Notes under the pieces: model-generated
The model's database searches: none
The model's input: the letters and a program-made list of their open reading frames with translations, nothing else
What the model was told of the DNA's origin: nothing
Part shown: in pieces, positions 1-64,000 of the stretch
Layout: the number at the start of each line of letters is the position of its first letter
How positions within the stretch are numbered: position 1 is the first letter of the stretch
Source of the DNA: an uncultured virus (IMG/VR IMGVR_UViG_3300032213_000694)
Taxonomy: Duplodnaviria > Heunggongvirae > Uroviricota > Caudoviricetes > Crassvirales
DNA length: 64,000 nucleotides
Virus record (IMG/VR): IMGVR_UViG_3300032213_000694
Coordinates: 1 to 64,000 of that record
Strand: one strand, 5' to 3'
Program-made: the position numbers and the translations under genes

Positions 1-122
1 TACTTTACAGCATCGCCCTTGGTCTGCTGAATAAGTGTGTTCGCTAATAACTTTCCAGAATTAGCACCTTCTAGTTCTTTACCGTCTAAATCGGTTAGAT
101 TAAAATTAAAGTTTAGTTTCAT
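1..122 (-). CDS. hypothetical protein, 5' part (runs off window start)
   Basis: ATG at 122 after A-rich leader; MKLNFNFNLTDLDGKELEGANSGKLLANTLIQQTKGDAVK..., open to position 1; below ORF-track cutoff. Confidence 0.75.
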   Translation of the reverse strand, partial: MKLNFNFNLTDLDGKELEGANSGKLLANTLIQQTKGDAVK

Positions 123-144
123 ATTTATGTTATTTTTAACAAAT

Positions 145-480
145 TTAAGAAATAGGTTCTTCAGATGCAACTTCTTCTTCTACAATAGGCTCAGGAGGAA
201 CCGGAGGAATATAATCTCCTGTAATAGTCAAGTTTAATTGTCCTGCAATCCAATCCCAAGCATATGAATCTTGTGACCAATCAGCATAAGCCTCCCCTGT
301 CATAGATAAATTACCTTGAGCAACTTGCATTCCTACATTGCCATCTTCAGTTGTAGTAAATAACCCGTACCAAAAAGTAGCGGATGTGTTAAGCGTTACA
401 TTAACTGCATATGAGTTAAGAATAGTTGCCTCTTGTACTGTACCATTGTCCCAAATTGAGACTGCTTCGATAGTTTTCAT
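145..480 (-). CDS. tail-fibre-associated hypothetical protein
   Basis: 111 aa, Trp/Tyr-rich with acidic Pro-rich tail; downstream of tail fibre gene. Confidence 0.6.
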   Translation of the reverse strand: MKTIEAVSIWDNGTVQEATILNSYAVNVTLNTSATFWYGLFTTTEDGNVGMQVAQGNLSMTGEAYADWSQDSYAWDWIAGQLNLTITGDYIPPVPPEPIVEEEVASEEPIS

Positions 481-509
481 TTATATATTTTTTTTAAAAT
501 TACTAAAAA

Positions 510-944
510 TTAAGGACAACCTGTTTGTCCTGATACAATTTGTATTGATCCGTTGTACCCTGCAGGCAACGTAGTTTGATTAATCCCATTATAAGTATAG
601 AACACAGGACTGCCACTAGGCAGAACATATCTCTGCCCTACTCCTAATGTAGGAGCAATCTTTGTCCACGCAGCAGCACCACCTGAACAGTTATTAAGTT
701 GATAATAGGTAGCAGGAGTAGCAACTAAATTACTCTTTACTACCAATTGATTATTACTCTTGCCTGCCAATGGAGATGCTTGTATATCAACGGCTGATAA
801 TGCACCTGTTTTTGTTATCTCTCTATTGCTAGGTATGCCCGGAGGAGGGATTGAACCAATCTGTATGAACACATTATTGTTCACGGCACTTTGTAAGTTT
901 GCCCAAGTAACACATTGGTTATTTGCTAATGCTGCCCAAGACAT
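510..944 (-). CDS. putative virion accessory protein with C-terminal Cys-bounded domain
   Basis: 144 aa; last ~66 aa (YYQLNNC...RYVLPSGSPVFYTY...YNGSIQI...GCP) align with C-terminus of the 1378-aa tail protein. Confidence 0.6.
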   Translation of the reverse strand: MSWAALANNQCVTWANLQSAVNNNVFIQIGSIPPPGIPSNREITKTGALSAVDIQASPLAGKSNNQLVVKSNLVATPATYYQLNNCSGGAAAWTKIAPTLGVGQRYVLPSGSPVFYTYNGINQTTLPAGYNGSIQIVSGQTGCP

Positions 945-945
945 A

Positions 946-3900
946 TTAGTTTAAGTTTAATTGTTGCTCTAGTTCTGCCACACGTTTCTCTAATCTAGCA
1001 ATCTTAGCTGTATGCACTTCACGATAGGAAAGACTCAATAATCCATCTGTTCCAATATTTACCGCACTTGGTAATATGCCCTGTACATCTTGTGCAAAAT
1101 ATCCAAGTTCCTGTTTACCATTCTTAGTGTATAATTTAGCTACTACAGACTCAATACTTTTTGCTTGGTAGTCATCTATGATTAATGTTTTTACTGTAGC
1201 ATCAGATATTTCAAAGAAAGATGAAGCTGTAATTGAACCTGACATATAAGAATCTCCTGTTACCTGAAGTGCATAGTTACCATAACTATTTACATTACGA
1301 ATCCTAAATTGGTTGTCAGATGAAAATAAAAACCCTTGCAATCCGTTATCATTACCAAACTTGGATTGAATATACATTGCTTTAGTAAACAATTGCATTT
1401 GTATGCTATAAAATGATGTTCCTACTGCACCCTGAGCACCACCTTCATTTACGCTGAATACAATTCCATTTCGCATATTTGTGCCAAACGAATATCCATC
1501 ATTCCCATCATCTAATCTACCTGTTAAAACTAAATTGTTACGTCCGTAGATATATGCATTATTAGTAATATAAACTCTATTTGACCCATCAAATCCTGCA
1601 TCTCCATAAAAGAACGCTGAATTACCTGTTCCTGCATTTACATTTAATTGACCACTAACATTTGCACTTCCATTAACATTTAATCTAAATCCATTATCCG
1701 TTGATGTAGCTATTAGTAAATTGCCTGATGAAGCAATCCGCATACGTTCTATTGAAGAGGAGCCATTACTCCTAGAACCAAATGCCATCGCATAAGAAAA
1801 GTTTCCATCAGTTCCGTTATCTTTTAGCGTATCAATAAAACCTGTACCACAAGTAGAACCTGCACTATTGTAAACTCCTCTAAAAACTAAACTACCACCA
1901 CTATTTGCCGCAAATCCTGAGTTATCGGTTATATTAACTACACCATTATCAGTGGAAACAATAGTTTGTTTTGTTCCAAATACTTCAAGTTTAACTCCCG
2001 GAGTTGTAATTCCTATGCCGACGTTTCCACCCGAAGTAATCCGCATACGTTCGGCGTCTCCAACTGCAAAAGCTAATGGATAACCACCACTACTCCAAAT
2101 TAATCTTGTATAATTTCCAAGCCCAAAACCTCCTGCCGTTGAACTATCAATCCCCATATACAATGCCCCACTATCATTTTGAGCTTGTAAAAGAGAAAAA
2201 TTAGTAGTTCCTACAACTCTAACTCTTGCTAATGATGCTCCTGTATTATAAACATCTAATGCATATAAAGGATTAGTCGTTCCGATGCCGACGTTGCCTC
2301 CTGTGGTAATAGTCATTCTCCTTGTAACAGTACCTACTCCACCTGTATCAAATCCTAATCCCATTGGAGCACCATCCCAAGCCGTTCTTTCGCCTGTTAT
2401 TCTCGCACCTAATCTATCAACTTCATCAGTAAAATTTATGTTTGCTAACCAACTAGCAGTGCTACTAATTATATGATTTTTGTATAAACGAATATCGCCT
2501 TCGTAAATTGTTAATCTACTAGCAGGCGAAGTCGTTCCGATACCAACTCTTTGACTTTGATTGTTTACTGTAAAATTTGGTTGCCTTGTACCACCTTCTA
2601 ACCAACCACCAATTGTAACTAAACCATTTACGTAATCAGTACCCGGCGAACCTAAAAATAATTCTGCCGACTCCATATAAAGTCCCCACCTTCCAACACC
2701 TGTTTTATTCCCACCTGTGAATGGATCCCAACCTCTTGTAATTAATGGTCTATCTGCACCTCTAAGCATTACACCATTACCTGTTGTTTGGCTATCATTG
2801 ACAAAAACATCGCCTGCTACTTGTAATTTTCTAGCTCCTCCAGTGTCAACTGTTGTTCCAATTAATACATTACCGCCATTAGGAGCAATAGTTGTGTTCT
2901 TATAAGAACTTGTTCCATAATCATAAGATTCTATTCTGCCACCATAACTTTCATATGACATAAAAACTCCTGCGCCACTATAACCATTTAAAGTTCCTTT
3001 TGCTACAAAATTATTGCCTGCTTGAACACTATTAATAAATGTAGCAGAATTAGATGTGTTAAACCCTAATACAGTTGTTCCATTATTTCTTAAAGTAAAT
3101 GTTGATGTTGCAGCAGCACTTGTGTTGTATGTCAAATATCCATCTTGTGTATATCTGTAATCGGTAGAAACTAAACTACTATTAAACACACCTGAACCTG
3201 CTGCACCATTTAAAGTAATATTTACAGCATTATCGGCAGCATTATAAATATCTAATCTTGGTGCTTGCGTATTACTTCCATTTGCACGTAACGCAATTAC
3301 AGGAATTGAACCATCTGTATTTTTTAGATTCAAATTATTTGAACTCCAACGTATTGATGGATTATCTCTAAATTGTAAATTAACGCCTGCTTGTAACACT
3401 AAAGCACCTGCTGTAAATCTATATTTTTCAGCACCTGTTGCAAAAATTCCTAATCCATTTGATGGAGAAGAACTTGAACGAATATTACCAATCGACCACG
3501 GTTCATCATACCAATTGAAGTTCAATAACTTTACAGGTTGGTCTGTTGTAAATGTTGGTTGTGTAATTGTAATTGAATTTGCCTCAGTAGCTGCAGCTAA
3601 AGTTGATGTTGCTCTACCTAAAACAACAGTAGTACCGTCATCAGTTACTGCACTATTACCAATTGTGCTTGCACCTGTAAATCTAGGTAATGTGTTTGTT
3701 GTACCTGAACCTGTAATCCCGCCCGCAGGCCCTGTTGAAACGGAGCCATCAGCCATTAAGAACTGAGATGCTGTGCCACCTGACTTGATAAATTTATTAG
3801 CAGTAATGTCTCCACTAAATGAGGCTGAACCATCTGAGTTTAGAGTTATTCCTCCAACCAATGATGTTGGTTCACATTTAAAAGCAAATCCATCTGCCTT

Positions 3901-6054
3901 AACATATATACCGTTACTACCTGCATCTGTATTAATAAAACTAGCAACAGCATTATCTACAGCAGCACCTGACACAGTAATAGCATTGCTAACTTCTGTA
4001 ATAATACTATTCCCTAATGTATTAGTACCAGTAGCTTTAGGTATTCTATTAGTTGTAAGCGTACCTGTAATCTGACCAACAGGAGTTGTTCCTGATGATC
4101 CTGAGGTACCGTTGACACCTGAAGTACCTGAGGTTCCATTGATTCCTGACGTACCGTTCACTCCTGATGTTCCATTGATACCTGATGTACCTGATACGCC
4201 ACTCGTGCCACTTGCTCCTGAGCTACCGCTTGTGCCGCTTTCTCCACTTGTACCACTGCTACCGCTAACACCGCTTGTACCATCTACTCCTGACGTGCCA
4301 CTCACTCCTGAAGTGCCGCTTACTCCGCTTGTACCGTCAGCTCCTGAGGTGCCACTAGTTCCTGATTCTCCGCTAGTACCCGAAGAACCTGTAAGTCCTG
4401 ACGAACCACTAGTACCGTTAACACCTGATGTACCTGATGTACCAGAGCTAGATGATATAATACCTACTGAAGTAATAACAAATGAGTAGTAAGAAGTACC
4501 TTCTGTTACCCAATTTAAAATATGTGTTGTGCTATCATTATTACTAGCATACAACTTAACAATCATCCTATTTGTAGGGTCAATTGTTGTTGTAGGTAAT
4601 GTTAAATCACAAACAACCTCTACGGGAGTTGTATTATCTACCCATCCAATCTCAGAAGCACCTGTTGCTAATATAGGGCCAAAACCAACCCCTGCTGAGT
4701 CAGCTAACTGAATTGTAGCATACGCTTGAATTTGGTCGTTACTAGCAGGCTTTAAGTAATGGAAATAAAATCTTTGTACTCCTCCTGGTATTACAGCAAA
4801 TTCTAATTGTGGAGTTATAAAACTCGACACTAAAACATTTTGCTGATTATTTGTTAGTGTTCTAGTTACTGTTTGTTGAGCAACACCTGATGGCTCTATA
4901 GATAAAACTCTATATGGAGAAACATCTGAAGCCTCACTTTGATTAAAATAATAAACTTGACCTGATGCAATACCATTCACACCTGATGTACCTGCACTAC
5001 CGTTAGTACCTGATGTACCTGATGAGCCTGTTAATCCTGATGAACCCGACGAACCCGATGATCCTGATGTGCCTGTAGTACCCGAAGTACCCGACTCACC
5101 TGAAGAACCACTAGAACCGCTAGTCCCATCAATACCTGATGTACCGTTTACTCCTGAAGTACCATCAATACCTGATGACCCACTAGAACCTGAAGTTCCA
5201 CTAGTTCCACCAGTACCATCTGTACCTGATGTACCACCTGTACCGTCTGTACCTGATGTACCACTAGTACCATCAAATCCATCAATACCTGATGTACCCG
5301 ATGTACCGTTTATTCCTGAGGTACCAGCTGAACCATTAGTACCACTTGAGCCTGATGTGCCTGTAGTCCCTGATGTTCCACTGGTTCCATCTGTACCACT
5401 TGAGCCTGATGTTCCTGTTGTACCGCTTGTACCTGAGGTACCTGTTGTACCTGACGTACCGCCCGTCCCGTTTGTACCGGATGAGCCGCTAGTACCTGTG
5501 GTGCCTGATGTACCACTAGTTCCTGTAGTACCTGACGTACCACTTACGCCTGAGAACAATCCAAATGTAACAGACTCATCTTCTTCGATGATACCTGAGT
5601 TACCTTGAATAAATGTTAAGTTTAAAAAATAATAATCGCCAGTTTGAACAACAGCCGTTACTCTATACAAGCCGTATTCACTAGGGAATCCAGGGCGATT
5701 AATTAAGATAATTTTATTCAACCAAACCTCTTCGATATATACGCCTGGCTCTGTATTGGCAAGAGTTAAGAAAGATACTTTAATAGTACCAGCAAGAGCT
5801 ATTACATCTACTGTATCATATGGATGGTTAACTAGCTGAAATGTTTTAGCAGGTTGGGTTTCATTTGGAGCATACATCTTGTATGTCCAGTTAAAACTGC
5901 CTGTATCAATAATACCAACTCGATTGAAATAATCGGCTACCGCATCTGCTGTAAAGTTTTTAGTTAATTTATCAGGAGTCTGCCAATCTGAACCAATCCA
6001 TCTGTCTTGACCGGTTACAAACGTATCCCTACTATAGGTTGATATTCTTGCCAT
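946..6054 (-). CDS. tail fibre protein with collagen-like G-X-Y tracts and C-terminal intramolecular chaperone (peptidase S74-like)
   Basis: 1702 aa; (GTS/GSS)n tracts, repeated ERMRITSGGNVGIG shaft motifs, C-terminal SD..VK..I...GYFAQDV...LP..V...Y plus coiled coil. Confidence 0.9.
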   Translation of the reverse strand: MARISTYSRDTFVTGQDRWIGSDWQTPDKLTKNFTADAVADYFNRVGIIDTGSFNWTYKMYAPNETQPAKTFQLVNHPYDTVDVIALAGTIKVSFLTLANTEPGVYIEEVWLNKIILINRPGFPSEYGLYRVTAVVQTGDYYFLNLTFIQGNSGIIEEDESVTFGLFSGVSGTSGTTGTSGTSGTTGTSGSSGTNGTGGTSGTTGTSGTSGTTGTSGSSGTDGTSGTSGTTGTSGSSGTNGSAGTSGINGTSGTSGIDGFDGTSGTSGTDGTGGTSGTDGTGGTSGTSGSSGSSGIDGTSGVNGTSGIDGTSGSSGSSGESGTSGTTGTSGSSGSSGSSGLTGSSGTSGTNGSAGTSGVNGIASGQVYYFNQSEASDVSPYRVLSIEPSGVAQQTVTRTLTNNQQNVLVSSFITPQLEFAVIPGGVQRFYFHYLKPASNDQIQAYATIQLADSAGVGFGPILATGASEIGWVDNTTPVEVVCDLTLPTTTIDPTNRMIVKLYASNNDSTTHILNWVTEGTSYYSFVITSVGIISSSSGTSGTSGVNGTSGSSGLTGSSGTSGESGTSGTSGADGTSGVSGTSGVSGTSGVDGTSGVSGSSGTSGESGTSGSSGASGTSGVSGTSGINGTSGVNGTSGINGTSGTSGVNGTSGSSGTTPVGQITGTLTTNRIPKATGTNTLGNSIITEVSNAITVSGAAVDNAVASFINTDAGSNGIYVKADGFAFKCEPTSLVGGITLNSDGSASFSGDITANKFIKSGGTASQFLMADGSVSTGPAGGITGSGTTNTLPRFTGASTIGNSAVTDDGTTVVLGRATSTLAAATEANSITITQPTFTTDQPVKLLNFNWYDEPWSIGNIRSSSSPSNGLGIFATGAEKYRFTAGALVLQAGVNLQFRDNPSIRWSSNNLNLKNTDGSIPVIALRANGSNTQAPRLDIYNAADNAVNITLNGAAGSGVFNSSLVSTDYRYTQDGYLTYNTSAAATSTFTLRNNGTTVLGFNTSNSATFINSVQAGNNFVAKGTLNGYSGAGVFMSYESYGGRIESYDYGTSSYKNTTIAPNGGNVLIGTTVDTGGARKLQVAGDVFVNDSQTTGNGVMLRGADRPLITRGWDPFTGGNKTGVGRWGLYMESAELFLGSPGTDYVNGLVTIGGWLEGGTRQPNFTVNNQSQRVGIGTTSPASRLTIYEGDIRLYKNHIISSTASWLANINFTDEVDRLGARITGERTAWDGAPMGLGFDTGGVGTVTRRMTITTGGNVGIGTTNPLYALDVYNTGASLARVRVVGTTNFSLLQAQNDSGALYMGIDSSTAGGFGLGNYTRLIWSSGGYPLAFAVGDAERMRITSGGNVGIGITTPGVKLEVFGTKQTIVSTDNGVVNITDNSGFAANSGGSLVFRGVYNSAGSTCGTGFIDTLKDNGTDGNFSYAMAFGSRSNGSSSIERMRIASSGNLLIATSTDNGFRLNVNGSANVSGQLNVNAGTGNSAFFYGDAGFDGSNRVYITNNAYIYGRNNLVLTGRLDDGNDGYSFGTNMRNGIVFSVNEGGAQGAVGTSFYSIQMQLFTKAMYIQSKFGNDNGLQGFLFSSDNQFRIRNVNSYGNYALQVTGDSYMSGSITASSFFEISDATVKTLIIDDYQAKSIESVVAKLYTKNGKQELGYFAQDVQGILPSAVNIGTDGLLSLSYREVHTAKIARLEKRVAELEQQLNLN
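4091..4450 (-). repeat. 9-bp-period G-T-S/G-S-S coding repeat tract 2 of tail fibre (approximate bounds)
   Basis: Gly at every third residue, e.g. SGTSGVNGTSGSSG. Confidence 0.9.
4975..5552 (-). repeat. 9-bp-period G-T-S/G-S-S coding repeat tract 1 of tail fibre (approximate bounds)
   Basis: ~190 aa with Gly at every third residue and no Pro. Confidence 0.9.
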
Positions 6055-6080
6055 TGAGAAATTCTTTGCTTATTATCTAG

Positions 6081-6088
6081 CAAAAATA
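6081..6088 (-). promoter_or_regulatory. Bacteroidota -7 promoter box for tail fibre gene
   Basis: TATTTTTG matches TAnnTTTG, 26 nt upstream of ATG. Confidence 0.6.
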
Positions 6089-6099
6089 CGAAAAAGAAC

Positions 6100-7233
6100 T
6101 TATAAATTAATTTTAGTGCCTATCATGCCAAGGTATGACTGAGGAACCATAGGATTGGTATTAATGCCTGTCTTCAATGCAAAATTAAATTTAAAGCGTT
6201 TGCTTAGTGCAATATCAAACGAGGCTCCTGTCAAAAATCCAATATCATTACTTGTCACAAATACTTTTTGTTTGGTTAGGTATCCTGTTGACGATCCTGA
6301 TACGTATATATCAGGGCTAATTGACACGTATCGATTTATCTTGATTGGAACGGTGTAGAATAGCATAATATTATTAGACACGTTCAACTCTTCTCCCGCA
6401 CCCGCAAGTGATAATGTATAGTTGGCTCCTGTGGTGCCATACTTGCCCATAGGGACGATGTAAGCAGCCGTTCCGAAGCCTAACACATTTCCTGCTAAAT
6501 AAACGCCTGTAACGCCAAAGTTTGAGATGGACTCTAACTTACCACCATTAAAATTCATCATGGTGTAGCGTCCACCTAATGCAAATTGGTCGAAGGTTGA
6601 CCATATCATAGAGTTAATGCCCCACGATGAATTACCCATCAAGGAGGCTTGGCTCATGCCAACACTAGCAATAATAGATACTATTTCACTAGTCGGAGCG
6701 ACCGTAAAATCCGATGAATAAATAATTGGATTCGACGAAGAAGACTTTGCTTTACTTTCGCTCTTTTTCTCGGACTTGCTTTCTGACTTTTGCTCTTCAC
6801 TTTTAGATTCTGTTTTGGTTTCTACTGCTGTTTCTGATTTACTCTCAGCTACAGGAGCTGGAGTTGATGTAGCTGCTGAAGTAGCTGCCGATGTAGCAGC
6901 ACTAGTTGCCGCTGATGTTGCTGCACTTGTGGCTGTTGCTACTGCTTGAGATACTGCGTTGGCTACCGTCTGTTGTACAGCAAGAGTTGCTTGTGGACAA
7001 GGGAAGTTAACCGTTAACTCATTTATCCACGCTTGGAGTGCTCCACTTGTAATATCGTTTGCCGTCACTACCCTGTATTGTCCTCGGTAGACCACGGTAG
7101 TTCTGCCGCCCGCTAATGGTACTACTACAGTTGTTACCCTGCCACTGCACGGATCTACGAACACCTGCGTAAGTGTTTGTCCGTACGTAGTCGTGGCTAA
7201 GATAAGTATGGCTATAGTAACTAACCATTTCAT
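6100..7233 (-). CDS. secreted protein with AATS repeats and probable C-terminal outer-membrane beta-barrel
   Basis: Signal peptide, AATS repeat and K/S/E linker, then alternating hydrophobic beta-strands ending GTKINL. Confidence 0.55.
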   Translation of the reverse strand: MKWLVTIAILILATTTYGQTLTQVFVDPCSGRVTTVVVPLAGGRTTVVYRGQYRVVTANDITSGALQAWINELTVNFPCPQATLAVQQTVANAVSQAVATATSAATSAATSAATSAATSAATSTPAPVAESKSETAVETKTESKSEEQKSESKSEKKSESKAKSSSSNPIIYSSDFTVAPTSEIVSIIASVGMSQASLMGNSSWGINSMIWSTFDQFALGGRYTMMNFNGGKLESISNFGVTGVYLAGNVLGFGTAAYIVPMGKYGTTGANYTLSLAGAGEELNVSNNIMLFYTVPIKINRYVSISPDIYVSGSSTGYLTKQKVFVTSNDIGFLTGASFDIALSKRFKFNFALKTGINTNPMVPQSYLGMIGTKINL

Positions 7234-7937
7234 TTAAAGATTTTCTTCTTAATCATTCTGACAATAATTTTACTTGTGGCATTCTCCAACGCTTTCTTTG
7301 TTGTTGTGCCTATTGTAGATTGATTAAATTTAATTTCTGCAAAGTTCCCATCGTTCATCAATGTTGCCTCACGTGTAGTCTTTGCCTCGCCTAATCCTGA
7401 GCCTGTAAAGTATTCGCCTGTCTCTGCGTTCACAAACTTAACTTGTAAACCCATTCTTGTTACCACAGTTTGCTTGGCTCCATCTTTTAAACTAATAGAT
7501 TCGTCTTCACTAACCGAGAAGTCGTAGCATTCAATGTATACAAAGTACTGAGCAAGTTTAATCTTGCCACGTCCGTCTAGTTTGTTCTCTGATATGCCTG
7601 CTTGACTAGCCTGAAACTGCTTGACCATTCGGTTCTTAATCTCCGCTTTGTCTTCTGTGAACGTAAAGCGATTAGTCTCTTCCAAGAACTCAACCACGAT
7701 ATTAGTTACGCCTAGACCCACCCGCTTGTCTTTTAACTCAGGGTATGCCGCATACACATCCTCATTAATGCCAACTGACAATAATTGGATGGAAACCTTT
7801 GGACCATCATAGTCCATCAACGAATCGATGTTAATCTTCTTCTCAAAACTAGCCTGATAAGCCTCCGTTTTGGTCGTTGCAATCTGCCCAAAGGACGCAA
7901 ACGATAAGAGCAATAAGCAAATATTCCATTTTACCAT
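7230..7937 (-). CDS. CsgG/HfaB-like (curli assembly/transport fold) protein
   Basis: Signal peptide; GLGVTNIVVEFLEETNRF...AQYFV...YDFS...GLQVKFVNAETGE....SG.G pattern. Confidence 0.7.
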   Translation of the reverse strand: MVKWNICLLLLSFASFGQIATTKTEAYQASFEKKINIDSLMDYDGPKVSIQLLSVGINEDVYAAYPELKDKRVGLGVTNIVVEFLEETNRFTFTEDKAEIKNRMVKQFQASQAGISENKLDGRGKIKLAQYFVYIECYDFSVSEDESISLKDGAKQTVVTRMGLQVKFVNAETGEYFTGSGLGEAKTTREATLMNDGNFAEIKFNQSTIGTTTKKALENATSKIIVRMIKKKIFK

Positions 7938-8233
7938 TTTGGTTCTTCAGCTAACGCTTCTTTTTCAGTCTTCTTTTTAGGAGCTGCAGGTTTTTCTACA
8001 ACACGTTCAACAATCTTTGTGCCGCCAGCTGAAGCAACTTGCTTTTGTTGTTGGGTATTATTGGTTGTGATATTAATCACAGGTGCAGGTGCTGACACAG
8101 CAGCAGGCTGTGCTGCCTCCTCTTCTCCTGTCAATTGTTTTGTTACATAACCACCTACACCTAGTGCGATAGTACTTGCTAATCCGATAAGGATGCTCTT
8201 CAATGAGCCTCCGCCTTCTTGTTCTTCTGCCAT
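7931..8233 (-). CDS. single-pass membrane protein
   Basis: One hydrophobic helix (ILIGLASTIALGVGGYV) followed by low-complexity tail. Confidence 0.65.
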   Translation of the reverse strand: MAEEQEGGGSLKSILIGLASTIALGVGGYVTKQLTGEEEAAQPAAVSAPAPVINITTNNTQQQKQVASAGGTKIVERVVEKPAAPKKKTEKEALAEEPKW

Positions 8234-8234
8234 T

Positions 8235-8597
8235 TTATAAATAGTTATTGTGGTTAATTGGTCTTTTTATTTCTTCTCCTGAGATGTTAATCACTTTTAG
8301 GTCATACATCCCGTGTTTTAATGTATCTAAACTAATCTTTTTAAAGCTAATAGGACTATCTGCAGTAAAGCCTAACTTTCTTACAGGCTCTTTGCCACCA
8401 AAAGTATATATTGCTAATGCATACTTTGCTCCTGGTGTTGTAGCTAATGTAACCTCAAGTGCATTATTCTTTACAACAGCTGAGTTAACAGCCATGACTT
8501 TTGACTCAGCACCTAGATTAATAGGTTCTTGAATCACGTCAATTTCCTGACACGAAATTACAAATAACAAAAATAAGAATATGATAAATCTTTGCAT
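8235..8597 (-). CDS. lipoprotein with small Ig-like (T9SS-CTD/FlgD-like) domain
   Basis: Lipobox VISC; C-terminal LDTLKHGMYDLKV resembles the L..G.Y.(L/V) motif. Confidence 0.55.
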   Translation of the reverse strand: MQRFIIFLFLLFVISCQEIDVIQEPINLGAESKVMAVNSAVVKNNALEVTLATTPGAKYALAIYTFGGKEPVRKLGFTADSPISFKKISLDTLKHGMYDLKVINISGEEIKRPINHNNYL

Positions 8598-8598
8598 C

Positions 8599-10338
8599 TT
8601 AGAAGTTGTTATAACCCGTCAACTTGATCGAGTCGGTTGATAAATTAATACCTAATTGATAGCCAGTCTTAGAGCTCGCATCCATATTAGGTGTTACTTT
8701 AATGTAGGTATTGATATCCAAAGGATTACCTATTGAACTAAAGCGTAATTTGAACGGAGTTAATTCACCTGAGATAGGAGTTTTTAATTCTCTGTCCAAT
8801 GAACCAAATCTAACCTTACCTTCTTGGTTATCTACAAATGTGTACCATGTGTTAGGTACCTCATTAATAAGTTGCTCAAACTTAACCTTAGTTGGGTCAT
8901 AAACAAACTCAAACTGCAACGCTGATACTTGTTTCGTATTAGTGTTAATTTTAACAGGAATGTCAATCGTACTAGAAGTAATGGTCACGTTCTTTAAACT
9001 CACATCAATCCCATCAGGCGTGGTTATTAATAATCTTGCTGTTTGAGACACATCAAAGTTCTTCTTTAAACTAGGTATAGCGTTGGTTGCAATCGCATTA
9101 TTAATCACCACCTGCGAGCTATGACTTCGGTTGATGTCGCCAGGTATTACATAGCGTAATTTTAATGGTAGATTCTGCCCAATTGTTGAGGTCTTAAAGC
9201 GAACATAGTTCTTAGTAAAGTTCTTCCAAGAAGATGCGGAGGCTGCATTAAACTCTGCCTCGGTGAATGTTGGTGCACTCATGTACATATCTGTGCCTGC
9301 TGCATAACCTGTAGGCAAAGTGACTAAATTATCTACGCCCGATACCTGAGAGAACAATCTAACTAAGTCTCCTGCATCAAATACTTTATTAAAGTTTACA
9401 TCAGCTGCATAATAGCCCATGCCTGTGATGATGGACTGATTCTTAAACGTTCCGTCTAAATTCTGTGAAATAAACTCAGCTTGTGCTGTAGTGTAATCTG
9501 AAACTGTTACAGCCGCAGAAGATAAGTCCTTAATCGTGTCCATGTTGAACATAACCCTAACGTGATAGACAGTATTAGCCGCAAATCTAGTTTGATCAAC
9601 AGGGATGGTGCCATCTGACAAAGCATCTACGGTGTATGTTTGATTAGTCACCGAGTCTGTAAATGCCACTCTGTGCAATGACATAGGAGTCACATTAGCG
9701 TTCGCATCAATAGAGGCCGTTAAGTATTTGCTCGCTGTTGGGTCAAGCATAATAACACTCGTTAATGGGGTAGTCATTACTGTTGATCCGTTGCTGCCAT
9801 TTTGATTGAACGCTGCAGCAAAGTTCATTTTAATCGGGTCCCATGCAAAACCTGGTGCATCAGTCTTTAATCTATACTTTAAGTTTAACAACCTGCCCTT
9901 ACCTAGGCCACCACTATTAACTGACCAGTTTAAGTAGACACGCATAATTGTTTTTGGACCACCTTGAGTAAAGGTGTAAGATGAATTATAATAACGCACA
10001 TTACCATCTGCTACATTATTAGCCGAGGTTGATTGCCAAGCATAGCCAGGGTATAGATAATAACTCATTGTTGACTGCGAGTTAGCAGGCAATATGGTAT
10101 TTGAGTTTGTTACATTGATTAACTGTAGTGCATTGTTAGGATACTCAAAATCAAAATACAAAGCACGAGTGGTTAGGTTGCCACTACCATCTGCGTGTAC
10201 TTCTACATCTAATGTGTCACCTTTGTTTATGACATTACCCTTAGTATTTAGATTATTAGTGTCATTAGGGAAGTAAAGTTTAACAGTCTGTGCGGAGGCA
10301 CTTACCGATAACAATAACAAGAAAATTAGGTGTTTCAT
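8599..10338 (-). CDS. secreted cohesin- and dockerin-like domain protein
   Basis: Signal peptide; cohesin-like GDTLDVEV...FDFEYPNNALQL and IDIPVKI...SALQFEFVYDPTKVKF; dockerin-like AADVNFNKVFDAGD and GDIN. Confidence 0.65.
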   Translation of the reverse strand: MKHLIFLLLLSVSASAQTVKLYFPNDTNNLNTKGNVINKGDTLDVEVHADGSGNLTTRALYFDFEYPNNALQLINVTNSNTILPANSQSTMSYYLYPGYAWQSTSANNVADGNVRYYNSSYTFTQGGPKTIMRVYLNWSVNSGGLGKGRLLNLKYRLKTDAPGFAWDPIKMNFAAAFNQNGSNGSTVMTTPLTSVIMLDPTASKYLTASIDANANVTPMSLHRVAFTDSVTNQTYTVDALSDGTIPVDQTRFAANTVYHVRVMFNMDTIKDLSSAAVTVSDYTTAQAEFISQNLDGTFKNQSIITGMGYYAADVNFNKVFDAGDLVRLFSQVSGVDNLVTLPTGYAAGTDMYMSAPTFTEAEFNAASASSWKNFTKNYVRFKTSTIGQNLPLKLRYVIPGDINRSHSSQVVINNAIATNAIPSLKKNFDVSQTARLLITTPDGIDVSLKNVTITSSTIDIPVKINTNTKQVSALQFEFVYDPTKVKFEQLINEVPNTWYTFVDNQEGKVRFGSLDRELKTPISGELTPFKLRFSSIGNPLDINTYIKVTPNMDASSKTGYQLGINLSTDSIKLTGYNNF

Positions 10339-10874
10339 TCTAGAAGTTTATTAATCAAAGTGTTACAAGTTTTCTTTAAAGCCGAACTCAAGTTTGTTTG
10401 ATTAAATTTGCCTCCTTCGTCTATTAGCAACGTAGACATTGATACTTCCTGTGCAGATTCTTGTGCTATAATTGTTTTCTTAACCTTGCCATCTTTAATT
10501 AGCTTGCCACGCATACGTATAACCACAGCGTCACTGTTGCGATGGAACACAGATAAATTAGACTGAGTCTTAATAATGTCTAGATATAATATCTCTACCT
10601 CAATCTTAGTTGTAGCATATGGGTTAAGCACATAGTCTTTCTCCTCCACATATTCTTCAAGCATACCTTTCACACCAAACTCTAGGTTGCGGTTGCCTGC
10701 TAGTGCACCAATCTGTACATTATTCTGTACAGATGAGATGTTAATACTCTCGTTACTGTGTAACACAATACTGCGAGCCAACTCTGGGTTAAAGAAATGC
10801 AGATACACAAAATAACCTTGTGTGCTAAGTCCAATTGCAACTATGCACGATACAATAAATAATAATCCTTTCAT
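10335..10874 (-). CDS. membrane-anchored CsgG/LptE-like protein, apparent paralog of 7230..7937
   Basis: Start MKGLLFIV at 10874; shares (F/L)GV..(M/I)..E and KFNQ......AL motifs with the CsgG-like protein. Confidence 0.5.
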   Translation of the reverse strand: MKGLLFIVSCIVAIGLSTQGYFVYLHFFNPELARSIVLHSNESINISSVQNNVQIGALAGNRNLEFGVKGMLEEYVEEKDYVLNPYATTKIEVEILYLDIIKTQSNLSVFHRNSDAVVIRMRGKLIKDGKVKKTIIAQESAQEVSMSTLLIDEGGKFNQTNLSSALKKTCNTLINKLLE

Positions 10875-10890
10875 AATATAAAAGGACAAG

Positions 10891-11016
10891 TTATCCTTGC
10901 CCTCGTGATTTTTTAGTTCTTTTATCTTTTGGTCCCAACGTCTTAGCGTGTTTGCCTTTGCGACGTACTCCGAATGATATTTTCTTTGCTTCGGATGATG
11001 ATTTTGCTTTTGCCAT
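10891..11016 (-). CDS. small basic protein ending RGQG
   Basis: 41 aa MAKAKSSSEAKK...KSRGQG; ATG overlaps endolysin stop (TAATG). Confidence 0.75.
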   Translation of the reverse strand: MAKAKSSSEAKKISFGVRRKGKHAKTLGPKDKRTKKSRGQG

Positions 11017-11855
11017 TAGCTTAGTAGGTTATAGTATTCTTTAAAATGTTTCTGACGGTCTGCAAGTCCAATTGTACCGCCATTTACCCGTTTGGTTACC
11101 AAAGTTACAACATCTGGAGAACTACCTCTGTCGCATATTGACCACAAGTTATTCTTCTTAAAGAAGAACCCTGCCGAAGCTAAAGCATATTTAGTTGCAA
11201 CCAAGTCTGGGTTAGCCATAATGTCTTCAGGTACTGTGGCATCAAATGCTTCATAATTGTCCTTACCCGTGAGCTGGATATAGCCTCTTCCACGGTGCTT
11301 CCACCCGTCTCCTGATGCTTCGCTACCATTACCCATTCTGTTACCATAAACTAAGTTAGCAATCTTCTCAGGCTTGCGTTCGTATGCTTTTGCTTTCTCA
11401 ATAGTCTTAAAGTATTTCTTAAAAATACTAAGTAAGCCTTTTGCACCATAGTTTAAGTTCTCTTGAACAGCTCTAAAACCTCCTGACTCATGGCCACACT
11501 GGGCCAAAAAGTGAGCAAGTCTTAATGTGTTAGTAATACCAAATCTAGCAGCTGTGTCAGGAATCTGATCAATCACTGCTTGTGGGATGTGGCCCTTTAA
11601 TCTATCTAATTTAAAAGAAGTATTCTGTACAACCGGTTGTGCAACTGGAGCAGGAGTTGGTGCTTCTTGTTTAGGAGCAAACATCTTTGCCCAAGTATTA
11701 GGCCCAACTATACCATCAGGAGTCAAGCCATTAGCAGACTGCCATCCTTTTACAGCGGCTTCTGTCTTAGGCCCAAACTTACCAATCACATCAACTCCTA
11801 ATAACTCTTGGAGCTTCTTTACTTCTTCTCCTGTTGATCCAACTCTTAGTAACAT
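11016..11855 (-). CDS. endolysin: peptidoglycan-binding domain + glycoside hydrolase family 19
   Basis: GKFGPKTEAAVKGWQ...GLTPDGIVGPNTW; AHFLAQCGHES, RGRGYIQLTGKDNY, TKRVNGG. Confidence 0.93.
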   Translation of the reverse strand: MLLRVGSTGEEVKKLQELLGVDVIGKFGPKTEAAVKGWQSANGLTPDGIVGPNTWAKMFAPKQEAPTPAPVAQPVVQNTSFKLDRLKGHIPQAVIDQIPDTAARFGITNTLRLAHFLAQCGHESGGFRAVQENLNYGAKGLLSIFKKYFKTIEKAKAYERKPEKIANLVYGNRMGNGSEASGDGWKHRGRGYIQLTGKDNYEAFDATVPEDIMANPDLVATKYALASAGFFFKKNNLWSICDRGSSPDVVTLVTKRVNGGTIGLADRQKHFKEYYNLLS

Positions 11856-11856
11856 A

Positions 11857-12471
11857 TTACTTTAATTTATAGAAGTAGTTTACACCGTACATCACATTGC
11901 CATTTATGTCAATGTTTGCACTTAGATTATAAATGGCATCTTTCTTAGTCTTGTACAACAGCCCAGCTTCTGCACCTCTTATGCCAATGGTATTGTTAAC
12001 CATAACGCCACCTCCAACATATAATTGACGGACTGGTGGTGCATACTTAGTAATAGTTTTAGTTTCCTTAACAACCGGTATATTAAAATTATCACGTGTG
12101 CGTCTGTATGTTATTTTATTTTCTTTAACTGTGTCCAAGACAGCAATGTACCCATAATCGCCTACCTTGATTGTATCTTTGTAAACAACTTTGTTTATAT
12201 ACAATTTCAATAGAGCCATATACTGCTCTTTCAAGCGAGCATAGTTTGTATCAGGTAGCATCTCTGGTTTGGATGCCACCTCTACAATAATCTCTTTGTA
12301 AATGGGTACTTTCTTGACGATTACTGAATCGTATCTCTTCCAAGTAGTATCGTGAACAGTAATCGTGTCATTAGGTTTTATCTCAGCATTCCTGCTTCTT
12401 TCTCTCATAAAGAGAACTAGAAGCACCATGCTGATCACAAACATAATAATACTAACCTTCAGACTCTTCAT
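11857..12471 (-). CDS. membrane-anchored lysis-cassette protein (spanin-like)
   Basis: N-terminal TM helix, DTITVHDT repeats, C-terminal beta-hairpins ending YFYKLK; between holin-like genes and endolysin. Confidence 0.5.
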   Translation of the reverse strand: MKSLKVSIIMFVISMVLLVLFMRERSRNAEIKPNDTITVHDTTWKRYDSVIVKKVPIYKEIIVEVASKPEMLPDTNYARLKEQYMALLKLYINKVVYKDTIKVGDYGYIAVLDTVKENKITYRRTRDNFNIPVVKETKTITKYAPPVRQLYVGGGVMVNNTIGIRGAEAGLLYKTKKDAIYNLSANIDINGNVMYGVNYFYKLK

Positions 12472-12739
12472 ATGGCTCGATTTGGCCACCTAGGGCTTTT
12501 TGTCTTTCTGTCTCGTTTTGGCGGTTCTTTACTTTCTCGAAAGCTGCGATACCAAAACATCCTGCTGTTAGACCAGCAAATACTTCTAAGATAATAGGCT
12601 CAATCACAAACTGCTGACCCATGTATCCTGTGATAACATCCACAATGCCATAAACAGCAAGGATGCCAAATGATAAGAATCCTAATACAGACTTCTCGTT
12701 TAAATCGTTCTCGTCTTTAAATAAATCAATTAGAGCCAT
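12452..12739 (-). CDS. holin-like membrane protein
   Basis: 95 aa, two TM helices, charged C-terminus, in lysis cluster. Confidence 0.6.
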   Translation of the reverse strand: MALIDLFKDENDLNEKSVLGFLSFGILAVYGIVDVITGYMGQQFVIEPIILEVFAGLTAGCFGIAAFEKVKNRQNETERQKALGGQIEPYEESEG

Positions 12740-12894
12740 TTCTTTCTTTCTTTTATAAGTTTATATAGCTTAAACCCCGTGTACGCAATTGACAAAGCCA
12801 ATAACGCTACACGAAGCGTAGCCTCGATAGTGGTAAACGACAACATCAAAGTTATCGTGTTTAGTATTCCTATTTTCAAGTCGTCTTCTGTCAT
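12730..12894 (-). CDS. small holin-like membrane protein
   Basis: 54 aa MTEDDLKIGILNTITLMLSF...KLIKERKKWL; translationally coupled; below ORF-track cutoff. Confidence 0.65.
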   Translation of the reverse strand: MTEDDLKIGILNTITLMLSFTTIEATLRVALLALSIAYTGFKLYKLIKERKKWL

Positions 12895-13157
12895 TACCAG
12901 AGAGCAACAATGTTTGTAGCTGCTGTGCCTGTTGAGAAAACACGAACAACTCTTACTTGAAGTGTTGTTCCTACTGGTACTGCGTTGAAAACAACATCGT
13001 CACCTCCAACGGTTAATACTCTTAAGTTACCAGCTCCACCAATGTAAAGGATACATCCCTCATCATTTGTGCCTCCTGATACGCTAGGAATGTTAGTAGT
13101 GTTAGATGGCGTTACTGCTGCAGCACGGCCAGATTGAACATAATTAAAAACCCCCAT
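12894..13157 (-). CDS. head spike base / capsid decoration protein (RcGTA Rcc01079-like)
   Basis: AAAVTPS...LYIGGAGNLRV...G..V.F..VP.G..L.V.V.RV..TGT.AT.IVAL pattern. Confidence 0.75.
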   Translation of the reverse strand: MGVFNYVQSGRAAAVTPSNTTNIPSVSGGTNDEGCILYIGGAGNLRVLTVGGDDVVFNAVPVGTTLQVRVVRVFSTGTAATNIVALW

Positions 13158-13158
13158 C

Positions 13159-13287
13159 TTATTTCTTCTTTTTATTTTTCATTGCAGCTTGTGCATTCTC
13201 TGCGTAGTTCTTACGTGCCTTTGCTGTCAATTTTTGATTACTAGCTTCTTTGATGTCAAACGCTGTTTTTTTGCTAACCTTTTTCAT
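13159..13287 (-). CDS. small basic protein
   Basis: 42 aa MKKVSKKTAFDIKEASNQKLTAKARKNYAENAQAAMKNKKKK. Confidence 0.75.
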   Translation of the reverse strand: MKKVSKKTAFDIKEASNQKLTAKARKNYAENAQAAMKNKKKK

Positions 13288-13307
13288 AATTTATATCTTT
13301 TGAATTA

Positions 13308-13315
13308 CAAAGTTA
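13308..13315 (-). promoter_or_regulatory. Bacteroidota -7 promoter box
   Basis: TAACTTTG in intergenic gap. Confidence 0.6.
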
Positions 13316-13316
13316 A

Positions 13317-13595
13317 TTATTTTTTTTTGCCTCCACGAGCACGTCTATCGCCTGCTGTATTTGACTTTGAACCACGGTTTTTACTAGCAGATTCTTCTAC
13401 TACACGGCCATTCTTTTTGTGGCTCATGTCTTTGCCATCCTTGTCAGCATATTGACCACGCTCTCGGTTAATACGATTGAGCTCCATACGCTTTCTTAAC
13501 TGTTCAGGCTTCTTGTTGTACTCAGCCTGATACTCTAAGCGTTTAGCTCTAGCCTCTGGATTTTTTTTATAATATTCAGATGTGCGTCCTGCCAT
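13317..13595 (-). CDS. basic protein with degenerate HNH-like C-terminus
   Basis: DGKDMSH...ASKNR motif; K/R-rich. Confidence 0.55.
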   Translation of the reverse strand: MAGRTSEYYKKNPEARAKRLEYQAEYNKKPEQLRKRMELNRINRERGQYADKDGKDMSHKKNGRVVEESASKNRGSKSNTAGDRRARGGKKK

Positions 13596-13738
13596 TATTT
13601 TTTCTTCTTTTCTTTAGCAACAATCTTCTTTTCTTGCTTTAGCATTTCTTTGGTAGGCTTCTTGCCACTTCCGGATTTGGCACGAATATTATTCCACAAA
13701 GAGTTTTCTACTCCTAACTTATTTAGTTTCTTTTTCAT
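13595..13738 (-). CDS. small basic protein
   Basis: 47 aa MKKKLNKLGVENSLWNNIRAKSGSGKKPTKEMLKQEKKI...; stop overlaps next ATG. Confidence 0.75.
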   Translation of the reverse strand: MKKKLNKLGVENSLWNNIRAKSGSGKKPTKEMLKQEKKIVAKEKKKK

Positions 13739-14165
13739 TTTCTAATAATTTACCACCCCATTTAGTTTCGCATTCTCCACAAGCACATTCACCTCTTAAA
13801 TACATTGCTGCAAGTTCCAATAATTCTGGGTTATCTCTAAAATGTCCTAAACCCATATTACATCTATGACATAAACCGCCTCTTATTCTTTTTGTAATAT
13901 GATCGTGGTCTACAACCTCTGCTGGTAATCCACAAATTACGCACTCTTCGGAAGCATTAGCTTCTACAAATCTTTGGACTTCGCTTTCTGGTATACCCCA
14001 CTCTTTAGGAGGTATCAATTTTCTTCTTTTACTTCTATATTCATTAGCACAATCTCTACACCAACTATCTAATCCTGAAATTTTATTTTTATTAAGCCTA
14101 AAATGTTTAGCATCATATGGCTTTAATATATTGCATTTTGAGCAAGCCTTATCTAACAATTCCAT
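13719..14165 (-). CDS. endonuclease VII-like (free-standing homing) endonuclease
   Basis: CSKC...CRDC zinc finger; CVIC...VDHDH...RGGLCHRCNMGLGHF.D...L..A..YL. Confidence 0.88.
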   Translation of the reverse strand: MELLDKACSKCNILKPYDAKHFRLNKNKISGLDSWCRDCANEYRSKRRKLIPPKEWGIPESEVQRFVEANASEECVICGLPAEVVDHDHITKRIRGGLCHRCNMGLGHFRDNPELLELAAMYLRGECACGECETKWGGKLLENEKETK

Positions 14166-14428
14166 TTTTTTCGAGCTAGTCTTAATCTACTATTAGGGTC
14201 TTTTGCAGCCTCAGGGAATTGTTTCATTTGCCCTGCACTTCTAGCACAGAAAGACTTTCTGCGATTAGCATCTTTGCTGCCCGGCTTTAATTTTGAAGGA
14301 GGTGTAGTCACTGCTGTCTGCAGTTTACTACCAGGATTCTCACGTCTGTATGACGCTACGCCTTTAGCGTTAAGCCCACCCTTAGGGTCCTTGCCTTCTT
14401 TACGTGTCCAAGCTGCTGTCTTTGCCAT
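14153..14428 (-). CDS. conserved basic phage protein (DUF6321-like)
   Basis: AWTRKEGKDPKGGLNAKG...RRKSFCAR...KDPNSR...WNC. Confidence 0.75.
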   Translation of the reverse strand: MAKTAAWTRKEGKDPKGGLNAKGVASYRRENPGSKLQTAVTTPPSKLKPGSKDANRRKSFCARSAGQMKQFPEAAKDPNSRLRLARKKWNC

Positions 14429-14600
14429 GCTTTATTTTTTCTGTATAATACTGATCCTTGCTTGTTTGGAATGGGAACATTGCGTTCATGCGTTCCTTCC
14501 TAGCAGCACAGCCGCAGTCATCACCTACTATGGCTTTAACAGCGGCTGCAATACCTGTTACTTGTGTAACTTTGGCGACTACGTCTCCTAATCCTTGCAT
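14400..14600 (-). CDS. hypothetical protein with DCGC motif
   Basis: GLGDVVAKVT..TGI...DCGC..RKE.MN..FP. Confidence 0.75.
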   Translation of the reverse strand: MQGLGDVVAKVTQVTGIAAAVKAIVGDDCGCAARKERMNAMFPFQTSKDQYYTEKIKHGKDSSLDT

Positions 14601-14604
14601 ACTA

Positions 14605-15048
14605 CTAATTACCTGATTTCTTATTAGTATCTAGATTTTCATCTGTATAGTAAGAACGTAATGTTGAGCGATTTTTTAAATATTTAGAAATGCTCATTCC
14701 TTTTTTACCAGTTAATGGACCCTTTGCCTCATAAACATCTTCAATTAATTGATTACGCTTATTTGGTTCGAACCACTGTTTAGATCCACCTTGCCAAACA
14801 TCTCTTCCCTTTTTTTCTGGCTTTGTTCCTGATATAAAACTAGCGGGTAAATTAGTAGCAATGTCTCTATTCTCTGCTGAATAATCAGTAGCGAATTTAT
14901 CCATCTTACCCTTAAGAGCATCAATTTGAGAATTTTTAAACCCAATTCTATCATATTCTGATGGAGCCAAAGGGTTTTTAATTGGAACTATTTTTTGAAC
15001 AGTTCTAACTAAAGAAGCTTTTTTTTGGTCTGGTTTTTTCTTTGCCAT
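14605..15048 (-). CDS. basic hypothetical protein (PLAPSEY motif)
   Basis: 147 aa ORF, A-rich leader. Confidence 0.75.
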   Translation of the reverse strand: MAKKKPDQKKASLVRTVQKIVPIKNPLAPSEYDRIGFKNSQIDALKGKMDKFATDYSAENRDIATNLPASFISGTKPEKKGRDVWQGGSKQWFEPNKRNQLIEDVYEAKGPLTGKKGMSISKYLKNRSTLRSYYTDENLDTNKKSGN

Positions 15049-15056
15049 TTTATTTT

Positions 15057-15200
15057 TTATTTAGACATCTTTTTCATTAATTTGGCTGCCTTCATTATCT
15101 TAGCCATCTTCATTTCTTTCTTAGCAGCAGCTAATTTTGTAATGCCCATAGTTGTTTTAGGCATTGGGCGTGTCATCGGTGTTTTCTCTTGCTTTGCCAT
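15057..15200 (-). CDS. small Met/Lys-rich basic protein
   Basis: 47 aa MAKQEKTPMTRPMPKTTMGITKLAAAKKEMKMAKIMKAAKLMKKMSK. Confidence 0.75.
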   Translation of the reverse strand: MAKQEKTPMTRPMPKTTMGITKLAAAKKEMKMAKIMKAAKLMKKMSK

Positions 15201-15201
15201 A

Positions 15202-15582
15202 TTAACTGTTGAATTCTGTTGGAGGCAAAGGAATATCCCTACCTGTTGCTTTATTTATTGCTTTTATTGCCTTATCTCTATATTTAGTAGACTTTGACCC
15301 TTGCTCTTCAGATAAACGGAAGTAACCAGCCGAAGACTTTTTCATTCCTGCTTGATCTAGTACATTGCTCATAAACTTATTAGCCTCAGCTTCTTTTTCT
15401 AAGTTATTAGCATAGCTCCAAAGTTTTTTTGCATTAACCCTAGTGCTTTTAAGTGTTTTAGAACCCTTTGGTTGATTTTTCATATCATTTATTTTTCCTA
15501 CGTTACCTTTTAAGAAGCTCATATATCCATCTAAAGATTTAGCGGACTCAAATTTAGCAGCTTTCTTGATAACGTTTTTCAT
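15202..15582 (-). CDS. basic hypothetical protein ending GRDIPLPPTEFNS
   Basis: 126 aa ORF. Confidence 0.75.
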   Translation of the reverse strand: MKNVIKKAAKFESAKSLDGYMSFLKGNVGKINDMKNQPKGSKTLKSTRVNAKKLWSYANNLEKEAEANKFMSNVLDQAGMKKSSAGYFRLSEEQGSKSTKYRDKAIKAINKATGRDIPLPPTEFNS

Positions 15583-15588
15583 TTATTA

Positions 15589-15903
15589 CTAAGCACCAAA
15601 TAATTTAGAAGATGGAGGTAATGGCATATCACGACCTACTGCCTTATTAGCAGATGATACATCCATGCGGTATTCACGAATAACTCCACCTGATTTCTTG
15701 ATAGCTTCGTCAGCTCTCTTCTTTAGCATTTGAGACTTAAGTCTATCTGCTTCTTTAGATCTAAGGTCTGATTTAGCTTGTTGAGCAGAACCAAATCTAA
15801 CAGGTCTTGCACTTGCTTTTGCTAAAGAATCTGATAATTGGTAAGCACGTTCAGCAGTAATTTGACCCGGCTTTAATTTTTTTGTTGTTTTTGGCTTTTC
15901 CAT
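15589..15903 (-). CDS. basic hypothetical protein ending GRDMPLPPSSKLFGA
   Basis: 104 aa ORF. Confidence 0.75.
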   Translation of the reverse strand: MEKPKTTKKLKPGQITAERAYQLSDSLAKASARPVRFGSAQQAKSDLRSKEADRLKSQMLKKRADEAIKKSGGVIREYRMDVSSANKAVGRDMPLPPSSKLFGA

Positions 15904-15917
15904 ATTATTTTTTGTTA

Positions 15918-16313
15918 TTATTCTGGGAATTGTGTTGGAGCTAATGGTATTTTTGAATCACGGACCATTGCTCCTGGCTTAAGTTCGGGATTTGAATACA
16001 TTTCTGTTCTAAATCTTCTAAAATATGCTTCTTCTTTTCCCATTTGACCAGGACCAGATTGATAAGCTCCGTAGTTATACAGTCGACTTGGTTCCTTTGA
16101 TTTACCTCTTCTTTTATCTTCTGCTATTTGCTGCGTAAATCCTTTCTGATATAAAATAGAATCCTTTTTAGTTGGTTTACCAGAAACTCCTTCTTTTAGA
16201 TATTCATAAGTAGGTTTATCGCCAACCAACTCATTTACTCGCTTTCGAGCAACTCTAGTGTTGTCTTTTTTAGCAACTAATGCAGAAGGTTTTGATATTT
16301 TAATCTTTGGCAT
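15918..16313 (-). CDS. basic hypothetical protein ending RDSKIPLAPTQFPE
   Basis: Start reassigned to MPKIKISK (16313), just downstream of a TATCTTTG box. Confidence 0.75.
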   Translation of the reverse strand: MPKIKISKPSALVAKKDNTRVARKRVNELVGDKPTYEYLKEGVSGKPTKKDSILYQKGFTQQIAEDKRRGKSKEPSRLYNYGAYQSGPGQMGKEEAYFRRFRTEMYSNPELKPGAMVRDSKIPLAPTQFPE

Positions 16314-16331
16314 AATCTTATTATTATTTGG

Positions 16332-16349
16332 CAAAGATAAGTAATTTTG
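16332..16349. promoter_or_regulatory. back-to-back divergent -7 promoter boxes
   Basis: TATCTTTG on - (16332-16339) and TAATTTTG on + (16342-16349). Confidence 0.65.
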
Positions 16350-16368
16350 TAATACTAAATTTAATTTA

Positions 16369-16875
16369 ATGATCAAAACATATATGAAGCCTAGGCACAT
16401 AAAGCCAAGGGCTATTAAAGTGCGTGAATACAAGGTTAAGCCAATAGTTATCAGACGTGAGGCTGTCGACAAAGACTTTCTAAAATACATTAAAGTTGTG
16501 CGTGCTTGGGCCCGTCATAAGCATGGATTGAGTCTAGATGACTTTGAAATGCTGTGCTATTTGTACTCTGAACACGTATTTGATGCCAATCAGTTCGATC
16601 AATACTGCCAAATCTTTGGATTTACCCAAAATAGACGCAAAGATTTAATGGATAAGGGTCTAGTTGTGCACTTTAGGAAGCCTGAGCCTGGCAAAAGGGC
16701 TATTTATGAGCTATCATACCAAGCAAAGATCATCATGCGTCAAGTTTATGAGATGTTGCAAGGTGAAAAACCTATTCCAAAGCTATCTGACATCAAGCCT
16801 ATAAACAATAAACCCCATCACTTTGCCAAAAGGCAATATGACAGGGTCATTGAGCGTGCTAATAAGAACTTTTAG
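16369..16875 (+). CDS. putative winged-helix (MarR-like) DNA-binding protein
   Basis: GLSLDDFEMLCYLYS...LMDKGLV...YELSYQAK..M..VY; only convincing + strand gene in the late arm. Confidence 0.55.
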   Translation: MIKTYMKPRHIKPRAIKVREYKVKPIVIRREAVDKDFLKYIKVVRAWARHKHGLSLDDFEMLCYLYSEHVFDANQFDQYCQIFGFTQNRRKDLMDKGLVVHFRKPEPGKRAIYELSYQAKIIMRQVYEMLQGEKPIPKLSDIKPINNKPHHFAKRQYDRVIERANKNF

Positions 16876-17129
16876 AGCACCACCACCACATCTTTCTCAG
16901 TGATGACCGTATATAGGTCCTCATTGATGCGAATACTGTGGCCAGCTGCACGATCAAAGTAGATAAATGAGCCTGGTTTGATGCCATCTACTAGCGAGCC
17001 TTGTGATACCACGGTAGCTTTCTTGTAGCGTAGCTCATTTACGTCCGATGCGGACATGATAAGCCCCCCTTTTGATTTTGTGTCCTCTTCCATTGGGACT
17101 ATTAGAATATTCTTTCCAATTACCTTCAT
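16872..17129 (-). CDS. groES: co-chaperonin GroES
   Basis: IGKNILI.P......KGGLIM...ATVVSQG...IKPG..I.F....G..I......Y.VI.EKDVV. Confidence 0.9.
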   Translation of the reverse strand: MKVIGKNILIVPMEEDTKSKGGLIMSASDVNELRYKKATVVSQGSLVDGIKPGSFIYFDRAAGHSIRINEDLYTVITEKDVVVVL

Positions 17130-17153
17130 AACATTAATTATATTTTAGATTTC

Positions 17154-17381
17154 TTTACAAATTTGTAAATTTTATTTAACCTTATTATCAGAACTTACAC
17201 TTTTTTACAAGTTTCGTCAATAGTGTGCATTACTAATATACACTATCGGTTTGTATTTTTGTCATTTACCTCACCATATTGGTTTGGATTTTTATCATTA
17301 TCCGTAGTATTACTACCGAATTTGGCACTATTTTGTAACGTATTTTGGCAAAATTTGTTACACAACTCGGAATAATTCCGA
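17154..17381. promoter_or_regulatory. array of unrelated operator-like palindromes and one direct-repeat pair
   Basis: Six inverted repeats and a 23-bp direct repeat fill the groEL-groES gap; includes TCGGAATAATTCCGA (GGA-N5-TCC). Confidence 0.65.
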
Positions 17382-17382
17382 A

Positions 17383-18939
17383 TTATGCTCTAATGTTGGT
17401 TATCACCGTCTCTGTGGATAGCAATGTGGTAGCCACTGACACCGCATTCTTGAGTGCTTCTTTAGTCACCTTGGTCGGGTCAATGATCCCAACGCTCATC
17501 ATGTGGCAGTAGGCCCCTGTTGCCACGTTTATGCCTAGACCCTCTTTTGACAACTGTTGTCCCTGGTCAAAGTCTTCTGCGTTCACGTCGATCCCAGCGT
17601 TAGCTAGTATGCGCATCATTGGTGCCACCATCGCTAGTCGTAGTATCTCATCACCCTTGTTATTCTCATCCATCTTAGCAGCGATGTCTTTTAGAGCCAC
17701 GCCACCACCTGGCAGGATGCCCTCTTCTAGTGCTGCTCTAACCGCACACACCGCATCGTCCACCCGGTCCTTCTTCTCCTTCTGCTCAATGTCTGAGTTA
17801 GCACCCACCTTGATGACACCCACGCCACCGCCTAGATTAGCGATGCGTTCTTTTAAGAACTCTTTCTCTATCGCCTGGCTCTCCACGGCCATCTGCTCAT
17901 TTAACTCCTCTACTCTCTCCTCGCCTGCACCCTCTGCATCGAAGATAATTGTATTGAAGCGAGAGCTGACAATCTTACTCGCCCGTCCACAGTCGTCAAT
18001 GGTCGCCATTAGCAAGTTGTCACCCGTCTGCTCCGAGAAGTACTTAGCACCCGTCGCAATTGCTATGTCCTGCATGATCTGATGACGCTTGTAGCCAAAT
18101 GATGGAGGAATAATTGTGCACACCTTTAGACCACTCTTAATCTTGTTCACATTAAGCGTGTTTAGCGCATTCTCATCTAACTCCCCAATGATCAATAGCG
18201 AGCCTCTGCCCTGGTGTACAAACTCAAGGATAGGCAAGATGTCGTTGATGTTTGTAATGGGTTGGTCAGTGACCAAGATGTATGGCTTGTCTAAGATGGC
18301 CTCTTGTTTCTTGTGGTCTGTTACAAAGTACTTACTAGCGAACCCTCTGTCCACCTTCATCCCGCTCACCACCTCAGCGTATGTCTCAGCGGTAGCCGAG
18401 CTCTCTACTGTCACCACGCCTGATAGGCCAACTTGATTGTACGCATCAGCGATAATCTGTCCAATCTCTGCGTCGCCATTAGCGGATATAGTTGCGACAT
18501 CGACCAACTTATCTGATGTAATCTCTGTCGACATAGCCGTTAGCTCATCAGCCACTTTAATAGCTGCAGCCTGCACATCTCTTAATACTTGTGTGGTATT
18601 GTCTTCTTTAGTTAGCACACCAGTTGCCGCATGGATAATGGCCTGTGCCAGCACCATACTTGTCGTCGTGCCATCGCCTGCCGAGTTGGCAGTCTTCTCA
18701 GATGCTTCTCGCATGATCATGACAGCTAGGTTCTCAGCTGGGTCCATTAAGTTAATTGACTTAGCGACCGTCACTCCATCCTTGGTGACCGTGATGCCAC
18801 CAATGTGTTGCTCGGACTCAATGAGCACCGTGCGACCACGAGCCCCTAGTGTTGACCCCACAGCGTTAGCTATGGTATTTACGCCTTTGATTAATTTCTG
18901 TCTGCCTTCACTTCCGAAGACGATATCTTTTACTATCAT
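17383..18939 (-). CDS. groEL: chaperonin GroEL
   Basis: TKDGVTVAK, AGDGTTT, KKDRVDDA, EEGILPGGG, GIIDPTKV; no GGM tail. Confidence 0.97.
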   Translation of the reverse strand: MIVKDIVFGSEGRQKLIKGVNTIANAVGSTLGARGRTVLIESEQHIGGITVTKDGVTVAKSINLMDPAENLAVMIMREASEKTANSAGDGTTTSMVLAQAIIHAATGVLTKEDNTTQVLRDVQAAAIKVADELTAMSTEITSDKLVDVATISANGDAEIGQIIADAYNQVGLSGVVTVESSATAETYAEVVSGMKVDRGFASKYFVTDHKKQEAILDKPYILVTDQPITNINDILPILEFVHQGRGSLLIIGELDENALNTLNVNKIKSGLKVCTIIPPSFGYKRHQIMQDIAIATGAKYFSEQTGDNLLMATIDDCGRASKIVSSRFNTIIFDAEGAGEERVEELNEQMAVESQAIEKEFLKERIANLGGGVGVIKVGANSDIEQKEKKDRVDDAVCAVRAALEEGILPGGGVALKDIAAKMDENNKGDEILRLAMVAPMMRILANAGIDVNAEDFDQGQQLSKEGLGINVATGAYCHMMSVGIIDPTKVTKEALKNAVSVATTLLSTETVITNIRA

Positions 18940-18957
18940 GTTAGATTTTATTTGTTA

Positions 18958-18999
18958 CAAATTTATATACAATAGTAACACCAAACAACTATCATGCCA
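18958..18999 (-). promoter_or_regulatory. groEL promoter: -7 box and a sigma54-like element
   Basis: TAAATTTG (18958-18965); TGGCATGATAGTTGT (18985-18999). Confidence 0.5.
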
Positions 19000-19008
19000 C
19001 AAATTTGT

Positions 19009-19230
19009 TTGTGTACAAATGTAGAACTTTACCCCCCATTACGTAAATAATATTTTTTTATTTTAGAGAAAAAAAATTTTTTCTAATTTTCCTTTATATT
19101 TTGTTCATTTTATACATAATCTAATAATAAAATATATAAATAACTATATATCAATAAGTTATAAATGTAAACTTTAAAAAAAAGTGTACACAATTCAACA
19201 TCGTTTGTGTACAACTTTACAAATAGTACA
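19009..19230. repeat. origin-like element A (GTGTACA repeats, AT-rich core, IHF consensus)
   Basis: GTGTACA at 19011, 19184, 19207; TATCAATAAGTTA at 19149-19161; homologous to 28097-28292. Confidence 0.6.
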
Positions 19231-19264
19231 ATTCGTCTTGGAAAAGTGCAATGATATTTTAGGC

Positions 19265-19299
19265 AAAAAAAGACCCAAGTCTTATGAACCTGGGTTTTT
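19265..19299 (-). terminator. intrinsic terminator (possibly bidirectional)
   Basis: ACCCAGGT-N7-ACTTGGGT followed by CTTTTTTT on -. Confidence 0.65.
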
Positions 19300-19300
19300 A

Positions 19301-19564
19301 TTATCTGTTTCTTAAAGTTGCCCTGTTAGTTAATCGATCGTAAACATATTCATTTTTACTTCTTCCCGAGGTCTTTGATGCACGGTCTATCGCACGCTCA
19401 CTAGCAGTCATCGCATTGCGTTTAGCACCCTTGGCTGTAAGCTTACCAAATGAATTTAAATCTCCACGCTTCTTAAGTATACCAATAGCCATGTCTCTAG
19501 AACCCACCTGTGAGGCAAGCCTATCAACCAATTGGTTACGACCCATGTATTTCTGTGACTGCAT
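19301..19564 (-). CDS. basic hypothetical protein
   Basis: GRNQLVDRLASQVG...LTAKGAKRNAMTASERAIDRASK; start at 19564 or 19546. Confidence 0.7.
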   Translation of the reverse strand: MQSQKYMGRNQLVDRLASQVGSRDMAIGILKKRGDLNSFGKLTAKGAKRNAMTASERAIDRASKTSGRSKNEYVYDRLTNRATLRNR

Positions 19565-19567
19565 ACA

Positions 19568-19575
19568 CAAAGATA
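19568..19575 (-). promoter_or_regulatory. Bacteroidota -7 promoter box
   Basis: TATCTTTG. Confidence 0.6.
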
Positions 19576-19589
19576 AAAAGAATATGTCA

Positions 19590-20170
19590 TATACAGGGGT
19601 TGAGGGTACCCACTAGGAATTTATTGCGGGCGGGTCGCGGGGAAACGCCTGGCCGATCGATAGGGGGGGTCGGATTTGGCAATTTTGCTTTCAGATTTTT
19701 AGCTTTTTTCTAGCTGTGCTATGCTATGCTGTGCTAGGTTTACGACGTTGCGATTTTTCGGGCCGTGCCGTTTCATTATTTATTTAGCTATCTATCTAAA
19801 TACACTTCGGAAACGTTTAGACATTTGTCTAATTACCGAACTGCACTACATATTATTTAGACGTTTTTCAAACTGTCCCATTACAATCGCTCTAAAAAAT
19901 TTTTTAGACGCGCCTAAAAATAAAATTCGAGACGCGCGAAGCTTCACCTTTGCACCCGCTCGAAAATTCACATCCTTTTAAATTTTACATAACATTTCAC
20001 TATTTTTTCGCAATTTGTTTTACCAACAAAAAAATATTTTTCTTTGTACTTTTTTAATTCAAATATGCTTTAATTGACCGTAATCGATATATTTTATTGT
20101 ATTATTTCCGTAATTTCCAGGTAAACAGCATATTTTTTTCAACAATTATTCTACTTTTTTTCCACAAAAT
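19590..20170. other. non-coding divergence region, candidate genome terminus/packaging site
   Basis: Strand switch; GC-rich patch with G7 run near 19663; TGCT(A/G) tandem repeats; TTTAGAC repeats and palindromes. Confidence 0.45.
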
Positions 20171-20171
20171 A

Positions 20172-20203
20172 TTTGCACAATAAAAAAACGCGCCGTAGTA
20201 TTG
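20172..20203 (+). promoter_or_regulatory. early promoter (-33 TTTG, 20-nt spacer, -7 TAGTATTG)
   Basis: Bacteroidota primary-sigma layout with one mismatch, upstream of first + strand gene. Confidence 0.65.
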
Positions 20204-20260
20204 CATCAACAAACGGAAACAACAAAAAAATATCATTTAATCTACTAAAATTATAGAGTT

Positions 20261-20557
20261 ATGAAAACATTTTATTTAAACTATGAAACGGCCGAGGATT
20301 TTAGCCTAGTATTCGAAAAAAGAATTAAAGCGAAAGATTTCGCACATGCGGAGTTTATAGCTTATCAATTGTGTCCGGATCAAGAACATGACTACCTTTT
20401 TAGCGTGCATGACATTTCGGCTTATTACTATTGGAGAAAAGACAATGTAATAAAAACAAAGGACGGCTATTTAACTCAATGCACGGGATATCGCAAAGCG
20501 TTCACTAAAAAAGAGCTATTCGCTTATTACGTCCGCGAGTATGCGCCACAATATTAA
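20261..20557 (+). CDS. early hypothetical protein
   Basis: 98 aa, first gene after early promoter. Confidence 0.7.
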   Translation: MKTFYLNYETAEDFSLVFEKRIKAKDFAHAEFIAYQLCPDQEHDYLFSVHDISAYYYWRKDNVIKTKDGYLTQCTGYRKAFTKKELFAYYVREYAPQY

Positions 20558-20582
20558 TTTATCACCTTTAAAAAATAACAAA

Positions 20583-21281
20583 ATGAAAAATTTATTAAGC
20601 AAAGGCACAACAAATGCCAAAACGGCTAAAAACATTTTAGAAACGCACATTTTGTACATGAGCCCTTACAATCAAAATTCAAAAGGTATAAACATTTGTA
20701 CCAAAGCTACAAAGGGATGTATTATAGGATGTTTATTTACGGCGGGCCGTGGTGCATTCAATAGCATACAACAAGCGCGCCAAAATAGAACGGAATTTTA
20801 TATAAATTCCAAAAAACAATTTTGCGAGCAAATCGCAAAGGAGTTAACTGCATTAAATAACAAGGCCCAAAAACAAGGGGCTAAAATTGCAATCCGATTA
20901 AACGGAACAAGCGATTTAGATTTCATTTCCATTATCAAAAATCAAATCGGTTTAGATATATTAGAAGCGTTTCAAAACTTAGAATTTTACGATTATACCA
21001 AAATCCTGGGAAAAGTGAAAAAATATGCGGGAACACGTTACAAGCTTACATTTTCACGCGCTGAAAACAACGAAGCGGAAGCGATCCAAGCCCTAATGTA
21101 CGGCGTGCCCGTGTCCGTAGTTTTTCACCACAAAAAAGACCTACCAAAAACCTACCTAGGCACAAAGGTAATAGACGGGGATAGCGCGGACGATTTAATG
21201 CTTGAGTCGGGTGCCGTCATCCTAGGACTAAAAGCAAAAGGACGGGCCAAAAAAGATTTAACGGGCTTCGTGGTAACTTAA
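20583..21281 (+). CDS. Gp88-like protein
   Basis: NAKT.K...C..AT.GC...CL.TAGRG...RLNGTSD...FYDYTK...LTFS...IDGD..D...GLKAKG; start MKNLLS. Confidence 0.8.
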   Translation: MKNLLSKGTTNAKTAKNILETHILYMSPYNQNSKGINICTKATKGCIIGCLFTAGRGAFNSIQQARQNRTEFYINSKKQFCEQIAKELTALNNKAQKQGAKIAIRLNGTSDLDFISIIKNQIGLDILEAFQNLEFYDYTKILGKVKKYAGTRYKLTFSRAENNEAEAIQALMYGVPVSVVFHHKKDLPKTYLGTKVIDGDSADDLMLESGAVILGLKAKGRAKKDLTGFVVT

Positions 21282-21331
21282 TTTTAAAACTTTAATACCT
21301 TTCGGTGCATAGGCTAACCGTATACAATCAA

Positions 21332-21673
21332 ATGGAAAAATTTATAGACTACACTAGGCCAAATTTTGGAACGGACAAAATACTGGATTTTACCCTTTAT
21401 TCAGACTTTCATTGCCAAAGTTTATTTTGGACGGACGGGAAAACAGACATTTATGCAAGCCCGCAGTGGGATGATTTAGAGGGCCTTTGCGCGCTACAAA
21501 TTCAAAACATTACCGATTTATCGGAGGGCTTCGAGTTTAGCCTAGGCGAGCCCTACAATTTAGAGGCACAAAACCAAAGATATTTGGCGATTGTTTCCGA
21601 CCTTATCGAGGCATTAGGCAAGCCTTATTCAAACTTAGATACATTAATTCAAAACGTTTTAAATAATTATTAA
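21332..21673 (+). CDS. early hypothetical protein
   Basis: Start MEKFIDY after A-rich leader. Confidence 0.65.
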   Translation: MEKFIDYTRPNFGTDKILDFTLYSDFHCQSLFWTDGKTDIYASPQWDDLEGLCALQIQNITDLSEGFEFSLGEPYNLEAQNQRYLAIVSDLIEALGKPYSNLDTLIQNVLNNY

Positions 21674-21674
21674 C

Positions 21675-21776
21675 ATGGAAAATTTAATCTTAAATCTAAT
21701 ATTTGGTTTCATTGCATTTGTCACGGTATCCTTAGTGGTTGTACTAATTATAGATGCCTTTAACGCTACAAAATAA
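21675..21776 (+). CDS. small membrane protein
   Basis: 33 aa MENLILNLIFGFIAFVTVSLVVVLIIDAFNATK. Confidence 0.55.
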   Translation: MENLILNLIFGFIAFVTVSLVVVLIIDAFNATK

Positions 21777-21782
21777 TTTACT

Positions 21783-21977
21783 ATGCAAGTCACAAAGCAA
21801 AGCCGTATCAGTGGCAAAATATCCTCCATGGATCTTAATATCACAAGCGAACAACTAGATAGGGTAAACCTAGGCATTGAGTTGATCCAAAACATAGTGC
21901 CTCATTTATCTAGTGAGCAAAGAGAGTTTTTAATAACTGGAATTACTCCTGATGAGTGGAACGAATTATTTAACTAA
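21783..21977 (+). CDS. conserved small phage protein
   Basis: S..SGK...MDL.IT..Q......G..LIQ...P.LS..QREFLITGITP.EW..LF. Confidence 0.8.
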   Translation: MQVTKQSRISGKISSMDLNITSEQLDRVNLGIELIQNIVPHLSSEQREFLITGITPDEWNELFN

Positions 21978-22018
21978 TCATTCACGCGCAAGCGTGATTG
22001 TGAACAAATCAAATTAAC

Positions 22019-22228
22019 ATGTCAAGAAAAATTATAAATCAGGGTGAATATACCCTCCATGTAGTGGCTTCCGAGGGCGGTGTCATTATCGTAAAAGTAT
22101 TTAATAGAGCTGATTCCGATTTACTGGAATTGTCAATTTTCACGGAAATAGGCGAAGCCCTAACCGATTATATCAGTAAGTATACTACTAAAACTCAATC
22201 AATTTTAAACTTTTTAAATACAATTTAA
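22019..22228 (+). CDS. early hypothetical protein
   Basis: 69 aa ORF in co-oriented run. Confidence 0.6.
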   Translation: MSRKIINQGEYTLHVVASEGGVIIVKVFNRADSDLLELSIFTEIGEALTDYISKYTTKTQSILNFLNTI

Positions 22229-22229
22229 G

Positions 22230-22571
22230 ATGGAAAATTTAACAATTCAATTAGCAACCATGGAGACAATATCTAGGTTGCGAGCAGACTTAACCGACAA
22301 AATAATGTCGTTGGTGGAGCAAAACAATTTACTTGGAGAGTATGAACTTGACACCCCTTTTGAAGTAGGCGATGGCAATGTAGCTTTCGCCTTTGAGGTT
22401 GAATGGTGTGACCACTTGCACCATGAAGATGGCAAGACAATTTACTTTTATCTGAAAGACATTGAAGGTGATATAACTGATGGCGAATTTATGTGGGATA
22501 TAAACATCCTTCCCTTGGATCATTTTTACACGAATGTATTATTAAACAATTCATTTAAACCTTGGTGGTAA
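22230..22571 (+). CDS. acidic early hypothetical protein
   Basis: 113 aa ORF. Confidence 0.65.
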   Translation: MENLTIQLATMETISRLRADLTDKIMSLVEQNNLLGEYELDTPFEVGDGNVAFAFEVEWCDHLHHEDGKTIYFYLKDIEGDITDGEFMWDINILPLDHFYTNVLLNNSFKPWW

Positions 22572-22573
22572 CA

Positions 22574-23059
22574 ATGGCAAACAACTGCTTTAATTACATC
22601 CAAGTTTTCGGGAGTGAAAAAGGGATGCGAATGTTTTACGATAACCTAATTAAAGATAGGTACGAAGATGAATTTGTGGTAGTAGGTTTAGGCGATTATA
22701 GCAAAGATCCTACTAGCCTGGAGTTTAGTGCGCAGTCTAAGTGGTCACCACCAAAAGAGAAACTGCAATCACTAAGCAAAGATTATAGTCTAGTAATAGA
22801 ATGTGAGTACGATGAGTGGGGATCAGACATAGCGGGTAAATTTGGGTTTGACAAGGGAGTACTAGTATTTAACTTAGAGTTCACATACCTTGAAGGCAAG
22901 TACCATTTTGAAGAGTGGAGTGACTTTTTAGAATCGGAAGCGATCCCTAGGCTAGATGACTGCGAATCTTTCAATGAGTTTATGGACATGTTTCATTTTG
23001 TGAATGCAAAAGAGCACGCTGAGTTAGTAGAAATTTATAGAGAACACGTAACTAAATAA
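22574..23059 (+). CDS. DUF1281/YubB ferredoxin-like domain protein
   Basis: MANNCFNYI.V.G...F...SKWSPP...L..LS..Y.L.I...Y.E.G....G. Confidence 0.7.
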   Translation: MANNCFNYIQVFGSEKGMRMFYDNLIKDRYEDEFVVVGLGDYSKDPTSLEFSAQSKWSPPKEKLQSLSKDYSLVIECEYDEWGSDIAGKFGFDKGVLVFNLEFTYLEGKYHFEEWSDFLESEAIPRLDDCESFNEFMDMFHFVNAKEHAELVEIYREHVTK

Positions 23060-23063
23060 GACA

Positions 23064-23372
23064 ATGAGATATTTTTTATTAGGAACATACGGCATAGATA
23101 TGTTCAACAAGAATGATTACAAATCATTAGCACAAAATAAAAACAAATGGGAACTAGTTGGTTATAGTTCTCATTGGGATGATATCACGGAATTAATAGA
23201 GCATGTGATAGGCTGGGATTCTTATTTAGAATTATTAGAGAGCGAAGTAAAAGAAATTAACGATACAATCGAGGTTTATGAGAAGCAAAATCGTGATTTT
23301 TATAGAGAGTTTTATGCCAATAGAAAGAAACAAATCAGCGATGAGTTTCAGCGTGAGCATACTGGATTTTAA
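23064..23372 (+). CDS. hypothetical protein
   Basis: 102 aa ORF. Confidence 0.65.
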   Translation: MRYFLLGTYGIDMFNKNDYKSLAQNKNKWELVGYSSHWDDITELIEHVIGWDSYLELLESEVKEINDTIEVYEKQNRDFYREFYANRKKQISDEFQREHTGF

Positions 23373-23400
23373 TTAATAACCTTATAAACAATAAAATACA

Positions 23401-23634
23401 ATGGAAAACAATTTAAAATTAGTTGAGCAGTTTTTAGCCGAGGCAAACATGACTGCATTAGATTTTTATTCAATTACAATTAGTCCTTATCGAATTGCAT
23501 TGCAAGGCTCATTTGATCGTGACCTGGGCCTTAAAGCTAGTCTATTTGGAGAGGGCAGACTAGGCAATACAACCGGGTTCATCGGGTTTAATTTTCAGTA
23601 CAAAGAAGCTAACATTGACATAACTTTAACATAA
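23401..23634 (+). CDS. hypothetical protein
   Basis: 77 aa ORF coupled to next gene. Confidence 0.65.
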   Translation: MENNLKLVEQFLAEANMTALDFYSITISPYRIALQGSFDRDLGLKASLFGEGRLGNTTGFIGFNFQYKEANIDITLT

Positions 23635-24305
23635 TGAAAAGGATATTAGTAGCATGTGAAGAAAGCCAAGCAGTCACTAAAGAACTGCGAGCACTAGGCC
23701 ATGAGGCATTCAGTTGCGATTTATTGCCATGTAGTGGTGGACATCCTGAGTGGCACATACAAGGGGATGTATTTGAGGTGATTAGTAATGGATGGGATAT
23801 AATGATCGCCCATCCACCTTGCACCTATCTATCCCAAAGTGGTACTCAATGGTTGTATCATCCTGAAGACAAGCATCTATTAAGTCAAGAGAGAAGACCC
23901 CATCCAAAATACCCTACACGTAAAAAAGATAGGGATGATGCAGTAGATTTTGTTAAAAGACTTTATGATTGTGATATTCCTTGCATAGCAATTGAGAATC
24001 CAATAGGATCACTTAGTTCACTATGGCGCAAGCCTGATCAGATAGTTCAGCCTTGGATGTTTGGTGACAAGGCAAGTAAGTCTACTTGTTTTTGGCTAAA
24101 GGGGCTACCTAAACTGGTTCCTACTGATATAGTAGATAGGGGTGAATTCTTTGAGTTTACCACTAAGAAAGGTGTAGTAAAGAAACAACCTATGTGGTAC
24201 TACAAAGCATTGAGTGAAGCCAAAACATCTGCTGAACGTAGAACATTGCGCAGTAAAACTTTTCAAGGAATGGCCAAGGCCATCGCTAAACAATGGAGCA
24301 AATGA
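23634..24305 (+). CDS. phage DNA cytosine-C5 methyltransferase-like protein
   Basis: ILVACEESQ, SCDL, IAHPPCT (catalytic PC), IENP, K.TC.WLKGLP, RSKTF.G.A.A.A.QW. Confidence 0.82.
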   Translation: MKRILVACEESQAVTKELRALGHEAFSCDLLPCSGGHPEWHIQGDVFEVISNGWDIMIAHPPCTYLSQSGTQWLYHPEDKHLLSQERRPHPKYPTRKKDRDDAVDFVKRLYDCDIPCIAIENPIGSLSSLWRKPDQIVQPWMFGDKASKSTCFWLKGLPKLVPTDIVDRGEFFEFTTKKGVVKKQPMWYYKALSEAKTSAERRTLRSKTFQGMAKAIAKQWSK

Positions 24306-24583
24306 CATACAACGAATGGTGCGAGTATGCTCAGTTCGGGCAGACTTGCGAATACGACAATCAAATCTTACAATTTGTGGAGCAATATAACAATGCGAAG
24401 CACCAACAATTTTTAAATCAGATAGATAATGATAGATCAAATAGATCGGTTCAGAGAGATGCTAATTTCTGGGACAAAAGGCGGGATGTTTCGCCTACCT
24501 ACGGCAACGGGTCGGATAGTTCAGTTGAATTTTACACGAGACCCTACGACCAAGAGGTACATACTGCAGTGCTACGATGGTAA
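24293..24583 (+). CDS. hypothetical protein
   Basis: 96 aa; 3' half overlaps next gene. Confidence 0.5.
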   Translation: MEQMTYNEWCEYAQFGQTCEYDNQILQFVEQYNNAKHQQFLNQIDNDRSNRSVQRDANFWDKRRDVSPTYGNGSDSSVEFYTRPYDQEVHTAVLRW

Positions 24584-24671
24584 CAACTTAATATGGGTTA
24601 GTAATAGCGGACTTAGTAAGGACTTAGTCCATGATTTTAATGAAATAATTTATCAATATACAGAACTATGA
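24429..24671 (+). CDS. hypothetical protein
   Basis: 80 aa; stop overlaps next ATG (ATGA). Confidence 0.6.
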   Translation: MIDQIDRFREMLISGTKGGMFRLPTATGRIVQLNFTRDPTTKRYILQCYDGNNLIWVSNSGLSKDLVHDFNEIIYQYTEL

Positions 24672-24829
24672 ATTCACTATTTAAAATTTCATACGGCTTG
24701 TTTGCCTCGGTGCTACCAAGTAGTTACTTTGGATTTATGACGGCCACATTTTTATTGTTTACTGCTGGTTTGTTAGTATTAGCGATGGCGGTTTATGTAG
24801 ATAACTTAAATAAAAATAACAATGGATAA
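24668..24829 (+). CDS. small membrane protein
   Basis: 53 aa, hydrophobic, coupled. Confidence 0.55.
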   Translation: MNSLFKISYGLFASVLPSSYFGFMTATFLLFTAGLLVLAMAVYVDNLNKNNNG

Positions 24830-24923
24830 GAAAGAAAAAGCAATTGTATACAGTGCCATTACATTATGGTTAGTGTGGGCTGTTAGTTTATTTTTATACG
24901 CTCATTATATCCTGAACGTATGA
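24822..24923 (+). CDS. small membrane protein
   Basis: 33 aa MDKKEKAIVYSAITLWLVWAVSLFLYAHYILNV. Confidence 0.55.
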   Translation: MDKKEKAIVYSAITLWLVWAVSLFLYAHYILNV

Positions 24924-24997
24924 ATGAGAGAAAACGTTTCGCAATCTTTATGATTGCCCTTTGGTTAATTACAATCACTTTATTAATTATTATATGA
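24920..24997 (+). CDS. small membrane peptide
   Basis: 25 aa MNERKRFAIFMIALWLITITLLIII; ATGA overlaps at both ends. Confidence 0.55.
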   Translation: MNERKRFAIFMIALWLITITLLIII

Positions 24998-25326
24998 TAT
25001 CAGATGTAGATAAGATAGATAGAATCTCAAGGAGAATATGCTATCGCCACCGAATTAGAAAGAAGGATATGTTTCTTAATACGAAGCTATCCCCTATTGT
25101 ATCAGCTCGACATCACTTCTATGCCTTATGCGATAGCGAGGGCATAAAGTTGTGGGAGATTCAAAGATACTGCGAGAGGTACGGGTATCCTATTGATCAC
25201 TCGTCCATACTATATGGCATTAATAAGATTAAAGAATTCGAGAAAAATCAAACAGGCACTACTAACCTGGTGACTGCAAAATCTAAACAAGAACTAGCTA
25301 GAGAACGCGATGGAAGAAAAATTTAA
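24994..25326 (+). CDS. DnaA C-terminal-like HTH protein
   Basis: IVSARHHFYALC...EI...DHSSILYGINKI resembles DnaA domain IV. Confidence 0.7.
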   Translation: MISDVDKIDRISRRICYRHRIRKKDMFLNTKLSPIVSARHHFYALCDSEGIKLWEIQRYCERYGYPIDHSSILYGINKIKEFEKNQTGTTNLVTAKSKQELARERDGRKI

Positions 25327-25441
25327 TTGCAAGGAAGTCTCAGAGGTTGCCTTCAGACAATTTGTAACTGGTGTCATCATTGGTGCATCAGGCACATTGA
25401 GTGCATTACTATCTATTTACATTTTAATCAGATTCAGCTAA
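25310..25441 (+). CDS. small membrane protein
   Basis: 43 aa MEEKFNCKEV...GVIIGASGTLSALLSIYILIRFS. Confidence 0.55.
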   Translation: MEEKFNCKEVSEVAFRQFVTGVIIGASGTLSALLSIYILIRFS

Positions 25442-25743
25442 TGGAAAAGCTAATTAGATCCCGCAAAGGATTCGAGGAATCCGACATGCGATGCCCATGG
25501 TGTCAGCATGAGCACGACATAAAGGTAGTTGAGCGGTTGTTCATCAAGTCAGGCAATAAGCTAACGATGAACCTAGTATGTGATGATTGTGATAAAACGA
25601 TGCAGTTGCAAAAGCACAAGCAGGGTCACTTTACGTTTTACCCTTACATTGACCATAAGAAGCGTAGACTACGCAAGACTGGTTGGGTTCAAACAAAGTT
25701 CTATGCACCTATAGACTACTCAGAAGAATGGGCAAAAAGATAA
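25441..25743 (+). CDS. zinc-ribbon protein
   Basis: CPWC...CDDC; start MEKLIRS. Confidence 0.65.
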   Translation: MEKLIRSRKGFEESDMRCPWCQHEHDIKVVERLFIKSGNKLTMNLVCDDCDKTMQLQKHKQGHFTFYPYIDHKKRRLRKTGWVQTKFYAPIDYSEEWAKR

Positions 25744-25988
25744 CTACTGTTGGCTTATGTAATAAGACTAAGCGTTCCCTCAGGGAGAAAGGGCTACGCT
25801 ATGCTAGTGTGCTTGGTGGCAACAATTTATTGGTGCTTAAGTCTAGTGGTGACTACCATTACCTACTTATTCAGTTTGACCATTTGCCTGAGCATTGGAT
25901 AACTGATAGAAAGTATTTTAACATTAAGATAGCTTATGCTATTGATCACGATCAAATTTTAAACGCTATAGACAGATACTTAAAATGA
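25728..25988 (+). CDS. hypothetical protein
   Basis: Start MGKKITT. Confidence 0.6.
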   Translation: MGKKITTVGLCNKTKRSLREKGLRYASVLGGNNLLVLKSSGDYHYLLIQFDHLPEHWITDRKYFNIKIAYAIDHDQILNAIDRYLK

Positions 25989-26116
25989 TAACATACGTAG
26001 CATTATTTATAATCCATGCACTGGTGCTTGCACCGCTTGTTTACCTATGGGTTAACGGCATAGATGACATGAACAAAAACCATCCTGACTACAAGGGTGA
26101 AGACTTTTTAAATTAA
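25985..26116 (+). CDS. small membrane protein (WV.GID.M...HPDYKGED)
   Basis: 43 aa, N-terminal TM helix. Confidence 0.65.
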   Translation: MITYVALFIIHALVLAPLVYLWVNGIDDMNKNHPDYKGEDFLN

Positions 26117-26122
26117 AATCAA

Positions 26123-26431
26123 ATGACACAAGAACAATTCAACGAAGCGTACGATACGCTCTACAACCATGCGATGTCCATCAGAGAGGCAAAGCAACCT
26201 GAGTACACGCTAGAGAACATAGATATCCTCAACAATTTTAAGGAGTCTGCCAAGCGAGCTGGTGTCACTCCATTACAAGTGTGGTCTATCTTTTTTGATA
26301 AGCAATTGAGCTCTATTCAGGCACATATCAAGAATCCTGATCTAAAAGCGGCCGAACCTTTGTCATCAAGATTTGCCGATTTGTATAATTATTTATTGCT
26401 TGGCTATTGCTTATTCCAAGAAAAAAATTAA
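26123..26431 (+). CDS. nucleotide-modification-associated domain 1 (DUF1599-like) protein
   Basis: K..EY....D.L.NF...K....E....R..DL.NY..L helical pattern. Confidence 0.6.
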   Translation: MTQEQFNEAYDTLYNHAMSIREAKQPEYTLENIDILNNFKESAKRAGVTPLQVWSIFFDKQLSSIQAHIKNPDLKAAEPLSSRFADLYNYLLLGYCLFQEKN

Positions 26432-26436
26432 ATTTG
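26429..26436 (+). promoter_or_regulatory. -7 promoter box for recombination module
   Basis: TAAATTTG 24 nt upstream of ATG. Confidence 0.55.
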
Positions 26437-26460
26437 TGGCTCACTTTAACTTAATATAAT

Positions 26461-27054
26461 ATGTCTAACAAATCAGTCTTTGAGCAGTTATCTGCTCTCA
26501 ACCTCTCATCTAAAGTAGAAAAGAGAGGTCAATTATCTTACCTTTCTTGGGCTACTGCTTGGGCAGAATGCAAGAAATTATTTCCTGACATGACACGTAC
26601 TGTGTACGAGTCTGAAACTGGGATGAACTACTTTTCAGATGGGGCTACGGCTTGGGTCAAGGTAGGGGTTACAATCAATGGCTTAGAGTACATTGACTAC
26701 CTACCAGTGATGAACCACATGAACAAGTCAATACCACTAGCTAGTCTTACATCGTTCGATGTGAACAAAACTATTCAGCGTTCAACGGTGAAGGCATTGG
26801 CTCTACATGGCTTGGCTCTTAACATCTATGCCAAAGAAGATTTCCCTGAGGCAACTGATGGCACACCTGCTAAGGTGGTGGCTAAACCTGCAGGCAAGAT
26901 TGCTCTTGCAATAGGCGATGCTAACTGGGAGAAGGTGGTCAACTATGTGGTTGATAACATAGGGCTCAAGTCTGAGGATGTGTTCAAGAACCTATCCAAG
27001 AAGTACGATTTATCTAATGAAGTAAAAAACGCAATTAATAAACTTAAAAAGTAA
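26461..27054 (+). CDS. Sak3/DUF1071 single-strand annealing protein
   Basis: VEK.G.LSYLSWA.AW...LPVM...N...FDVNKTIQR..VKALA.HGL.L.IYA.ED. Confidence 0.88.
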   Translation: MSNKSVFEQLSALNLSSKVEKRGQLSYLSWATAWAECKKLFPDMTRTVYESETGMNYFSDGATAWVKVGVTINGLEYIDYLPVMNHMNKSIPLASLTSFDVNKTIQRSTVKALALHGLALNIYAKEDFPEATDGTPAKVVAKPAGKIALAIGDANWEKVVNYVVDNIGLKSEDVFKNLSKKYDLSNEVKNAINKLKK

Positions 27055-27782
27055 TGGGAATTTTAGAAACATTAAAGAATGACACCGAGTACTACTCAGG
27101 TGTAGGTAAGAACTACTTATCCAACTCCGACATCGGAGCGTTATTATATAACCCATCGCAGTATGGTGTGCCGAAAGAGAAGACTCCTGCTATGCTTGCA
27201 GGGTCTTACTTTCATACGTTCATCCTTGAGCCTGAGAAGTTAAAAAACTTTGTGGCCGTGGACTGCTCAACACGTACGACTAACATCTACAAGGAGGCAT
27301 TGGCCTCATCAGGCACAGACATGCTATTGCTTCAGAAAGAAGTTGATGATTGTGAAAGAATGGCTAAGGCGTTGATGGGCAACCTGACATTCTACGACAT
27401 GATCCGTGATTCATCAAACTCTTATGAGGTTCCGGCCATCGGAGAGATTGGTGGCATTCAATGGAAAGGTAAGTCGGACATTGTAGGTGATGAAATTCTT
27501 ATTGACCTCAAGACCACGGCTAATCTAGATGACTTTAAGTTCTCTGCTCGCAAGTATAACTACGACTCTCAGGCTTACATCTACAACCAGTTATTTGGCA
27601 AACCTATGGTGTTTATCGCAGTAGAGAAAGATAGTTGCCGTACGGGTTTATTTGAGTGCTCAGATGAATTCTTAGATCGGGGCAGAGAGAAGGTCTACAA
27701 GGCCATCGAGGTGTACCAAAAGTTCTTCGGGCCAAACGCGACCGATGACATTACTCAGTATTTTAAATTAGAAACTTTATAA
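27054..27782 (+). CDS. PD-(D/E)XK exonuclease (RecE/DUF3799-like)
   Basis: LSNSD, GS.FH..ILEP, KGKSD...IDLKTT, Y..QA..Y. Confidence 0.85.
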   Translation: MGILETLKNDTEYYSGVGKNYLSNSDIGALLYNPSQYGVPKEKTPAMLAGSYFHTFILEPEKLKNFVAVDCSTRTTNIYKEALASSGTDMLLLQKEVDDCERMAKALMGNLTFYDMIRDSSNSYEVPAIGEIGGIQWKGKSDIVGDEILIDLKTTANLDDFKFSARKYNYDSQAYIYNQLFGKPMVFIAVEKDSCRTGLFECSDEFLDRGREKVYKAIEVYQKFFGPNATDDITQYFKLETL

Positions 27783-27794
27783 ACAAAAACAATT

Positions 27795-28094
27795 ATGGCA
27801 CAATTAATTTCAGCATCTATTGATGTATCAAAAATCTCTAAGGATAAGTTAATCAAAGGAGATAAGGGCACGTACCTTAACATTACTGTATCTATCAATG
27901 ATGAGGTAGACCAGTACGGAAACCAAGCAGGTATCTATGAGTCTCAATCTAAGGAAGAGCGTGAGGCTAAGGAGAAGAAGAACTACCTAGGTAATGGTAA
28001 GATTGCTTGGTCATCTGAAGGTGGGTCAACTGCTAAGAAAGCACCAGCTCCTGCACCAACTCCAACGGTAGAAGAGACTGACCTTCCGTTCTAG
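27795..28094 (+). CDS. single-stranded DNA-binding protein-like
   Basis: G.KG.YL.I...DQYGN...Q...YLGNGK; acidic tail ending DLPF. Confidence 0.75.
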   Translation: MAQLISASIDVSKISKDKLIKGDKGTYLNITVSINDEVDQYGNQAGIYESQSKEEREAKEKKNYLGNGKIAWSSEGGSTAKKAPAPAPTPTVEETDLPF

Positions 28095-28096
28095 TC

Positions 28097-28292
28097 TTGT
28101 GTACAAATGAACAAAATATGTCTGACTTAGATGAAATATATTTTTTTCTTTTACAGGTAAATTATTTTTTCTCTTTTTCTTATATATTTTGTTCACTTTG
28201 TACATAAAAGAATATAATATACTAATAATCAATTAGTTAACTAGTGTACAAATTAAAAATTTTGTACACAAAACAGTGTACAAAGTGCTCAC
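28097..28292. repeat. origin-like element B upstream of primase-helicase
   Basis: ~20-bp inverted repeat (28100-28119 / 28184-28204) around T-rich core; IHF consensus AATCAATTAGTTA 28227-28239; further GTGTACA copies. Confidence 0.65.
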
Positions 28293-28307
28293 TTTAATTA
28301 AAACGAC

Positions 28308-30686
28308 GTGCAAGTAACTATTTTTTCTAACATAAAAGAGACATCTGTCCCATTCTATCGGGATGTCTTGGCTATACTCTCTAGAGTTAAAGAGGGTAAG
28401 TCCAAAGACATTGTCCGCAAGATTAGATTGGAGAAAGATAAGGAGCTACGTAACAAGCTCAAGCAAGAGTTGCCTGCGATATGTTTCTCAGGTACGTTCT
28501 CTAAGCGTGAAGACTCGGCTCTTATGGAGCATAGTGGTCTTATATGTTTAGACTTTGATAACTTCCCATCCAATGATGAGATACTAGCCAAGAAAGATGA
28601 ATTGGCTAATGACCCTTATACGTTTTCAGTTTTTATATCCCCATCAGGCAATGGCCTGAAGGTATTGGTTAAGATACCAAAGGATGCTAACAAGCACAAG
28701 TCATTCTTCAATGCACTGGAGGCTTACTATAACTGCGAGCAGTTTGATAAGACATCCAAGAATGTGTCACGTGTGTGCTATGAGTCCTACGATCCGACCA
28801 TCTTTGTTAACATCAACTCTATTGAGTGGAACAAGATTGATGATGCAGAGATTGAGCACGTGACTAAGGATATGAGGCCGACCATCCCTATCGATGATGA
28901 GGATGAGATTATTAATAGACTATCTAAGTGGTGGGATAATAAGTTTGGCTTTGTGTCAGGTGCACGCAACAACAATCTGTTCGTGTTAGCTATGGCGTTC
29001 AATGAGTATGGTGTGTCTAAGTCTGAGGCGATGTATCGCATGATGGCATTCGCATCTGAGGACTTTACAACCAAGGAGATCCAATCCATCATTGACTCAG
29101 CCTATCGCCATACTGACAAGTATGCCACCAAGTATTTTGAGGATACCTCACGTGTTGACTTTGCAAAGAATCAACTAAGCCGTGGTGTGCCAAAAAAGGA
29201 CATCCGTTCTCAACTGAAAGCCTCCGGAGTGGAGGACGGAACGATTGATTCAGTACTAACTAGAATCGAGGAGGAGCAAAGCAAGAATACATTTTGGACT
29301 AAGAGTGACAAGGGTGTGGTGACATTGATACATTACGAGCTCAAGACATTCTTAGAAAATAATGGGTATCGCAAGTATGTACCTGAGGGTAACAAGGGCT
29401 TCATCTTTGTACGCATCAATCAGAATCTAATCGAGATGTGCACGGAGGATGACATCAAGGACTTTGTGTTAAACCACATACTTGATAACTTTCAGGATCT
29501 AAGCGTGTACAATTACTTTGCGGACAAGACTCGATTCTTTAGAGAGGACTTCTTGTCTATGCTTGACTCAGTCAACATCTATTTTGTGGAGGACACAAAG
29601 GATGAGGCGTACCTATACTTCAAGAATGGTGTAGTCAAGGTGACTAAGAACCAAACTGTCCTGCTTAACTATGAGGACTTAGGTGGCTACGTGTGGTCTG
29701 ACCAAGTCATCCAACGTGACTTTGTTTTCTGCCCCGCAGATGAGTGTGACTACAAGACATTCATTCGCAACATCGGTGGTAATGATGACCAACGTGTAGC
29801 CTCCATCGAGTCGACCATCGGGTTCATCCTGCATGCATTTAAGAATGGTGGCTACTGCCCTGCGGTAATCATTAATGATGAGGTGATATCAGAGAACCCT
29901 GAGGGTGGTACTGGTAAGGGTTTATTCATGAACGGCATAAGCCGAATGAAGAAGGCTGTCACCATTGATGGTAAGTCATTCTCGTTCGATAAGTCTTTTG
30001 CTTATCAGTTAGTGAGCACAGACACGCAGGTGTTGGTGTTCGATGATGTGAAGAAGAACTTTGACTTTGAGCGATTATTCTCGGTAGTTACTGAGGGTAT
30101 CACGGTTGAGCGTAAGAACAAGGATGCGATTAAGATCCCATTCCATAAGTCACCTAAGGTGGTCATAACGACTAACTACGCTATCCAAGGTAAGGGTAAC
30201 TCATTTGAGAGGCGTAAGTGGGAGATGGAGTTCAAGCAATTCTATTCTAAAGACTTCACACCTCAGGATGAGTTTGGTCGGTTGTTATTCAACGACTGGA
30301 GTCAAGATGATTGGTGTGCGTTCGACAACTACATGATCAAAGTATTGCAGGGCTACCTAAATACCGGCTTGGTTAAGTGTAACTTTGTAAACCTTAAAGA
30401 ACGCAAGTTCAGGGCAGAGACTAACGCTGAGTTTGCTGAGTGGGCTCATGAGTTTGGGCCATCATTCATACCAACAAATCAGCGATTCAGACCTGATGAT
30501 GTGTTTGATAAGTTTATAGCGGATAACAACGGCATGTTCCGTATGCTATCTAAGCAACGATTTAATTCGTGGCTACGTACCTACTGCTTGCACATGACAG
30601 GAAGTAACCCTGTAGAGGGTCGTGATGGTGCAGGTAAGTGGATGGTGTTCCCATTAAAAGAAGATAAACAATTAGAATTATTATGA
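28308..30686 (+). CDS. primase-helicase (BT4734/VirE-N primase, PriCT-1, SF3-like helicase)
   Basis: K.ELP...FSG.F..R...HSGLICLDFD, SPSGNGLK, R.CY.SYD; G.RNN.LF..A; Walker A GGTGKG, FDD, TTN. Confidence 0.88.
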   Translation: MQVTIFSNIKETSVPFYRDVLAILSRVKEGKSKDIVRKIRLEKDKELRNKLKQELPAICFSGTFSKREDSALMEHSGLICLDFDNFPSNDEILAKKDELANDPYTFSVFISPSGNGLKVLVKIPKDANKHKSFFNALEAYYNCEQFDKTSKNVSRVCYESYDPTIFVNINSIEWNKIDDAEIEHVTKDMRPTIPIDDEDEIINRLSKWWDNKFGFVSGARNNNLFVLAMAFNEYGVSKSEAMYRMMAFASEDFTTKEIQSIIDSAYRHTDKYATKYFEDTSRVDFAKNQLSRGVPKKDIRSQLKASGVEDGTIDSVLTRIEEEQSKNTFWTKSDKGVVTLIHYELKTFLENNGYRKYVPEGNKGFIFVRINQNLIEMCTEDDIKDFVLNHILDNFQDLSVYNYFADKTRFFREDFLSMLDSVNIYFVEDTKDEAYLYFKNGVVKVTKNQTVLLNYEDLGGYVWSDQVIQRDFVFCPADECDYKTFIRNIGGNDDQRVASIESTIGFILHAFKNGGYCPAVIINDEVISENPEGGTGKGLFMNGISRMKKAVTIDGKSFSFDKSFAYQLVSTDTQVLVFDDVKKNFDFERLFSVVTEGITVERKNKDAIKIPFHKSPKVVITTNYAIQGKGNSFERRKWEMEFKQFYSKDFTPQDEFGRLLFNDWSQDDWCAFDNYMIKVLQGYLNTGLVKCNFVNLKERKFRAETNAEFAEWAHEFGPSFIPTNQRFRPDDVFDKFIADNNGMFRMLSKQRFNSWLRTYCLHMTGSNPVEGRDGAGKWMVFPLKEDKQLELL

Positions 30687-31537
30687 CAACAGTCAACTCT
30701 TTAAGTGGAGGCAAAACATCATCGTATATGGCGGCTCATTTCCCAGCTGACGTAGATTTATTTTCTTTGGTTAGAACCACAGATGAGTCGTGTAAGTTTA
30801 AGGACGATGCAATCAGAAAGATTGTAGAGGACAGACTTCAGACTGATTTTATTGGTACGCTAGAAGAGGATGCAATTATCTACACGATGCTAGATTTAGA
30901 GCAGTATCTAGGCAGAAAGATTACTTGGATAACCGGCCCAACTTTTGACTCAATCGTTAACAAGAATCGCAAAGACAATGGGGAGTATTATAAATACTTG
31001 CCTAACGTAATGCAAAGATTCTGCACGGTGCATATGAAAGTTAACCCAATCTTTGAATGGTGTAGAGCCAACACGGATCTACCTGTTGAAATGAGAATTG
31101 GGTTCAGGGCTAATGAGACTAGACGTGCCAACAATATGTTGAAGCGTTGTGTAGATGGAATTGAGAACTTTAGGGTTATCAAGTCAACTAACGAGCGTGG
31201 CAGACATAAGTGGCACTCTATCCCATACCGCACACCAAGATTCCCTTTGATAGAAGAGAACATTTTAAGAGAGCAGGTTCACGAGTATTGGAAAGATAAA
31301 CCAGTTAGGTTCGCTTACATGAACAACTGTGTTGGATGTTTCCATCGTAATCCTGCTTTACTTAAGTTAATGTCGGAAATTCAACCCACTAAGTTTGATT
31401 GGTTCGCTAATCAGGAGACCGACTCGGCTAGATTTATCAAGGGTACATCCTATAATAAAATCAAAGAATCATTTAAACAAGTGGAATTATTTGAGTCGGA
31501 CTTTAACGAATGCGACTCAGGTTTCTGCGGACTATAA
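30683..31537 (+). CDS. PAPS-reductase-like (PP-loop) protein
   Basis: SLSGGKTS, RFCT..MKV.PI, IGFR..E..R, NCVGCF. Confidence 0.75.
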   Translation: MTTVNSLSGGKTSSYMAAHFPADVDLFSLVRTTDESCKFKDDAIRKIVEDRLQTDFIGTLEEDAIIYTMLDLEQYLGRKITWITGPTFDSIVNKNRKDNGEYYKYLPNVMQRFCTVHMKVNPIFEWCRANTDLPVEMRIGFRANETRRANNMLKRCVDGIENFRVIKSTNERGRHKWHSIPYRTPRFPLIEENILREQVHEYWKDKPVRFAYMNNCVGCFHRNPALLKLMSEIQPTKFDWFANQETDSARFIKGTSYNKIKESFKQVELFESDFNECDSGFCGL

Positions 31538-31539
31538 CT

Positions 31540-31734
31540 ATGCCAGATATAGCAATGTGCACCGGAGATGAGTGCCAAAAGAAGCAGATGTGCTACAGGT
31601 ACACAGCAAAAGCGAGTGACTACCAATCTTATTTCATGACACCACCTGTAAAGGAAGATGGTACATGTGAGTATTTTTGGAACAACGAAAAATATAATAA
31701 TAAAACAGAAGAAGATGCCATACTTGAATCATAA
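31540..31734 (+). CDS. small Cys-rich protein
   Basis: MPDIAMC.G..C..K..CYRY.A....QSYF...P.....C.YFW. Confidence 0.7.
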   Translation: MPDIAMCTGDECQKKQMCYRYTAKASDYQSYFMTPPVKEDGTCEYFWNNEKYNNKTEEDAILES

Positions 31735-32347
31735 CATTCCAACACTAACTTGTTTCATACGTAACGAGTTTTTATTTAACCATACCAAAGGGCATGGAGA
31801 GCACACGCTATGTGACGTTCACTCAGTCGCATCCATTGAGAAAAGAATCCCTTTGTTTGAGGCGTTCTTGGAGAATGGTGTGAACTGGACACGTAGACCT
31901 ATCCACGCATTTTGTTGGAGAAAAGATGCTGAGGAGCTACCACTTACTGAGTACATGTATTGGGATTGCTTTAGCTCATACGTAGATGTTCAGGTAAGAG
32001 CACGCATGTCAGGGCTAAGAGCTGACCTGATCTCAATAACAGGAGTCAAAAGACAAGGTATTTACTTGTTTACTCTGGACTGGGCATTTGAGAATAAGGG
32101 TATGCTAGATACTAACTTCTCTGAGACGCCTGAGCACAAGTGTGGTCACGTGTTTAAAATGGACAATGGCAACTACTTTATCTATCCTAATAACAGAATT
32201 ATTTGGATGGACAATGCTTGGACTTACAATCGAATTGATAAGAACCCGGGATATCAAATTGACATGTCGGTTTACTCTATTGAGAACAAAACAAACTACG
32301 AGACTGATTATAGTTATGTAACTGAATTTAAAGACAATGAAGGATAA
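31715..32347 (+). CDS. conserved hypothetical phage protein
   Basis: Start MPYLNHNIP; WDCFS, YLFTLDW, EHKC.H...GN...PNNR. Confidence 0.7.
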   Translation: MPYLNHNIPTLTCFIRNEFLFNHTKGHGEHTLCDVHSVASIEKRIPLFEAFLENGVNWTRRPIHAFCWRKDAEELPLTEYMYWDCFSSYVDVQVRARMSGLRADLISITGVKRQGIYLFTLDWAFENKGMLDTNFSETPEHKCGHVFKMDNGNYFIYPNNRIIWMDNAWTYNRIDKNPGYQIDMSVYSIENKTNYETDYSYVTEFKDNEG

Positions 32348-32537
32348 ACAAACACCAGTCGACTTTCTATTCAGTGAATTAGAAAGATGTCAATACTTTA
32401 TTGGCAATGACATTTATCAGGCTTACAAAGAAGCTAAAGAGATGGAAAAAGAATTCTATTATAATCTAACTTATACCAATGATACAACTGAGGGATTACC
32501 AAAAGAAGATAGTAAGCGACGGGCTTGGCATTATTAA
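32337..32537 (+). CDS. hypothetical protein
   Basis: KQTPV.FL...AKEMEKE motif. Confidence 0.6.
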   Translation: MKDKQTPVDFLFSELERCQYFIGNDIYQAYKEAKEMEKEFYYNLTYTNDTTEGLPKEDSKRRAWHY

Positions 32538-33714
32538 AGAGCACGGTCTACTATATCTATCCATGGAGGTAAGAACTGGTAAGACCATGACATCCTTAGC
32601 TATCTGCGATGCGTTAGGTGCTAAAGAAGTATTGTTCATCACTAAGCTAAAGGTGGTACCGGGTATCAAGAAAGACCATAAAGATTTAGGTTGTAACTTT
32701 AACCTTACGTGCGTAAACTATGAATCGATTCATAAACTTGAGGGGACAAATTGGAACCTCATAATTTGTGATGAAGCACACACGATGGGTGCATTCCCTA
32801 AGCCTAGCAAAAGAGCGAAGCAGGTTAAAGATTTGGTAAAGAAGTCTAACGCAAAGGTTATATTTCTATCGGGTACACCGACACCTGAGAGTTACTCTCA
32901 GATATACCACCAGCTTTATGTGCATCCTAACAACCCATTTAGATCATATGTCAACTTTTATAGGTGGGCTAATGACTATGTTAAAGTTAAAATAAAATAC
33001 ATAGGTGCAATGAAAGTTAATGACTACTCAGGTGCAATGAAGGATAAGATTATGGATGCCATCAAGCATCTAATGATTTCGTTCACCCAAGAGAAGGCAG
33101 GCTTTACTACATCAGTAGAGGAGGCCGTACTTAGAATTGCAATGAAGCCAATGACATACAAGTTAGCTAACAAGCTAAAGAAGGACTCGGTTGTTCAAGG
33201 TGATGACGATGTGATTCTTGCTGACACTGGTGCTAAGATGATGAATAAACTTCATCAGATGTATTCCGGTACCATCATCCTTGAATCAGGCAAGCGGTTA
33301 GTGTTTGACTATACCAAGGCTGAGTATATCAAGGAGCAGTTTAGAAACAAAAAGATAGGAATCTTTTATAAGTTCAAAGCTGAATGGGATGCATTGAAGT
33401 TTGTTTTTGGAGAGGACTTAACAGATAATCTCGATGAGTTCAATACCACTCGCAAGAACATCGCTCTTCAGATTGTATCAGGCCGTGAGGGGATCAGTCT
33501 CCGCAATGCCGACTTCTTGGTGTACTATAACATAGACTTTAGTGCGACATCATATTGGCAGAGCAAGGACAGGATGACCACCATCGACAGAAAGTTTAAC
33601 AAGGTGTATTGGGTATTTACGATTGGAGGAATCGAGGAAAAGATTTACGAAGTGGTTCAACAAAAAAAGGATTACACTCTAAATTTTTTCAAGAAAGATT
33701 TCTTAAATTCGTAG
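32479..33714 (+). CDS. SNF2/SF2-type helicase
   Basis: LRDYQ, RTGKT, DEAH, LSGTP, GREGISL, Q..DR. Confidence 0.9.
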   Translation: MIQLRDYQKKIVSDGLGIIKEHGLLYLSMEVRTGKTMTSLAICDALGAKEVLFITKLKVVPGIKKDHKDLGCNFNLTCVNYESIHKLEGTNWNLIICDEAHTMGAFPKPSKRAKQVKDLVKKSNAKVIFLSGTPTPESYSQIYHQLYVHPNNPFRSYVNFYRWANDYVKVKIKYIGAMKVNDYSGAMKDKIMDAIKHLMISFTQEKAGFTTSVEEAVLRIAMKPMTYKLANKLKKDSVVQGDDDVILADTGAKMMNKLHQMYSGTIILESGKRLVFDYTKAEYIKEQFRNKKIGIFYKFKAEWDALKFVFGEDLTDNLDEFNTTRKNIALQIVSGREGISLRNADFLVYYNIDFSATSYWQSKDRMTTIDRKFNKVYWVFTIGGIEEKIYEVVQQKKDYTLNFFKKDFLNS

Positions 33715-33718
33715 CCCC

Positions 33719-34024
33719 ATGTCAGAACAACAAATCCAATCCAAACGAATTAAGCAACTAGAGAAAGAAGGGTACTACGTTCTTAAGTTAATTAAGACTA
33801 ACAAGAACGGCATACCTGACTTACTAGCTTTGCACCCGACGAAAGGAGTTTTGTTTAGTGAGGTGAAGACACCAACAGGAAAAGTATCAGACTTACAAAA
33901 ATTTAGACTAGATGAGCTTAGAAAACATGGATTTAGAGTCGAAGTATTTCGAGGACAGACAGATGGTAGCAGTACCGAGGAGTCTTTTCGGGTGGATAAA
34001 CTCGATGAAGGCAGATGCTTTTGA
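33719..34024 (+). CDS. VRR-NUC nuclease
   Basis: SEQQIQ, GIPDL, FSEVK...G..S.LQ. Confidence 0.85.
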   Translation: MSEQQIQSKRIKQLEKEGYYVLKLIKTNKNGIPDLLALHPTKGVLFSEVKTPTGKVSDLQKFRLDELRKHGFRVEVFRGQTDGSSTEESFRVDKLDEGRCF

Positions 34025-34304
34025 TCAGGTAACTGATGCATTGGTATACTTCTCAAACGAAATAAACGAAAATGATGATAGAAGTATCGTATTTAACGTG
34101 GTAGGCGAAGAGCCAAAATATTTTAGGTTCTTAGCTTCTAAAGGAGAGATAACATTTGACAACCAACCTCCTGAAGATATGGTAGCTGTTGAATTACTAG
34201 AGCAGATAGACATCGACGAATTTTTAGACGAGGTACTAGCTGGCAATCAAATTATTAAAGACAAAACAATAAAACGATTTATCGCATCTTATGAGCTTAT
34301 TTGA
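33927..34304 (+). CDS. acidic hypothetical protein
   Basis: Start MDLESKY (or 33912). Confidence 0.6.
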   Translation: MDLESKYFEDRQMVAVPRSLFGWINSMKADAFDQVTDALVYFSNEINENDDRSIVFNVVGEEPKYFRFLASKGEITFDNQPPEDMVAVELLEQIDIDEFLDEVLAGNQIIKDKTIKRFIASYELI

Positions 34305-35283
34305 AAAAAGAATTGCATACAAACCTTTTGAATACCCTGAGTACTACACAGAAGGTTGGCTTAAACAAGCTCAGGCGTTTTGGTTACACACAGAGATTCC
34401 CATGTCATCCGATGTAAAAGATTGGAATGAGAATCTGACAGAGAATGAGAAGCACGTGGTAGGTAACATCCTACTTGGCTTTGCTCAAACAGAATGTGCT
34501 GTATCAGACTACTGGACAGGCATGGTGACTGATTGGTTTCCTAAGTATGAAATCATTCAGATGGCTATGATGTTCGGGGCTCAAGAAACTGTTCATGCAA
34601 CGGCTTACTCGTATCTTAATGATACCCTTGGTCTTGATGACTATGAAGGATTCATGCACGAGCCTGCTATTGCTAGTCGTGTGGAGGCATTAACATCTGT
34701 GCCTCACCATTACAATTATAAGATTCTTTGCACCAGTGCACCGGCCCGTAGAGATGTGGCTAGATCACTAGCAATCTTCTCAGCGTTCACCGAAGGGGTT
34801 GCATTGTACAGCTCATTTGCTGTGCTCTACTCGTTCCAATTGAACAACAAGCTAAAAGGTGTTGGCCAACAGATGAAGTGGTCTGTAAGGGATGAGGCTT
34901 TGCATTCTAAGATGGGATGTCAATTGTTCCGTCACATGTGTGAGGAGTTCCCTGACCTGAAGACAGATGCTAAGGACGCCATCATTGAGGCCGCTAAGTT
35001 AACGCTTGATATGGAGATGAAATTCATCGACAAGATATTTGAAAGAGGTGACTTAGAGAACTTAAAGGCTTACGACCTTAAACACTTTATGCACAAACGC
35101 ATCAACGACAAGTTAGTAGAGCTAGGCTACGATGCCATCTTTGCTTACGACCCAGGTGCTGCCGAGCAATTGGATTGGTTCTACCAATTGACAGCAGGAG
35201 TTGAGCATTCTGATTTCTTTGCAACTAGACCAACAGCATACAGTAAAGCCAACGAAGGCGAGGACTGGAGTGACATGTTTTAA
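34291..35283 (+). CDS. nrdB: ribonucleotide reductase class Ia beta subunit
   Basis: ETVH...YS, EGV.LYSSF, RDEALH, DFF..R...YS. Confidence 0.95.
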   Translation: MSLFEKRIAYKPFEYPEYYTEGWLKQAQAFWLHTEIPMSSDVKDWNENLTENEKHVVGNILLGFAQTECAVSDYWTGMVTDWFPKYEIIQMAMMFGAQETVHATAYSYLNDTLGLDDYEGFMHEPAIASRVEALTSVPHHYNYKILCTSAPARRDVARSLAIFSAFTEGVALYSSFAVLYSFQLNNKLKGVGQQMKWSVRDEALHSKMGCQLFRHMCEEFPDLKTDAKDAIIEAAKLTLDMEMKFIDKIFERGDLENLKAYDLKHFMHKRINDKLVELGYDAIFAYDPGAAEQLDWFYQLTAGVEHSDFFATRPTAYSKANEGEDWSDMF

Positions 35284-35306
35284 CTTTAACTAAATTAAAT
35301 AAAACG

Positions 35307-35603
35307 ATGATCAAGCATCACCCAATTCACGAACAAGACCTAATAGATTTAGGTTTTGAGAAAGTCTTTGTCTCTCAGCATGAGTCAGGACATCCTGAGG
35401 ATTTTTACTACTACGTGTATGTAATATCCAACCACACTACCTTAATAACTAACGCTGATGATGAAGCAAAAGTTGGGAGGTGGCACGTGTACTTATTCGA
35501 TGATGATTTTTACTTTGACGAGATAGAACCTCTAACAAACTTTTTAACATCTTTTAGCTATGCCAAACTCCCCAATAAAAATGGAGATAGTGTTGCCAGA
35601 TAA
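35307..35603 (+). CDS. hypothetical protein
   Basis: L.DLGFEK...FYYY motif. Confidence 0.65.
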   Translation: MIKHHPIHEQDLIDLGFEKVFVSQHESGHPEDFYYYVYVISNHTTLITNADDEAKVGRWHVYLFDDDFYFDEIEPLTNFLTSFSYAKLPNKNGDSVAR

Positions 35604-35697
35604 GTCAACAGCTTCAATAGATGCAAGCAATGCAGAGAGTGCTGTGCAAATGATAGAATTTTTACTTGAACTAATTAAATCTTTAGAAAATGATTAA
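35560..35697 (+). CDS. small hypothetical protein
   Basis: 45 aa filling gap before nrdA; stop overlaps nrdA start region. Confidence 0.45.
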   Translation: MPNSPIKMEIVLPDKSTASIDASNAESAVQMIEFLLELIKSLEND

Positions 35698-37453
35698 TCA
35701 CGCAGAGAGCCTAGGATGGGAACTAGATATAGATTTCCCAGCTTGGGGTAACTCACCCGAATACGTAAAGACAATCTCAGGTGGATACCTGCTTGCAGGA
35801 GAGAAACCAATTAATGCATACGCACGTGTGTCTCGTGCCGTAGCTGATAGACTTGGTAAGCCTGAGATGGCTGACAAGTTCTTTCAATACATTTGGAATG
35901 GATGGTTAAACTTAGCCACACCTGTGCTATCTAACACAGGCACAGACAGAGGCTTGCCTATCTCTTGTTATGGTATTGACATTGAGGACTCAGTGTTTGA
36001 TATTGGAACCAAGAACTTAGAGATGATGCTACTAGCCAAGCATGGTGGTGGAGTAGGTGTGGGCTTTAACCGCATCCGTCCTGCAGGATCAAAGATATCT
36101 AAGAACGGTACGTCTGATGGTGTTATCCCATTCAGTAAGATATTTGACTCTACTATTCTTGCAACATCACAGGGCAATGTCCGTCGTGGTGCGGCATCTA
36201 GTAATCTAAACATTGAGCACAAAGACTTTGAGGATTGGTTAGAGATTCGTGAGCCTAAAGGTGATGTGAATCGCCAGTGCTTGAACCTACACCAGTGTGC
36301 TGTGGTGGGTGATAAGTTTATGCGTAAGCTAGAAGATGGCGATGTGGATGCACGTCGTAAGTGGGGTAAGTTACTGCAGAAGCGTAAGGCCACAGGTGAG
36401 CCGTACATTATGTTCAAAGGCAACGTGAATAAGCAGAACCCTGAGGCATACAAGAAGAATAGCTTGAAGGTATACATGACCAACATCTGCTCTGAAATCG
36501 TATTGCACACAGATGAAAACCATAGCTTTGTTTGTTGCCTGTCATCAGTCAACCTAGCTAAGTACGATGAGTGGAAAGACACAGACTTAATCTATGTAGC
36601 TACATGGTTCCTAGATGGTGTGCTAGAGGAGTTCATCCAAAAAGCTAAGAACATGAAAGGATTCGAGAACGTAGTTCGCTTCGCTGAGAAAGGTCGTGCT
36701 ATTGGCCTAGGTGTACTTGGGTGGCATACATACTTACAGCAGAAAGGTATCCCATTCGAAGGACTACTTGCTCAGTTTGAGACACGTAAGATATTCTCTC
36801 AGATTAAGATTGAGTCTGAGCGTGCATCACGTGACATGGCCGCTGAGTATGGTGAGCCACTATGGTGCGTAGAGACAGGGATGCGTAACACACACTTACG
36901 TGCTATTGCTCCCACGGTATCCAACTCTAAGCTAAGTGGTAACGTGTCAGCTGGTGTTGAGCCTTGGGCCGCTAACGTATTCACAGACCAATCAGCTAAG
37001 GGTACATTCATTCGCAAGAATAAAGAACTTGAGAAGGTGCTAAAGAAGATTGGCATTAACACTAGAGAGATATGGGATAAGATTCTTGCCGATGGTGGAT
37101 CAATCCAAGACATACCTGAGCTAGATAATTGGTTCTATGTGAACGGTAAGTTGACAGAGAATCCTGAGGGCGATGACCACATCCCAGTTAAAGATGTATT
37201 CAAAACATTCAAGGAGATAAACCAATTAGAATTAATTAAACAGGCAGGTATCCGTCAGCAGTACATCGACCAATCTGTTTCGTTGAATCTAGCATTCCCA
37301 TCTCAGGCTACACCTAAATGGATTAATCAGGTACACATGGAGGCATGGAGACAACGCATCAAAACATTGTATTATATGCGTACTGAGTCTGTTTTACGTG
37401 CTGATATTGCTACACGTGCAACCGACCCTGATTGCTTATCTTGCGATGGTTAA
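35690..37453 (+). CDS. nrdA: ribonucleotide reductase class Ia alpha subunit (no ATP cone)
   Basis: ATPVL.N.G, ISC, GGGVG, TNICSE, CCLSS.NL, AIAPT, IDQS.S.N, KTLYY.R, C-terminal CLSCDG. Confidence 0.95.
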   Translation: MINHAESLGWELDIDFPAWGNSPEYVKTISGGYLLAGEKPINAYARVSRAVADRLGKPEMADKFFQYIWNGWLNLATPVLSNTGTDRGLPISCYGIDIEDSVFDIGTKNLEMMLLAKHGGGVGVGFNRIRPAGSKISKNGTSDGVIPFSKIFDSTILATSQGNVRRGAASSNLNIEHKDFEDWLEIREPKGDVNRQCLNLHQCAVVGDKFMRKLEDGDVDARRKWGKLLQKRKATGEPYIMFKGNVNKQNPEAYKKNSLKVYMTNICSEIVLHTDENHSFVCCLSSVNLAKYDEWKDTDLIYVATWFLDGVLEEFIQKAKNMKGFENVVRFAEKGRAIGLGVLGWHTYLQQKGIPFEGLLAQFETRKIFSQIKIESERASRDMAAEYGEPLWCVETGMRNTHLRAIAPTVSNSKLSGNVSAGVEPWAANVFTDQSAKGTFIRKNKELEKVLKKIGINTREIWDKILADGGSIQDIPELDNWFYVNGKLTENPEGDDHIPVKDVFKTFKEINQLELIKQAGIRQQYIDQSVSLNLAFPSQATPKWINQVHMEAWRQRIKTLYYMRTESVLRADIATRATDPDCLSCDG

Positions 37454-37526
37454 AATTTTTTATTAAAAATATACAAGTAATTAGATATTTAACTAAATTT
37501 ACAAAGGTTAAAGTGATAATTTTTTG

Positions 37527-37566
37527 AAGGGGAGGTGTTTATCGTTTTACACTTCCCCTTTATTTG
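37527..37566 (+). terminator. intrinsic terminator / hairpin after nrdA
   Basis: AAGGGGAGGTGT-N10-ACACTTCCCCTT then TATTTG. Confidence 0.6.
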
Positions 37567-37569
37567 TTT

Positions 37570-37770
37570 ATGAAAGAGCATATTGACTATACTAACACAA
37601 CAATTCGCTTCATCAATAAGATGACGGATGAGATATATGAGGCTCTTATGGACAAAGAGTACGAGGATCTTCAGGATTCCATTTACATTCTAATCGAAAA
37701 ATTAAATCAATTACGTGATGAAACCTTACCTAGAATACGCACTAGAACTACACCAGCAGGGAGACCTTAA
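37570..37770 (+). CDS. hypothetical protein
   Basis: MKEHIDY...IYEALMDKE. Confidence 0.6.
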   Translation: MKEHIDYTNTTIRFINKMTDEIYEALMDKEYEDLQDSIYILIEKLNQLRDETLPRIRTRTTPAGRP

Positions 37771-38848
37771 TAAAGCTGAGATTGCTAAAAGAGTACAGGA
37801 ACACTACAATATGCACGACCGCAACGTAGAGACTCTTCGCAAGAAAATATCCGCATACATTTTAAAGATAGAGCACAAGAGCCTCAGTGATGAGTGTGAT
37901 GCGCAAGGTGCACCCGCAGGTGAGGTATCGCACTATTGGCTAAAAACAGACAAGCATTCTATATTTGTTAAGGTTGACAAGAAAGACCCGATAGAAGCCT
38001 ACCATGATATGCGAGCAGACATCGTGGCTGAGATGCAAAAGCACGCACCTGTATACCCTAAGTTAGAACGTAACAACAATCAAGATGGTCACCTGTTAGT
38101 AGTTGACCCAGCTGACATTCACATCGGTAAGTTAGCCTCCTCTTTTGAGACTGGAGATGACTACAATAATCACATCGCTGTTCAGCGTGTACTTGATGGT
38201 GTACGTGGTATTATTCAAAAAGCATCAGGGTTTAACATCGACAAGATTCTTTTTGTAGGTGGCAATGACATCCTTCACATAGACACACCAAAGCGTACGA
38301 CTACGGGCGGAACTCCACAAGATACAGATGGAATGTGGTACGACAACTTTAGAGTCGCTAAGAAGCTATATATCGACGTCATCGAGATGCTCATTAGTAT
38401 TGCCGACGTTCACTTTGTGTTCAACCCATCAAACCACGACTATACTAATGGTTTCTTTTTAGCTGATGCTATTGAGTCTTGGTTCCATAACAACCCCAAC
38501 ATTACATTTGATTGCTCTATCGCACACAGAAAGTATACAAAATATGGAAACAATTTAATTGGGACTACGCATGGCGATGGTGCGAAGACTCAAGACTTAC
38601 CTTTATTAATGGCTCATGAAGCAAGCAAGGAGTGGGCAGACTCCAAACACCGTTACGTATATACTCACCATGTGCACCACAAGTCTTCTAAGGATTATAT
38701 GGGCGTTTGCGTCGAGTCTCTCCGATCTCCCAGTGGTACCGATTCATGGCACCATAGAAATGGCTATCAACACGCACCTAAAGCGGTTGAGGGATTCATC
38801 CACCACAAAGAGAATGGGCAGGTTGCACGACTAGTTAATATATTTTAG
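37718..38848 (+). CDS. calcineurin-like metallophosphoesterase
   Basis: DIHIGK, GND..H.D, SNHD, THGD, HHVHH. Confidence 0.85.
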   Translation: MKPYLEYALELHQQGDLNKAEIAKRVQEHYNMHDRNVETLRKKISAYILKIEHKSLSDECDAQGAPAGEVSHYWLKTDKHSIFVKVDKKDPIEAYHDMRADIVAEMQKHAPVYPKLERNNNQDGHLLVVDPADIHIGKLASSFETGDDYNNHIAVQRVLDGVRGIIQKASGFNIDKILFVGGNDILHIDTPKRTTTGGTPQDTDGMWYDNFRVAKKLYIDVIEMLISIADVHFVFNPSNHDYTNGFFLADAIESWFHNNPNITFDCSIAHRKYTKYGNNLIGTTHGDGAKTQDLPLLMAHEASKEWADSKHRYVYTHHVHHKSSKDYMGVCVESLRSPSGTDSWHHRNGYQHAPKAVEGFIHHKENGQVARLVNIF

Positions 38849-38856
38849 TATTTTTG
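38849..38856 (+). promoter_or_regulatory. -7 promoter box
   Basis: TATTTTTG 15 nt upstream of ATG. Confidence 0.55.
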
Positions 38857-38871
38857 TGAAAACATAATATC

Positions 38872-39225
38872 ATGACAGTACAAGAATATGTTAGTGCATT
38901 GATGGAGATTGAGAATATATCTCACATCGCACACCTACAGACATCATCATTTGCAGAGCATAAGGCTTTGAATGAATTATACGACGGAATTGCTGACCAG
39001 TTCGACGCATTCGTGGAGGCTTACCAAGGTAAGTATGGCATCATCAAAGGATACAAGTCTTTTAAATTAGATGAGTCTGTTGATATGGTATCTTACTTGA
39101 AAGAAAAGATGTCAGCATTTGAAATGTATAAGGCTACATTAACTGATGGCTACTTGCAACAAATGGTTGATAATACACAAGAGTTATTGAGTACAACTCT
39201 ATATAAATTAAGATTTTTAAGTTAA
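38872..39225 (+). CDS. ferritin/Dps-like protein (DUF5856-like)
   Basis: H..HLQT.SFAEHKAL...YD......D.FVE.YQGKYG...YKL.FL. Confidence 0.8.
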   Translation: MTVQEYVSALMEIENISHIAHLQTSSFAEHKALNELYDGIADQFDAFVEAYQGKYGIIKGYKSFKLDESVDMVSYLKEKMSAFEMYKATLTDGYLQQMVDNTQELLSTTLYKLRFLS

Positions 39226-39248
39226 AATTGCGTATAAGGTGATTAGTT

Positions 39249-39276
39249 AAAAAGGGGGCTCTTGGCCCCCATTTTT
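39249..39276. terminator. bidirectional terminator at convergence of the two arms
   Basis: AAAAA-GGGGGCT-CTT-GGCCCCC-ATTTTT. Confidence 0.8.
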
Positions 39277-39279
39277 ATT

Positions 39280-42200
39280 TTAGAACTTCACTTTTGTTTT
39301 TGATTTAGAAGCAGTTTTTTCTTCTTTAGCTTTCTTTTTATTTTTCAAAGCTTGATTCTTTACAATCTTCTCGATGTTTGTTCCATAACTCAAGAATTCT
39401 CTTGGCCCTAATGTACTAGCAGTTATGGCTCTAGGTATCAAGGATAATTTTAGTTGTTTCTTCTGCTCCTCTGTGTATTCTGTTTTATTCCCATACTTAT
39501 CAGTGAAGTAACCTTTGTCTGCATCTTTATACGTTTGGTATATTTTATACAATGTTTCATAAGCGACATTCGGAACACCACCAATTAAGGACATTAAACT
39601 TTCTCCCTCTTTCGGGTCTTTTACATAGAATCTAAATGGAGTATCTAGCCTTTCTTTTTTCTTTGCTGTCTCTCTTTCTTGTAATGTTTTTCTAGGTTTA
39701 CGTTTGCCCTTTACTTTTTTGCCTAATAATGATTCTGCATTTTTAGCAGCTTCTTTCTCGGCTTCTTTTTCAGTTTCTTTTTTAGCTTTTAGTTGTTCAT
39801 CTGGAGTACCTCCTTCAATCATATCTAAAGCTGAATTAAGGCTTAATAATACTAAATCAGATGTAAATTCAGGTAAATTAAGAGCAAATTCATTAAAAAG
39901 TTTACCATAAAATATCTTATCCTTAAATTGTTCGTCTAGTAATTTATCCTCTTCGTCTCTATCGTCTCCACCTAAAGAAGCATATGCTGCTGCTAATAAC
40001 CATCCTTGTATACCTCTTTGAACCCATTCGAATATATATGATTCAGCAATACCGGATGCTAAAGATTGTAAAGCAACAGCTTTATCTTCAATGTTAGAGT
40101 TTTTAGATGTAAGTATTGTTATATTTCTTGCATTCTTATCCTTTAAGTTAAATTGATAAGACGCAAACGGAAATACCAATTGACGAATAATCTTTGTGGT
40201 TGGATTTTTAGATGCAAGTAACTTTCCTCCCAACTCAGATACGTTCATATTTTGCTGATCTTGAACCATATATTCAGCGTAATCAGCAGCCTCTTCGTTT
40301 ATTTCGTGAGTTTTCCAGTCAATATTTGTATCTAAACCTAAGTCCTTTAGTTTCTTTCTGTAGTATGCAAACCAAGAAACTTTAGCTACAAAAACGTCAG
40401 GCTTTTTTAAGAATGTTTCAATATAGAAATCACTTATATTTGAAGCACCATCTACCAATTGGTTTACATTCTTATTTTTATTCCTCTCTATTAAATTCTC
40501 TGCATAGTCTATGGATGTTTGAGACTCTGCACCACGCAAAGAAATACCATATCCAGAATTATTTAATGCTTTTATAGCATCATCATTCATATAATCTGCA
40601 AAGCTATTAAGATAAGCCTGTGGGTCGTCAATAGTATTGATTAATGTATTAAATGTCATAGGCAATGATTGCTTAACAGCAGCATTCATAGATCCTAAAC
40701 CAATCTTTGTACCCATACGACTTACAGTAGAGAGTACCTTAGCTGCAATCTTAGTTTCATATAAACTAGATGTATCTGATCGCTCTCTTAATGCATTTAT
40801 ATTAAACATCAAACGATCCTTAATCATTTGTCTTTGATTGTAATCAGGAATCATTTCTTTGAATGCGTTTGAGTTTATATAACCCATATACCTTTGAACA
40901 AAAGGAGTTGTTCTTACATCTATTATGGTTCTTTCTAAAGCTTTAATATTACCAGAATCAAAGTCATAATCTCTAACACGGGTAACTTCATTATTCGTCA
41001 TAGGAAGACCTTCTATTCTATTTATTTTTTGTAACGTACCAACACGCTCAGTTTTTATTGCATCAAAATCCATTTTAAACGAACCTTTAGTCAATAAATC
41101 AACGCTTGTATCTGAGGCTAATTTTTCATACATCTCAGGGGTATAGTTTGTATCTTCACCTAGAATTATACCATAATAATCGGCCGCCATTCTCTTAAAT
41201 TCAGGATAGTATTTTTTCCATTCGTTTTGGAATTCCTGAACAGCAGTTTGATTTATAGGATCAATTTCTTTCTTAACACCATCGATATCTTTTTTATCTT
41301 TTATTTTTTGATATACCTGGTCATATAGGTCAGCTTTCTTGACCAATAAACTGTCTTTCGTCTTTTTCAATTCTTCAATCGTAAGACGTAATTGCTTCAT
41401 CTTTCTATCGAACTCTTTTTTAATTTCCTCAGGAGTTCCATTTAGAATGGTTCTAGATAAATCAGCAAATATACCACGCTCGTATGCATTATATGCTGTA
41501 TAGAAATCTTGGTCATTTGGTCTAGAGCCTTTAAATCTTTCTGAGTATTTATCAGCAAACTTATTAGCAATACTTTTACCATCAACAAATCCCTTAACAA
41601 TTCCAGAAAACCCAGAGTTTCTTAAGAACTTAATACCCTTGGCTGTGCTTCTAAACATATTGACAACCAAAGAGTCCACCTTTGATACATAGCGACCCCA
41701 TAGAGAACTATATATCTTACCAGCAAGAGGAATTCGTCCTAATAATCCATAGATTAATGGTTGGGCGACTAAACCTGCATTTAAATCTTTATCGGAATTA
41801 GTAACACCAACGTATGATTCATACACAGCTCCCATTCGAGTTGTAATACCATTAACGATTAAGTTCTCTAATGCATTTACAGCAGCCAATTGTTTATCAA
41901 GAGGCAATGCTTCAATGTCCATATTTAAGAAATTGTTAATCAAATCAAAATCGGCATCCAACTCATCAATCTCCCCGTTGGCCATCATATCACGTACAAC
42001 ATCAGAGAACCCTTCAAAGGCATTCTTAGTATATTCTTTTACTATGTCGGACTTAGTAGAATCTGCATTCTCGACATTCTCTTCCACTGATGAGATGTAA
42101 TCTTGAATTTCTTCTAATGACATCGTGTCGTCAATTAGTTTTGCATCCACCAAATATTGGTATTGATCCAATAAGATATTTTTATTTATCTCATCTTGGA

Positions 42201-45200
42201 TATCTTTCTGCTCTTTAACATAGTCATTTATTTCAGACAATACAGCTGCACGTCTTGCTAATACCTCTCCTTTAACTACTTTTACACCACGTACCGCATT
42301 GAACATTTGCTCAGCATAATCAATATACTCATCAATATCCTCTACTAAACTTGGTCTGATAGCTACGAGTCCTCTTGCTGCAATCTTAATATCATCAACT
42401 ACAGTATCTGACTTAATAGCTTTCTTAATCTTAGATCGTAAATCATTAGCCTGAGCAACTTTAGCTGCATATTCAGCGTTATCTAATACACGTTCAACTC
42501 TATTGAAGAAGTTCTCACGTATAGTAGGATTCATCAAATTAGATTTCAACCCATTCAATAAAACATTAGCCTGAGCTTGAGTTAACTTGTTCCCTTTCTG
42601 AAGTGACTTTATTTTATCTACCGCATTAGCAATGCTTGTTTGCACTGCTTTAGTGGCAACCTTTGCTCCTTTAGCTTCTGCTTTTAATGTAGCTTTCAAT
42701 GCATCTAATTCATTGATAGCAATCTTATCTAAAGATCCTTTTAGAATACTATTTACTTTCTCTATGAATTTTTTTCTAGCATCTACTGTGTCTAGCTTTT
42801 TGCCTAATGCATTGAATACAATATTAAGGTCTCTTTTACTTAATGCACCTTTGATATTTTTCTTTACATAATCATTAATAAGCTTTCTTGCTTTTTCTGC
42901 AAAATCAAATCCTGTCTTAGCAGCCTTAGATTCTACTCGCAACTTTTCTTTTAATCCTGTAACTTCATTAACAGGAACTTTCTTACCAGGCTCTTGACCT
43001 AATATCTTTTTAGTTGATGAGGCTTTCTTACCTTTTGTAGGTGTGACAGGCTCTTCTGTTACTTGCTCAACTACTTCTTCAGGTTGAACTTCTTCAGTAA
43101 CTGTAACCGTTGGGCCACCGGTAACTTGCTCAGTGACTCCTTGAGTTGTTGGAGTTTGTTCGATGGCTCCGAAGACTTCATCGATGTCTTGTTCTGTTGC
43201 ATTTTGCTCAAAGTTTTTAAGTGTGTATTGGTAAGCTATCTCTTGAGCACGTTGCCCACGGATTGTTCTTTTTTGATTGTTATCGGTATCTAAGTTTACA
43301 GATACTACATCACCATTTTCATCATAATTAATAGCAGCCATTGGATCGCTATAATTATTTAGTAAAGTATTACCCTCTATTGTTACAGAGTTGTCATCGT
43401 TTACTGTGATTTCTAAAGGTGCCTCCTCAGAAAGACCTAACTCTTCTAGAGATTGGTCTTGTATTTCATTGATGTTGCCAAGTTCAGTAATTCTATCGTC
43501 AGATTCAAACACAACTGTGCCATTCTCTTCAGTATACAAACTGCCTCTTTTGCCATCTAATGTAAATACTTTAGGCTTATTTACTGCATCAATTATTGTT
43601 ACAGCTGGGGTAACGACCTCTTCTGTAGTAGTTACTACTTCTTCAGCAGGAGTTACTTCTTCTGCTTTAACTTCTTCGGTAACGACTTCAGGTTCTGCTT
43701 GGGGTTCTCCTTGCGCCACTTCTCCGCTAACTCCGGTTTCTGGCTGTACAGGTACTTCACTTGTTGTTTGCTCTTGAACGGCATTTTCTGGTATTTTAGA
43801 TAGTTGTTCGTTATTTTTATTTATTATCGCTTGCTTACTTTCAATTTCAGCTGCAATGTTTTTAACTAATTGCGGATTTTTATTTGCCATATAAGCAGAT
43901 AAATCATCAATCTCATTTTGGACTTTCTGATTCTGTGCAATTAAAGCAAAAGCTTCCCTTTGTCCTTTAGTAGAAAGATTGTCAGGTATTTCCTGCAATA
44001 TTTTTTTGCTATTAGCTAGTTCTTTTATAGATGCCTTAGCTTGATCTTCAGTAATCTTACCTTCGATAAATTGCACTTGCAAGTTTGCTAAAGTGGCTGT
44101 CATATGGTTGTCATCCAACACCAAGTCTCTCCACTCTTCAAAGTCAGCATCACTCATTTGCTTTCCTGACAAAGCTCTTTGGGCTCCTGAAATTGTACCA
44201 CCCATAATAAGACCACCTAAGCCTTCTACGTGTGCATCATATAAAACCTTATCTAAAAATTCACCTGAAAGTAATTTAGGGTTTTCAAATAAGTCAATAT
44301 TATTTGCCTTATCATAAATTTCCTTAGTAACAGTTTCTGTAAAGGACTGAAGACCACCAGTTTCAAATTCACTTAAGTAGGCTTTTGCTGCGGTAGTTCC
44401 GCCTTGTAAAATCATCTTACCTACAGCACTTTCTGCAACCTTTTTAGTAGCTAATTCTATAGCTCCTAACGTAGCATTTTTAGGAACCTGAGACAATACC
44501 ATATTGGTAAATCTACCCAACAAAGGAGTGCCTTTACCTAATACATTTCTAAATCCAAAATCCTCTAAGAATCCAGATACAATCGCAATGGGAAGTGTTA
44601 TCTTCTTTCTTTCGTTCTCATCCATTGAAGCTGTCTGAGGATTGTTATCCATCTCTTCATTTAGATTAGCATACATTTGCATTGCACCTGTAGCAAAACG
44701 ACCATATCCACCTGAAGCCATCATAGGAATACTTTCAGCAACACCTAATACGGCCTGAGCAATATCCCCTGACTTCTTTTTTTCTTGAATAAATTCCTCG
44801 GTAGTACCCTCAGATTTTACTCCTTCATAACCTTTCTTTAGAATTGGTTTAAACTCATTAATAACTTCTTTCTTAGAAAGGTCTTTAACTTTAGTTTGTA
44901 TTTGATCTTCGGTAAGTTTGCCTTTTGATTCTTTTATAACCTTGTTTCTTAGCTCAGATTCCTTTTGCTTGCTTGCATAAGGTATCCCCATTAAATCAAG
45001 TATTTCAATACCTGCATCAATGGTTGCCCTTTGCATACCTTGGCCATACTTTTCGAATCCAGTTACAACAGAATTCCAAAGAGCACCACCCCAATTACCT
45101 TGCTTGGCTTTTTCTGCATAGTTTTGAGTGACTAATTTATTTAATCCCTTTACATCTTGATTTAACTGTGCAATATCTTGGTTTACAGTTTCAGCCTCTT

Positions 45201-45804
45201 TATTTAATGATTCTTTTTGATTTTCTAAAGTAGCAATCTTAGCATTGACCGATGGGTCATTAGGGTTTAATTCGATGTAAGCATTTAACTCATCGTATTG
45301 TTTTGACAACAAATCAGCCCTCTTTTTAAAATCGGCTTGTTTAATAGATAAGTCTTTTGATTTACCGCTTAAAGCTTTACCAACAAAATCAACATCTTTA
45401 GTAACACTCCCTTTAGGAGCGAAAAAAACGGGATTGGTATAATCAAATTTATTCTTCTTTTTTGATGGGTCTAATAATAGCAATCCCATGCTTTCTCCTT
45501 GTGTAGGAGATTTTAATATAGAACCCTTTTGACGAGGAGCCGTAGGTGAAGCAGACGCCCCAGAAACAGACAGAACTTCTTCTGTAGGTTGTGACGGATT
45601 TTTTTTTTTAGCTTCGCCAAAAAACTGAGTATAAAACTCTGTTTCAGGCTTGGTATATAAATCTTCAGAAACTAATAATCCATGTAATTTTTTTTGAGAT
45701 TCAGGATTTGAAAACTGCTTCTCAAAATCATCAAATGATTTAGTGTAAAGATTCTCACTTACCAATAAATTATGTAATTTTTTTCTGCTAGTGTTATCCA
45801 TCAA
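39280..45804 (-). CDS. very large internal virion/ejection protein
   Basis: 2174 aa, largely helical, last gene of structural operon; no RNA polymerase DxDGD motif seen. Confidence 0.65.
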   Translation of the reverse strand: MMDNTSRKKLHNLLVSENLYTKSFDDFEKQFSNPESQKKLHGLLVSEDLYTKPETEFYTQFFGEAKKKNPSQPTEEVLSVSGASASPTAPRQKGSILKSPTQGESMGLLLLDPSKKKNKFDYTNPVFFAPKGSVTKDVDFVGKALSGKSKDLSIKQADFKKRADLLSKQYDELNAYIELNPNDPSVNAKIATLENQKESLNKEAETVNQDIAQLNQDVKGLNKLVTQNYAEKAKQGNWGGALWNSVVTGFEKYGQGMQRATIDAGIEILDLMGIPYASKQKESELRNKVIKESKGKLTEDQIQTKVKDLSKKEVINEFKPILKKGYEGVKSEGTTEEFIQEKKKSGDIAQAVLGVAESIPMMASGGYGRFATGAMQMYANLNEEMDNNPQTASMDENERKKITLPIAIVSGFLEDFGFRNVLGKGTPLLGRFTNMVLSQVPKNATLGAIELATKKVAESAVGKMILQGGTTAAKAYLSEFETGGLQSFTETVTKEIYDKANNIDLFENPKLLSGEFLDKVLYDAHVEGLGGLIMGGTISGAQRALSGKQMSDADFEEWRDLVLDDNHMTATLANLQVQFIEGKITEDQAKASIKELANSKKILQEIPDNLSTKGQREAFALIAQNQKVQNEIDDLSAYMANKNPQLVKNIAAEIESKQAIINKNNEQLSKIPENAVQEQTTSEVPVQPETGVSGEVAQGEPQAEPEVVTEEVKAEEVTPAEEVVTTTEEVVTPAVTIIDAVNKPKVFTLDGKRGSLYTEENGTVVFESDDRITELGNINEIQDQSLEELGLSEEAPLEITVNDDNSVTIEGNTLLNNYSDPMAAINYDENGDVVSVNLDTDNNQKRTIRGQRAQEIAYQYTLKNFEQNATEQDIDEVFGAIEQTPTTQGVTEQVTGGPTVTVTEEVQPEEVVEQVTEEPVTPTKGKKASSTKKILGQEPGKKVPVNEVTGLKEKLRVESKAAKTGFDFAEKARKLINDYVKKNIKGALSKRDLNIVFNALGKKLDTVDARKKFIEKVNSILKGSLDKIAINELDALKATLKAEAKGAKVATKAVQTSIANAVDKIKSLQKGNKLTQAQANVLLNGLKSNLMNPTIRENFFNRVERVLDNAEYAAKVAQANDLRSKIKKAIKSDTVVDDIKIAARGLVAIRPSLVEDIDEYIDYAEQMFNAVRGVKVVKGEVLARRAAVLSEINDYVKEQKDIQDEINKNILLDQYQYLVDAKLIDDTMSLEEIQDYISSVEENVENADSTKSDIVKEYTKNAFEGFSDVVRDMMANGEIDELDADFDLINNFLNMDIEALPLDKQLAAVNALENLIVNGITTRMGAVYESYVGVTNSDKDLNAGLVAQPLIYGLLGRIPLAGKIYSSLWGRYVSKVDSLVVNMFRSTAKGIKFLRNSGFSGIVKGFVDGKSIANKFADKYSERFKGSRPNDQDFYTAYNAYERGIFADLSRTILNGTPEEIKKEFDRKMKQLRLTIEELKKTKDSLLVKKADLYDQVYQKIKDKKDIDGVKKEIDPINQTAVQEFQNEWKKYYPEFKRMAADYYGIILGEDTNYTPEMYEKLASDTSVDLLTKGSFKMDFDAIKTERVGTLQKINRIEGLPMTNNEVTRVRDYDFDSGNIKALERTIIDVRTTPFVQRYMGYINSNAFKEMIPDYNQRQMIKDRLMFNINALRERSDTSSLYETKIAAKVLSTVSRMGTKIGLGSMNAAVKQSLPMTFNTLINTIDDPQAYLNSFADYMNDDAIKALNNSGYGISLRGAESQTSIDYAENLIERNKNKNVNQLVDGASNISDFYIETFLKKPDVFVAKVSWFAYYRKKLKDLGLDTNIDWKTHEINEEAADYAEYMVQDQQNMNVSELGGKLLASKNPTTKIIRQLVFPFASYQFNLKDKNARNITILTSKNSNIEDKAVALQSLASGIAESYIFEWVQRGIQGWLLAAAYASLGGDDRDEEDKLLDEQFKDKIFYGKLFNEFALNLPEFTSDLVLLSLNSALDMIEGGTPDEQLKAKKETEKEAEKEAAKNAESLLGKKVKGKRKPRKTLQERETAKKKERLDTPFRFYVKDPKEGESLMSLIGGVPNVAYETLYKIYQTYKDADKGYFTDKYGNKTEYTEEQKKQLKLSLIPRAITASTLGPREFLSYGTNIEKIVKNQALKNKKKAKEEKTASKSKTKVKF
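43653..43784 (-). CDS. overprinted small basic protein (MPFKS family) nested in +1 frame
   Basis: MPFKSKQQVKYLYSQKPELAEKWRKENPKQNLKSLPKKLKQKK*; A-rich leader CTAAAATACCAGAAA. Confidence 0.65.
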   Translation of the reverse strand: MPFKSKQQVKYLYSQKPELAEKWRKENPKQNLKSLPKKLKQKK

Positions 45805-45811
45805 TTATTAT

Positions 45812-47245
45812 TTATAATGCGTCTGCTTTACCCGCCTTCTTAGTCTTTTGTTTTGCTGCAGCCTTAGGCTTTGCAGCAGATTTTGCTGCAGGCTTACTAC
45901 CAGACAAAAGTAACCAATCTTTTTCAATAATTCCGCTTTTTTTGGATGGGTGAATAGCTTTAAATGTACTCTTTAAATCACTTACAGTGTATACAGTTTT
46001 ACCATTAGCATCAACGTATTTAACACCACCTGGTATGGTTATAATATTTGTAATTGAATAACCTTTCAAATTCAAATCATTTGCTATATCTTTTGCAGCT
46101 TCGCTATCTTTACCTCTTGACTGTATATCCGTAAAGTTATTTACAGCTACTTGTCTTAATGTGGCTCTATTTGTATCAGATACATTAGGTTTAGTTCCAC
46201 CACCACCACCACTTGCTTTAGGAGCATTAGGATTAGTTGTTAATGACTTTTTTTGTCCTGTTTTAGCTGCAATTAATTTATCCAAACTATCTACTGCAAC
46301 CTCTTTCATTTTTTCATCAATGACAGGTGCAGGGAATCCATTAGCATCTTTTGTTATAAATATAAGTTTTGCATTAGGATTTGATTTTAACTTTTCTTTC
46401 TTTTCTGATTCTGTTCTATAGAAATCATAACCCTCTCTTTCAGAAAGCACACGTGCTACATCATAAGGTGTAGCTACATAACTAGCAATGAATGTATCTT
46501 TAGCATTCTTGTACTCAGGATTACTTTCCATAGAGGATGTCTTAAGCAAACCTCTAGTTCCTAAATTAGATAATACATCATAAGTTGCTACCTTAAATTT
46601 ATCGGCAGCTAAATCGTAGTTAACTATTTCATCTTGGAACTTATCATATCTAGCTACAATGCCAGGAGTTGATTCAGTACCTTCAATAACCTCTTGTGTG
46701 ACAGGATCTATCTTAGCAAACATTAATCGCTTGTCTTTAATAATAGGAGATGTGTTTTCTAAATCTCCTGTTTGCAAAAATATTTCATTAAAATATCTTC
46801 CCAATGGAGATTGTTTTTCAGCATCTGCAATTATTCTTTGTTCTGCACTAGCATAACCATCAATAGAAGACTTTAAATCGTTTACATCTTGAACTAGATT
46901 TTCTCTCTCAATCTTAGCATCCATTTTAGATATTTGGCCCGACTTTTGTAGATTCTCTAATTCTTGTAATCTATTAGCTATTCCATCTACTGCTTTGAAT
47001 TTAATCTCCTTTATAGTAGGTGCAGACACAGCTTTAAACCCAGACCGAAGAGGAGCCATAGCTTTTTCAGTTTCTGAAGCTAATAACAAATCTTGTTTCT
47101 CTTGGAGTTTTTCTTGTTGCAATAAAGCCTTTTCATCCTCAACTCTTTTTCTTTCTTGCAAATCAATAACATTGGAAACTAATCCAGTGCCGATTTTACC
47201 AAAATCAATTGGTTGGGTTGCTACATATCCTGCGTATTCTGCCAT
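45812..47245 (-). CDS. putative internal virion protein
   Basis: 477 aa; position before largest virion gene; K/A-rich tail. Confidence 0.55.
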   Translation of the reverse strand: MAEYAGYVATQPIDFGKIGTGLVSNVIDLQERKRVEDEKALLQQEKLQEKQDLLLASETEKAMAPLRSGFKAVSAPTIKEIKFKAVDGIANRLQELENLQKSGQISKMDAKIERENLVQDVNDLKSSIDGYASAEQRIIADAEKQSPLGRYFNEIFLQTGDLENTSPIIKDKRLMFAKIDPVTQEVIEGTESTPGIVARYDKFQDEIVNYDLAADKFKVATYDVLSNLGTRGLLKTSSMESNPEYKNAKDTFIASYVATPYDVARVLSEREGYDFYRTESEKKEKLKSNPNAKLIFITKDANGFPAPVIDEKMKEVAVDSLDKLIAAKTGQKKSLTTNPNAPKASGGGGGTKPNVSDTNRATLRQVAVNNFTDIQSRGKDSEAAKDIANDLNLKGYSITNIITIPGGVKYVDANGKTVYTVSDLKSTFKAIHPSKKSGIIEKDWLLLSGSKPAAKSAAKPKAAAKQKTKKAGKADAL

Positions 47246-47247
47246 AA

Positions 47248-47940
47248 TTATTGTCTTATTTTAGAGTATGGATTAGCATAGTATCCTGTTATACCACTAG
47301 GCATATTGAAATTCATGGGAGTTGTATTCAATTGGTTTGAATAATCTTTTACTGATTGACCAAAAGCTGTATCTCCCAAAGTACCTTTGTTACCATAAAT
47401 GTCTTTATATGATGCCAATGTTGCAATATCAGAAGCACCTTGTGCTAAACCGCCAACCCCCGCAGCAATATTACTAGCTCCTTCAGCAGCGGCAATCTGA
47501 GCCCCTTGAATTCTACTTTGTGCTAATGATGCTTCTCTGTTAGCTCTATTAGCTTCAATTTGCTGTGCATTTTGAGCTCTAGCTATATCACGTGCATATT
47601 GGGCTTCTTGTGCTTGTGCAGCTAATTGTAAATCTTGAGCTTGCGCTTGTTGATTTGCTGCAGTCAATCCTCCAAGAACAGTAGCTGCGCCACCCTCTTG
47701 TAATGCTTGTATATTACTAGCTTGTCTTGCTTGCATATTTTGTTGAGCCAACTCAAGCCCTAATGTAGGAACTTGAATATCCGCAAATTTATTAGCTTCA
47801 TTAATGGCTGCAAATTGTTGGGCAGCCTTACTAGCCGCATTACTAGCATCTGTTCTTGCTTTTTGCCCTTGGTATATCTGGTAGCCAGAACCTAAGGCAG
47901 ATATTCCTAAACCTATAGCGGCAGCTGTTCCTATTCCCAT
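47248..47940 (-). CDS. putative internal virion (pilot-like) protein
   Basis: Gly/Ala-rich hydrophobic ends around Q/A coiled coil. Confidence 0.6.
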   Translation of the reverse strand: MGIGTAAAIGLGISALGSGYQIYQGQKARTDASNAASKAAQQFAAINEANKFADIQVPTLGLELAQQNMQARQASNIQALQEGGAATVLGGLTAANQQAQAQDLQLAAQAQEAQYARDIARAQNAQQIEANRANREASLAQSRIQGAQIAAAEGASNIAAGVGGLAQGASDIATLASYKDIYGNKGTLGDTAFGQSVKDYSNQLNTTPMNFNMPSGITGYYANPYSKIRQ

Positions 47941-47941
47941 G

Positions 47942-48349
47942 TTATAATAATTTTATCATTTCGGTACATCCTTCTTGCGTTTTAATAAATCCGCAATTTT
48001 CGTATTTATCTATTAAGCTCTTATTGCGTAAAACAGTCCAAACAGCTTTGTGTCCTGAGTTTTTACACACAACAGAAATAGATTCAATTAAAAATTCAAT
48101 TGCTTCTTTTCTGTCTTCTTCTTTATATTCAAAATTGGATATAATAAACTCACAAAAAGCAATACCTGAATTGGTTAAATAAGCAAAACCTGCACAAATA
48201 TTTATGTCTCCTTTCGAAACCATAAATCCTCCTACCCCATTATTCGGTAACATTTCTTTTGCCGGGGCCTCCCATCTCCAATCTTCCCACCACTTAACCA
48301 ATGTTTCATCGTAGTCACTTTCGTTTAGTAACCTTATATTAAATTCCAT
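47942..48349 (-). CDS. GNAT-like protein of podoviral tail operons
   Basis: IRLL...DY...L..WW..W...CAGF.Y.TNS...Y...GF. Confidence 0.55.
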   Translation of the reverse strand: MEFNIRLLNESDYDETLVKWWEDWRWEAPAKEMLPNNGVGGFMVSKGDINICAGFAYLTNSGIAFCEFIISNFEYKEEDRKEAIEFLIESISVVCKNSGHKAVWTVLRNKSLIDKYENCGFIKTQEGCTEMIKLL

Positions 48350-48370
48350 TCTACAAATATAATTAAATTA

Positions 48371-49099
48371 TCAAGGATAACTCTTAAATACATCAGAAGT
48401 TACCATATACATTTCAGTATAATCTGTATCGTTATTTGTAAATTCCACGCTTAAGTAAGTTCCTCTTGTTGGGCTTGATTCTGCAACCGGGCTTTTTTCG
48501 TAAAGAATAAATCTACCATTTGTTGGTGCGGTGCCTGTCACACTCACGGTTACTGTATTTGCAGTATGTGCAGTAATTGGTCCAATGCGTGTAAGCACGC
48601 CTGCGTTTACCCAATAAAGAATATCTCCTGTGCTAATTATATCGCCTATATTAAAAGCAAATGTCAACACACCTGCCGCATAAGTAGTCACATTTCCTAT
48701 GCCTTGAACAGAGGTCATGGATACATCATTAGCAGACAATTCAGTCCTTCTAATATACCCATACCATGTGCCTTCTTTTAAGTCATACCAATCTGCATCA
48801 ATGTAACCTTCTCCTTGATCAGATAAAATATCTGTTTCCCAAGCAGTAGTTGAATTAGTAGCTATGGTTTTAAATGACTTTGTTTGAGACGGTTCAGTAT
48901 TAAAAATGGTAGTTATTTTAGATGGGTATAATACACCATAATAGCTATTTCTAGTTACATTGGAATTATGCTTATATAAATTACCGTTCTTAAATGTGTA
49001 CAAATAATTATTCATAGACACCATCCACTCAGGTAAATATGAGTGGTATGATGTCCATCCTGATAATCTCGGAGAATATGTTATTGTATAGTTAGCCAT
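48371..49099 (-). CDS. tail structural protein
   Basis: T..YS....GW.S..SY.PEWM..MNN..YTFKNG.L..H; follows large tail protein. Confidence 0.65.
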   Translation of the reverse strand: MANYTITYSPRLSGWTSYHSYLPEWMVSMNNYLYTFKNGNLYKHNSNVTRNSYYGVLYPSKITTIFNTEPSQTKSFKTIATNSTTAWETDILSDQGEGYIDADWYDLKEGTWYGYIRRTELSANDVSMTSVQGIGNVTTYAAGVLTFAFNIGDIISTGDILYWVNAGVLTRIGPITAHTANTVTVSVTGTAPTNGRFILYEKSPVAESSPTRGTYLSVEFTNNDTDYTEMYMVTSDVFKSYP

Positions 49100-49126
49100 A
49101 TGCTTACAAATTTACTTATTTTAATA

Positions 49127-52100
49127 TTACGGACAACTATAGAACGATGTAATTTGAATTGAGCCATTGTATGCAGGCGGAGGTGAGCTTTGTGTAAGCG
49201 TAGCTCCTGTGTAAGTGTAGAATACAGGACTCATACTAGGCAACACATATCTCCTACCTACAGATCCTGGAACTATCGTAGTGTATGCAATGCCAACACC
49301 AGGAGAACATTCAGCTAACTCATAATAAGTTGTCAGTGTAGGACATCCTGTCAATCCTGTATCTGTAATTGATATTAACGTTCCACCAGGGCTTGATCCC
49401 AACACGCTAGTTACAGTGTAAGTAGACCCACCTGATTCAACTCTATCATTTACAGCAAATGTGCCTATCGCATATGCTTGAGAGTTAGCAGTAGCTCCAT
49501 CAGAGCATCTATACAATGCATACCAATCAAACGTAGGGCCAGGACAACCTGTACTTCCTGTTGTGACAATTGGTAATAATGTTCCAACAGGTGCCGTATT
49601 AAGAATGTTTGTAATAGTATATGTAGCACTACCAGAAGTTACTCTTTCGTTCAAGTCAAATGCATTTTGTGCATATTGCTGAGAATAAGCAACAGCAAGC
49701 GTAGTGCAATTTAATAATTGATACCAATCATACACGACTGGTTTAGTAGCTTGTGTAACAGGTATTGTGATATTACCTGAGCAACCCGACACAGTTATAT
49801 TTAAGTTACGTGGAGAACCTAAATTCTCTAAAACCTCAACATATATCAATTGGTTATTTGACCCAAATCTATCACTAACAGTCAACCAACTATTAGTAGG
49901 CACTGTTATTGACCAATCTGTATTAGATTGAATATAGAATGATTTCTTTTGTGTTGTACCGTTAAACGATAAGCTAGTAGGCGTTACTGAAATAGAACAA
50001 TTTTTAATCTTTCTATTATTATCTACAGCTAAAACATAATGCTCGAAGTATGGATCAAACATGCCCAGTTTTACCGTGTTGGTATCTAGGTTCGCCTTAA
50101 ACCAGTTCTTCATACCTTGAGATGATATCTCAAACAATCCATTAGGTTGTAATGCCATTACAGCACCACGTCTAGCATCTGTGAAGAACAAATCATTACC
50201 CCACTTAGTAAAACTCTCTGGGTTTAAACTAATACCATACTCGCCTTCATAAGAAATCTGAGTACCCAATACCTCAGGGATGGATGCAACAACGCCTCCA
50301 CCTGTAGAGTCACTCAATAAATTCTTACCATAAAGAACCTTAGAAACCTTATTTTCTTGTAATACAATTAAATCTGTGTCACGAGAGAATAACTTTTGAA
50401 TAGATCCAAAAAATCTATCTAAGTATTTAAAGTTACCAAGTGATAAGTTAAACTCATTCAGCCTATTAATTGCAGTTGTTTCAGTATAAATACCACTGTA
50501 AGTTAATGCTTGAACAACTGTTTGCTCTTCGTACCCTTCAATAGTTGAGTTAGCACGTGGACTGAATTGCATTGTTGCTGAATTAAAGTCGTCTCTAATT
50601 CTAAAACTTTCTACTCCATTACCAAATGAGAATGCGTTGAAATCGGCATTAAAGTTAAACGTATTTAAATCTATTATCGCCGGAGCACCCAATGCAATAT
50701 TCTGATTGTCAACATTTCCATAGTGATTGCCATCGATAATAGGATACGTTTGTGAAAGCTCATAATATATATCTTGGTTAGTGTCTATTGGGACTGTTTC
50801 AAACAAAGATGGGAACTCAGACTGCTGTAATGAAAACTGTGTATCAATAGCAGGCTCAACTCCTCCTTGGAATGAATAAAAATACATGTACACAGGGTAC
50901 GTCAGTGTACTTGGGGCAATCGTTGATCCTTGTGATATAAGACCTGGTCTACCAGTAGAAACTAATACTCCACGTCTAAAGCAAACATTCTTAGGCCCAA
51001 TACTTTGGTCTGATTCATCTAAAGCAATCCATTTCTGATATGCTCCATCTTCAATAAACCACTCCTCAATATTTACGTAATCTTTTGTTGATATAAACGT
51101 TTGGGTAATCCATTGATTAGTTCCGTTAGTCTCCTTGTATTTAAACGTCAAAATAGCACCAGCATTAATAGGTCTATCTTGATTATTACCAGGTGATGGA
51201 CTCCATCCATCTAAAGTAAAAAATACGCCAGGTACAGGAGTGCTATGGTCAATAAGTCCTCCAAATATATTTAAACATACATTTTCTAAATTACCTCTAC
51301 AATTAACAACCCAATAATCTTTTGTTCTGTGACCTGTGTTTGACAAGAATCTAATAGAACAAGTACTACCTGAATAAGTTAGCGTTTGGTCTGCAGCTGA
51401 GTTAATAGTAATTCCACTAGCAACTAATACTTTATAGTTGCCATCATATGAAACATAATACTTAAATGTATCAGCTATACCTGATGTAGAGTCAATCTCA
51501 ACATAGAACCTAGCATCATTTGCTCCTGTGTAAGCATTGCTTGCTCCTACTATCATATCGTTGATACCAACCCCATAAAATATAGCGTTCTCAGCAACAT
51601 TAAATCTATTCGTAACTAGTGTGCTAGGTGGATCTTCTCCACCGCCAACATTGTAATCGTAGAAGTATGTAATAGGAGGCAATACAGATGACTCTATCTT
51701 AATTCTAAAGTATACACCAGCAGGCTGATTTGAATCAGCACTATTTAAGAAGTTTGCATTCTTAGATTGAATATCTAATATCTTATACTGTTCATTAGTA
51801 TTAGTTGTTGCGCTCTTAAGATATACGTAAGAACCAACAGATATTTTATCTTGGTCTGCTTGGTTAATTAAGAACCACTTGAATTGCCCGTCTTCAAAAT
51901 AAGTCAATGGGAATACGTTGTAGTATTCTTGCTTATCTTGCTTAATTACAAATCTGTAATGAGTTGCAAAAGAAGGTGGTTCATAAGTACCATTAATAGT
52001 TACACGGATATTATTTCCAGTGATAGCATTTGATGCAGGAATATAAATTGTGTTAGTATTCTCTGTTGGTGTAATTACAGTAGTCATTCTACCATAATCA

Positions 52101-53263
52101 TCCAAATAAACAATACCAATCTCGTAGTCTCTATTACTCTTAAATGTAGGAGTAGGAGTTCCACTTGTAATAGATTGCGTTACTAATGATAATGAGAAAG
52201 CTGGGTTAATTGGCTCCTTATTATCCTTTAATAAATTAAAGAACTGAGTATAATTACCATACACCAATCTGCTACCAATTAATTCTTGAGACTTCGCCTT
52301 AATTGGAACGTTGTCAAAAAGTCTATTTAATTGCTCAACAGGAAGTAACGTGAATACTTTATTGTTTTTAAACTTAAAAGAATACTCTGTGTTGTCGTCA
52401 TAATTATTTAGCTCTTTAACTAAACTATCAATTATGTATGTGTTGGTACTTTGAGTATCTCTAAATACTAATTGAATTTCTTTTACGTTCTTTGACCCAG
52501 AGTTAAAAGTTATATCTGCTGTGTTAAAGTTATTAACCATCGATATATTCTCTGATACTCCATAGTCGTAAGCATATTCTTTTGGGAAAAATGCTACAGG
52601 AGAGAATGGAGACAAAGCACTGTACTCATTATCCAAATACTTGTATCTGTAAGAAAAGTAAAGAAACTTATTCTCTAAGTTATTGGCCTCTCCTTCTGAA
52701 TATAAATTAATTGTAGGAGCCTCTAATGGAGGAGCCAAGATAACATTTATGTCAGCCTGAGTAAAACCATTGATTGCATAGTTCTTGGCACGATCAACAT
52801 TAATCCTACGTGGAGGATTTAAGTTGTCAGTCCAAAAAAGAAGACCGTTGATATAATTGATACCTGTTACGAAATACTCCTTGTTAAAGCCAAGCAATGA
52901 AGGCGTAGTTGGTGTTGATTTAGTAGCCCGAAGTACAGGTGTTGTTACATTTAATGTTTCGTTATACTCGTAAACAGCATCCAAAGTGTCTGATGCTACT
53001 AACCAATAAATTGTATTGTTAGCTTCGACAGCAAGTGATCCGATACAAGTTGCATTAGTTAAATTGTAGTTAGTCCCTTTTAATATATTACCCAAGTAAT
53101 TTTGAGCAACTCCATTACGTGAGCCGTCTTCTTCGACAAATGCTCCGTCAGAATCGCCAACAATAATATTAAGCGCATCTCTATATGTGCCATCAGGTAA
53201 AAAGTGAGGGTCAAGATCTTTATTCATGACCCCCGAAAGGAAATTTCTTTGAAGTTCTATCAT
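49127..53263 (-). CDS. tail stabilisation/nozzle protein with BACON-like domain and three C-terminal Cys-bounded repeats
   Basis: F..G.MNKDLD...LP.G.YRDALN; LLFWTD..NPPR.IN; FSYRYKY.D.EYS..SPFS; SNTDW......WLTVS...G....R...ITV.......VTQ. Confidence 0.75.
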   Translation of the reverse strand: MIELQRNFLSGVMNKDLDPHFLPDGTYRDALNIIVGDSDGAFVEEDGSRNGVAQNYLGNILKGTNYNLTNATCIGSLAVEANNTIYWLVASDTLDAVYEYNETLNVTTPVLRATKSTPTTPSLLGFNKEYFVTGINYINGLLFWTDNLNPPRRINVDRAKNYAINGFTQADINVILAPPLEAPTINLYSEGEANNLENKFLYFSYRYKYLDNEYSALSPFSPVAFFPKEYAYDYGVSENISMVNNFNTADITFNSGSKNVKEIQLVFRDTQSTNTYIIDSLVKELNNYDDNTEYSFKFKNNKVFTLLPVEQLNRLFDNVPIKAKSQELIGSRLVYGNYTQFFNLLKDNKEPINPAFSLSLVTQSITSGTPTPTFKSNRDYEIGIVYLDDYGRMTTVITPTENTNTIYIPASNAITGNNIRVTINGTYEPPSFATHYRFVIKQDKQEYYNVFPLTYFEDGQFKWFLINQADQDKISVGSYVYLKSATTNTNEQYKILDIQSKNANFLNSADSNQPAGVYFRIKIESSVLPPITYFYDYNVGGGEDPPSTLVTNRFNVAENAIFYGVGINDMIVGASNAYTGANDARFYVEIDSTSGIADTFKYYVSYDGNYKVLVASGITINSAADQTLTYSGSTCSIRFLSNTGHRTKDYWVVNCRGNLENVCLNIFGGLIDHSTPVPGVFFTLDGWSPSPGNNQDRPINAGAILTFKYKETNGTNQWITQTFISTKDYVNIEEWFIEDGAYQKWIALDESDQSIGPKNVCFRRGVLVSTGRPGLISQGSTIAPSTLTYPVYMYFYSFQGGVEPAIDTQFSLQQSEFPSLFETVPIDTNQDIYYELSQTYPIIDGNHYGNVDNQNIALGAPAIIDLNTFNFNADFNAFSFGNGVESFRIRDDFNSATMQFSPRANSTIEGYEEQTVVQALTYSGIYTETTAINRLNEFNLSLGNFKYLDRFFGSIQKLFSRDTDLIVLQENKVSKVLYGKNLLSDSTGGGVVASIPEVLGTQISYEGEYGISLNPESFTKWGNDLFFTDARRGAVMALQPNGLFEISSQGMKNWFKANLDTNTVKLGMFDPYFEHYVLAVDNNRKIKNCSISVTPTSLSFNGTTQKKSFYIQSNTDWSITVPTNSWLTVSDRFGSNNQLIYVEVLENLGSPRNLNITVSGCSGNITIPVTQATKPVVYDWYQLLNCTTLAVAYSQQYAQNAFDLNERVTSGSATYTITNILNTAPVGTLLPIVTTGSTGCPGPTFDWYALYRCSDGATANSQAYAIGTFAVNDRVESGGSTYTVTSVLGSSPGGTLISITDTGLTGCPTLTTYYELAECSPGVGIAYTTIVPGSVGRRYVLPSMSPVFYTYTGATLTQSSPPPAYNGSIQITSFYSCP

Positions 53264-54160
53264 TTACTTAATCCACTTAGATTGGCCTCTCATGCTCATC
53301 AATAAGCGACCTGGGTGTAAATTACTTAATCTAATCTTTGTGTTTCTCCAATTAGAAACCTTTTCTTTGCGAGCTCTGTTAATAACATACTCAGGCTGAT
53401 TTGCTTTGGTATTTAAAATAGCCCACTTAATATATGAGTATATATATTCTTCTGCTAACTTATTGATAACGATTTTGCTGTCGTCACCTGGATACAAACC
53501 ATCTGAAATATATTCAACTACAACAGATTGATTAAACATTCCTGAGCTAAAGTTAATAACTCCAGCTACCTTATCAACTCTGAATGATGGATTAACATTA
53601 GCTACCTCTGTATTTAAACCATAAGCAGCACCAAATCCCCAAGTGAAATACCACAATCCATCTACGTACCATCCCCACTGGTTATTGAATGGACAAACCA
53701 TATAGCTTTCTCCGTCGATACGAGACAAATCTAACTTTGATGTTCCTTGTAATGCATTGCCTTGGTCATCAAATAAGATTTGATATTCGTCATCCTGCAA
53801 GAATTCAATAGCTGTGTTTGCTTGAGGGTTTTCGTACATTGGGTACAAATTACCTCCCCAGAATAAAGAAACACGAACGTAGTTCACATAATCGGGAGGC
53901 AATACAAATTTCAAGTCATGTCCAACTTCTAATTGCAAGGCGTTAACTTGGCGATTTCCATCATAGTTTAACTCCTGTACCGCTCTTTTAGCATGGAACA
54001 AAATCTTATATCTGTTGATATTATTCAACAAGTCACCGTCATCAGTATACATTAAGATGAAGTTATTCACAACATCTCCTAATGTTACATTCTGATACGA
54101 TCCCCAATTGGCATCGGTAGGGGTGACCCCGTCATTGGTGTAATATTCTTCCTGATTCAT
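53264..54160 (-). CDS. tail ring/adaptor protein
   Basis: LP.DYVNYVR, VEYISDGL; post-capsid position. Confidence 0.65.
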   Translation of the reverse strand: MNQEEYYTNDGVTPTDANWGSYQNVTLGDVVNNFILMYTDDGDLLNNINRYKILFHAKRAVQELNYDGNRQVNALQLEVGHDLKFVLPPDYVNYVRVSLFWGGNLYPMYENPQANTAIEFLQDDEYQILFDDQGNALQGTSKLDLSRIDGESYMVCPFNNQWGWYVDGLWYFTWGFGAAYGLNTEVANVNPSFRVDKVAGVINFSSGMFNQSVVVEYISDGLYPGDDSKIVINKLAEEYIYSYIKWAILNTKANQPEYVINRARKEKVSNWRNTKIRLSNLHPGRLLMSMRGQSKWIK

Positions 54161-54852
54161 TATTGTTGTTTTTGATCAGTGTACGCTTCTTCTGATTTAG
54201 CTGCTTGTACCACATCGGCTTCTCTAATACTTACTCCTGCATATTGGCAAATCTTAACCACTAACTTAGGGAAATCAGATATAGCTAACTCAAAATCTTG
54301 ATAGTCATTTGCTGATTGGTTAAATAAAGGGCTACCGTTTACTACTGTATAAGTCCACTTAGGGTCAGCTGGGTAGCGAACATAGTAGATATTAATATTA
54401 TCAGTAATAGTAGTTGGATATACAGTTATTTGATTCCCCTGCATAACGTATGTAGGGTATGTTTCTGTAGGTGCCGTTAAATTAGAATTAAGTAAATAGT
54501 ATAACTTCTCTTGATTAACGTGAGTTACTTCTTTCCCATTATAGTACAGTACATTTAATAAGAAAAAGTTTTCGGGCAATTCAAATTTATCGTCTGTGTT
54601 ATTATAAACCAAGTCTGCATTCCTAGAAAAGAAATCAATTGTTTGGTCTATTTGCTTAGTAATATCTGAGTAGCCGCTAGTCTCCATGCCCTTCATATCC
54701 TTTATTTTGGACTGCTGAAAGTCAAAGAAGTATTGCATGAACAATTCTAACTGAGCCTGCTTTGCAAAGCTGTTGAATTCTTCTGGTGTAATAAACCCAT
54801 TATTATCCTTATTGATAATATTTAGGACAGTATTTCGTACGGAATTTATCAT
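54160..54852 (-). CDS. tail ring/adaptor protein
   Basis: INSVR.TVL.I.NK.N.G.ITP.EFN.FA..AQ; YVRYP.DPKW.Y. Confidence 0.65.
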   Translation of the reverse strand: MINSVRNTVLNIINKDNNGFITPEEFNSFAKQAQLELFMQYFFDFQQSKIKDMKGMETSGYSDITKQIDQTIDFFSRNADLVYNNTDDKFELPENFFLLNVLYYNGKEVTHVNQEKLYYLLNSNLTAPTETYPTYVMQGNQITVYPTTITDNINIYYVRYPADPKWTYTVVNGSPLFNQSANDYQDFELAISDFPKLVVKICQYAGVSIREADVVQAAKSEEAYTDQKQQ

Positions 54853-54857
54853 AATGA

Positions 54858-54865
54858 CAAAGATA
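54858..54865 (-). promoter_or_regulatory. -7 promoter box
   Basis: TATCTTTG 5 nt upstream of ATG. Confidence 0.6.
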
Positions 54866-54867
54866 AT

Positions 54868-54893
54868 AAAAAAAGGGCACTAGATGTGCCCTC
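54868..54893 (-). terminator. intrinsic terminator
   Basis: GGGCAC-N5-GTGCCC-TTTTTTT on -. Confidence 0.75.
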
Positions 54894-54898
54894 TTAAT

Positions 54899-55645
54899 TT
54901 AGCGATATTTTTTAGATAATAACTCGTATATCTCTAAACCATCGTTGCTCTGAAGCCACGATGCAAGTAGCTTGGCGGGTTCTTCTCCAAAAGGGACACC
55001 CATTAGCTTCTTCTTGTTATCTTGTAGGTTAAAGAATATGTCTCTATTCTTATTCTTTAAGATAAACGTACCGTCTTGCAACGCTTTAACTGCAATGTTT
55101 TGCAACTTAAGTTCTGGATCGTTTAGTAATTGCAAGAACTCATACGGGTTATTCCTAGCATATAACATTAAATCTCTTCTTAATTCTTCGCTAGATAAAT
55201 TATCTACACGAGAATCCATCATTACACGAGCAATAGCTTCTGCTGTAGCAATATCTACTTCACGTGCTGCAATCTGAGCATCTAATTGAATATTAATGTT
55301 GTCGATTTGAACTGAAGCATCACGCTTAGTATCAACCTCCTCGAATACTGATCCATTATCTGGATGGTAAGCCAAGAACATTTGCAATACTTGATTCTCC
55401 TTAGGAACCGATAACAAACCATCGTCAAAGATGATTGGCTCTAAAATGAAGTTACCATCTTGCTCATCCTCAAAAGGAGACTTTTGGTTAACCGCATATC
55501 GTAGTGGTCTGTTAGTATTTGTTTTTGTATCGAAGTACAATAGAGAGCGACGTGTAGTATTACGTGACGCTAACATGAATGAGATAGGAAAAGTTCTTCT
55601 CTTTAGGACATACAATTTGTCCACAATTTCTCTGGGATTTGACAT
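54899..55645 (-). CDS. conserved hypothetical protein following major capsid gene
   Basis: 248 aa; R.LRYA.NQKSPF.DEQ. Confidence 0.7.
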   Translation of the reverse strand: MSNPREIVDKLYVLKRRTFPISFMLASRNTTRRSLLYFDTKTNTNRPLRYAVNQKSPFEDEQDGNFILEPIIFDDGLLSVPKENQVLQMFLAYHPDNGSVFEEVDTKRDASVQIDNINIQLDAQIAAREVDIATAEAIARVMMDSRVDNLSSEELRRDLMLYARNNPYEFLQLLNDPELKLQNIAVKALQDGTFILKNKNRDIFFNLQDNKKKLMGVPFGEEPAKLLASWLQSNDGLEIYELLSKKYR

Positions 55646-55669
55646 TATATTTGATTTTAAAATTTAAAC

Positions 55670-55702
55670 AAAATTAAATAAGGGGAGACCGAAGCCTCCC
55701 CC
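55670..55702 (-). terminator. UUCG-capped hairpin terminator/attenuator after capsid gene
   Basis: GGGGAGGC-TTCG-GTCTCCCC-TATTTAATTTT on -. Confidence 0.75.
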
Positions 55703-55710
55703 TAAGTTTA

Positions 55711-57126
55711 CTAGTTCTCGAAGATGAAGAAGTTGTTCGCACCAAGAGTACATAAAGCACGCTCAGATAAGAAGTTAACCTCCATTGCATCAAGGTCGCT
55801 AGTTTGAGCACCACCAGCAGAACCAGTGATCCAAGTTTTGTAGCGACGATCTTCAGTTTCAGAAGCACGGTAACGAACGTGTAAGAACGGACGCTTTGCA
55901 TTCTTTCCTAAGATTTGATCGTATACGTTAGTAGAACCTGCAGGTACTAAGATACCATTGATACCACCACCAACGATTCCACCACGAGTAGTAGCATCGT
56001 TTAAGTATTTCCAATCAGTCTTGTAGAAGTCATAACCACGACGGAATCCTGTGAAACCTAATTCTAACGCCATGTCTTCTTTGTTGTCGAACAAACCGTA
56101 TGAAGTACCACCTGATCCGTAAGAGTTTTGAGAAGCTAACATGTCGTTGATATCGAAAGAGAACTTACGATTAACGAACAATACGTTCTCTTGGATAGCT
56201 CCTTGCTTGTCAAGACGTTGGATGATAGCATCGAAGTCAGACAAAGTAGTAGGGTTACCACCAGACCATACGTTACCACGAGTTTGAACTGCATCAAATA
56301 AACCTTGAGTACCAGCGTCGCCAGGTTGAACTTGAGAAGAAGCAACTGTCAAGTAAGTTAAAGCACCTGAACCAGCTTCTGCAGGAACACCTTCAACCAT
56401 TGACATCTCTAAGTAGTCTTCGAAACGCAAACGAGTCTCGTGCTCAGATTTGATGTACCATAAGTAACCAGTAGCACCATTCTCAGAAGTTACTTCAACC
56501 CATCCGATTTGAGCCATGTCAGAACCAGATACAGTGTACTTGTCTTTGATGATGATTGGCTTGTTCTCGAAGAATAAGTCTTGAGACTCTAAAGAACCGA
56601 TCATACCAGTTGAACCCTTAGTGAATTCAGAACCGTAAACGAATGCAGTAGAAGCAGTCGACGCAGCGATTGTTTGTCCTGGACCGTTGTAGTAAGCAAC
56701 TGTGAAAGTGTTAGCAGAAGTATTTACTGCAGTGATAACCGCTTTATCAGAAGCAGAACCAGTGTTAGCAGATAAAAATACAGTTTGGTTAACACGGAAG
56801 TTAACGATTACGTTAGAATCATTAACTGTCCAAGTTGCGGTGTCAGCACCAGCAACAGCAGTAGTTGTTACGTTAACATATTTAGTATGTAAACGACCTT
56901 GCTCTGCCCACTTAATTAAGTCAGAGTTAGAAGGTAATTCTGCACCTACCATACGTAAGAAAGATGCAATAGAGCGATTACCATAACGTTCGAATTCTGA
57001 CTCGTAAGTATCAGGAAGATACTGGTTTAAGAAGTCGAAGTTAGTAATGTAGTTAGTAGGCAATGTTGCCCGTACCGCAGAGGGTTGCAATTGAAACCCC
57101 GGGGATGCTTGAACTGATCCAGCCAT
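55711..57126 (-). CDS. major capsid protein
   Basis: 471 aa after portal and scaffold; strongly biased codons; W.EQGRLH; downstream terminator. Confidence 0.85.
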   Translation of the reverse strand: MAGSVQASPGFQLQPSAVRATLPTNYITNFDFLNQYLPDTYESEFERYGNRSIASFLRMVGAELPSNSDLIKWAEQGRLHTKYVNVTTTAVAGADTATWTVNDSNVIVNFRVNQTVFLSANTGSASDKAVITAVNTSANTFTVAYYNGPGQTIAASTASTAFVYGSEFTKGSTGMIGSLESQDLFFENKPIIIKDKYTVSGSDMAQIGWVEVTSENGATGYLWYIKSEHETRLRFEDYLEMSMVEGVPAEAGSGALTYLTVASSQVQPGDAGTQGLFDAVQTRGNVWSGGNPTTLSDFDAIIQRLDKQGAIQENVLFVNRKFSFDINDMLASQNSYGSGGTSYGLFDNKEDMALELGFTGFRRGYDFYKTDWKYLNDATTRGGIVGGGINGILVPAGSTNVYDQILGKNAKRPFLHVRYRASETEDRRYKTWITGSAGGAQTSDLDAMEVNFLSERALCTLGANNFFIFEN

Positions 57127-57149
57127 TGTTTTGTTGTTTGTTTTTTAGT

Positions 57150-58235
57150 TTATAATTTTCTTATTTTTAGTCTGCTACCATGATCATTATCCAAAGCCTT
57201 AACTGAGAACCCACCTTTTTCAACATGTTGTGGAGCGTTTCTTACGCTCATGTCGATGTTTTTGCTTTGACGAACTGAGTCATCAATTGCATCTGCTTTG
57301 CCCATATCATAAAAGAATTTGGCCATTGCATCAGGGTTCATTGCCGCAGCAATTGTTTTATGATACTGTTTAGCATCCTTAATGTATCCATCTTCATTAA
57401 CAAAATTGTTAAAGAATTTAGAAATGTCTGTTTGTTGAGCTTTCAGCTGCTCTGGAGTTCCCGGTTTGTAAGAAATCTCTTTATCTCCAATCTTGAAATC
57501 AAAACCTTTGAATTCATCAGAGAATAAATCGTTTGTCTTATTAATAAAGTACTCCGATTTTTTAGCCTGCTCCTGCTGCATAGCAGTAGATTGGCTAATA
57601 TATTGCTTGTAAGATTCCAAAGCAACTTTGTCTTCATCAGGAATTGAGTACTCCATCCTCGACTCAAGGGGAGCTTTATATTTTTCCTTTTGTTCTTCAA
57701 AGTACTTTGACGCCTTGCCAAGTTCTTTTTTAAGTGCTAATTTTTTGCGCTTGATTTCTTTCTCATCATCCTCATCTTCATCATAGCTAAATCTTGATTC
57801 GTACTCGAATGCAATATCCTCATCATCAAAATCAGGATTAGTTTCACGCATATAATCAGCTAGAAGCCTTTCTGGTGTAACCTTAGAAAAATCTTGGTTA
57901 ACACGGTAGAAGTCTTCTAAACCACGCCCTGTCTCTTTCTTAAATTTTAAGAAAGCATTAACATCTTCAGGCAATAACTCCTGTTGAGGCTGTGGTTTTT
58001 CTGTAAACAATTCATCCAAAGAGTCTACCTCCTTGTTGAATTTCGTTTTCAAATATGAAAGAACGTCGTTATCACCAAAACTAGGTGATTCTATTACTGG
58101 CTCTTGTATATGCACTTCCTCAACAGGAGCTACATCTTCAGCCATCTTTTGTTCGTGGTCATCAAGCAATTGTTGCTCGATTTCTTGCACAGACTTTTCC
58201 TCAAAGTCTACAAGTTTTACTTTAATATTTTCCAT
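57150..58235 (-). CDS. capsid scaffolding protein (putative)
   Basis: Very acidic coiled coil between portal and capsid genes. Confidence 0.7.
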   Translation of the reverse strand: MENIKVKLVDFEEKSVQEIEQQLLDDHEQKMAEDVAPVEEVHIQEPVIESPSFGDNDVLSYLKTKFNKEVDSLDELFTEKPQPQQELLPEDVNAFLKFKKETGRGLEDFYRVNQDFSKVTPERLLADYMRETNPDFDDEDIAFEYESRFSYDEDEDDEKEIKRKKLALKKELGKASKYFEEQKEKYKAPLESRMEYSIPDEDKVALESYKQYISQSTAMQQEQAKKSEYFINKTNDLFSDEFKGFDFKIGDKEISYKPGTPEQLKAQQTDISKFFNNFVNEDGYIKDAKQYHKTIAAAMNPDAMAKFFYDMGKADAIDDSVRQSKNIDMSVRNAPQHVEKGGFSVKALDNDHGSRLKIRKL

Positions 58236-58254
58236 TTAATTTAATTTAGTTACA

Positions 58255-58262
58255 CAAAAGTA
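58255..58262 (-). promoter_or_regulatory. -7 promoter box for scaffold/capsid genes
   Basis: TACTTTTG. Confidence 0.6.
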
Positions 58263-58272
58263 ATAATAAAAT

Positions 58273-60705
58273 TTATCTTGGGTTAAACTGCTCTAAGCTG
58301 AAGCCGTCTAACGAATCTTCTTGAGACTCAAAGTTCATCGCAGGTAGGTCTTTTTGACGTTGCTCAATTAACTTTGATTGCTGAGTAGCTTGGAGTTTTG
58401 TGCGATCATCCTTAGCTTTCTCTTTGTCCATATCTAGTTGCTTAATCTTCTCAACCTCCATACCTTTTAGTTGCATGTTGTAATTGAATTCAACCGACAT
58501 TAATTGCTCTTTAATCTGAGCTTCAGCTTGCATTCTTTGTACATCCAACTGCATTTGGTTTTGAGCAATCATAGCTTTAGCTTGTGCCTCAGCTTGAATA
58601 GCTTGTAACTTAAATTGAGCTGCCGCTTGAGAAGATTGGATATTACCTTGAGTTTGCATTTGGATTTTTGCTTGCTCATTATCCATATCTTGCTTCTGCT
58701 TATTCTTACGTTTAAGTTTTAGCAATTCGTTGGCAATCTTAATATTCTTCATTTGACGAATATCAATAGCGTCCTCAAGTGTGATTTGATCACGTTGTAA
58801 AGCCATCTGAATATTCGCTTCTAGCTGACCTCTTTCTTCTTCGTCAGGAGCAACCTCAATAAATATACCAAAGTCATGTAAGTACAAGTCCTTAATTTCT
58901 TCTAAAATAGCAACATTGTATTTACCAATTTGCATTGTAAACTCTTCTTTGAAATCAGAGTATTCTAATATATCCGCAACACGAAGAGACAACGCCTCCG
59001 ATAATCTGCGAGTAATAAATAAACTTCCCTCTAAGATGTGACGAGTTGCAGTATTTGAATTAAGTGCTGCAAGCTTTTGAACACCTACTAATGCATCAGG
59101 GTTTGGAGTAGAAGCATCACGTGCTTCGTTCAATCCTGTTACATCACGTATCATGCTAAGATACTGATTGTATGCATTAATCAATGCAGTAATCTTACCT
59201 TGGCCACTATTAGTGTTGAGTTCTTGAATTGGTATACGGCCATGGTTTAAGTCACCATCAGTTGTCATGCTGCGTCCAATAACACTACCCGTTTGGAAAT
59301 ATAAACGTAAAGCATCTTCAGGATTGTAAGAAGCACCTGTACCCAAGTCAACTTCATTGATACCATCAGCATCGATGAATACACCATCTGGTACAACACG
59401 TTGTAGAACTTGTTGTAATTTAAGATGGGTCATTTGAATTAAGTCAGCAAAAGGAATCATACGACGAGTCAACGACTCAACAATTCCTTTGTACATTCTT
59501 GGTGCTACAGCTATATATTGTGGTAATGCATACTGAGAAGCAGATTTAGGGCGAACCATATTACGAGCAAGCTCCCACTTAAGTAGATAAGGAGATCCAG
59601 GTACCATAATACCTTCGTACCATACGTCAATTCTCTTCTCAATTCTCTCAAACCTTTCTTCAGTTCCTTCCGGAGGATTAAAGTTCTCATCTTTTTGTAT
59701 TACACGAACACCATTGTTCTCAAGATATTTCTTCTTGTAAACAAATGTCTTATCTGTTTTATAATTAAAATATAATAACGTAACCACATCTCTGTTAAAG
59801 ATGTCGCTACGGTACGGACGCATGATGCCGTAATAATTGTACCACGCAGTTCCTAATTGCTGAATCTCTGCCAACTCCTCTTTTGTAATGTCTGGCTTAA
59901 TCTTAATTAGTTCTGTGATTGGTACTTGCTTTACTTCTCCCCAATAGAAACAATCGTCAAATGTTGGGGATTCTGTGTAACTATATACAATGTTAGCGGG
60001 GTCAACATACTCCACACGAACTCCGGTTCCTGGTACAAAGGAGTGTTTTACTACGCCTATGCCGATTGTTGTGATGTCGTAGTCGACCCTTTTACGAACG
60101 TCTTGGTAATGGTTTAAATCTAAGATAGTATTGATTGCCTCTTCTTCTGCAATCTCAATAGCAGGCTTATATTTAAGCTGCATATATAAAGATAACTCTT
60201 GCTCGTTCTCAGGGATATCTTGCTCAGGAATGTTATAAGCATCAACACCTAATTGTTCTTTACCTATTTTTAAAACATCTTTTGCAATCATATCCCTTTC
60301 AACCATCTGTTGAAATCCAAATCGATTGTCCATTGACATTGCGTCTTGCGCATATGCTTTAACCTCAAATAAGCGATCGTGCATACCGTTAACAACGATG
60401 TCAACAAACTTAGGGATAATAGGGACAGGAGTCCAATCAAGGTTAAGGTGCGACATATCGCCATCTACCTCTAATTGGCTTTTGTATTTTGCAATAGGTT
60501 GCTCGCCACGAGCATAAAGCCTAACTCTATGGAAATCAATCCATTGTGAATAGTATCGGCAACTATTGCCTGTCTTTGCAAACCATTCGTATGAAATGCT
60601 TTGCCCAATTCTTAAGCCATATTCCCAAGATGCCTTTTCCTGATCAGTCGCTAACTGCGAGGGGAATTGGGTATCTGGCATTAATATTCCAAGAGGTTTG
60701 TTCAT
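58273..60705 (-). CDS. portal protein
   Basis: 810 aa after terminase; PIIPKFVDIVVNG, TGLNEARD; Q-rich C-terminal coiled coil. Confidence 0.85.
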   Translation of the reverse strand: MNKPLGILMPDTQFPSQLATDQEKASWEYGLRIGQSISYEWFAKTGNSCRYYSQWIDFHRVRLYARGEQPIAKYKSQLEVDGDMSHLNLDWTPVPIIPKFVDIVVNGMHDRLFEVKAYAQDAMSMDNRFGFQQMVERDMIAKDVLKIGKEQLGVDAYNIPEQDIPENEQELSLYMQLKYKPAIEIAEEEAINTILDLNHYQDVRKRVDYDITTIGIGVVKHSFVPGTGVRVEYVDPANIVYSYTESPTFDDCFYWGEVKQVPITELIKIKPDITKEELAEIQQLGTAWYNYYGIMRPYRSDIFNRDVVTLLYFNYKTDKTFVYKKKYLENNGVRVIQKDENFNPPEGTEERFERIEKRIDVWYEGIMVPGSPYLLKWELARNMVRPKSASQYALPQYIAVAPRMYKGIVESLTRRMIPFADLIQMTHLKLQQVLQRVVPDGVFIDADGINEVDLGTGASYNPEDALRLYFQTGSVIGRSMTTDGDLNHGRIPIQELNTNSGQGKITALINAYNQYLSMIRDVTGLNEARDASTPNPDALVGVQKLAALNSNTATRHILEGSLFITRRLSEALSLRVADILEYSDFKEEFTMQIGKYNVAILEEIKDLYLHDFGIFIEVAPDEEERGQLEANIQMALQRDQITLEDAIDIRQMKNIKIANELLKLKRKNKQKQDMDNEQAKIQMQTQGNIQSSQAAAQFKLQAIQAEAQAKAMIAQNQMQLDVQRMQAEAQIKEQLMSVEFNYNMQLKGMEVEKIKQLDMDKEKAKDDRTKLQATQQSKLIEQRQKDLPAMNFESQEDSLDGFSLEQFNPR

Positions 60706-62915
60706 ATCTTGTTAATTCTACTGAAGGAACCAGTGTTATCGTAAGTTGCAAATTTAATGCTTATTTTTGACTCTTTTTTCTCAGGCAAATATACGTGCTT
60801 TTGATTTGCCATAATAGCATACCCTGAACTAATTGAAGCATCATACTTTGTTCTGTCATTTACATCGAATCTAGCCCAATCTTGAAGTGTTTTATTAAAC
60901 GGCATATCTCCTATCTCATCAGGCTGACGGTAGTTACCCTCCATATCTAAACCGATAAATCGCTCAATGTATGTCTCAATTGCTGTAGCGTGTGCCTGCT
61001 TAATATCTTCACTTGATGATGGTATGCCACCAATCTCTCTTTCTGTGAATGATAGTTTGTGAGCTGGCTTGTCGGGCCTGTTCATTGAGAACCCACGGTA
61101 GCCTCTATTCTTAAAGTGATAAAGAAGACGTGCCTTGTTATTCTCGCAAAGTATAGGCATGCCGTAGAACACACAAGCCATCAGCACCTCTTCAAAGAAT
61201 ATCTCTGCCGTCTGTGGACGAGCAATGTATTCTAAAAAGAAAGTATTGGATGGGGCTCCTGTCATATTAAACTTGGTCAATCCGTGGAGCGAACCGTTTG
61301 ATCCACCAAAGGTCGCACCTGAGATGTCGTAGGGGTCACAACCAAACGCACCAATATGCTCATTACCCGGATATCTATTCCCATTTTTAGTAATATAATT
61401 ATTGTTCACCCCGGGCCCTGGTATCCAAGATACTAAGAACCTACCGTTCTTATCAGGTGTCCAAATAACCTTGGTGTCTTTCTCTCCGTTAGCCCAGTGA
61501 AAGTAGCCACGTGTTATGACGTGGTCTTGAATTAAGCTATCATTGTAGTCTATCTGCTGATAGATTTTAGTCAAGTTAAACAAAGATGACTTGGTCTCAT
61601 CACGGAAAGCGTGTGACTCTGTTCTAGGAAACTGACGATAAAATTCATTTAGTGCATCAGGGTTAGCCTTTAGCGATGACACCTCATTATTCCAATACTC
61701 AATTACCCCTTGCGTTATCCAAGTCCCCTCTGCCGAACGTACAGGCTTCTCAGGTTTTTCTAAGACTGCGTGACCATACTCGTCAATATATCCCTCAAAG
61801 TTATACTCCATCGGGATAAAGAGCGAATACAGACCTGATATAGTCTGACCATTCTGGTTTCTTTTCTTAACGTTTGAGTCATAGTAAATCCGTTTATAGT
61901 TTTCTCCGCCTTTGTCGAGTGCATTTGATGTTGATCCCATCATACACTTGCCAATAATTCTAGCACCTAAACGAAGACAAGTTTTTCTGACACGCCAACC
62001 GTTCTCTATGTTCATAGGACGCTCTAACTTAGCAGCCTCATCCTCAACCAAATATAACAATTTTTCTCCATCATAACTGTTGTCCGCTGTGTTACGCCAG
62101 TCAATAGTTGTATCCAATCCGTCAATCTCTTCCTCATTCTCCTCGTGCATATTCTTACGAGTAATCTTAGAAGCTGGAACACGGAAGGCAAGCTCTGTCT
62201 TTGGAGCAGACATACCATCACGCACGGGTTGGAAAAAGAATGGATAGTTATTTGCAATCGGAACTACCTTATCGGTAAACATCTTCTTAGCATCGGGGCC
62301 CGTCTTAGATGTTAAACCTATACGAGCATCCTTAGCTAAGGTTGCAATGTTGACTGCTTCTGATGAAGCCATAAAAGAGAAACCTGAACGACGGTTCTTA
62401 AGGTAACACATGCCAAAGCATCTGCTGTCAGCCTTACACGCTTCCCAAAATATAAAGAATATCCTGTTTGATTCACGGAAGTCAGGATGACCTACGTCAG
62501 TCTTTGACCATTGCAGATACATATAATGTGCACCTGTGATGTAAGTCTTCTCACTATTGTTGATAAACCAATACCCTAACTCACGTCTGTCAAACTCTTT
62601 CTCGATGTAGTCTACCCATTGAGACTTAAATGAATTGTCACGACGGTTCCAATCAAAGATGGTCTTGATGCGAGATAGTTCTTTAGGTAGCTCTGTGGCT
62701 TTCCATTTGTTGCCATCGTAGTCAACCTTGTCAGGAGCCAATGGCAGGGCAACTCTTAGCCCACTAATATTGTACACCTCCCCAATCGTGCCATCTTTTG
62801 ACACGACCACAAAGTCGTACTCAGGGTCCCAGCCATACTCCCAATCTTTCTTTGCATTTCTTTTTGCAAGAATCTTATTAGGAACATTAGACTCATCAAT
62901 ATAGAATAAACTCAT
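60702..62915 (-). CDS. terL: terminase large subunit
   Basis: K.RR.GFS (Walker A variant), DEAAK (Walker B), GST.N, nuclease GCDP, ENN, D..ISSG. Confidence 0.9.
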   Translation of the reverse strand: MSLFYIDESNVPNKILAKRNAKKDWEYGWDPEYDFVVVSKDGTIGEVYNISGLRVALPLAPDKVDYDGNKWKATELPKELSRIKTIFDWNRRDNSFKSQWVDYIEKEFDRRELGYWFINNSEKTYITGAHYMYLQWSKTDVGHPDFRESNRIFFIFWEACKADSRCFGMCYLKNRRSGFSFMASSEAVNIATLAKDARIGLTSKTGPDAKKMFTDKVVPIANNYPFFFQPVRDGMSAPKTELAFRVPASKITRKNMHEENEEEIDGLDTTIDWRNTADNSYDGEKLLYLVEDEAAKLERPMNIENGWRVRKTCLRLGARIIGKCMMGSTSNALDKGGENYKRIYYDSNVKKRNQNGQTISGLYSLFIPMEYNFEGYIDEYGHAVLEKPEKPVRSAEGTWITQGVIEYWNNEVSSLKANPDALNEFYRQFPRTESHAFRDETKSSLFNLTKIYQQIDYNDSLIQDHVITRGYFHWANGEKDTKVIWTPDKNGRFLVSWIPGPGVNNNYITKNGNRYPGNEHIGAFGCDPYDISGATFGGSNGSLHGLTKFNMTGAPSNTFFLEYIARPQTAEIFFEEVLMACVFYGMPILCENNKARLLYHFKNRGYRGFSMNRPDKPAHKLSFTEREIGGIPSSSEDIKQAHATAIETYIERFIGLDMEGNYRQPDEIGDMPFNKTLQDWARFDVNDRTKYDASISSGYAIMANQKHVYLPEKKESKISIKFATYDNTGSFSRINKI

Positions 62916-63193
62916 TTAGTTTTTGCTCTTTGTTCTGCGAATCCACGATTAGTAGGTGCAGAGTTACCAACTACTCCCTCAATAATATTATTCTCCTCCT
63001 CGACTCTTTTAAGAATCTCAAAAGCATCCATGATAGCAAGTTTCTTTGCTGCCGCTGCGTTCTTAAGTTTGTCTGCAGACAAGTCATCATCCATGTGGGT
63101 GACAATCTTCTCTTCAGCAACTTTAATCAACTCCTCAACGGCTTTATACCCAGAGTCAATAATACGCTTTTTTAACTCGGTTATTTTATTCAT
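62912..63193 (-). CDS. terminase small subunit (putative)
   Basis: 93 aa helical protein coupled to terL. Confidence 0.55.
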   Translation of the reverse strand: MNKITELKKRIIDSGYKAVEELIKVAEEKIVTHMDDDLSADKLKNAAAAKKLAIMDAFEILKRVEEENNIIEGVVGNSAPTNRGFAEQRAKTK

Positions 63194-63740
63194 TTAATTT
63201 GATTGTTACATTCTTAGTGTACACACGATATAGAATCTCGCCATCTAGGTCGAACTCATACTCGCTATCAGGCTCAAACGTGACCATGTCGCCATCTTTT
63301 ACACCTAAGTCTAGTATCTCATCGTTCGTGTATCTTATCGTGCCTGTAAGAGGCTTCTTTGCGTCTGCTGTAGTAATGCCTTCAAAGTCATTATCGATTG
63401 GCTTGATGAATAGATATCTACCGATTCCTTTCCACTCACCACCTGGCTTCTTATACGCATATGGATCGTCGACAAAGAACAAATCCTCTCGGAAGTAATT
63501 CCAAGCAGACTTCTCTCTACCACGCATGTCATAGTACAACCTGAAAGTATTATGATGGCACACAATTGTGTCGCCAGGCTCGATAGGCCCAGTGTAATTA
63601 ATAGGGGTTGAGATAACAACAGCTTCTCTTGTCGTTACACGATGATCTTCTTTAGAGGTGGAAATGTAAAGTTCTCCTCTTTGATTATCATACCTGTTGC
63701 CCCCCTTCGGTGTTACCAAATAATAGTAAGGGCTCCGCAT
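63186..63740 (-). CDS. tandem GroES-like co-chaperonin
   Basis: Two GroES-like halves: YLVTP...AVVISTP...IEPGDTI and IGRYLFIKP...GTIRY...VKDGDMVTF...EFDLDGE.LY.V. Confidence 0.65.
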   Translation of the reverse strand: MRSPYYYLVTPKGGNRYDNQRGELYISTSKEDHRVTTREAVVISTPINYTGPIEPGDTIVCHHNTFRLYYDMRGREKSAWNYFREDLFFVDDPYAYKKPGGEWKGIGRYLFIKPIDNDFEGITTADAKKPLTGTIRYTNDEILDLGVKDGDMVTFEPDSEYEFDLDGEILYRVYTKNVTIKLNE

Positions 63741-63742
63741 AT

Positions 63743-63961
63743 TTAAAAATCTATATTATATTCAATTAAGAATGGCATGTTGCCATTAATCTTTTTCCAT
63801 AAGACCACCTCATCATTAGCCTCGATGTAGATTTCAATATCTCCTGCATCGGTCTGACGAATCAAATGAATCTTATAGTTCCCTTGTAGCACAGATTGGT
63901 TGTGCATGTAGTTCATTGCATTCTTGTAATCTGAACCAACTGATATCTTACGAATTACCAT
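63743..63961 (-). CDS. conserved hypothetical protein
   Basis: Start MVIRKISVGSDYKNAM.Y; ends WK..N.NMP..IEYNIDF. Confidence 0.7.
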   Translation of the reverse strand: MVIRKISVGSDYKNAMNYMHNQSVLQGNYKIHLIRQTDAGDIEIYIEANDEVVLWKKINGNMPFLIEYNIDF

Positions 63962-64000
63962 CTTTGTTCTTGATTTCTCCAGTAGCAAAGTCAATCGTGA
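63948..64000 (-). CDS. 3' end of upstream gene (partial)
   Basis: ...TIDFATGEIKNKDGNS* overlapping next start. Confidence 0.45.
   Translation of the reverse strand, partial: TIDFATGEIKNKDGNS

Follow-up and report, generated by a model that had tools for sequence, protein, structure and literature searches.

The 253-nt gap between the groEL and groES genes of this uncultured phage is packed with short modules which, judged by sequence comparison, are very probably operators of host toxin-antitoxin and candidate defence genes, three of them of the PDC-S01 type, three of the AbiE type and one of the HipBA type. The window, that is, the whole stretch of 64,000 nt that was analysed, holds most of a phage genome of 66,517 nt that encodes terminase, portal, virion proteins, endolysin, ribonucleotide reductase and exonucleases, and neither an integrase nor a repressor was found among the 70 ORFs scanned with PHROGs. 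The public sequencing runs that contain the stretch are mostly freshwater metagenomes. Comparison of GroEL gave no close cultured relative, the best match being 46.7%, and a search of the annotated phage collection with the array returned chance-level matches alone (E 0.2 or worse). A second, longer GroES-like gene lies near the terminase gene (63189-63740). Both neighbours of the gap are on the minus strand, and the features of the region are as follows.

16872-17129, minus strand: groES (Pfam Cpn10), flanking the array
17127-17185, minus strand: 59-nt unit, hipB-type operator pair, collinear with an Aquirufa hipB-hipA leader
17183-17225, no strand: operator-like palindrome of a PDC-S01 (AAA_14-DUF4143) subfamily (L203, L204, L206, L208; about 35 bits)
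17218-17246, no strand: operator-like palindrome of a second PDC-S01 subfamily, found in bacteria and archaea
17241-17312, plus strand: direct-repeat operator with a 33-bp period, third PDC-S01 subfamily (E 1.4e-10, 81%)
17301-17319, no strand: operator-like palindrome of an AbiE subfamily (L250, L252; 14/15 bases, centre base flipped; AbiEi by PADLOC)
17314-17320, no strand: second half-site of an AbiE promoter pair whose first site is 17364-17385, at the host spacing of 52 nt
17320-17365, no strand: probable operator of another AbiE subfamily (L235, 35.6 bits, 77% over 48 columns; AbiEi by PADLOC)
17364-17385, no strand: operator-like palindrome of an AbiE subfamily, including GGA-N5-TCC (L240, L242, L246; AbiEi and AbiEii by PADLOC)
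17383-18939, minus strand: groEL (Pfam Cpn60_TCP1), flanking the array
18951-18980, minus strand: further AbiE-type operator just ahead of groEL (L251, 40.1 bits)

The seven symmetric elements that the initial annotation had claimed for the gap were all found in place. They are a perfect palindrome at 17154-17169 (8/8 pairs), AACTT-N12-AAGTT at 17192-17213, a palindrome with 13-nt arms at 17220-17246 (85% paired), a direct repeat at 17244-17266 and 17277-17299 (87% identity, period 33), a palindrome at 17301-17319 (8/9 pairs), an inverted repeat at 17331-17365 (14/17 pairs) and a palindrome at 17367-17381 (7/7 pairs). Two of them had been delimited too narrowly: 17154-17169 is a palindrome but not a separate site, being the middle of the 59-nt inverted-repeat unit at 17127-17185, and 17192-17213 is an element but only the core of a longer one that extends over about 17183-17225. 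Beyond the seven, an additional half-site is present at 17314-17320. Palindromes with centres of 0-1 nt number 5 in the 253 nt as against 0.41 ± 0.61 in 1000 dinucleotide shuffles, none of which reached 5, and thus their density is above that of shuffled sequence. When loops of up to 12 nt were allowed, the palindrome count was equalled in 8 of 1000 shuffles and the summed score in none of 1000. The gap is the densest 250-nt palindrome stretch of the whole window, and no copies of the modules were found elsewhere in the phage's own genome except weak matches to the 16-mer with 3 mismatches. The gap folds only mildly better than its shuffles (z of -1.96 for the transcribed strand, the other figure being -1.31), which is the one point that speaks for a structured non-coding RNA. 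This explanation is highly improbable because the gap has no Rfam match at gathering score, the loops are of 0-1 nt, both orientations are seen among the centres, one of the modules is a direct repeat and the modules match DNA leaders, and the earlier preference for DNA sites over RNA hairpins therefore stands. No tRNA was found in the gap. The RNA-style covariation that had been named as the sign of a structured RNA did not appear: on the sense strand 24 G-U mismatches stood against 17 of the A-C type, and the modules, whose copies are not independent, showed no consistent bias.

Each module was compared with the leaders of host genes. The hipB-type unit at 17127-17185 has its best match in L345 (44.6 bits), with others in L346 and L348-L351, and its end coincides with the groES start codon, in the same way that the end of the host unit coincides with the start of hipB. 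The genes behind the host 59-nt unit are, by Pfam, HTH_3 and then HipA_C, the inverted-repeat pair lying upstream of the HTH_3 gene and hipA. Searched alone, the 16-bp palindrome was found at 9 sites, spread over 8 of 64 genomes, the control having 5 sites, and none of the 9 was ahead of a defence gene. The host counterparts of 17183-17225 are 10-21 nt ahead of the start codon of a gene that PADLOC identifies as PDC-S01, and the same type of site was also found without a PDC-S01 gene, behind a Fic gene. The consensus of 17218-17246 gave 34 matches in a species-level genome collection, of which 7 are at most about 40 nt ahead of AAA_14-DUF4143 genes (Bacteroidota, Patescibacteria and archaea), 4 lie upstream of an abiEi-type gene in Aquirufa-type genomes and about 20 have unrelated neighbours. 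At one Aquirufa spot beside wzi (L214, L215, L255) the same operator is followed either by a PDC-S01 gene or by an abiE operon. When the whole gap was searched against five of the genomes matched by this consensus, the direct repeat was recovered at E 1e-10 in three, 25 nt ahead of another AAA_14-DUF4143 gene. Of 64 Aquirufa genomes, 9 carry it, in every case as the 33-bp pair, and 8 of these have it ahead of an AAA_14 gene, with 0 in the control; its orientation is with the gene in the host and against groES in the phage. The PDC-S01 leaders in the host thus carry a subfamily-specific symmetric site at most 75 nt from the AAA_14-DUF4143 start codon.

For AbiE, inverted repeats lie directly upstream of the abiEi-abiEii operon in the host. 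The counterpart of 17364-17385 is 19 nt ahead of abiEi, and the 52-nt spacing to the second half-site is shared by the phage and 4 of 5 host leaders of that subfamily (L240, L242, L244, L246), L238 being different. The site at 17320-17365, whose arms are 17 nt apart, is nested in the spacer of the pair formed by 17314-17320 and 17364-17385. The counterpart of 17301-17319 is about 65 nt ahead of abiEi, and this assignment is weaker because the match is below the 30-bit threshold. Exact-pattern searches for 17334-17362 and 17301-17319 in 61 genomes yielded nothing useful, both being recognised later by reading leaders, and 17301-17319 and 17320-17365 are the weakest assignments among the AbiE modules.

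The significance of these matches was assessed with host loci from 64 Aquirufa genomes, the best 30 of each family being taken (30/31 for AAA_14, 30/55 for AbiEii, 30 of more than 150 for Fic and 30/63 for HipA), and these loci were chosen after the first lead had appeared. With a threshold of 30 bits, 32 of the 120 loci are matched by the array, namely, 20 AAA_14, 8 HipA and 4 AbiE, counts that are not independent events because the host loci are redundant; the best 30 of more than 150 Fic loci gave no match at this threshold. In 500 symmetry-preserving randomisations the mean was 1.4 loci and the maximum 12, and the reversed array matched 4. The matches cover 252 of 259 nt as against a control mean of 28, and this bears out the proposal that the sites were collected from a host, since nearly the whole gap matches Aquirufa defence-type leaders. 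A dinucleotide-shuffle control on 90 loci gave 1.2 against 23 matched, and when the whole phage genome was compared with 86 host leaders, 49 of 67 matches started in 17000-17499. Other intergenic stretches of the window matched 0-5 of the 120 loci except 18940-19303, which matched 10 and was found to hold another operator. TGTACA words are repeated in this A+T-rich gap and in that at 28092-28362, and the two are possibly sites of a phage regulator or origin regions. Single modules match weakly (30-40 bits), seven distinct types of host leader are matched, and site spacings of 33, 52 and 59 nt are preserved from the host leaders. The matched systems are patchy in Aquirufa, AAA_14 being present in 19, AbiEii in 31 and HipA in 37 of 64 genomes. 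Among 401 Bacteroidota genomes, with two candidates scored per genome, 21 match at E ≤ 0.005, the best outside Aquirufa is 1e-4, and none of the 24 contexts read from this search had the look of a defence leader. Among 201 genomes of the family, 88 match at E ≤ 0.1 and most of the 49 contexts read were chance-like, and the top four genomes are Aquirufa. Aquirufa is the likely host of the phage, judged by operator likeness alone.

These matches change the reading of the individual sites. The initial annotation had named regulators of the LexA, GntR, LuxR, AraC and BlaI types, and what the comparison with AAA_14, AbiEii, Fic and HipA loci brought out instead were leaders of AbiE, PDC-S01 and hipBA genes; the direct repeat, taken for an AraC-type site, is the leader of an AAA_14-DUF4143 gene. 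GGA-N5-TCC at 17369-17379 does have the 6-base SOS-box pattern, which occurs 11 times in the phage genome, but an AbiE operator fits it better than a LexA box, since a 22-nt match and the 52-nt spacing to a second site point to an AbiE promoter. It fits the non-canonical Bacteroidetes LexA box described in PMC8565304, but the group with that box is, in the accessible text of that paper, mainly from Flavobacteriaceae, and the phage site has instead the longer AbiE-leader match and the 52-nt partner. The same text leaves LexA homologs of Cytophagaceae without a group. Integron-like, dif-like and palindrome-in-coding-sequence ideas were dropped after the operator matches, and the part of PMC9881135 that could be consulted had no bearing.

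A predicted model of the AAA_14-DUF4143 protein (pLDDT 87) is structurally similar to archaeal AAA+ ATPases (Z 17.1, rmsd 4.7, 272 aligned) and also to Cdc6/Orc1, with a predicted layout of AAA+ plus winged helix at residues 236-307; no solved structure for this AAA_14 protein was found by sequence. A turn motif in the predicted winged helix is present in 9 of 9 AAA_14 proteins behind the 17218-17246 palindrome and in 0 of 22 others, counts that are not independent because the nine proteins are one clade. From the model, the PDC-S01 protein is predicted to bind its own leader site by the winged helix. In the accessible part of PMC12988326, PDC-S01 is a candidate defence without validation that ranks fourth in frequency among such candidates in prokaryotes.

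Among viral contigs, 27 loci were found through groES. As had been anticipated, modules are gained and lost in related phages: in 20 close loci the gap is assembled from a shared stock of short units, with the subset varying and the order largely constant, and where no gene interrupts it its length varies from 132 to 387 nt. Contigs from 3 of 4 public runs, which are contigs of relatives at 80% likeness, skip whole modules. Extra modules of relatives match further hipBA, AbiE and AAA_14 leaders. In six distant relatives (L021-L026) groES overlaps the preceding gene and the gap is absent. Related phages have a second array site ahead of a homolog of the window gene at 7230-7937 (L036, L046, L050, L073), and a second phage lineage has the same units with unrelated flanking genes (L039, L042, L079, L376, L397), some of its arrays ending at a terminator-like hairpin. 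Thus the source of the modules, the kept spacings, the modular gain and loss and the independence of position and orientation can all be read at the sequence level, and the host genes that belong to these leaders are absent from the set. Single copies of related sites also occur elsewhere: the 18-bp perfect palindrome of the relatives' arrays is found single and intergenic in unrelated phages, some of them G+C-rich (L053-L057, L062, L065, L066), a single PDC-S01-type operator lies right behind a tRNA-like gene in another phage group (L074-L076, L078, L080), and in the second lineage an AbiE-type operator and a promoter are directly upstream of a small gene without assigned function (L419, L420, L422, L430).

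One explanation is that captured toxin-antitoxin promoter-operators drive or tune phage groEL, groES and small accessory genes according to the defence set of the host. TAnnTTTG is the Bacteroidota -7 consensus, and the AbiE-type operator at 18951-18980 overlaps such a promoter-like box and is kept ahead of groEL in 9 of 12 relatives listed; moreover, in the 59-nt unit the groES start takes the place of the hipB start, and small genes of the second lineage have one operator and a promoter just upstream (L419, L420, L422). For the array as a whole this is nevertheless unlikely, because no TAnnTTTG box occurs in the gap on the strand of groES, the direct repeat runs opposite to its direction at the host gene, the gap is absent in the distant relatives, and arrays lie ahead of unrelated genes and directly ahead of terminators. 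The arrays at other sites and ahead of terminators likewise weaken the earlier suggestion of a groES sensor or switch. Promoter capture may be true of the two end sites, with another role for the array.

Some close relatives have GIY-YIG-HTH, HNH-like or small genes inserted in the gap. GIY-YIG-like genes lie beside arrays in L001:2144-2731, L008:2271-2807, L013:2296-2976, L073:492-1064, L382:69-641 and L401:789-1361, and their C-terminal HTH matches particular host HipB subfamilies at 34-66%; one GIY-YIG-HTH gene sits inside a matching operator pair (L013/L045). They could be selfish elements that exploit the array, mimics of repressors or nucleases guided by operators. Such insertions suggest another explanation, that the modules are functionless operators left by genes passing through an insertion hot spot, be they captured toxin-antitoxin genes or GIY-YIG-HTH genes with HipB-like domains. 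The HTH domains of inserted genes that match host HipB subfamilies at 44-66%, the gene inside its matching operator pair and the fact that host chromosomes too retain operators after gene loss are in keeping with this. It accounts, however, for the HipB-type module only: inspection by eye of the genes that interrupt the gap in 8 relatives showed no coding remnants of AbiE, AAA_14 or HipA. The cores lie edge to edge, their symmetry is maintained through divergence, up to 540 nt of array is held (L036), and blocks common to two phage lineages argue for selection. We consider functionless leftovers distinctly unlikely.

Titration of host DNA-binding proteins, as first proposed, remains the lead, with defence proteins as the putative targets. 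Titrating away a repressor would, at face value, benefit the host, and so there must be some gain for the phage. It is possible that the array strips autorepressors from host promoters so that more antitoxin is made and toxins are neutralised, or that operons are turned on against competing phages. The matched host sites are 6-75 nt ahead of start codons, which are autorepression positions, the antitoxin gene is first in AbiE and HipBA, and titration by decoy sites works in E. coli according to the accessible text of PMC7826281. Derepression would, however, require continued host transcription during infection, and three modules come from single-gene PDC-S01 loci without an antitoxin gene, where the toxin should rise; we regard it as improbable.

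We give about an even chance to the proposal that DNA-binding toxins and antitoxins set free by degradation of the host chromosome are tethered anew by the amplified phage DNA. HipB binds its own operator; silencing of HipA is reportedly DNA-dependent, a point that carries no weight in this estimate. Each host protein would bind its own leader through its HTH or winged-helix domain. These sites would be lost once phage nucleases had degraded the chromosome, and the bound toxin or toxin-antitoxin complex would be freed and activated; the replicating phage would supply many new copies of the sites, and the proteins would stay tethered and silent. A broad set of operators would cover whichever systems a given strain carries, and the modules would have been trimmed to their binding cores and compactly collected. 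Re-tethering is favoured because it fits single-gene ATPase-nucleases as well as toxin-antitoxin pairs. That the phage degrades host DNA is only suggested by its exonuclease and ribonucleotide reductase genes. Against re-tethering, the groEL and groES starts lie in toxin-antitoxin-type leaders, as promoter capture would have it. Hosts in which the operator is kept and the gene lost (G001, G191 and the site behind the Fic gene) fit re-tethering and equally ordinary deletion. Operator pairs without a cognate gene are seen in prokaryotic genomes at L142 (G191), L126:8600-8660 (G001), L130:2376-2417, L083, L084 and L112. In its broadest form, to which we assign somewhat less than an even chance, the proposal would be that many autoregulated toxin-antitoxin and single-gene ATPase-nuclease systems are tethered to their own operator DNA and sense loss of the chromosome, and that phages counter them with non-coding operator libraries, a broad DNA sponge that passes from one phage to another, unrelated one and is renewed one module at a time.

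If this is the case, it would be an anti-defence strategy without a protein or RNA product and invisible to gene-based searches, and arrays would report host range and which uncharacterised genes are real defences. The array makes it testable whether PDC-S01 is a real defence and how phages trigger AbiE, a trigger that is called elusive in the accessible text of an AbiE preprint (10.64898/2026.01.19.700257). The same text counts against re-tethering: it reports no phage protection by AbiE in E. coli, assigns antitoxicity to the C-terminal domain, separately from DNA binding, and offers the speculation that the toxin would be activated if viral DNA sequestered AbiEi. Even without a mechanism, binding sites are predicted for three PDC-S01 subfamilies and an uncultured phage is linked to a likely host genus. 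The structure of the array is well supported and probably new, its function being putative: among the titles and abstract beginnings found, subscription papers being mostly outside their coverage, none describes phage-borne operator arrays of toxin-antitoxin or defence genes, and the words operator and non-coding are absent from a November 2026 update on phage countermeasures.

Phage products that borrow a piece of a defence system include pseudo-ToxI repeats and RNA anti-CRISPRs, which are RNAs, and orphan DarG-like antitoxins (PMC11825919), which are reportedly antitoxin mimics and protein-based. Protein sponges (PMC13728456, in part) are alike in that a stolen piece of a defence system neutralises it, but they are proteins and mostly act against one system, whereas the phage array is non-coding double-stranded DNA that would be aimed at many. 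Binding of AbiEi to paired promoter repeats has been published for IR1-IR2 of S. agalactiae abiE and for M. tuberculosis rv2827c (PMC7319586, accessible part). The paired short inverted repeats ahead of abiEi, which are antitoxin-specific, have the same layout in Aquirufa leaders and are copied by the phage, but the phage sites are on a genome without abiE and several kinds are side by side. In PANGU (10.64898/2026.04.06.716658), as far as its available text goes, a DNA-bound host protein that is freed by phage-driven genome degradation triggers abortive infection, which is the logic that re-tethering needs; its sensor, however, is a nucleoid protein and not a site-specific autorepressor, escape is by nuclease mutation, and the words decoy, operator and binding site are absent from its main text. 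Synthetic transcription-factor decoy arrays (PMC7826281, in part) likewise titrate a regulator with multicopy sites, but those are engineered and not aimed at immunity, whereas the phage array is natural.

Follow-up and report, generated by a model that had tools for sequence, protein, structure and literature searches.

Phage lambda has two-component spanins, Rz and Rz1, the second of which is encoded within the gene of the first, in the +1 frame. Rz1 is a lipoprotein of the outer membrane that bears a lipobox cysteine and pairs in lysis with the product of the gene that contains it. The overlapping genes of the Microviridae, such as B in A, E in D, and K in phiX174, are regarded as de novo overprinted genes of tiny, size-constrained genomes. 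For the polyvalent proteins of phages, ParB, metallopeptidase, and kinase are among the domains described (Iyer et al., 2017; PMC5512222), and a search of that article for the word “overlapping” gave no hit.

The locus considered here lies in a stretch of 64,000 nucleotides (the window) from the genome of an uncultured virus of the Crassvirales (IMG/VR record IMGVR_UViG_3300032213_000694), whose host probably belongs to the Bacteroidota. A genuine protein-coding gene very probably occupies positions 43653-43784 of the minus strand; it would encode a basic 43-aa member of the phrog_1375 family, and it is read in the +1 frame of the 2174-codon late virion gene that encloses it. As with Rz/Rz1, a complete small gene is seen within a larger phage gene, on the same strand and in the +1 frame, with both frames open, and such an arrangement tends to escape annotation. 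In contrast to Rz1, however, the peptide of the window possesses no cysteine, signal sequence, or hydrophobic segment and thus does not resemble a spanin; the gene that contains it encodes a giant protein of the virion module, its family is wide and consists mostly of stand-alone or N-terminally fused members, and the cassette formed by the two readings occurs in two unrelated host genes. The overlaps of phiX174 share with the window the same-strand dual coding in which one frame is more constrained, whereas in the window the nested gene seems to predate the overlap, the genome measures 66.5 kb, and the younger reading would be the linker of the large protein.

As with polyvalent proteins, the host gene of the window is late and giant, and it closes the virion module. 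A Pfam scan of 11 host homologues gave the polyvalent-protein domains Kinase-PolyVal in two and LPD23 in one, Phage_L5_gp82 in one, and no domain in seven. Fused forms of the small domain found elsewhere carry a ParB-like nuclease, HExxH motifs (recognised by eye), a P-loop AAA domain, and Gly-zipper-like tails. The host protein of the window, in contrast, is without a recognised effector domain and gave no significant Pfam or PHROG match.

The nested frame and its start site

The features of the locus, in window coordinates, are as follows.
39280..45804, minus strand: host gene, an ORF of 2174 codons that closes the virion module, following the terminase, portal, and structural genes
43653..43784, minus strand: probable small gene within the host gene (+1 frame; 43 codons and a TAA stop), predicted to encode a basic phrog_1375-family protein
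43785..43814, minus strand: A-rich, weakly structured leader of the nested ATG, also host coding sequence

From ATG to TAA, the nested ORF translates into the Lys-rich peptide MPFKSKQQVKYLYSQKPELAEKWRKENPKQNLKSLPKKLKQKK (43 aa). It is wholly enclosed by the host ORF, its codons beginning one nucleotide past the host codons, and the same bases read ...NAVQEQTTSEVPVQPETGVSGEVAQGEPQAEPEVVTEE... in the host frame. The host ORF starts with TTG and encodes 2173 aa if counted from the next ATG, and the nested gene occurs as a single copy in the 66,517-bp genome. A preliminary description of this DNA had claimed a 43-aa ORF in the +1 frame of a 2174-aa gene, preceded by an A-rich leader and likely to be missed by standard annotation, and on all three points it proved accurate, including the host-frame segment. 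In Flavobacterium phage elemoA_13-1A, a 3694-aa “structural protein” is the sole annotation across the nested gene. The elemo homologue has 42 codons and is likewise nested; this phage is in culture, on Flavobacterium sp. BAL314. The nested protein is missing from annotations, those of 68 sequenced Flavobacterium phage isolates included, because gene callers forbid fully nested genes, and within the literature accessible to our search no description of this nested gene was found.

The length of the ORF is no proof of a gene, because about one such ORF per gene is expected: in 1000 codon shuffles of the host gene, ATG-initiated ORFs of at least 43 codons in alternative frames of the same strand numbered 1.08 on average, and 68% of the shuffles had at least one. 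The host gene itself has three, and numbers of this order are what a functionless alternative-frame ORF arising by chance would produce. That explanation is, however, contradicted by all the comparative evidence and by the family membership presented below, and its probability seems negligible to us; homology and comparative data, not length, place the nested ORF beyond chance.

Within the 25 nt preceding the nested ATG there are 14 A, a content reached by only 7.6% of the 25-nt segments of the host gene. When scored with a matrix derived from 35 of the window's own gene starts, the context of the nested ATG ranks second among the 150 ATGs of the host gene, although this matrix is weak, the real starts giving a leave-one-out median of 2.3 as compared to 4.6 for the nested ATG. 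Among relatives, A is found at positions -2, -3, -5, -8, and -11 to -13 in 51-59 of 69 sequences (background 35-39%), and in 52 of the 53 loci examined the region from -30 to +20 has less structure than the host-gene background. Most likely, ribosomes would start independently at the nested ATG on the late mRNA, using the A-rich, unstructured leader.

Independent initiation has to be weighed against a programmed +1 ribosomal frameshift, in which ribosomes translating the host gene would slip into the small frame and yield a truncated N-terminal fragment with a basic tail, and no independent small protein. In the window, A-runs lie directly before the ATG, and in one database protein (P0022, 1075 aa) the peptide is fused in frame at the C-terminus, behind an N-terminal part of a giant protein, an appearance to be expected of a frameshift product or of an assembly indel. 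However, the small frame is closed by a stop at a median of 4 codons upstream of the ATG (range 0-29; 69 unique sequences), leaving almost no room for entry, and there is no conserved slippery site, because the upstream sequence is variable (entropy 1.44 bits) and the elemo sequence has no A-run before the ATG. Furthermore, retention of the ATG in every one of the 80 loci, a family domain that begins at residue 1 of the protein, and the existence of stand-alone genes all argue against it, and a frameshift is in our view very improbable.

Conservation and the frame under selection

Both ATG and stop are kept in 80 of 80 viral loci that were found via the peptide. In 76 of them the nested ORF begins with MPFKS and has at most 80 aa, and the other four are ATG-initiated variants with in-frame deletions or one substitution; as most loci were recovered via the peptide itself, the invariance of MPFKS in this set arises partly by construction. 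A peptide-independent sample consisted of 70 host homologues with a complete 5' end that were found through a motif of the C-domain only. The nested gene is present in 54 of these (51 recognised by HMM and three with a divergent MPYKSQAQR variant), always in the +1 frame, and a detectable copy is absent from the remaining 16, so that the nested gene must be dispensable in some lineages. Peptide identity amounts to 74-94% in loci such as L004 and L025, and indels within the nested gene comprise whole codons. The preliminary description had made its proposal depend on conservation of ATG, stop, and frame in relatives, and this is what both samples display, nested sequences numbering more than 100 in all; the comparison indicates that the nested gene is kept by selection in most related phages.

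At the DNA level, blastn searches with the 6.5-kb host gene gave matches only across the small ORF for 66-73 of 79 loci, and elsewhere 0-4 loci per bin, save two adjoining bins (21 and 7 loci). For 68 genomes of Flavobacterium phage elemo, the DNA match is limited to positions 43647-43799 of the window. The small ORF is the sole stretch of the 6.5-kb host gene that is conserved at the DNA level; the flanks of host-gene homologues are 22-36% identical in protein.

Such a sharp island of DNA conservation might also be expected of a conserved nucleic-acid element (for instance a structured RNA, or a site for regulation or recombination) in which the +1 frame is open by accident and no peptide is made, and the raised G+C content (0.477 versus 0.345 for the host gene) and the slightly greater folding stability of the ORF body relative to background (mean z -0.76) would agree with it. 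The variation within the island, however, shows three-nucleotide periodicity in register with the small frame, the entropies at codon positions 1, 2, and 3 being 0.54, 0.29, and 0.94 (3 > 1 > 2), and host third positions therefore vary least. Pairwise counts over 46 independent nearest pairs gave 334 changes that alter the host protein but leave the small one untouched, versus 66 of the reverse kind (p = 5.6e-62). With opportunities for these discordant changes of 59.6 and 78.3, respectively, the former kind is 6.6 times as frequent per opportunity as the latter, and crude N/S in the same pairs amounts to 0.17 when scored in the small frame and to 2.38 when scored in the host frame. Suppressed synonymous variation had been named in the preliminary description as a signature to look for, and the substitutions indeed follow the small frame, in agreement with the codon-position entropies. 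The whole-codon indels and protein-level homologues with unrelated DNA in GC-rich phages, which also occur as N-terminal domains of longer proteins, likewise speak for a protein, and an element acting only as nucleic acid is extremely improbable.

Codon usage bears the marks of the second reading. T-ending codons make up 3% in the small ORF versus 36% in host genes, and the small ORF prefers TTC (99% versus 32%), TAC (91% versus 38%), and AAG (77% versus 43%). Inside the overlap, the host frame contains 20% E, 14% Q, and 13% V and is devoid of F, W, H, and C. The total lack of T at stop-risk sites (0/749) was dropped as evidence, since it is circular for loci that were picked as nested, and the codon-usage contrast was used instead. 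This comparison shows synonymous codons of the small gene bent to hold the host frame open and acidic. In frame 0, the same bases yield an acidic linker of the giant protein that is rich in E, Q, V, and P; selection acts chiefly on the small protein, and the linker accepts most changes, provided that it stays open and non-sticky.

The phrog_1375 family and the polarity of the overlap

Kinship of the peptide to stand-alone small phage proteins had been suggested in the preliminary description, to be examined by an HMM search, and this suggestion was well founded. The window peptide (P0001) matches the phrog_1375 HMM (PHROGs v4) with residues 3-38 on positions 17-55 of the 70 profile positions, at an E value of 0.0034 and 18.8 bits, a modest score for a single sequence in a collection that has no curated cut-off. 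Of 17 family members tested, 14 align to the same profile region (E 1.5e-5 to 0.05), and 11 of 22 longer proteins with the domain match phrog_1375 at E ≤ 0.001. With a profile built from 72 members, 3158 cluster representatives are recovered at E ≤ 1e-3, and 207 at E ≤ 1e-10; in nearly all of the 3158 the domain lies within residues 1-40, mostly starting from residue 1 in proteins of 43-420 aa. Its carriers include sipho- and podoviruses that infect cyanobacteria or actinobacteria. Among the stand-alone members, which occur in unrelated phages, two are annotated, namely a 39-aa gene of phage 023Pt_psg01 and gp48 of Streptomyces phage FlowerPower. Intergenic gaps of Phage C75C1 and Synechococcus phage S-CBS2 hold further stand-alone ORFs that lack annotation.

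The stand-alone genes agree with the window gene in sequence family and length, in the MPFKS..Q N-terminus, in the P..A..(W/F) core, and in the basic tail. They sit between other genes, whereas the window gene and those in most giant-gene relatives are fully nested, and three of four stand-alone homologues checked have 2-3 stops in the frame equivalent to the host frame. The KSKAQ motif of the peptide may resemble DUF3008 (PF11450). A Pfam search, DUF3008 included, gave no match at E ≤ 1 for P0001 or 11 relatives, and the sole sign of DUF3008 is an Atlas lead (score 0.85) with that family on 15% of the members of the cluster concerned.

When the preliminary description spoke of a complete gene overprinted in the large one, it was right in so far as a nested coding sequence is conserved and selected, but the implied de novo origin inside the large gene did not hold up, given a small-protein family of 3158 representatives. 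Because this family is far wider than that of the host gene, the small gene seems to be the older partner and the acidic linker the younger reading, and on this distribution the polarity is reversed with respect to the de novo origin that overprinting usually implies. The linker of the giant gene would then read through a pre-existing gene or would have taken it up in frame.

Host genes, the dual-coding cassette, and possible functions

The host protein has a conserved N-domain (about aa 118-717) and C-domain (about aa 1027-2167). The cassette (aa 674-717) belongs to the acidic linker that follows directly on the N-domain. In tblastn searches, neither domain matched isolated phages at E ≤ 1e-5, and the giant protein of the elemo phages is tied to the window through the cassette only. 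A further gene of the window has to be considered here.
57150..58235, minus strand: gene at the scaffold position, between portal and phrog_13704 structural protein, without the cassette in the window

In related phages, its L043-type orthologue (38% identity over 278 aa, E 2e-49) also contains the nested gene, within an acidic region at the N-terminus. The dual-coding cassette is thus present in two host genes that are not homologous to each other. The C-domain of the giant gene was sought without a match in four L043-type records, which are 41-83% complete and thus uninformative. In one host homologue, L155, the slot of the cassette is occupied by a different small gene (Pfam DUF6496, E 2.1e-7), also nested in +1.

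These observations might be explained by a gene that is real but belongs to a selfish or mobile dual-coding cassette, which would persist by in-frame insertion into acidic linkers of late genes that tolerate it and would play no part in the virion, its protein serving, for example, host takeover or defence and counter-defence. Occurrence in two non-homologous host genes of related phages, absence from 16 of the 70 host homologues, and the DUF6496 gene of L155 are all in line with such mobility. HNH endonuclease genes adjoin family members in L077 and L164, and the fusion partners of the domain include nuclease-, kinase-, and peptidase-like domains, related kinds of which (ParB, metallopeptidase, kinase) appear among the polyvalent conflict proteins (PMC5512222). 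Small-ORF distances, however, rise with host C-domain distances at close range and then reach a plateau (rho 0.17, Mantel p 0.045), a relation that would fit mostly vertical descent, and the family is repeatedly associated with head and packaging neighbourhoods. A purely selfish cassette is therefore unlikely in our judgement.

An AlphaFold2 model of the peptide is compact (pLDDT 84.1) with helices at residues 6-15 and 17-26. Foldseek searches gave weak rows only in BFVD (small uncharacterised phage proteins, best E 0.13) and nothing in PDB (best E 5.4), and VIA-align against 48,161 chains gave a best Z of 2.5. A ribbon-helix-helix-like DNA-binding dimer, considered as a candidate, found no support, as these fold searches returned nothing significant.

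Genes next to stand-alone or fused members encode terminase, HNH, portal, and head proteins. The neighbourhoods of Gly-rich fused members (L162) showed no PHROG matches, and several other family neighbourhoods gave no functional hint. The preliminary description had suggested that the small protein may be co-packaged with, or chaperone, the large one, which it took for a putative ejection protein. Judging from genomic context, the domain of about 40 aa could tentatively be viewed as an adaptor or anchor associated with the head or with packaging. Various effector-like proteins elsewhere carry it at their N-terminus, whereas in the window it would be made as a free, small basic protein from the late virion mRNA. 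More speculatively, acidic linkers of capsid-internal phage proteins, both giant polyvalent-type and scaffold-position ones, might act as slots for dual-coding cassettes, in which pre-existing small basic genes (phrog_1375, or DUF6496 in L155) ride in +1, move between non-homologous hosts, and are expressed from late mRNA. The MPFKS domain might then be a general head-targeting or DNA-anchoring domain that, free or fused to nuclease-, kinase-, or peptidase-like cargo, loads proteins into virions.

The nested protein is better conserved than the 6.5-kb gene that surrounds it and yet is unannotated. The case runs counter to the usual view of overlaps, in that the nested gene appears to be the older, constrained partner and the linker of the large gene the younger one, and the pair, present in two different host genes, has the character of a cassette. 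It also offers an experimental handle, as start-codon and stop mutations are possible that stay silent in the host frame. The middle base of the nested ATG coincides with the third base of a host Asn or Asp codon, so that ACG in its place would leave the host protein unaltered in both the window and elemo, and TAG in place of TGG at Trp23 of the window peptide falls silently on a host Val codon. Beyond this locus, it points to a very large family of small proteins (3158 cluster representatives), whose fusions suggest a role in equipping virions, and if linkers do serve as slots, a hidden layer of genes would extend across hundreds of environmental phage contigs.

The nested reading frame and its host gene

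The small ORF (the nested gene, or cassette) lies wholly within a 2174-codon ORF on the minus strand (39280..45804), the host or giant gene, in the frame one base forward of it (+1). Both the ORF and its translation were reproduced as they had been read in the preliminary description, and the host-frame reading across it is the acidic stretch NAVQEQTTSEVPVQPETGVSGEVAQGEPQAEPEVVTEE. The length of the small ORF by itself is no proof of a gene, because codon-shuffled host genes contain on average 1.08 same-strand, alternative-frame ATG ORFs of at least 43 codons, with one or more in 68% of the shuffles; the host gene itself has three. The phage genome is complete (66,517 bp, direct terminal repeats), the window covers most of it, and the small-ORF family occurs in it as a single copy. 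On the minus strand, terminase, portal and the gene at the scaffold position are followed by a run of 'virion structural protein' families, with the 2174-codon gene last.

Features of the nested gene and its setting
43653..43784, minus strand: nested small ORF, ATG...TAA, 43 codons, encoding MPFKSKQQVKYLYSQKPELAEKWRKENPKQNLKSLPKKLKQKK
57150-58235, minus strand: gene at the scaffold position, without cassette
58273-60705, minus strand: portal
60702-62915, minus strand: terminase

Eleven homologues of the host protein were scanned for Pfam domains, with Kinase-PolyVal found in two, LPD23 in one, Phage_L5_gp82 in one and none in seven. Iyer et al. (2017; PMC5512222) place the genes of phage polyvalent proteins next to late virion genes and predict packaging of these proteins. 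The host gene family fits this description; the window's own host protein, which has no significant match in Pfam or PHROG, may be a member. Elsewhere in the window, a 1702-aa tail-fibre-like protein (946-6054, minus strand) has matches to several families of tail fibres and to one named 'collagen like minor tail'. A GroEL-like chaperonin (17383-18939, minus strand; phrog_5725, E 3.6e-130) is encoded at a distance from a GroES-like co-chaperonin (63186-63740, minus strand; phrog_13932, E 2.8e-20), and in phage 023Pt_psg01 a GroES gene is located near the stand-alone gene for a relative of the small protein.

The small-protein family and conservation of the nested arrangement

The preliminary description had likened the peptide to a family of stand-alone small phage proteins starting with the motif MPFKS, and had suggested an HMM search. 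Such a family exists: the peptide matches phrog_1375, a PHROG without assigned function (E 0.0034), as do, over the same stretch of the profile, 14 of the 17 relatives examined (E 1.5e-5 to 0.05), and no Pfam family matches. A word-indexed protein search yielded 18 small proteins (42-54 aa), of which 14 are 79-93% identical. A profile built from 72 members and searched against 1.84 billion cluster representatives matched 3158 at E <= 1e-3 and 207 at E <= 1e-10, the MPFKS domain almost always occupying residues 1-40 of proteins of 43-420 aa. Unannotated stand-alone copies are present in intergenic gaps of Phage C75C1, Synechococcus phage S-CBS2 and Prochlorococcus phage P-RSP2, whereas annotated ones are gp48 of Streptomyces phage FlowerPower and a 39-aa copy flanked by portal and a head protein in 023Pt_psg01. 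The small protein is a member of a real and wide family. Stand-alone MPFKS genes are also found clustered with other small, very basic genes in S-CBS2 (L002, 3687-4435), L077 (3842-4336) and L001 (4080-4247), several of the small ORFs around them being unannotated; the L077 cluster includes an HNH_3 protein (E 3.6e-9) and shares with S-CBS2 gp046 a family of about 84-96 aa with the motif ...SF.ARH..N/C....

A peptide-pattern scan of IMG/VR gave at least 414 relatives among the 600 pattern matches listed, and the best 80 of these were retained. An MPFKS... ORF of at most 80 aa is present in 76 of the 80, and in 73 of the 76 it is spanned by a same-strand ORF of at least 384 aa whose codons always start one base earlier. 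In L082 the spanning ORF has only 99 aa, and the genes of L077 and L078 are stand-alone. In the remaining four loci the ORF also begins with ATG but varies: two read MFKSKQQ, one reads MPFKGKQQ, and one has lost four codons. Only whole codons are changed, and the host frame is open across the stretch inspected. An ATG is thus found in 80/80 loci. Because this sample was found through the peptide itself, a second was collected through the host protein alone, using a C-domain alignment and the pattern [YVI]x[DS][LY][DSN]FDxNN; it comprises 74 loci, some of them on contigs already represented in the first sample. Among the 70 with a host-ORF 5' end, 51 carry the nested gene (HMM, E <= 1e-3) and three further ones a divergent MPYKSQAQR... 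form, all 54 copies in the +1 frame, and in 16 the nested gene was not found. The four loci with incomplete 5' ends have it in one case and not in three. Among cultured phages, similarity between 68 Flavobacterium phage elemo genomes and the window's region is confined to 43647-43799, and elemoA_13-1A encodes a 42-codon homologue nested in a 3694-aa 'structural protein', the only one of the two annotated, as anticipated for standard annotation in the preliminary description. Across both samples, the nested arrangement is conserved.

Selection on the two frames and the start of the small gene

When the whole host gene was compared by blastn with the first set, 66-73 of 79 loci matched in the five 30-nt bins that cover the small ORF, 21 and 7 in the adjoining bins, and 0-4 in all others. 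Host flanking domains, where alignable as protein, are 22-36% identical, and the peptide is much better conserved in those loci, with, for example, 93% identity in L004 and 74% in L025. The ungapped 37-codon core, represented by 65 unique sequences from 71 of the 76 loci, has entropies of 0.54/0.29/0.94 at positions 1/2/3 of the small frame, and therefore host-frame third positions vary least. The two sets together supplied 92 unique sequences (112 loci), from which 46 independent nearest-neighbour pairs were formed. Within these pairs, 334 differences alter the host protein and leave the small one unchanged, and 66 do the reverse. With opportunities of 59.6 versus 78.3, this corresponds to a rate ratio of 6.6 (binomial p = 5.6e-62). 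The small frame has a crude N/S of 0.17, the host frame one of 2.38; all of these counts ignore transition bias. These substitution patterns indicate that selection acts on the small frame.

Synonymous codon choice in the small ORFs is strongly unlike that of host genes outside the overlap.

Codon choice in small ORFs and in host genes outside the overlap
T at third position: small ORFs 3%; host genes 36%
TTC among Phe codons: small ORFs 99%; host genes 32%
TAC among Tyr codons: small ORFs 91%; host genes 38%
AAC among Asn codons: small ORFs 83%; host genes 34%
AAG among Lys codons: small ORFs 77%; host genes 43%

Through this bias TAA, TAG and TGA are kept out of the host frame, which is consequently rich in E, Q, V, P, A, G and T and free of F, W, H and C. 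The equivalent frame contains 2-3 stops in three of four stand-alone homologues. The cassette is also a G+C island (0.477 versus 0.345 for the host gene). Since the host frame marks codon choice in the small ORF while the small frame is selected, both frames are maintained, the small one for its sequence and the host for openness and composition.

Frameshift entry into the small frame is very unlikely: in 69 unique sequences, the median distance from the ATG back to the nearest small-frame stop is 4 codons, which leaves little room for it, and there is no conserved slippery sequence. Initiation in Bacteroidota generally proceeds without Shine-Dalgarno pairing on A-rich, unstructured leaders. 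The region upstream of the nested ATG is variable (entropy 1.44 bits) yet consistently A-rich, with A at -2, -3, -5, -8 and -11 to -13 in 51-59 of the 69 sequences as against 35-39% at host codon positions, and the window's nested ATG ranks second of 150 host-gene ATGs when scored with a matrix derived from 35 gene starts in the window. The A-rich leader noted earlier is thus borne out. Predicted structure from -30 to +20 is far weaker than in the host-gene background, averaging -1.7 versus -6.5 kcal/mol (z > 0 in 52 of 53 loci). No internal promoter motif was seen by eye. The small gene would thus probably start independently at its own ATG, on an A-rich unstructured leader. The best upstream context of all 150 ATGs belongs to a second 43-codon +1 ORF (MQQNKTSMKSS...; 43071-43202, minus strand) that overlaps the following acidic linker of the host gene. 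Its conservation is restricted to close relatives (L003, 100%; L087, 95%); weakly similar to sequences in L036, L032, L089 and L088 (E 0.048-3) and without a match in Pfam, it may be a chance or a young second nested ORF. The metagenomic protein P0022 (1075 aa) has an N-terminal part of a giant protein joined in frame to the small peptide at its C-terminus. It could represent a natural split or fusion, a product of frameshifting that was annotated as a gene, or an indel introduced by assembly.

Origin, mobility and possible role of the cassette

The small-protein family extends far beyond that of the giant gene. The overlap is therefore not a de novo birth of the small gene, and the host linker is the younger reading of the two. 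In L043-type contigs (11 of the 76 loci), the cassette resides in the acidic N-terminal region of a protein of 378 aa encoded between portal and the phrog_13704 structural protein, with a host-frame reading closely similar to that in the giant gene. This protein is an orthologue of the product of the window's gene at 57150-58235 (38% identity over 278 aa, E 2e-49), which, unlike it, has no cassette. At L155 8169-8357 (plus strand), a giant-gene homologue lacks the MPFKS gene and holds in +1 a different 62-aa basic ORF (MPLKKAQNQSKK...) matching Pfam DUF6496 (E 2.1e-7, 31.6 bits, curated cut-off 24); its leader is A-rich and its G+C raised, as for the MPFKS cassette. Between close relatives, small-ORF distance increases with the distance of the host C-domains, and further out it levels off (rho 0.17, Mantel p 0.045). 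This pattern fits a descent that is largely vertical and constrained, the cassette being relocated now and then.

An AlphaFold2 model of the small protein (pLDDT 84.1) is compact: it has two short helices, and its N-terminal residues pack against the K-x-L-P segment. Searched against solved and viral structures, the model gave no significant match. In longer family proteins the MPFKS domain is N-terminal and the C-termini are variable.

Fusion partners of the MPFKS domain
P0062: ParB-like nuclease
P0079: P-loop AAA domain
P0094 and P0096: HExxH motifs, seen by eye
Longer family proteins: Gly-zipper-like or Gly/Ala-rich tails

In L164 (5001-9035, plus strand), a 1344-aa protein encoded downstream of an HNH endonuclease gene is headed in frame by the domain, which is not nested there. 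Neighbours of stand-alone or fused family members comprise terminase (L077, L168), HNH endonucleases (L077, L164), and portal and head proteins (023Pt_psg01, S-CBS2, L043). Capsid-targeting peptides and MuF-type carrier domains offer an analogy. Based on the compact model, the fusion partners and the neighbour genes, we tentatively raise the possibility, itself rather doubtful, that the MPFKS domain serves as an adaptor or anchor associated with the head or with packaging, here made as a free basic protein from late mRNA. As proposed in the preliminary description, the small protein may also be co-packaged with the giant protein or act as its chaperone.

A literature search found no description of an MPFKS nested gene. 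Nested same-strand phage genes are already known, for example lambda Rz1 in Rz and the genes of phiX174. The present case differs from these in that, of the two partners, the nested gene is older and under the stronger constraint and belongs to a very large family, that the dual-coding cassette is found in two non-homologous host genes, and that its slot can be filled by an unrelated Pfam family.
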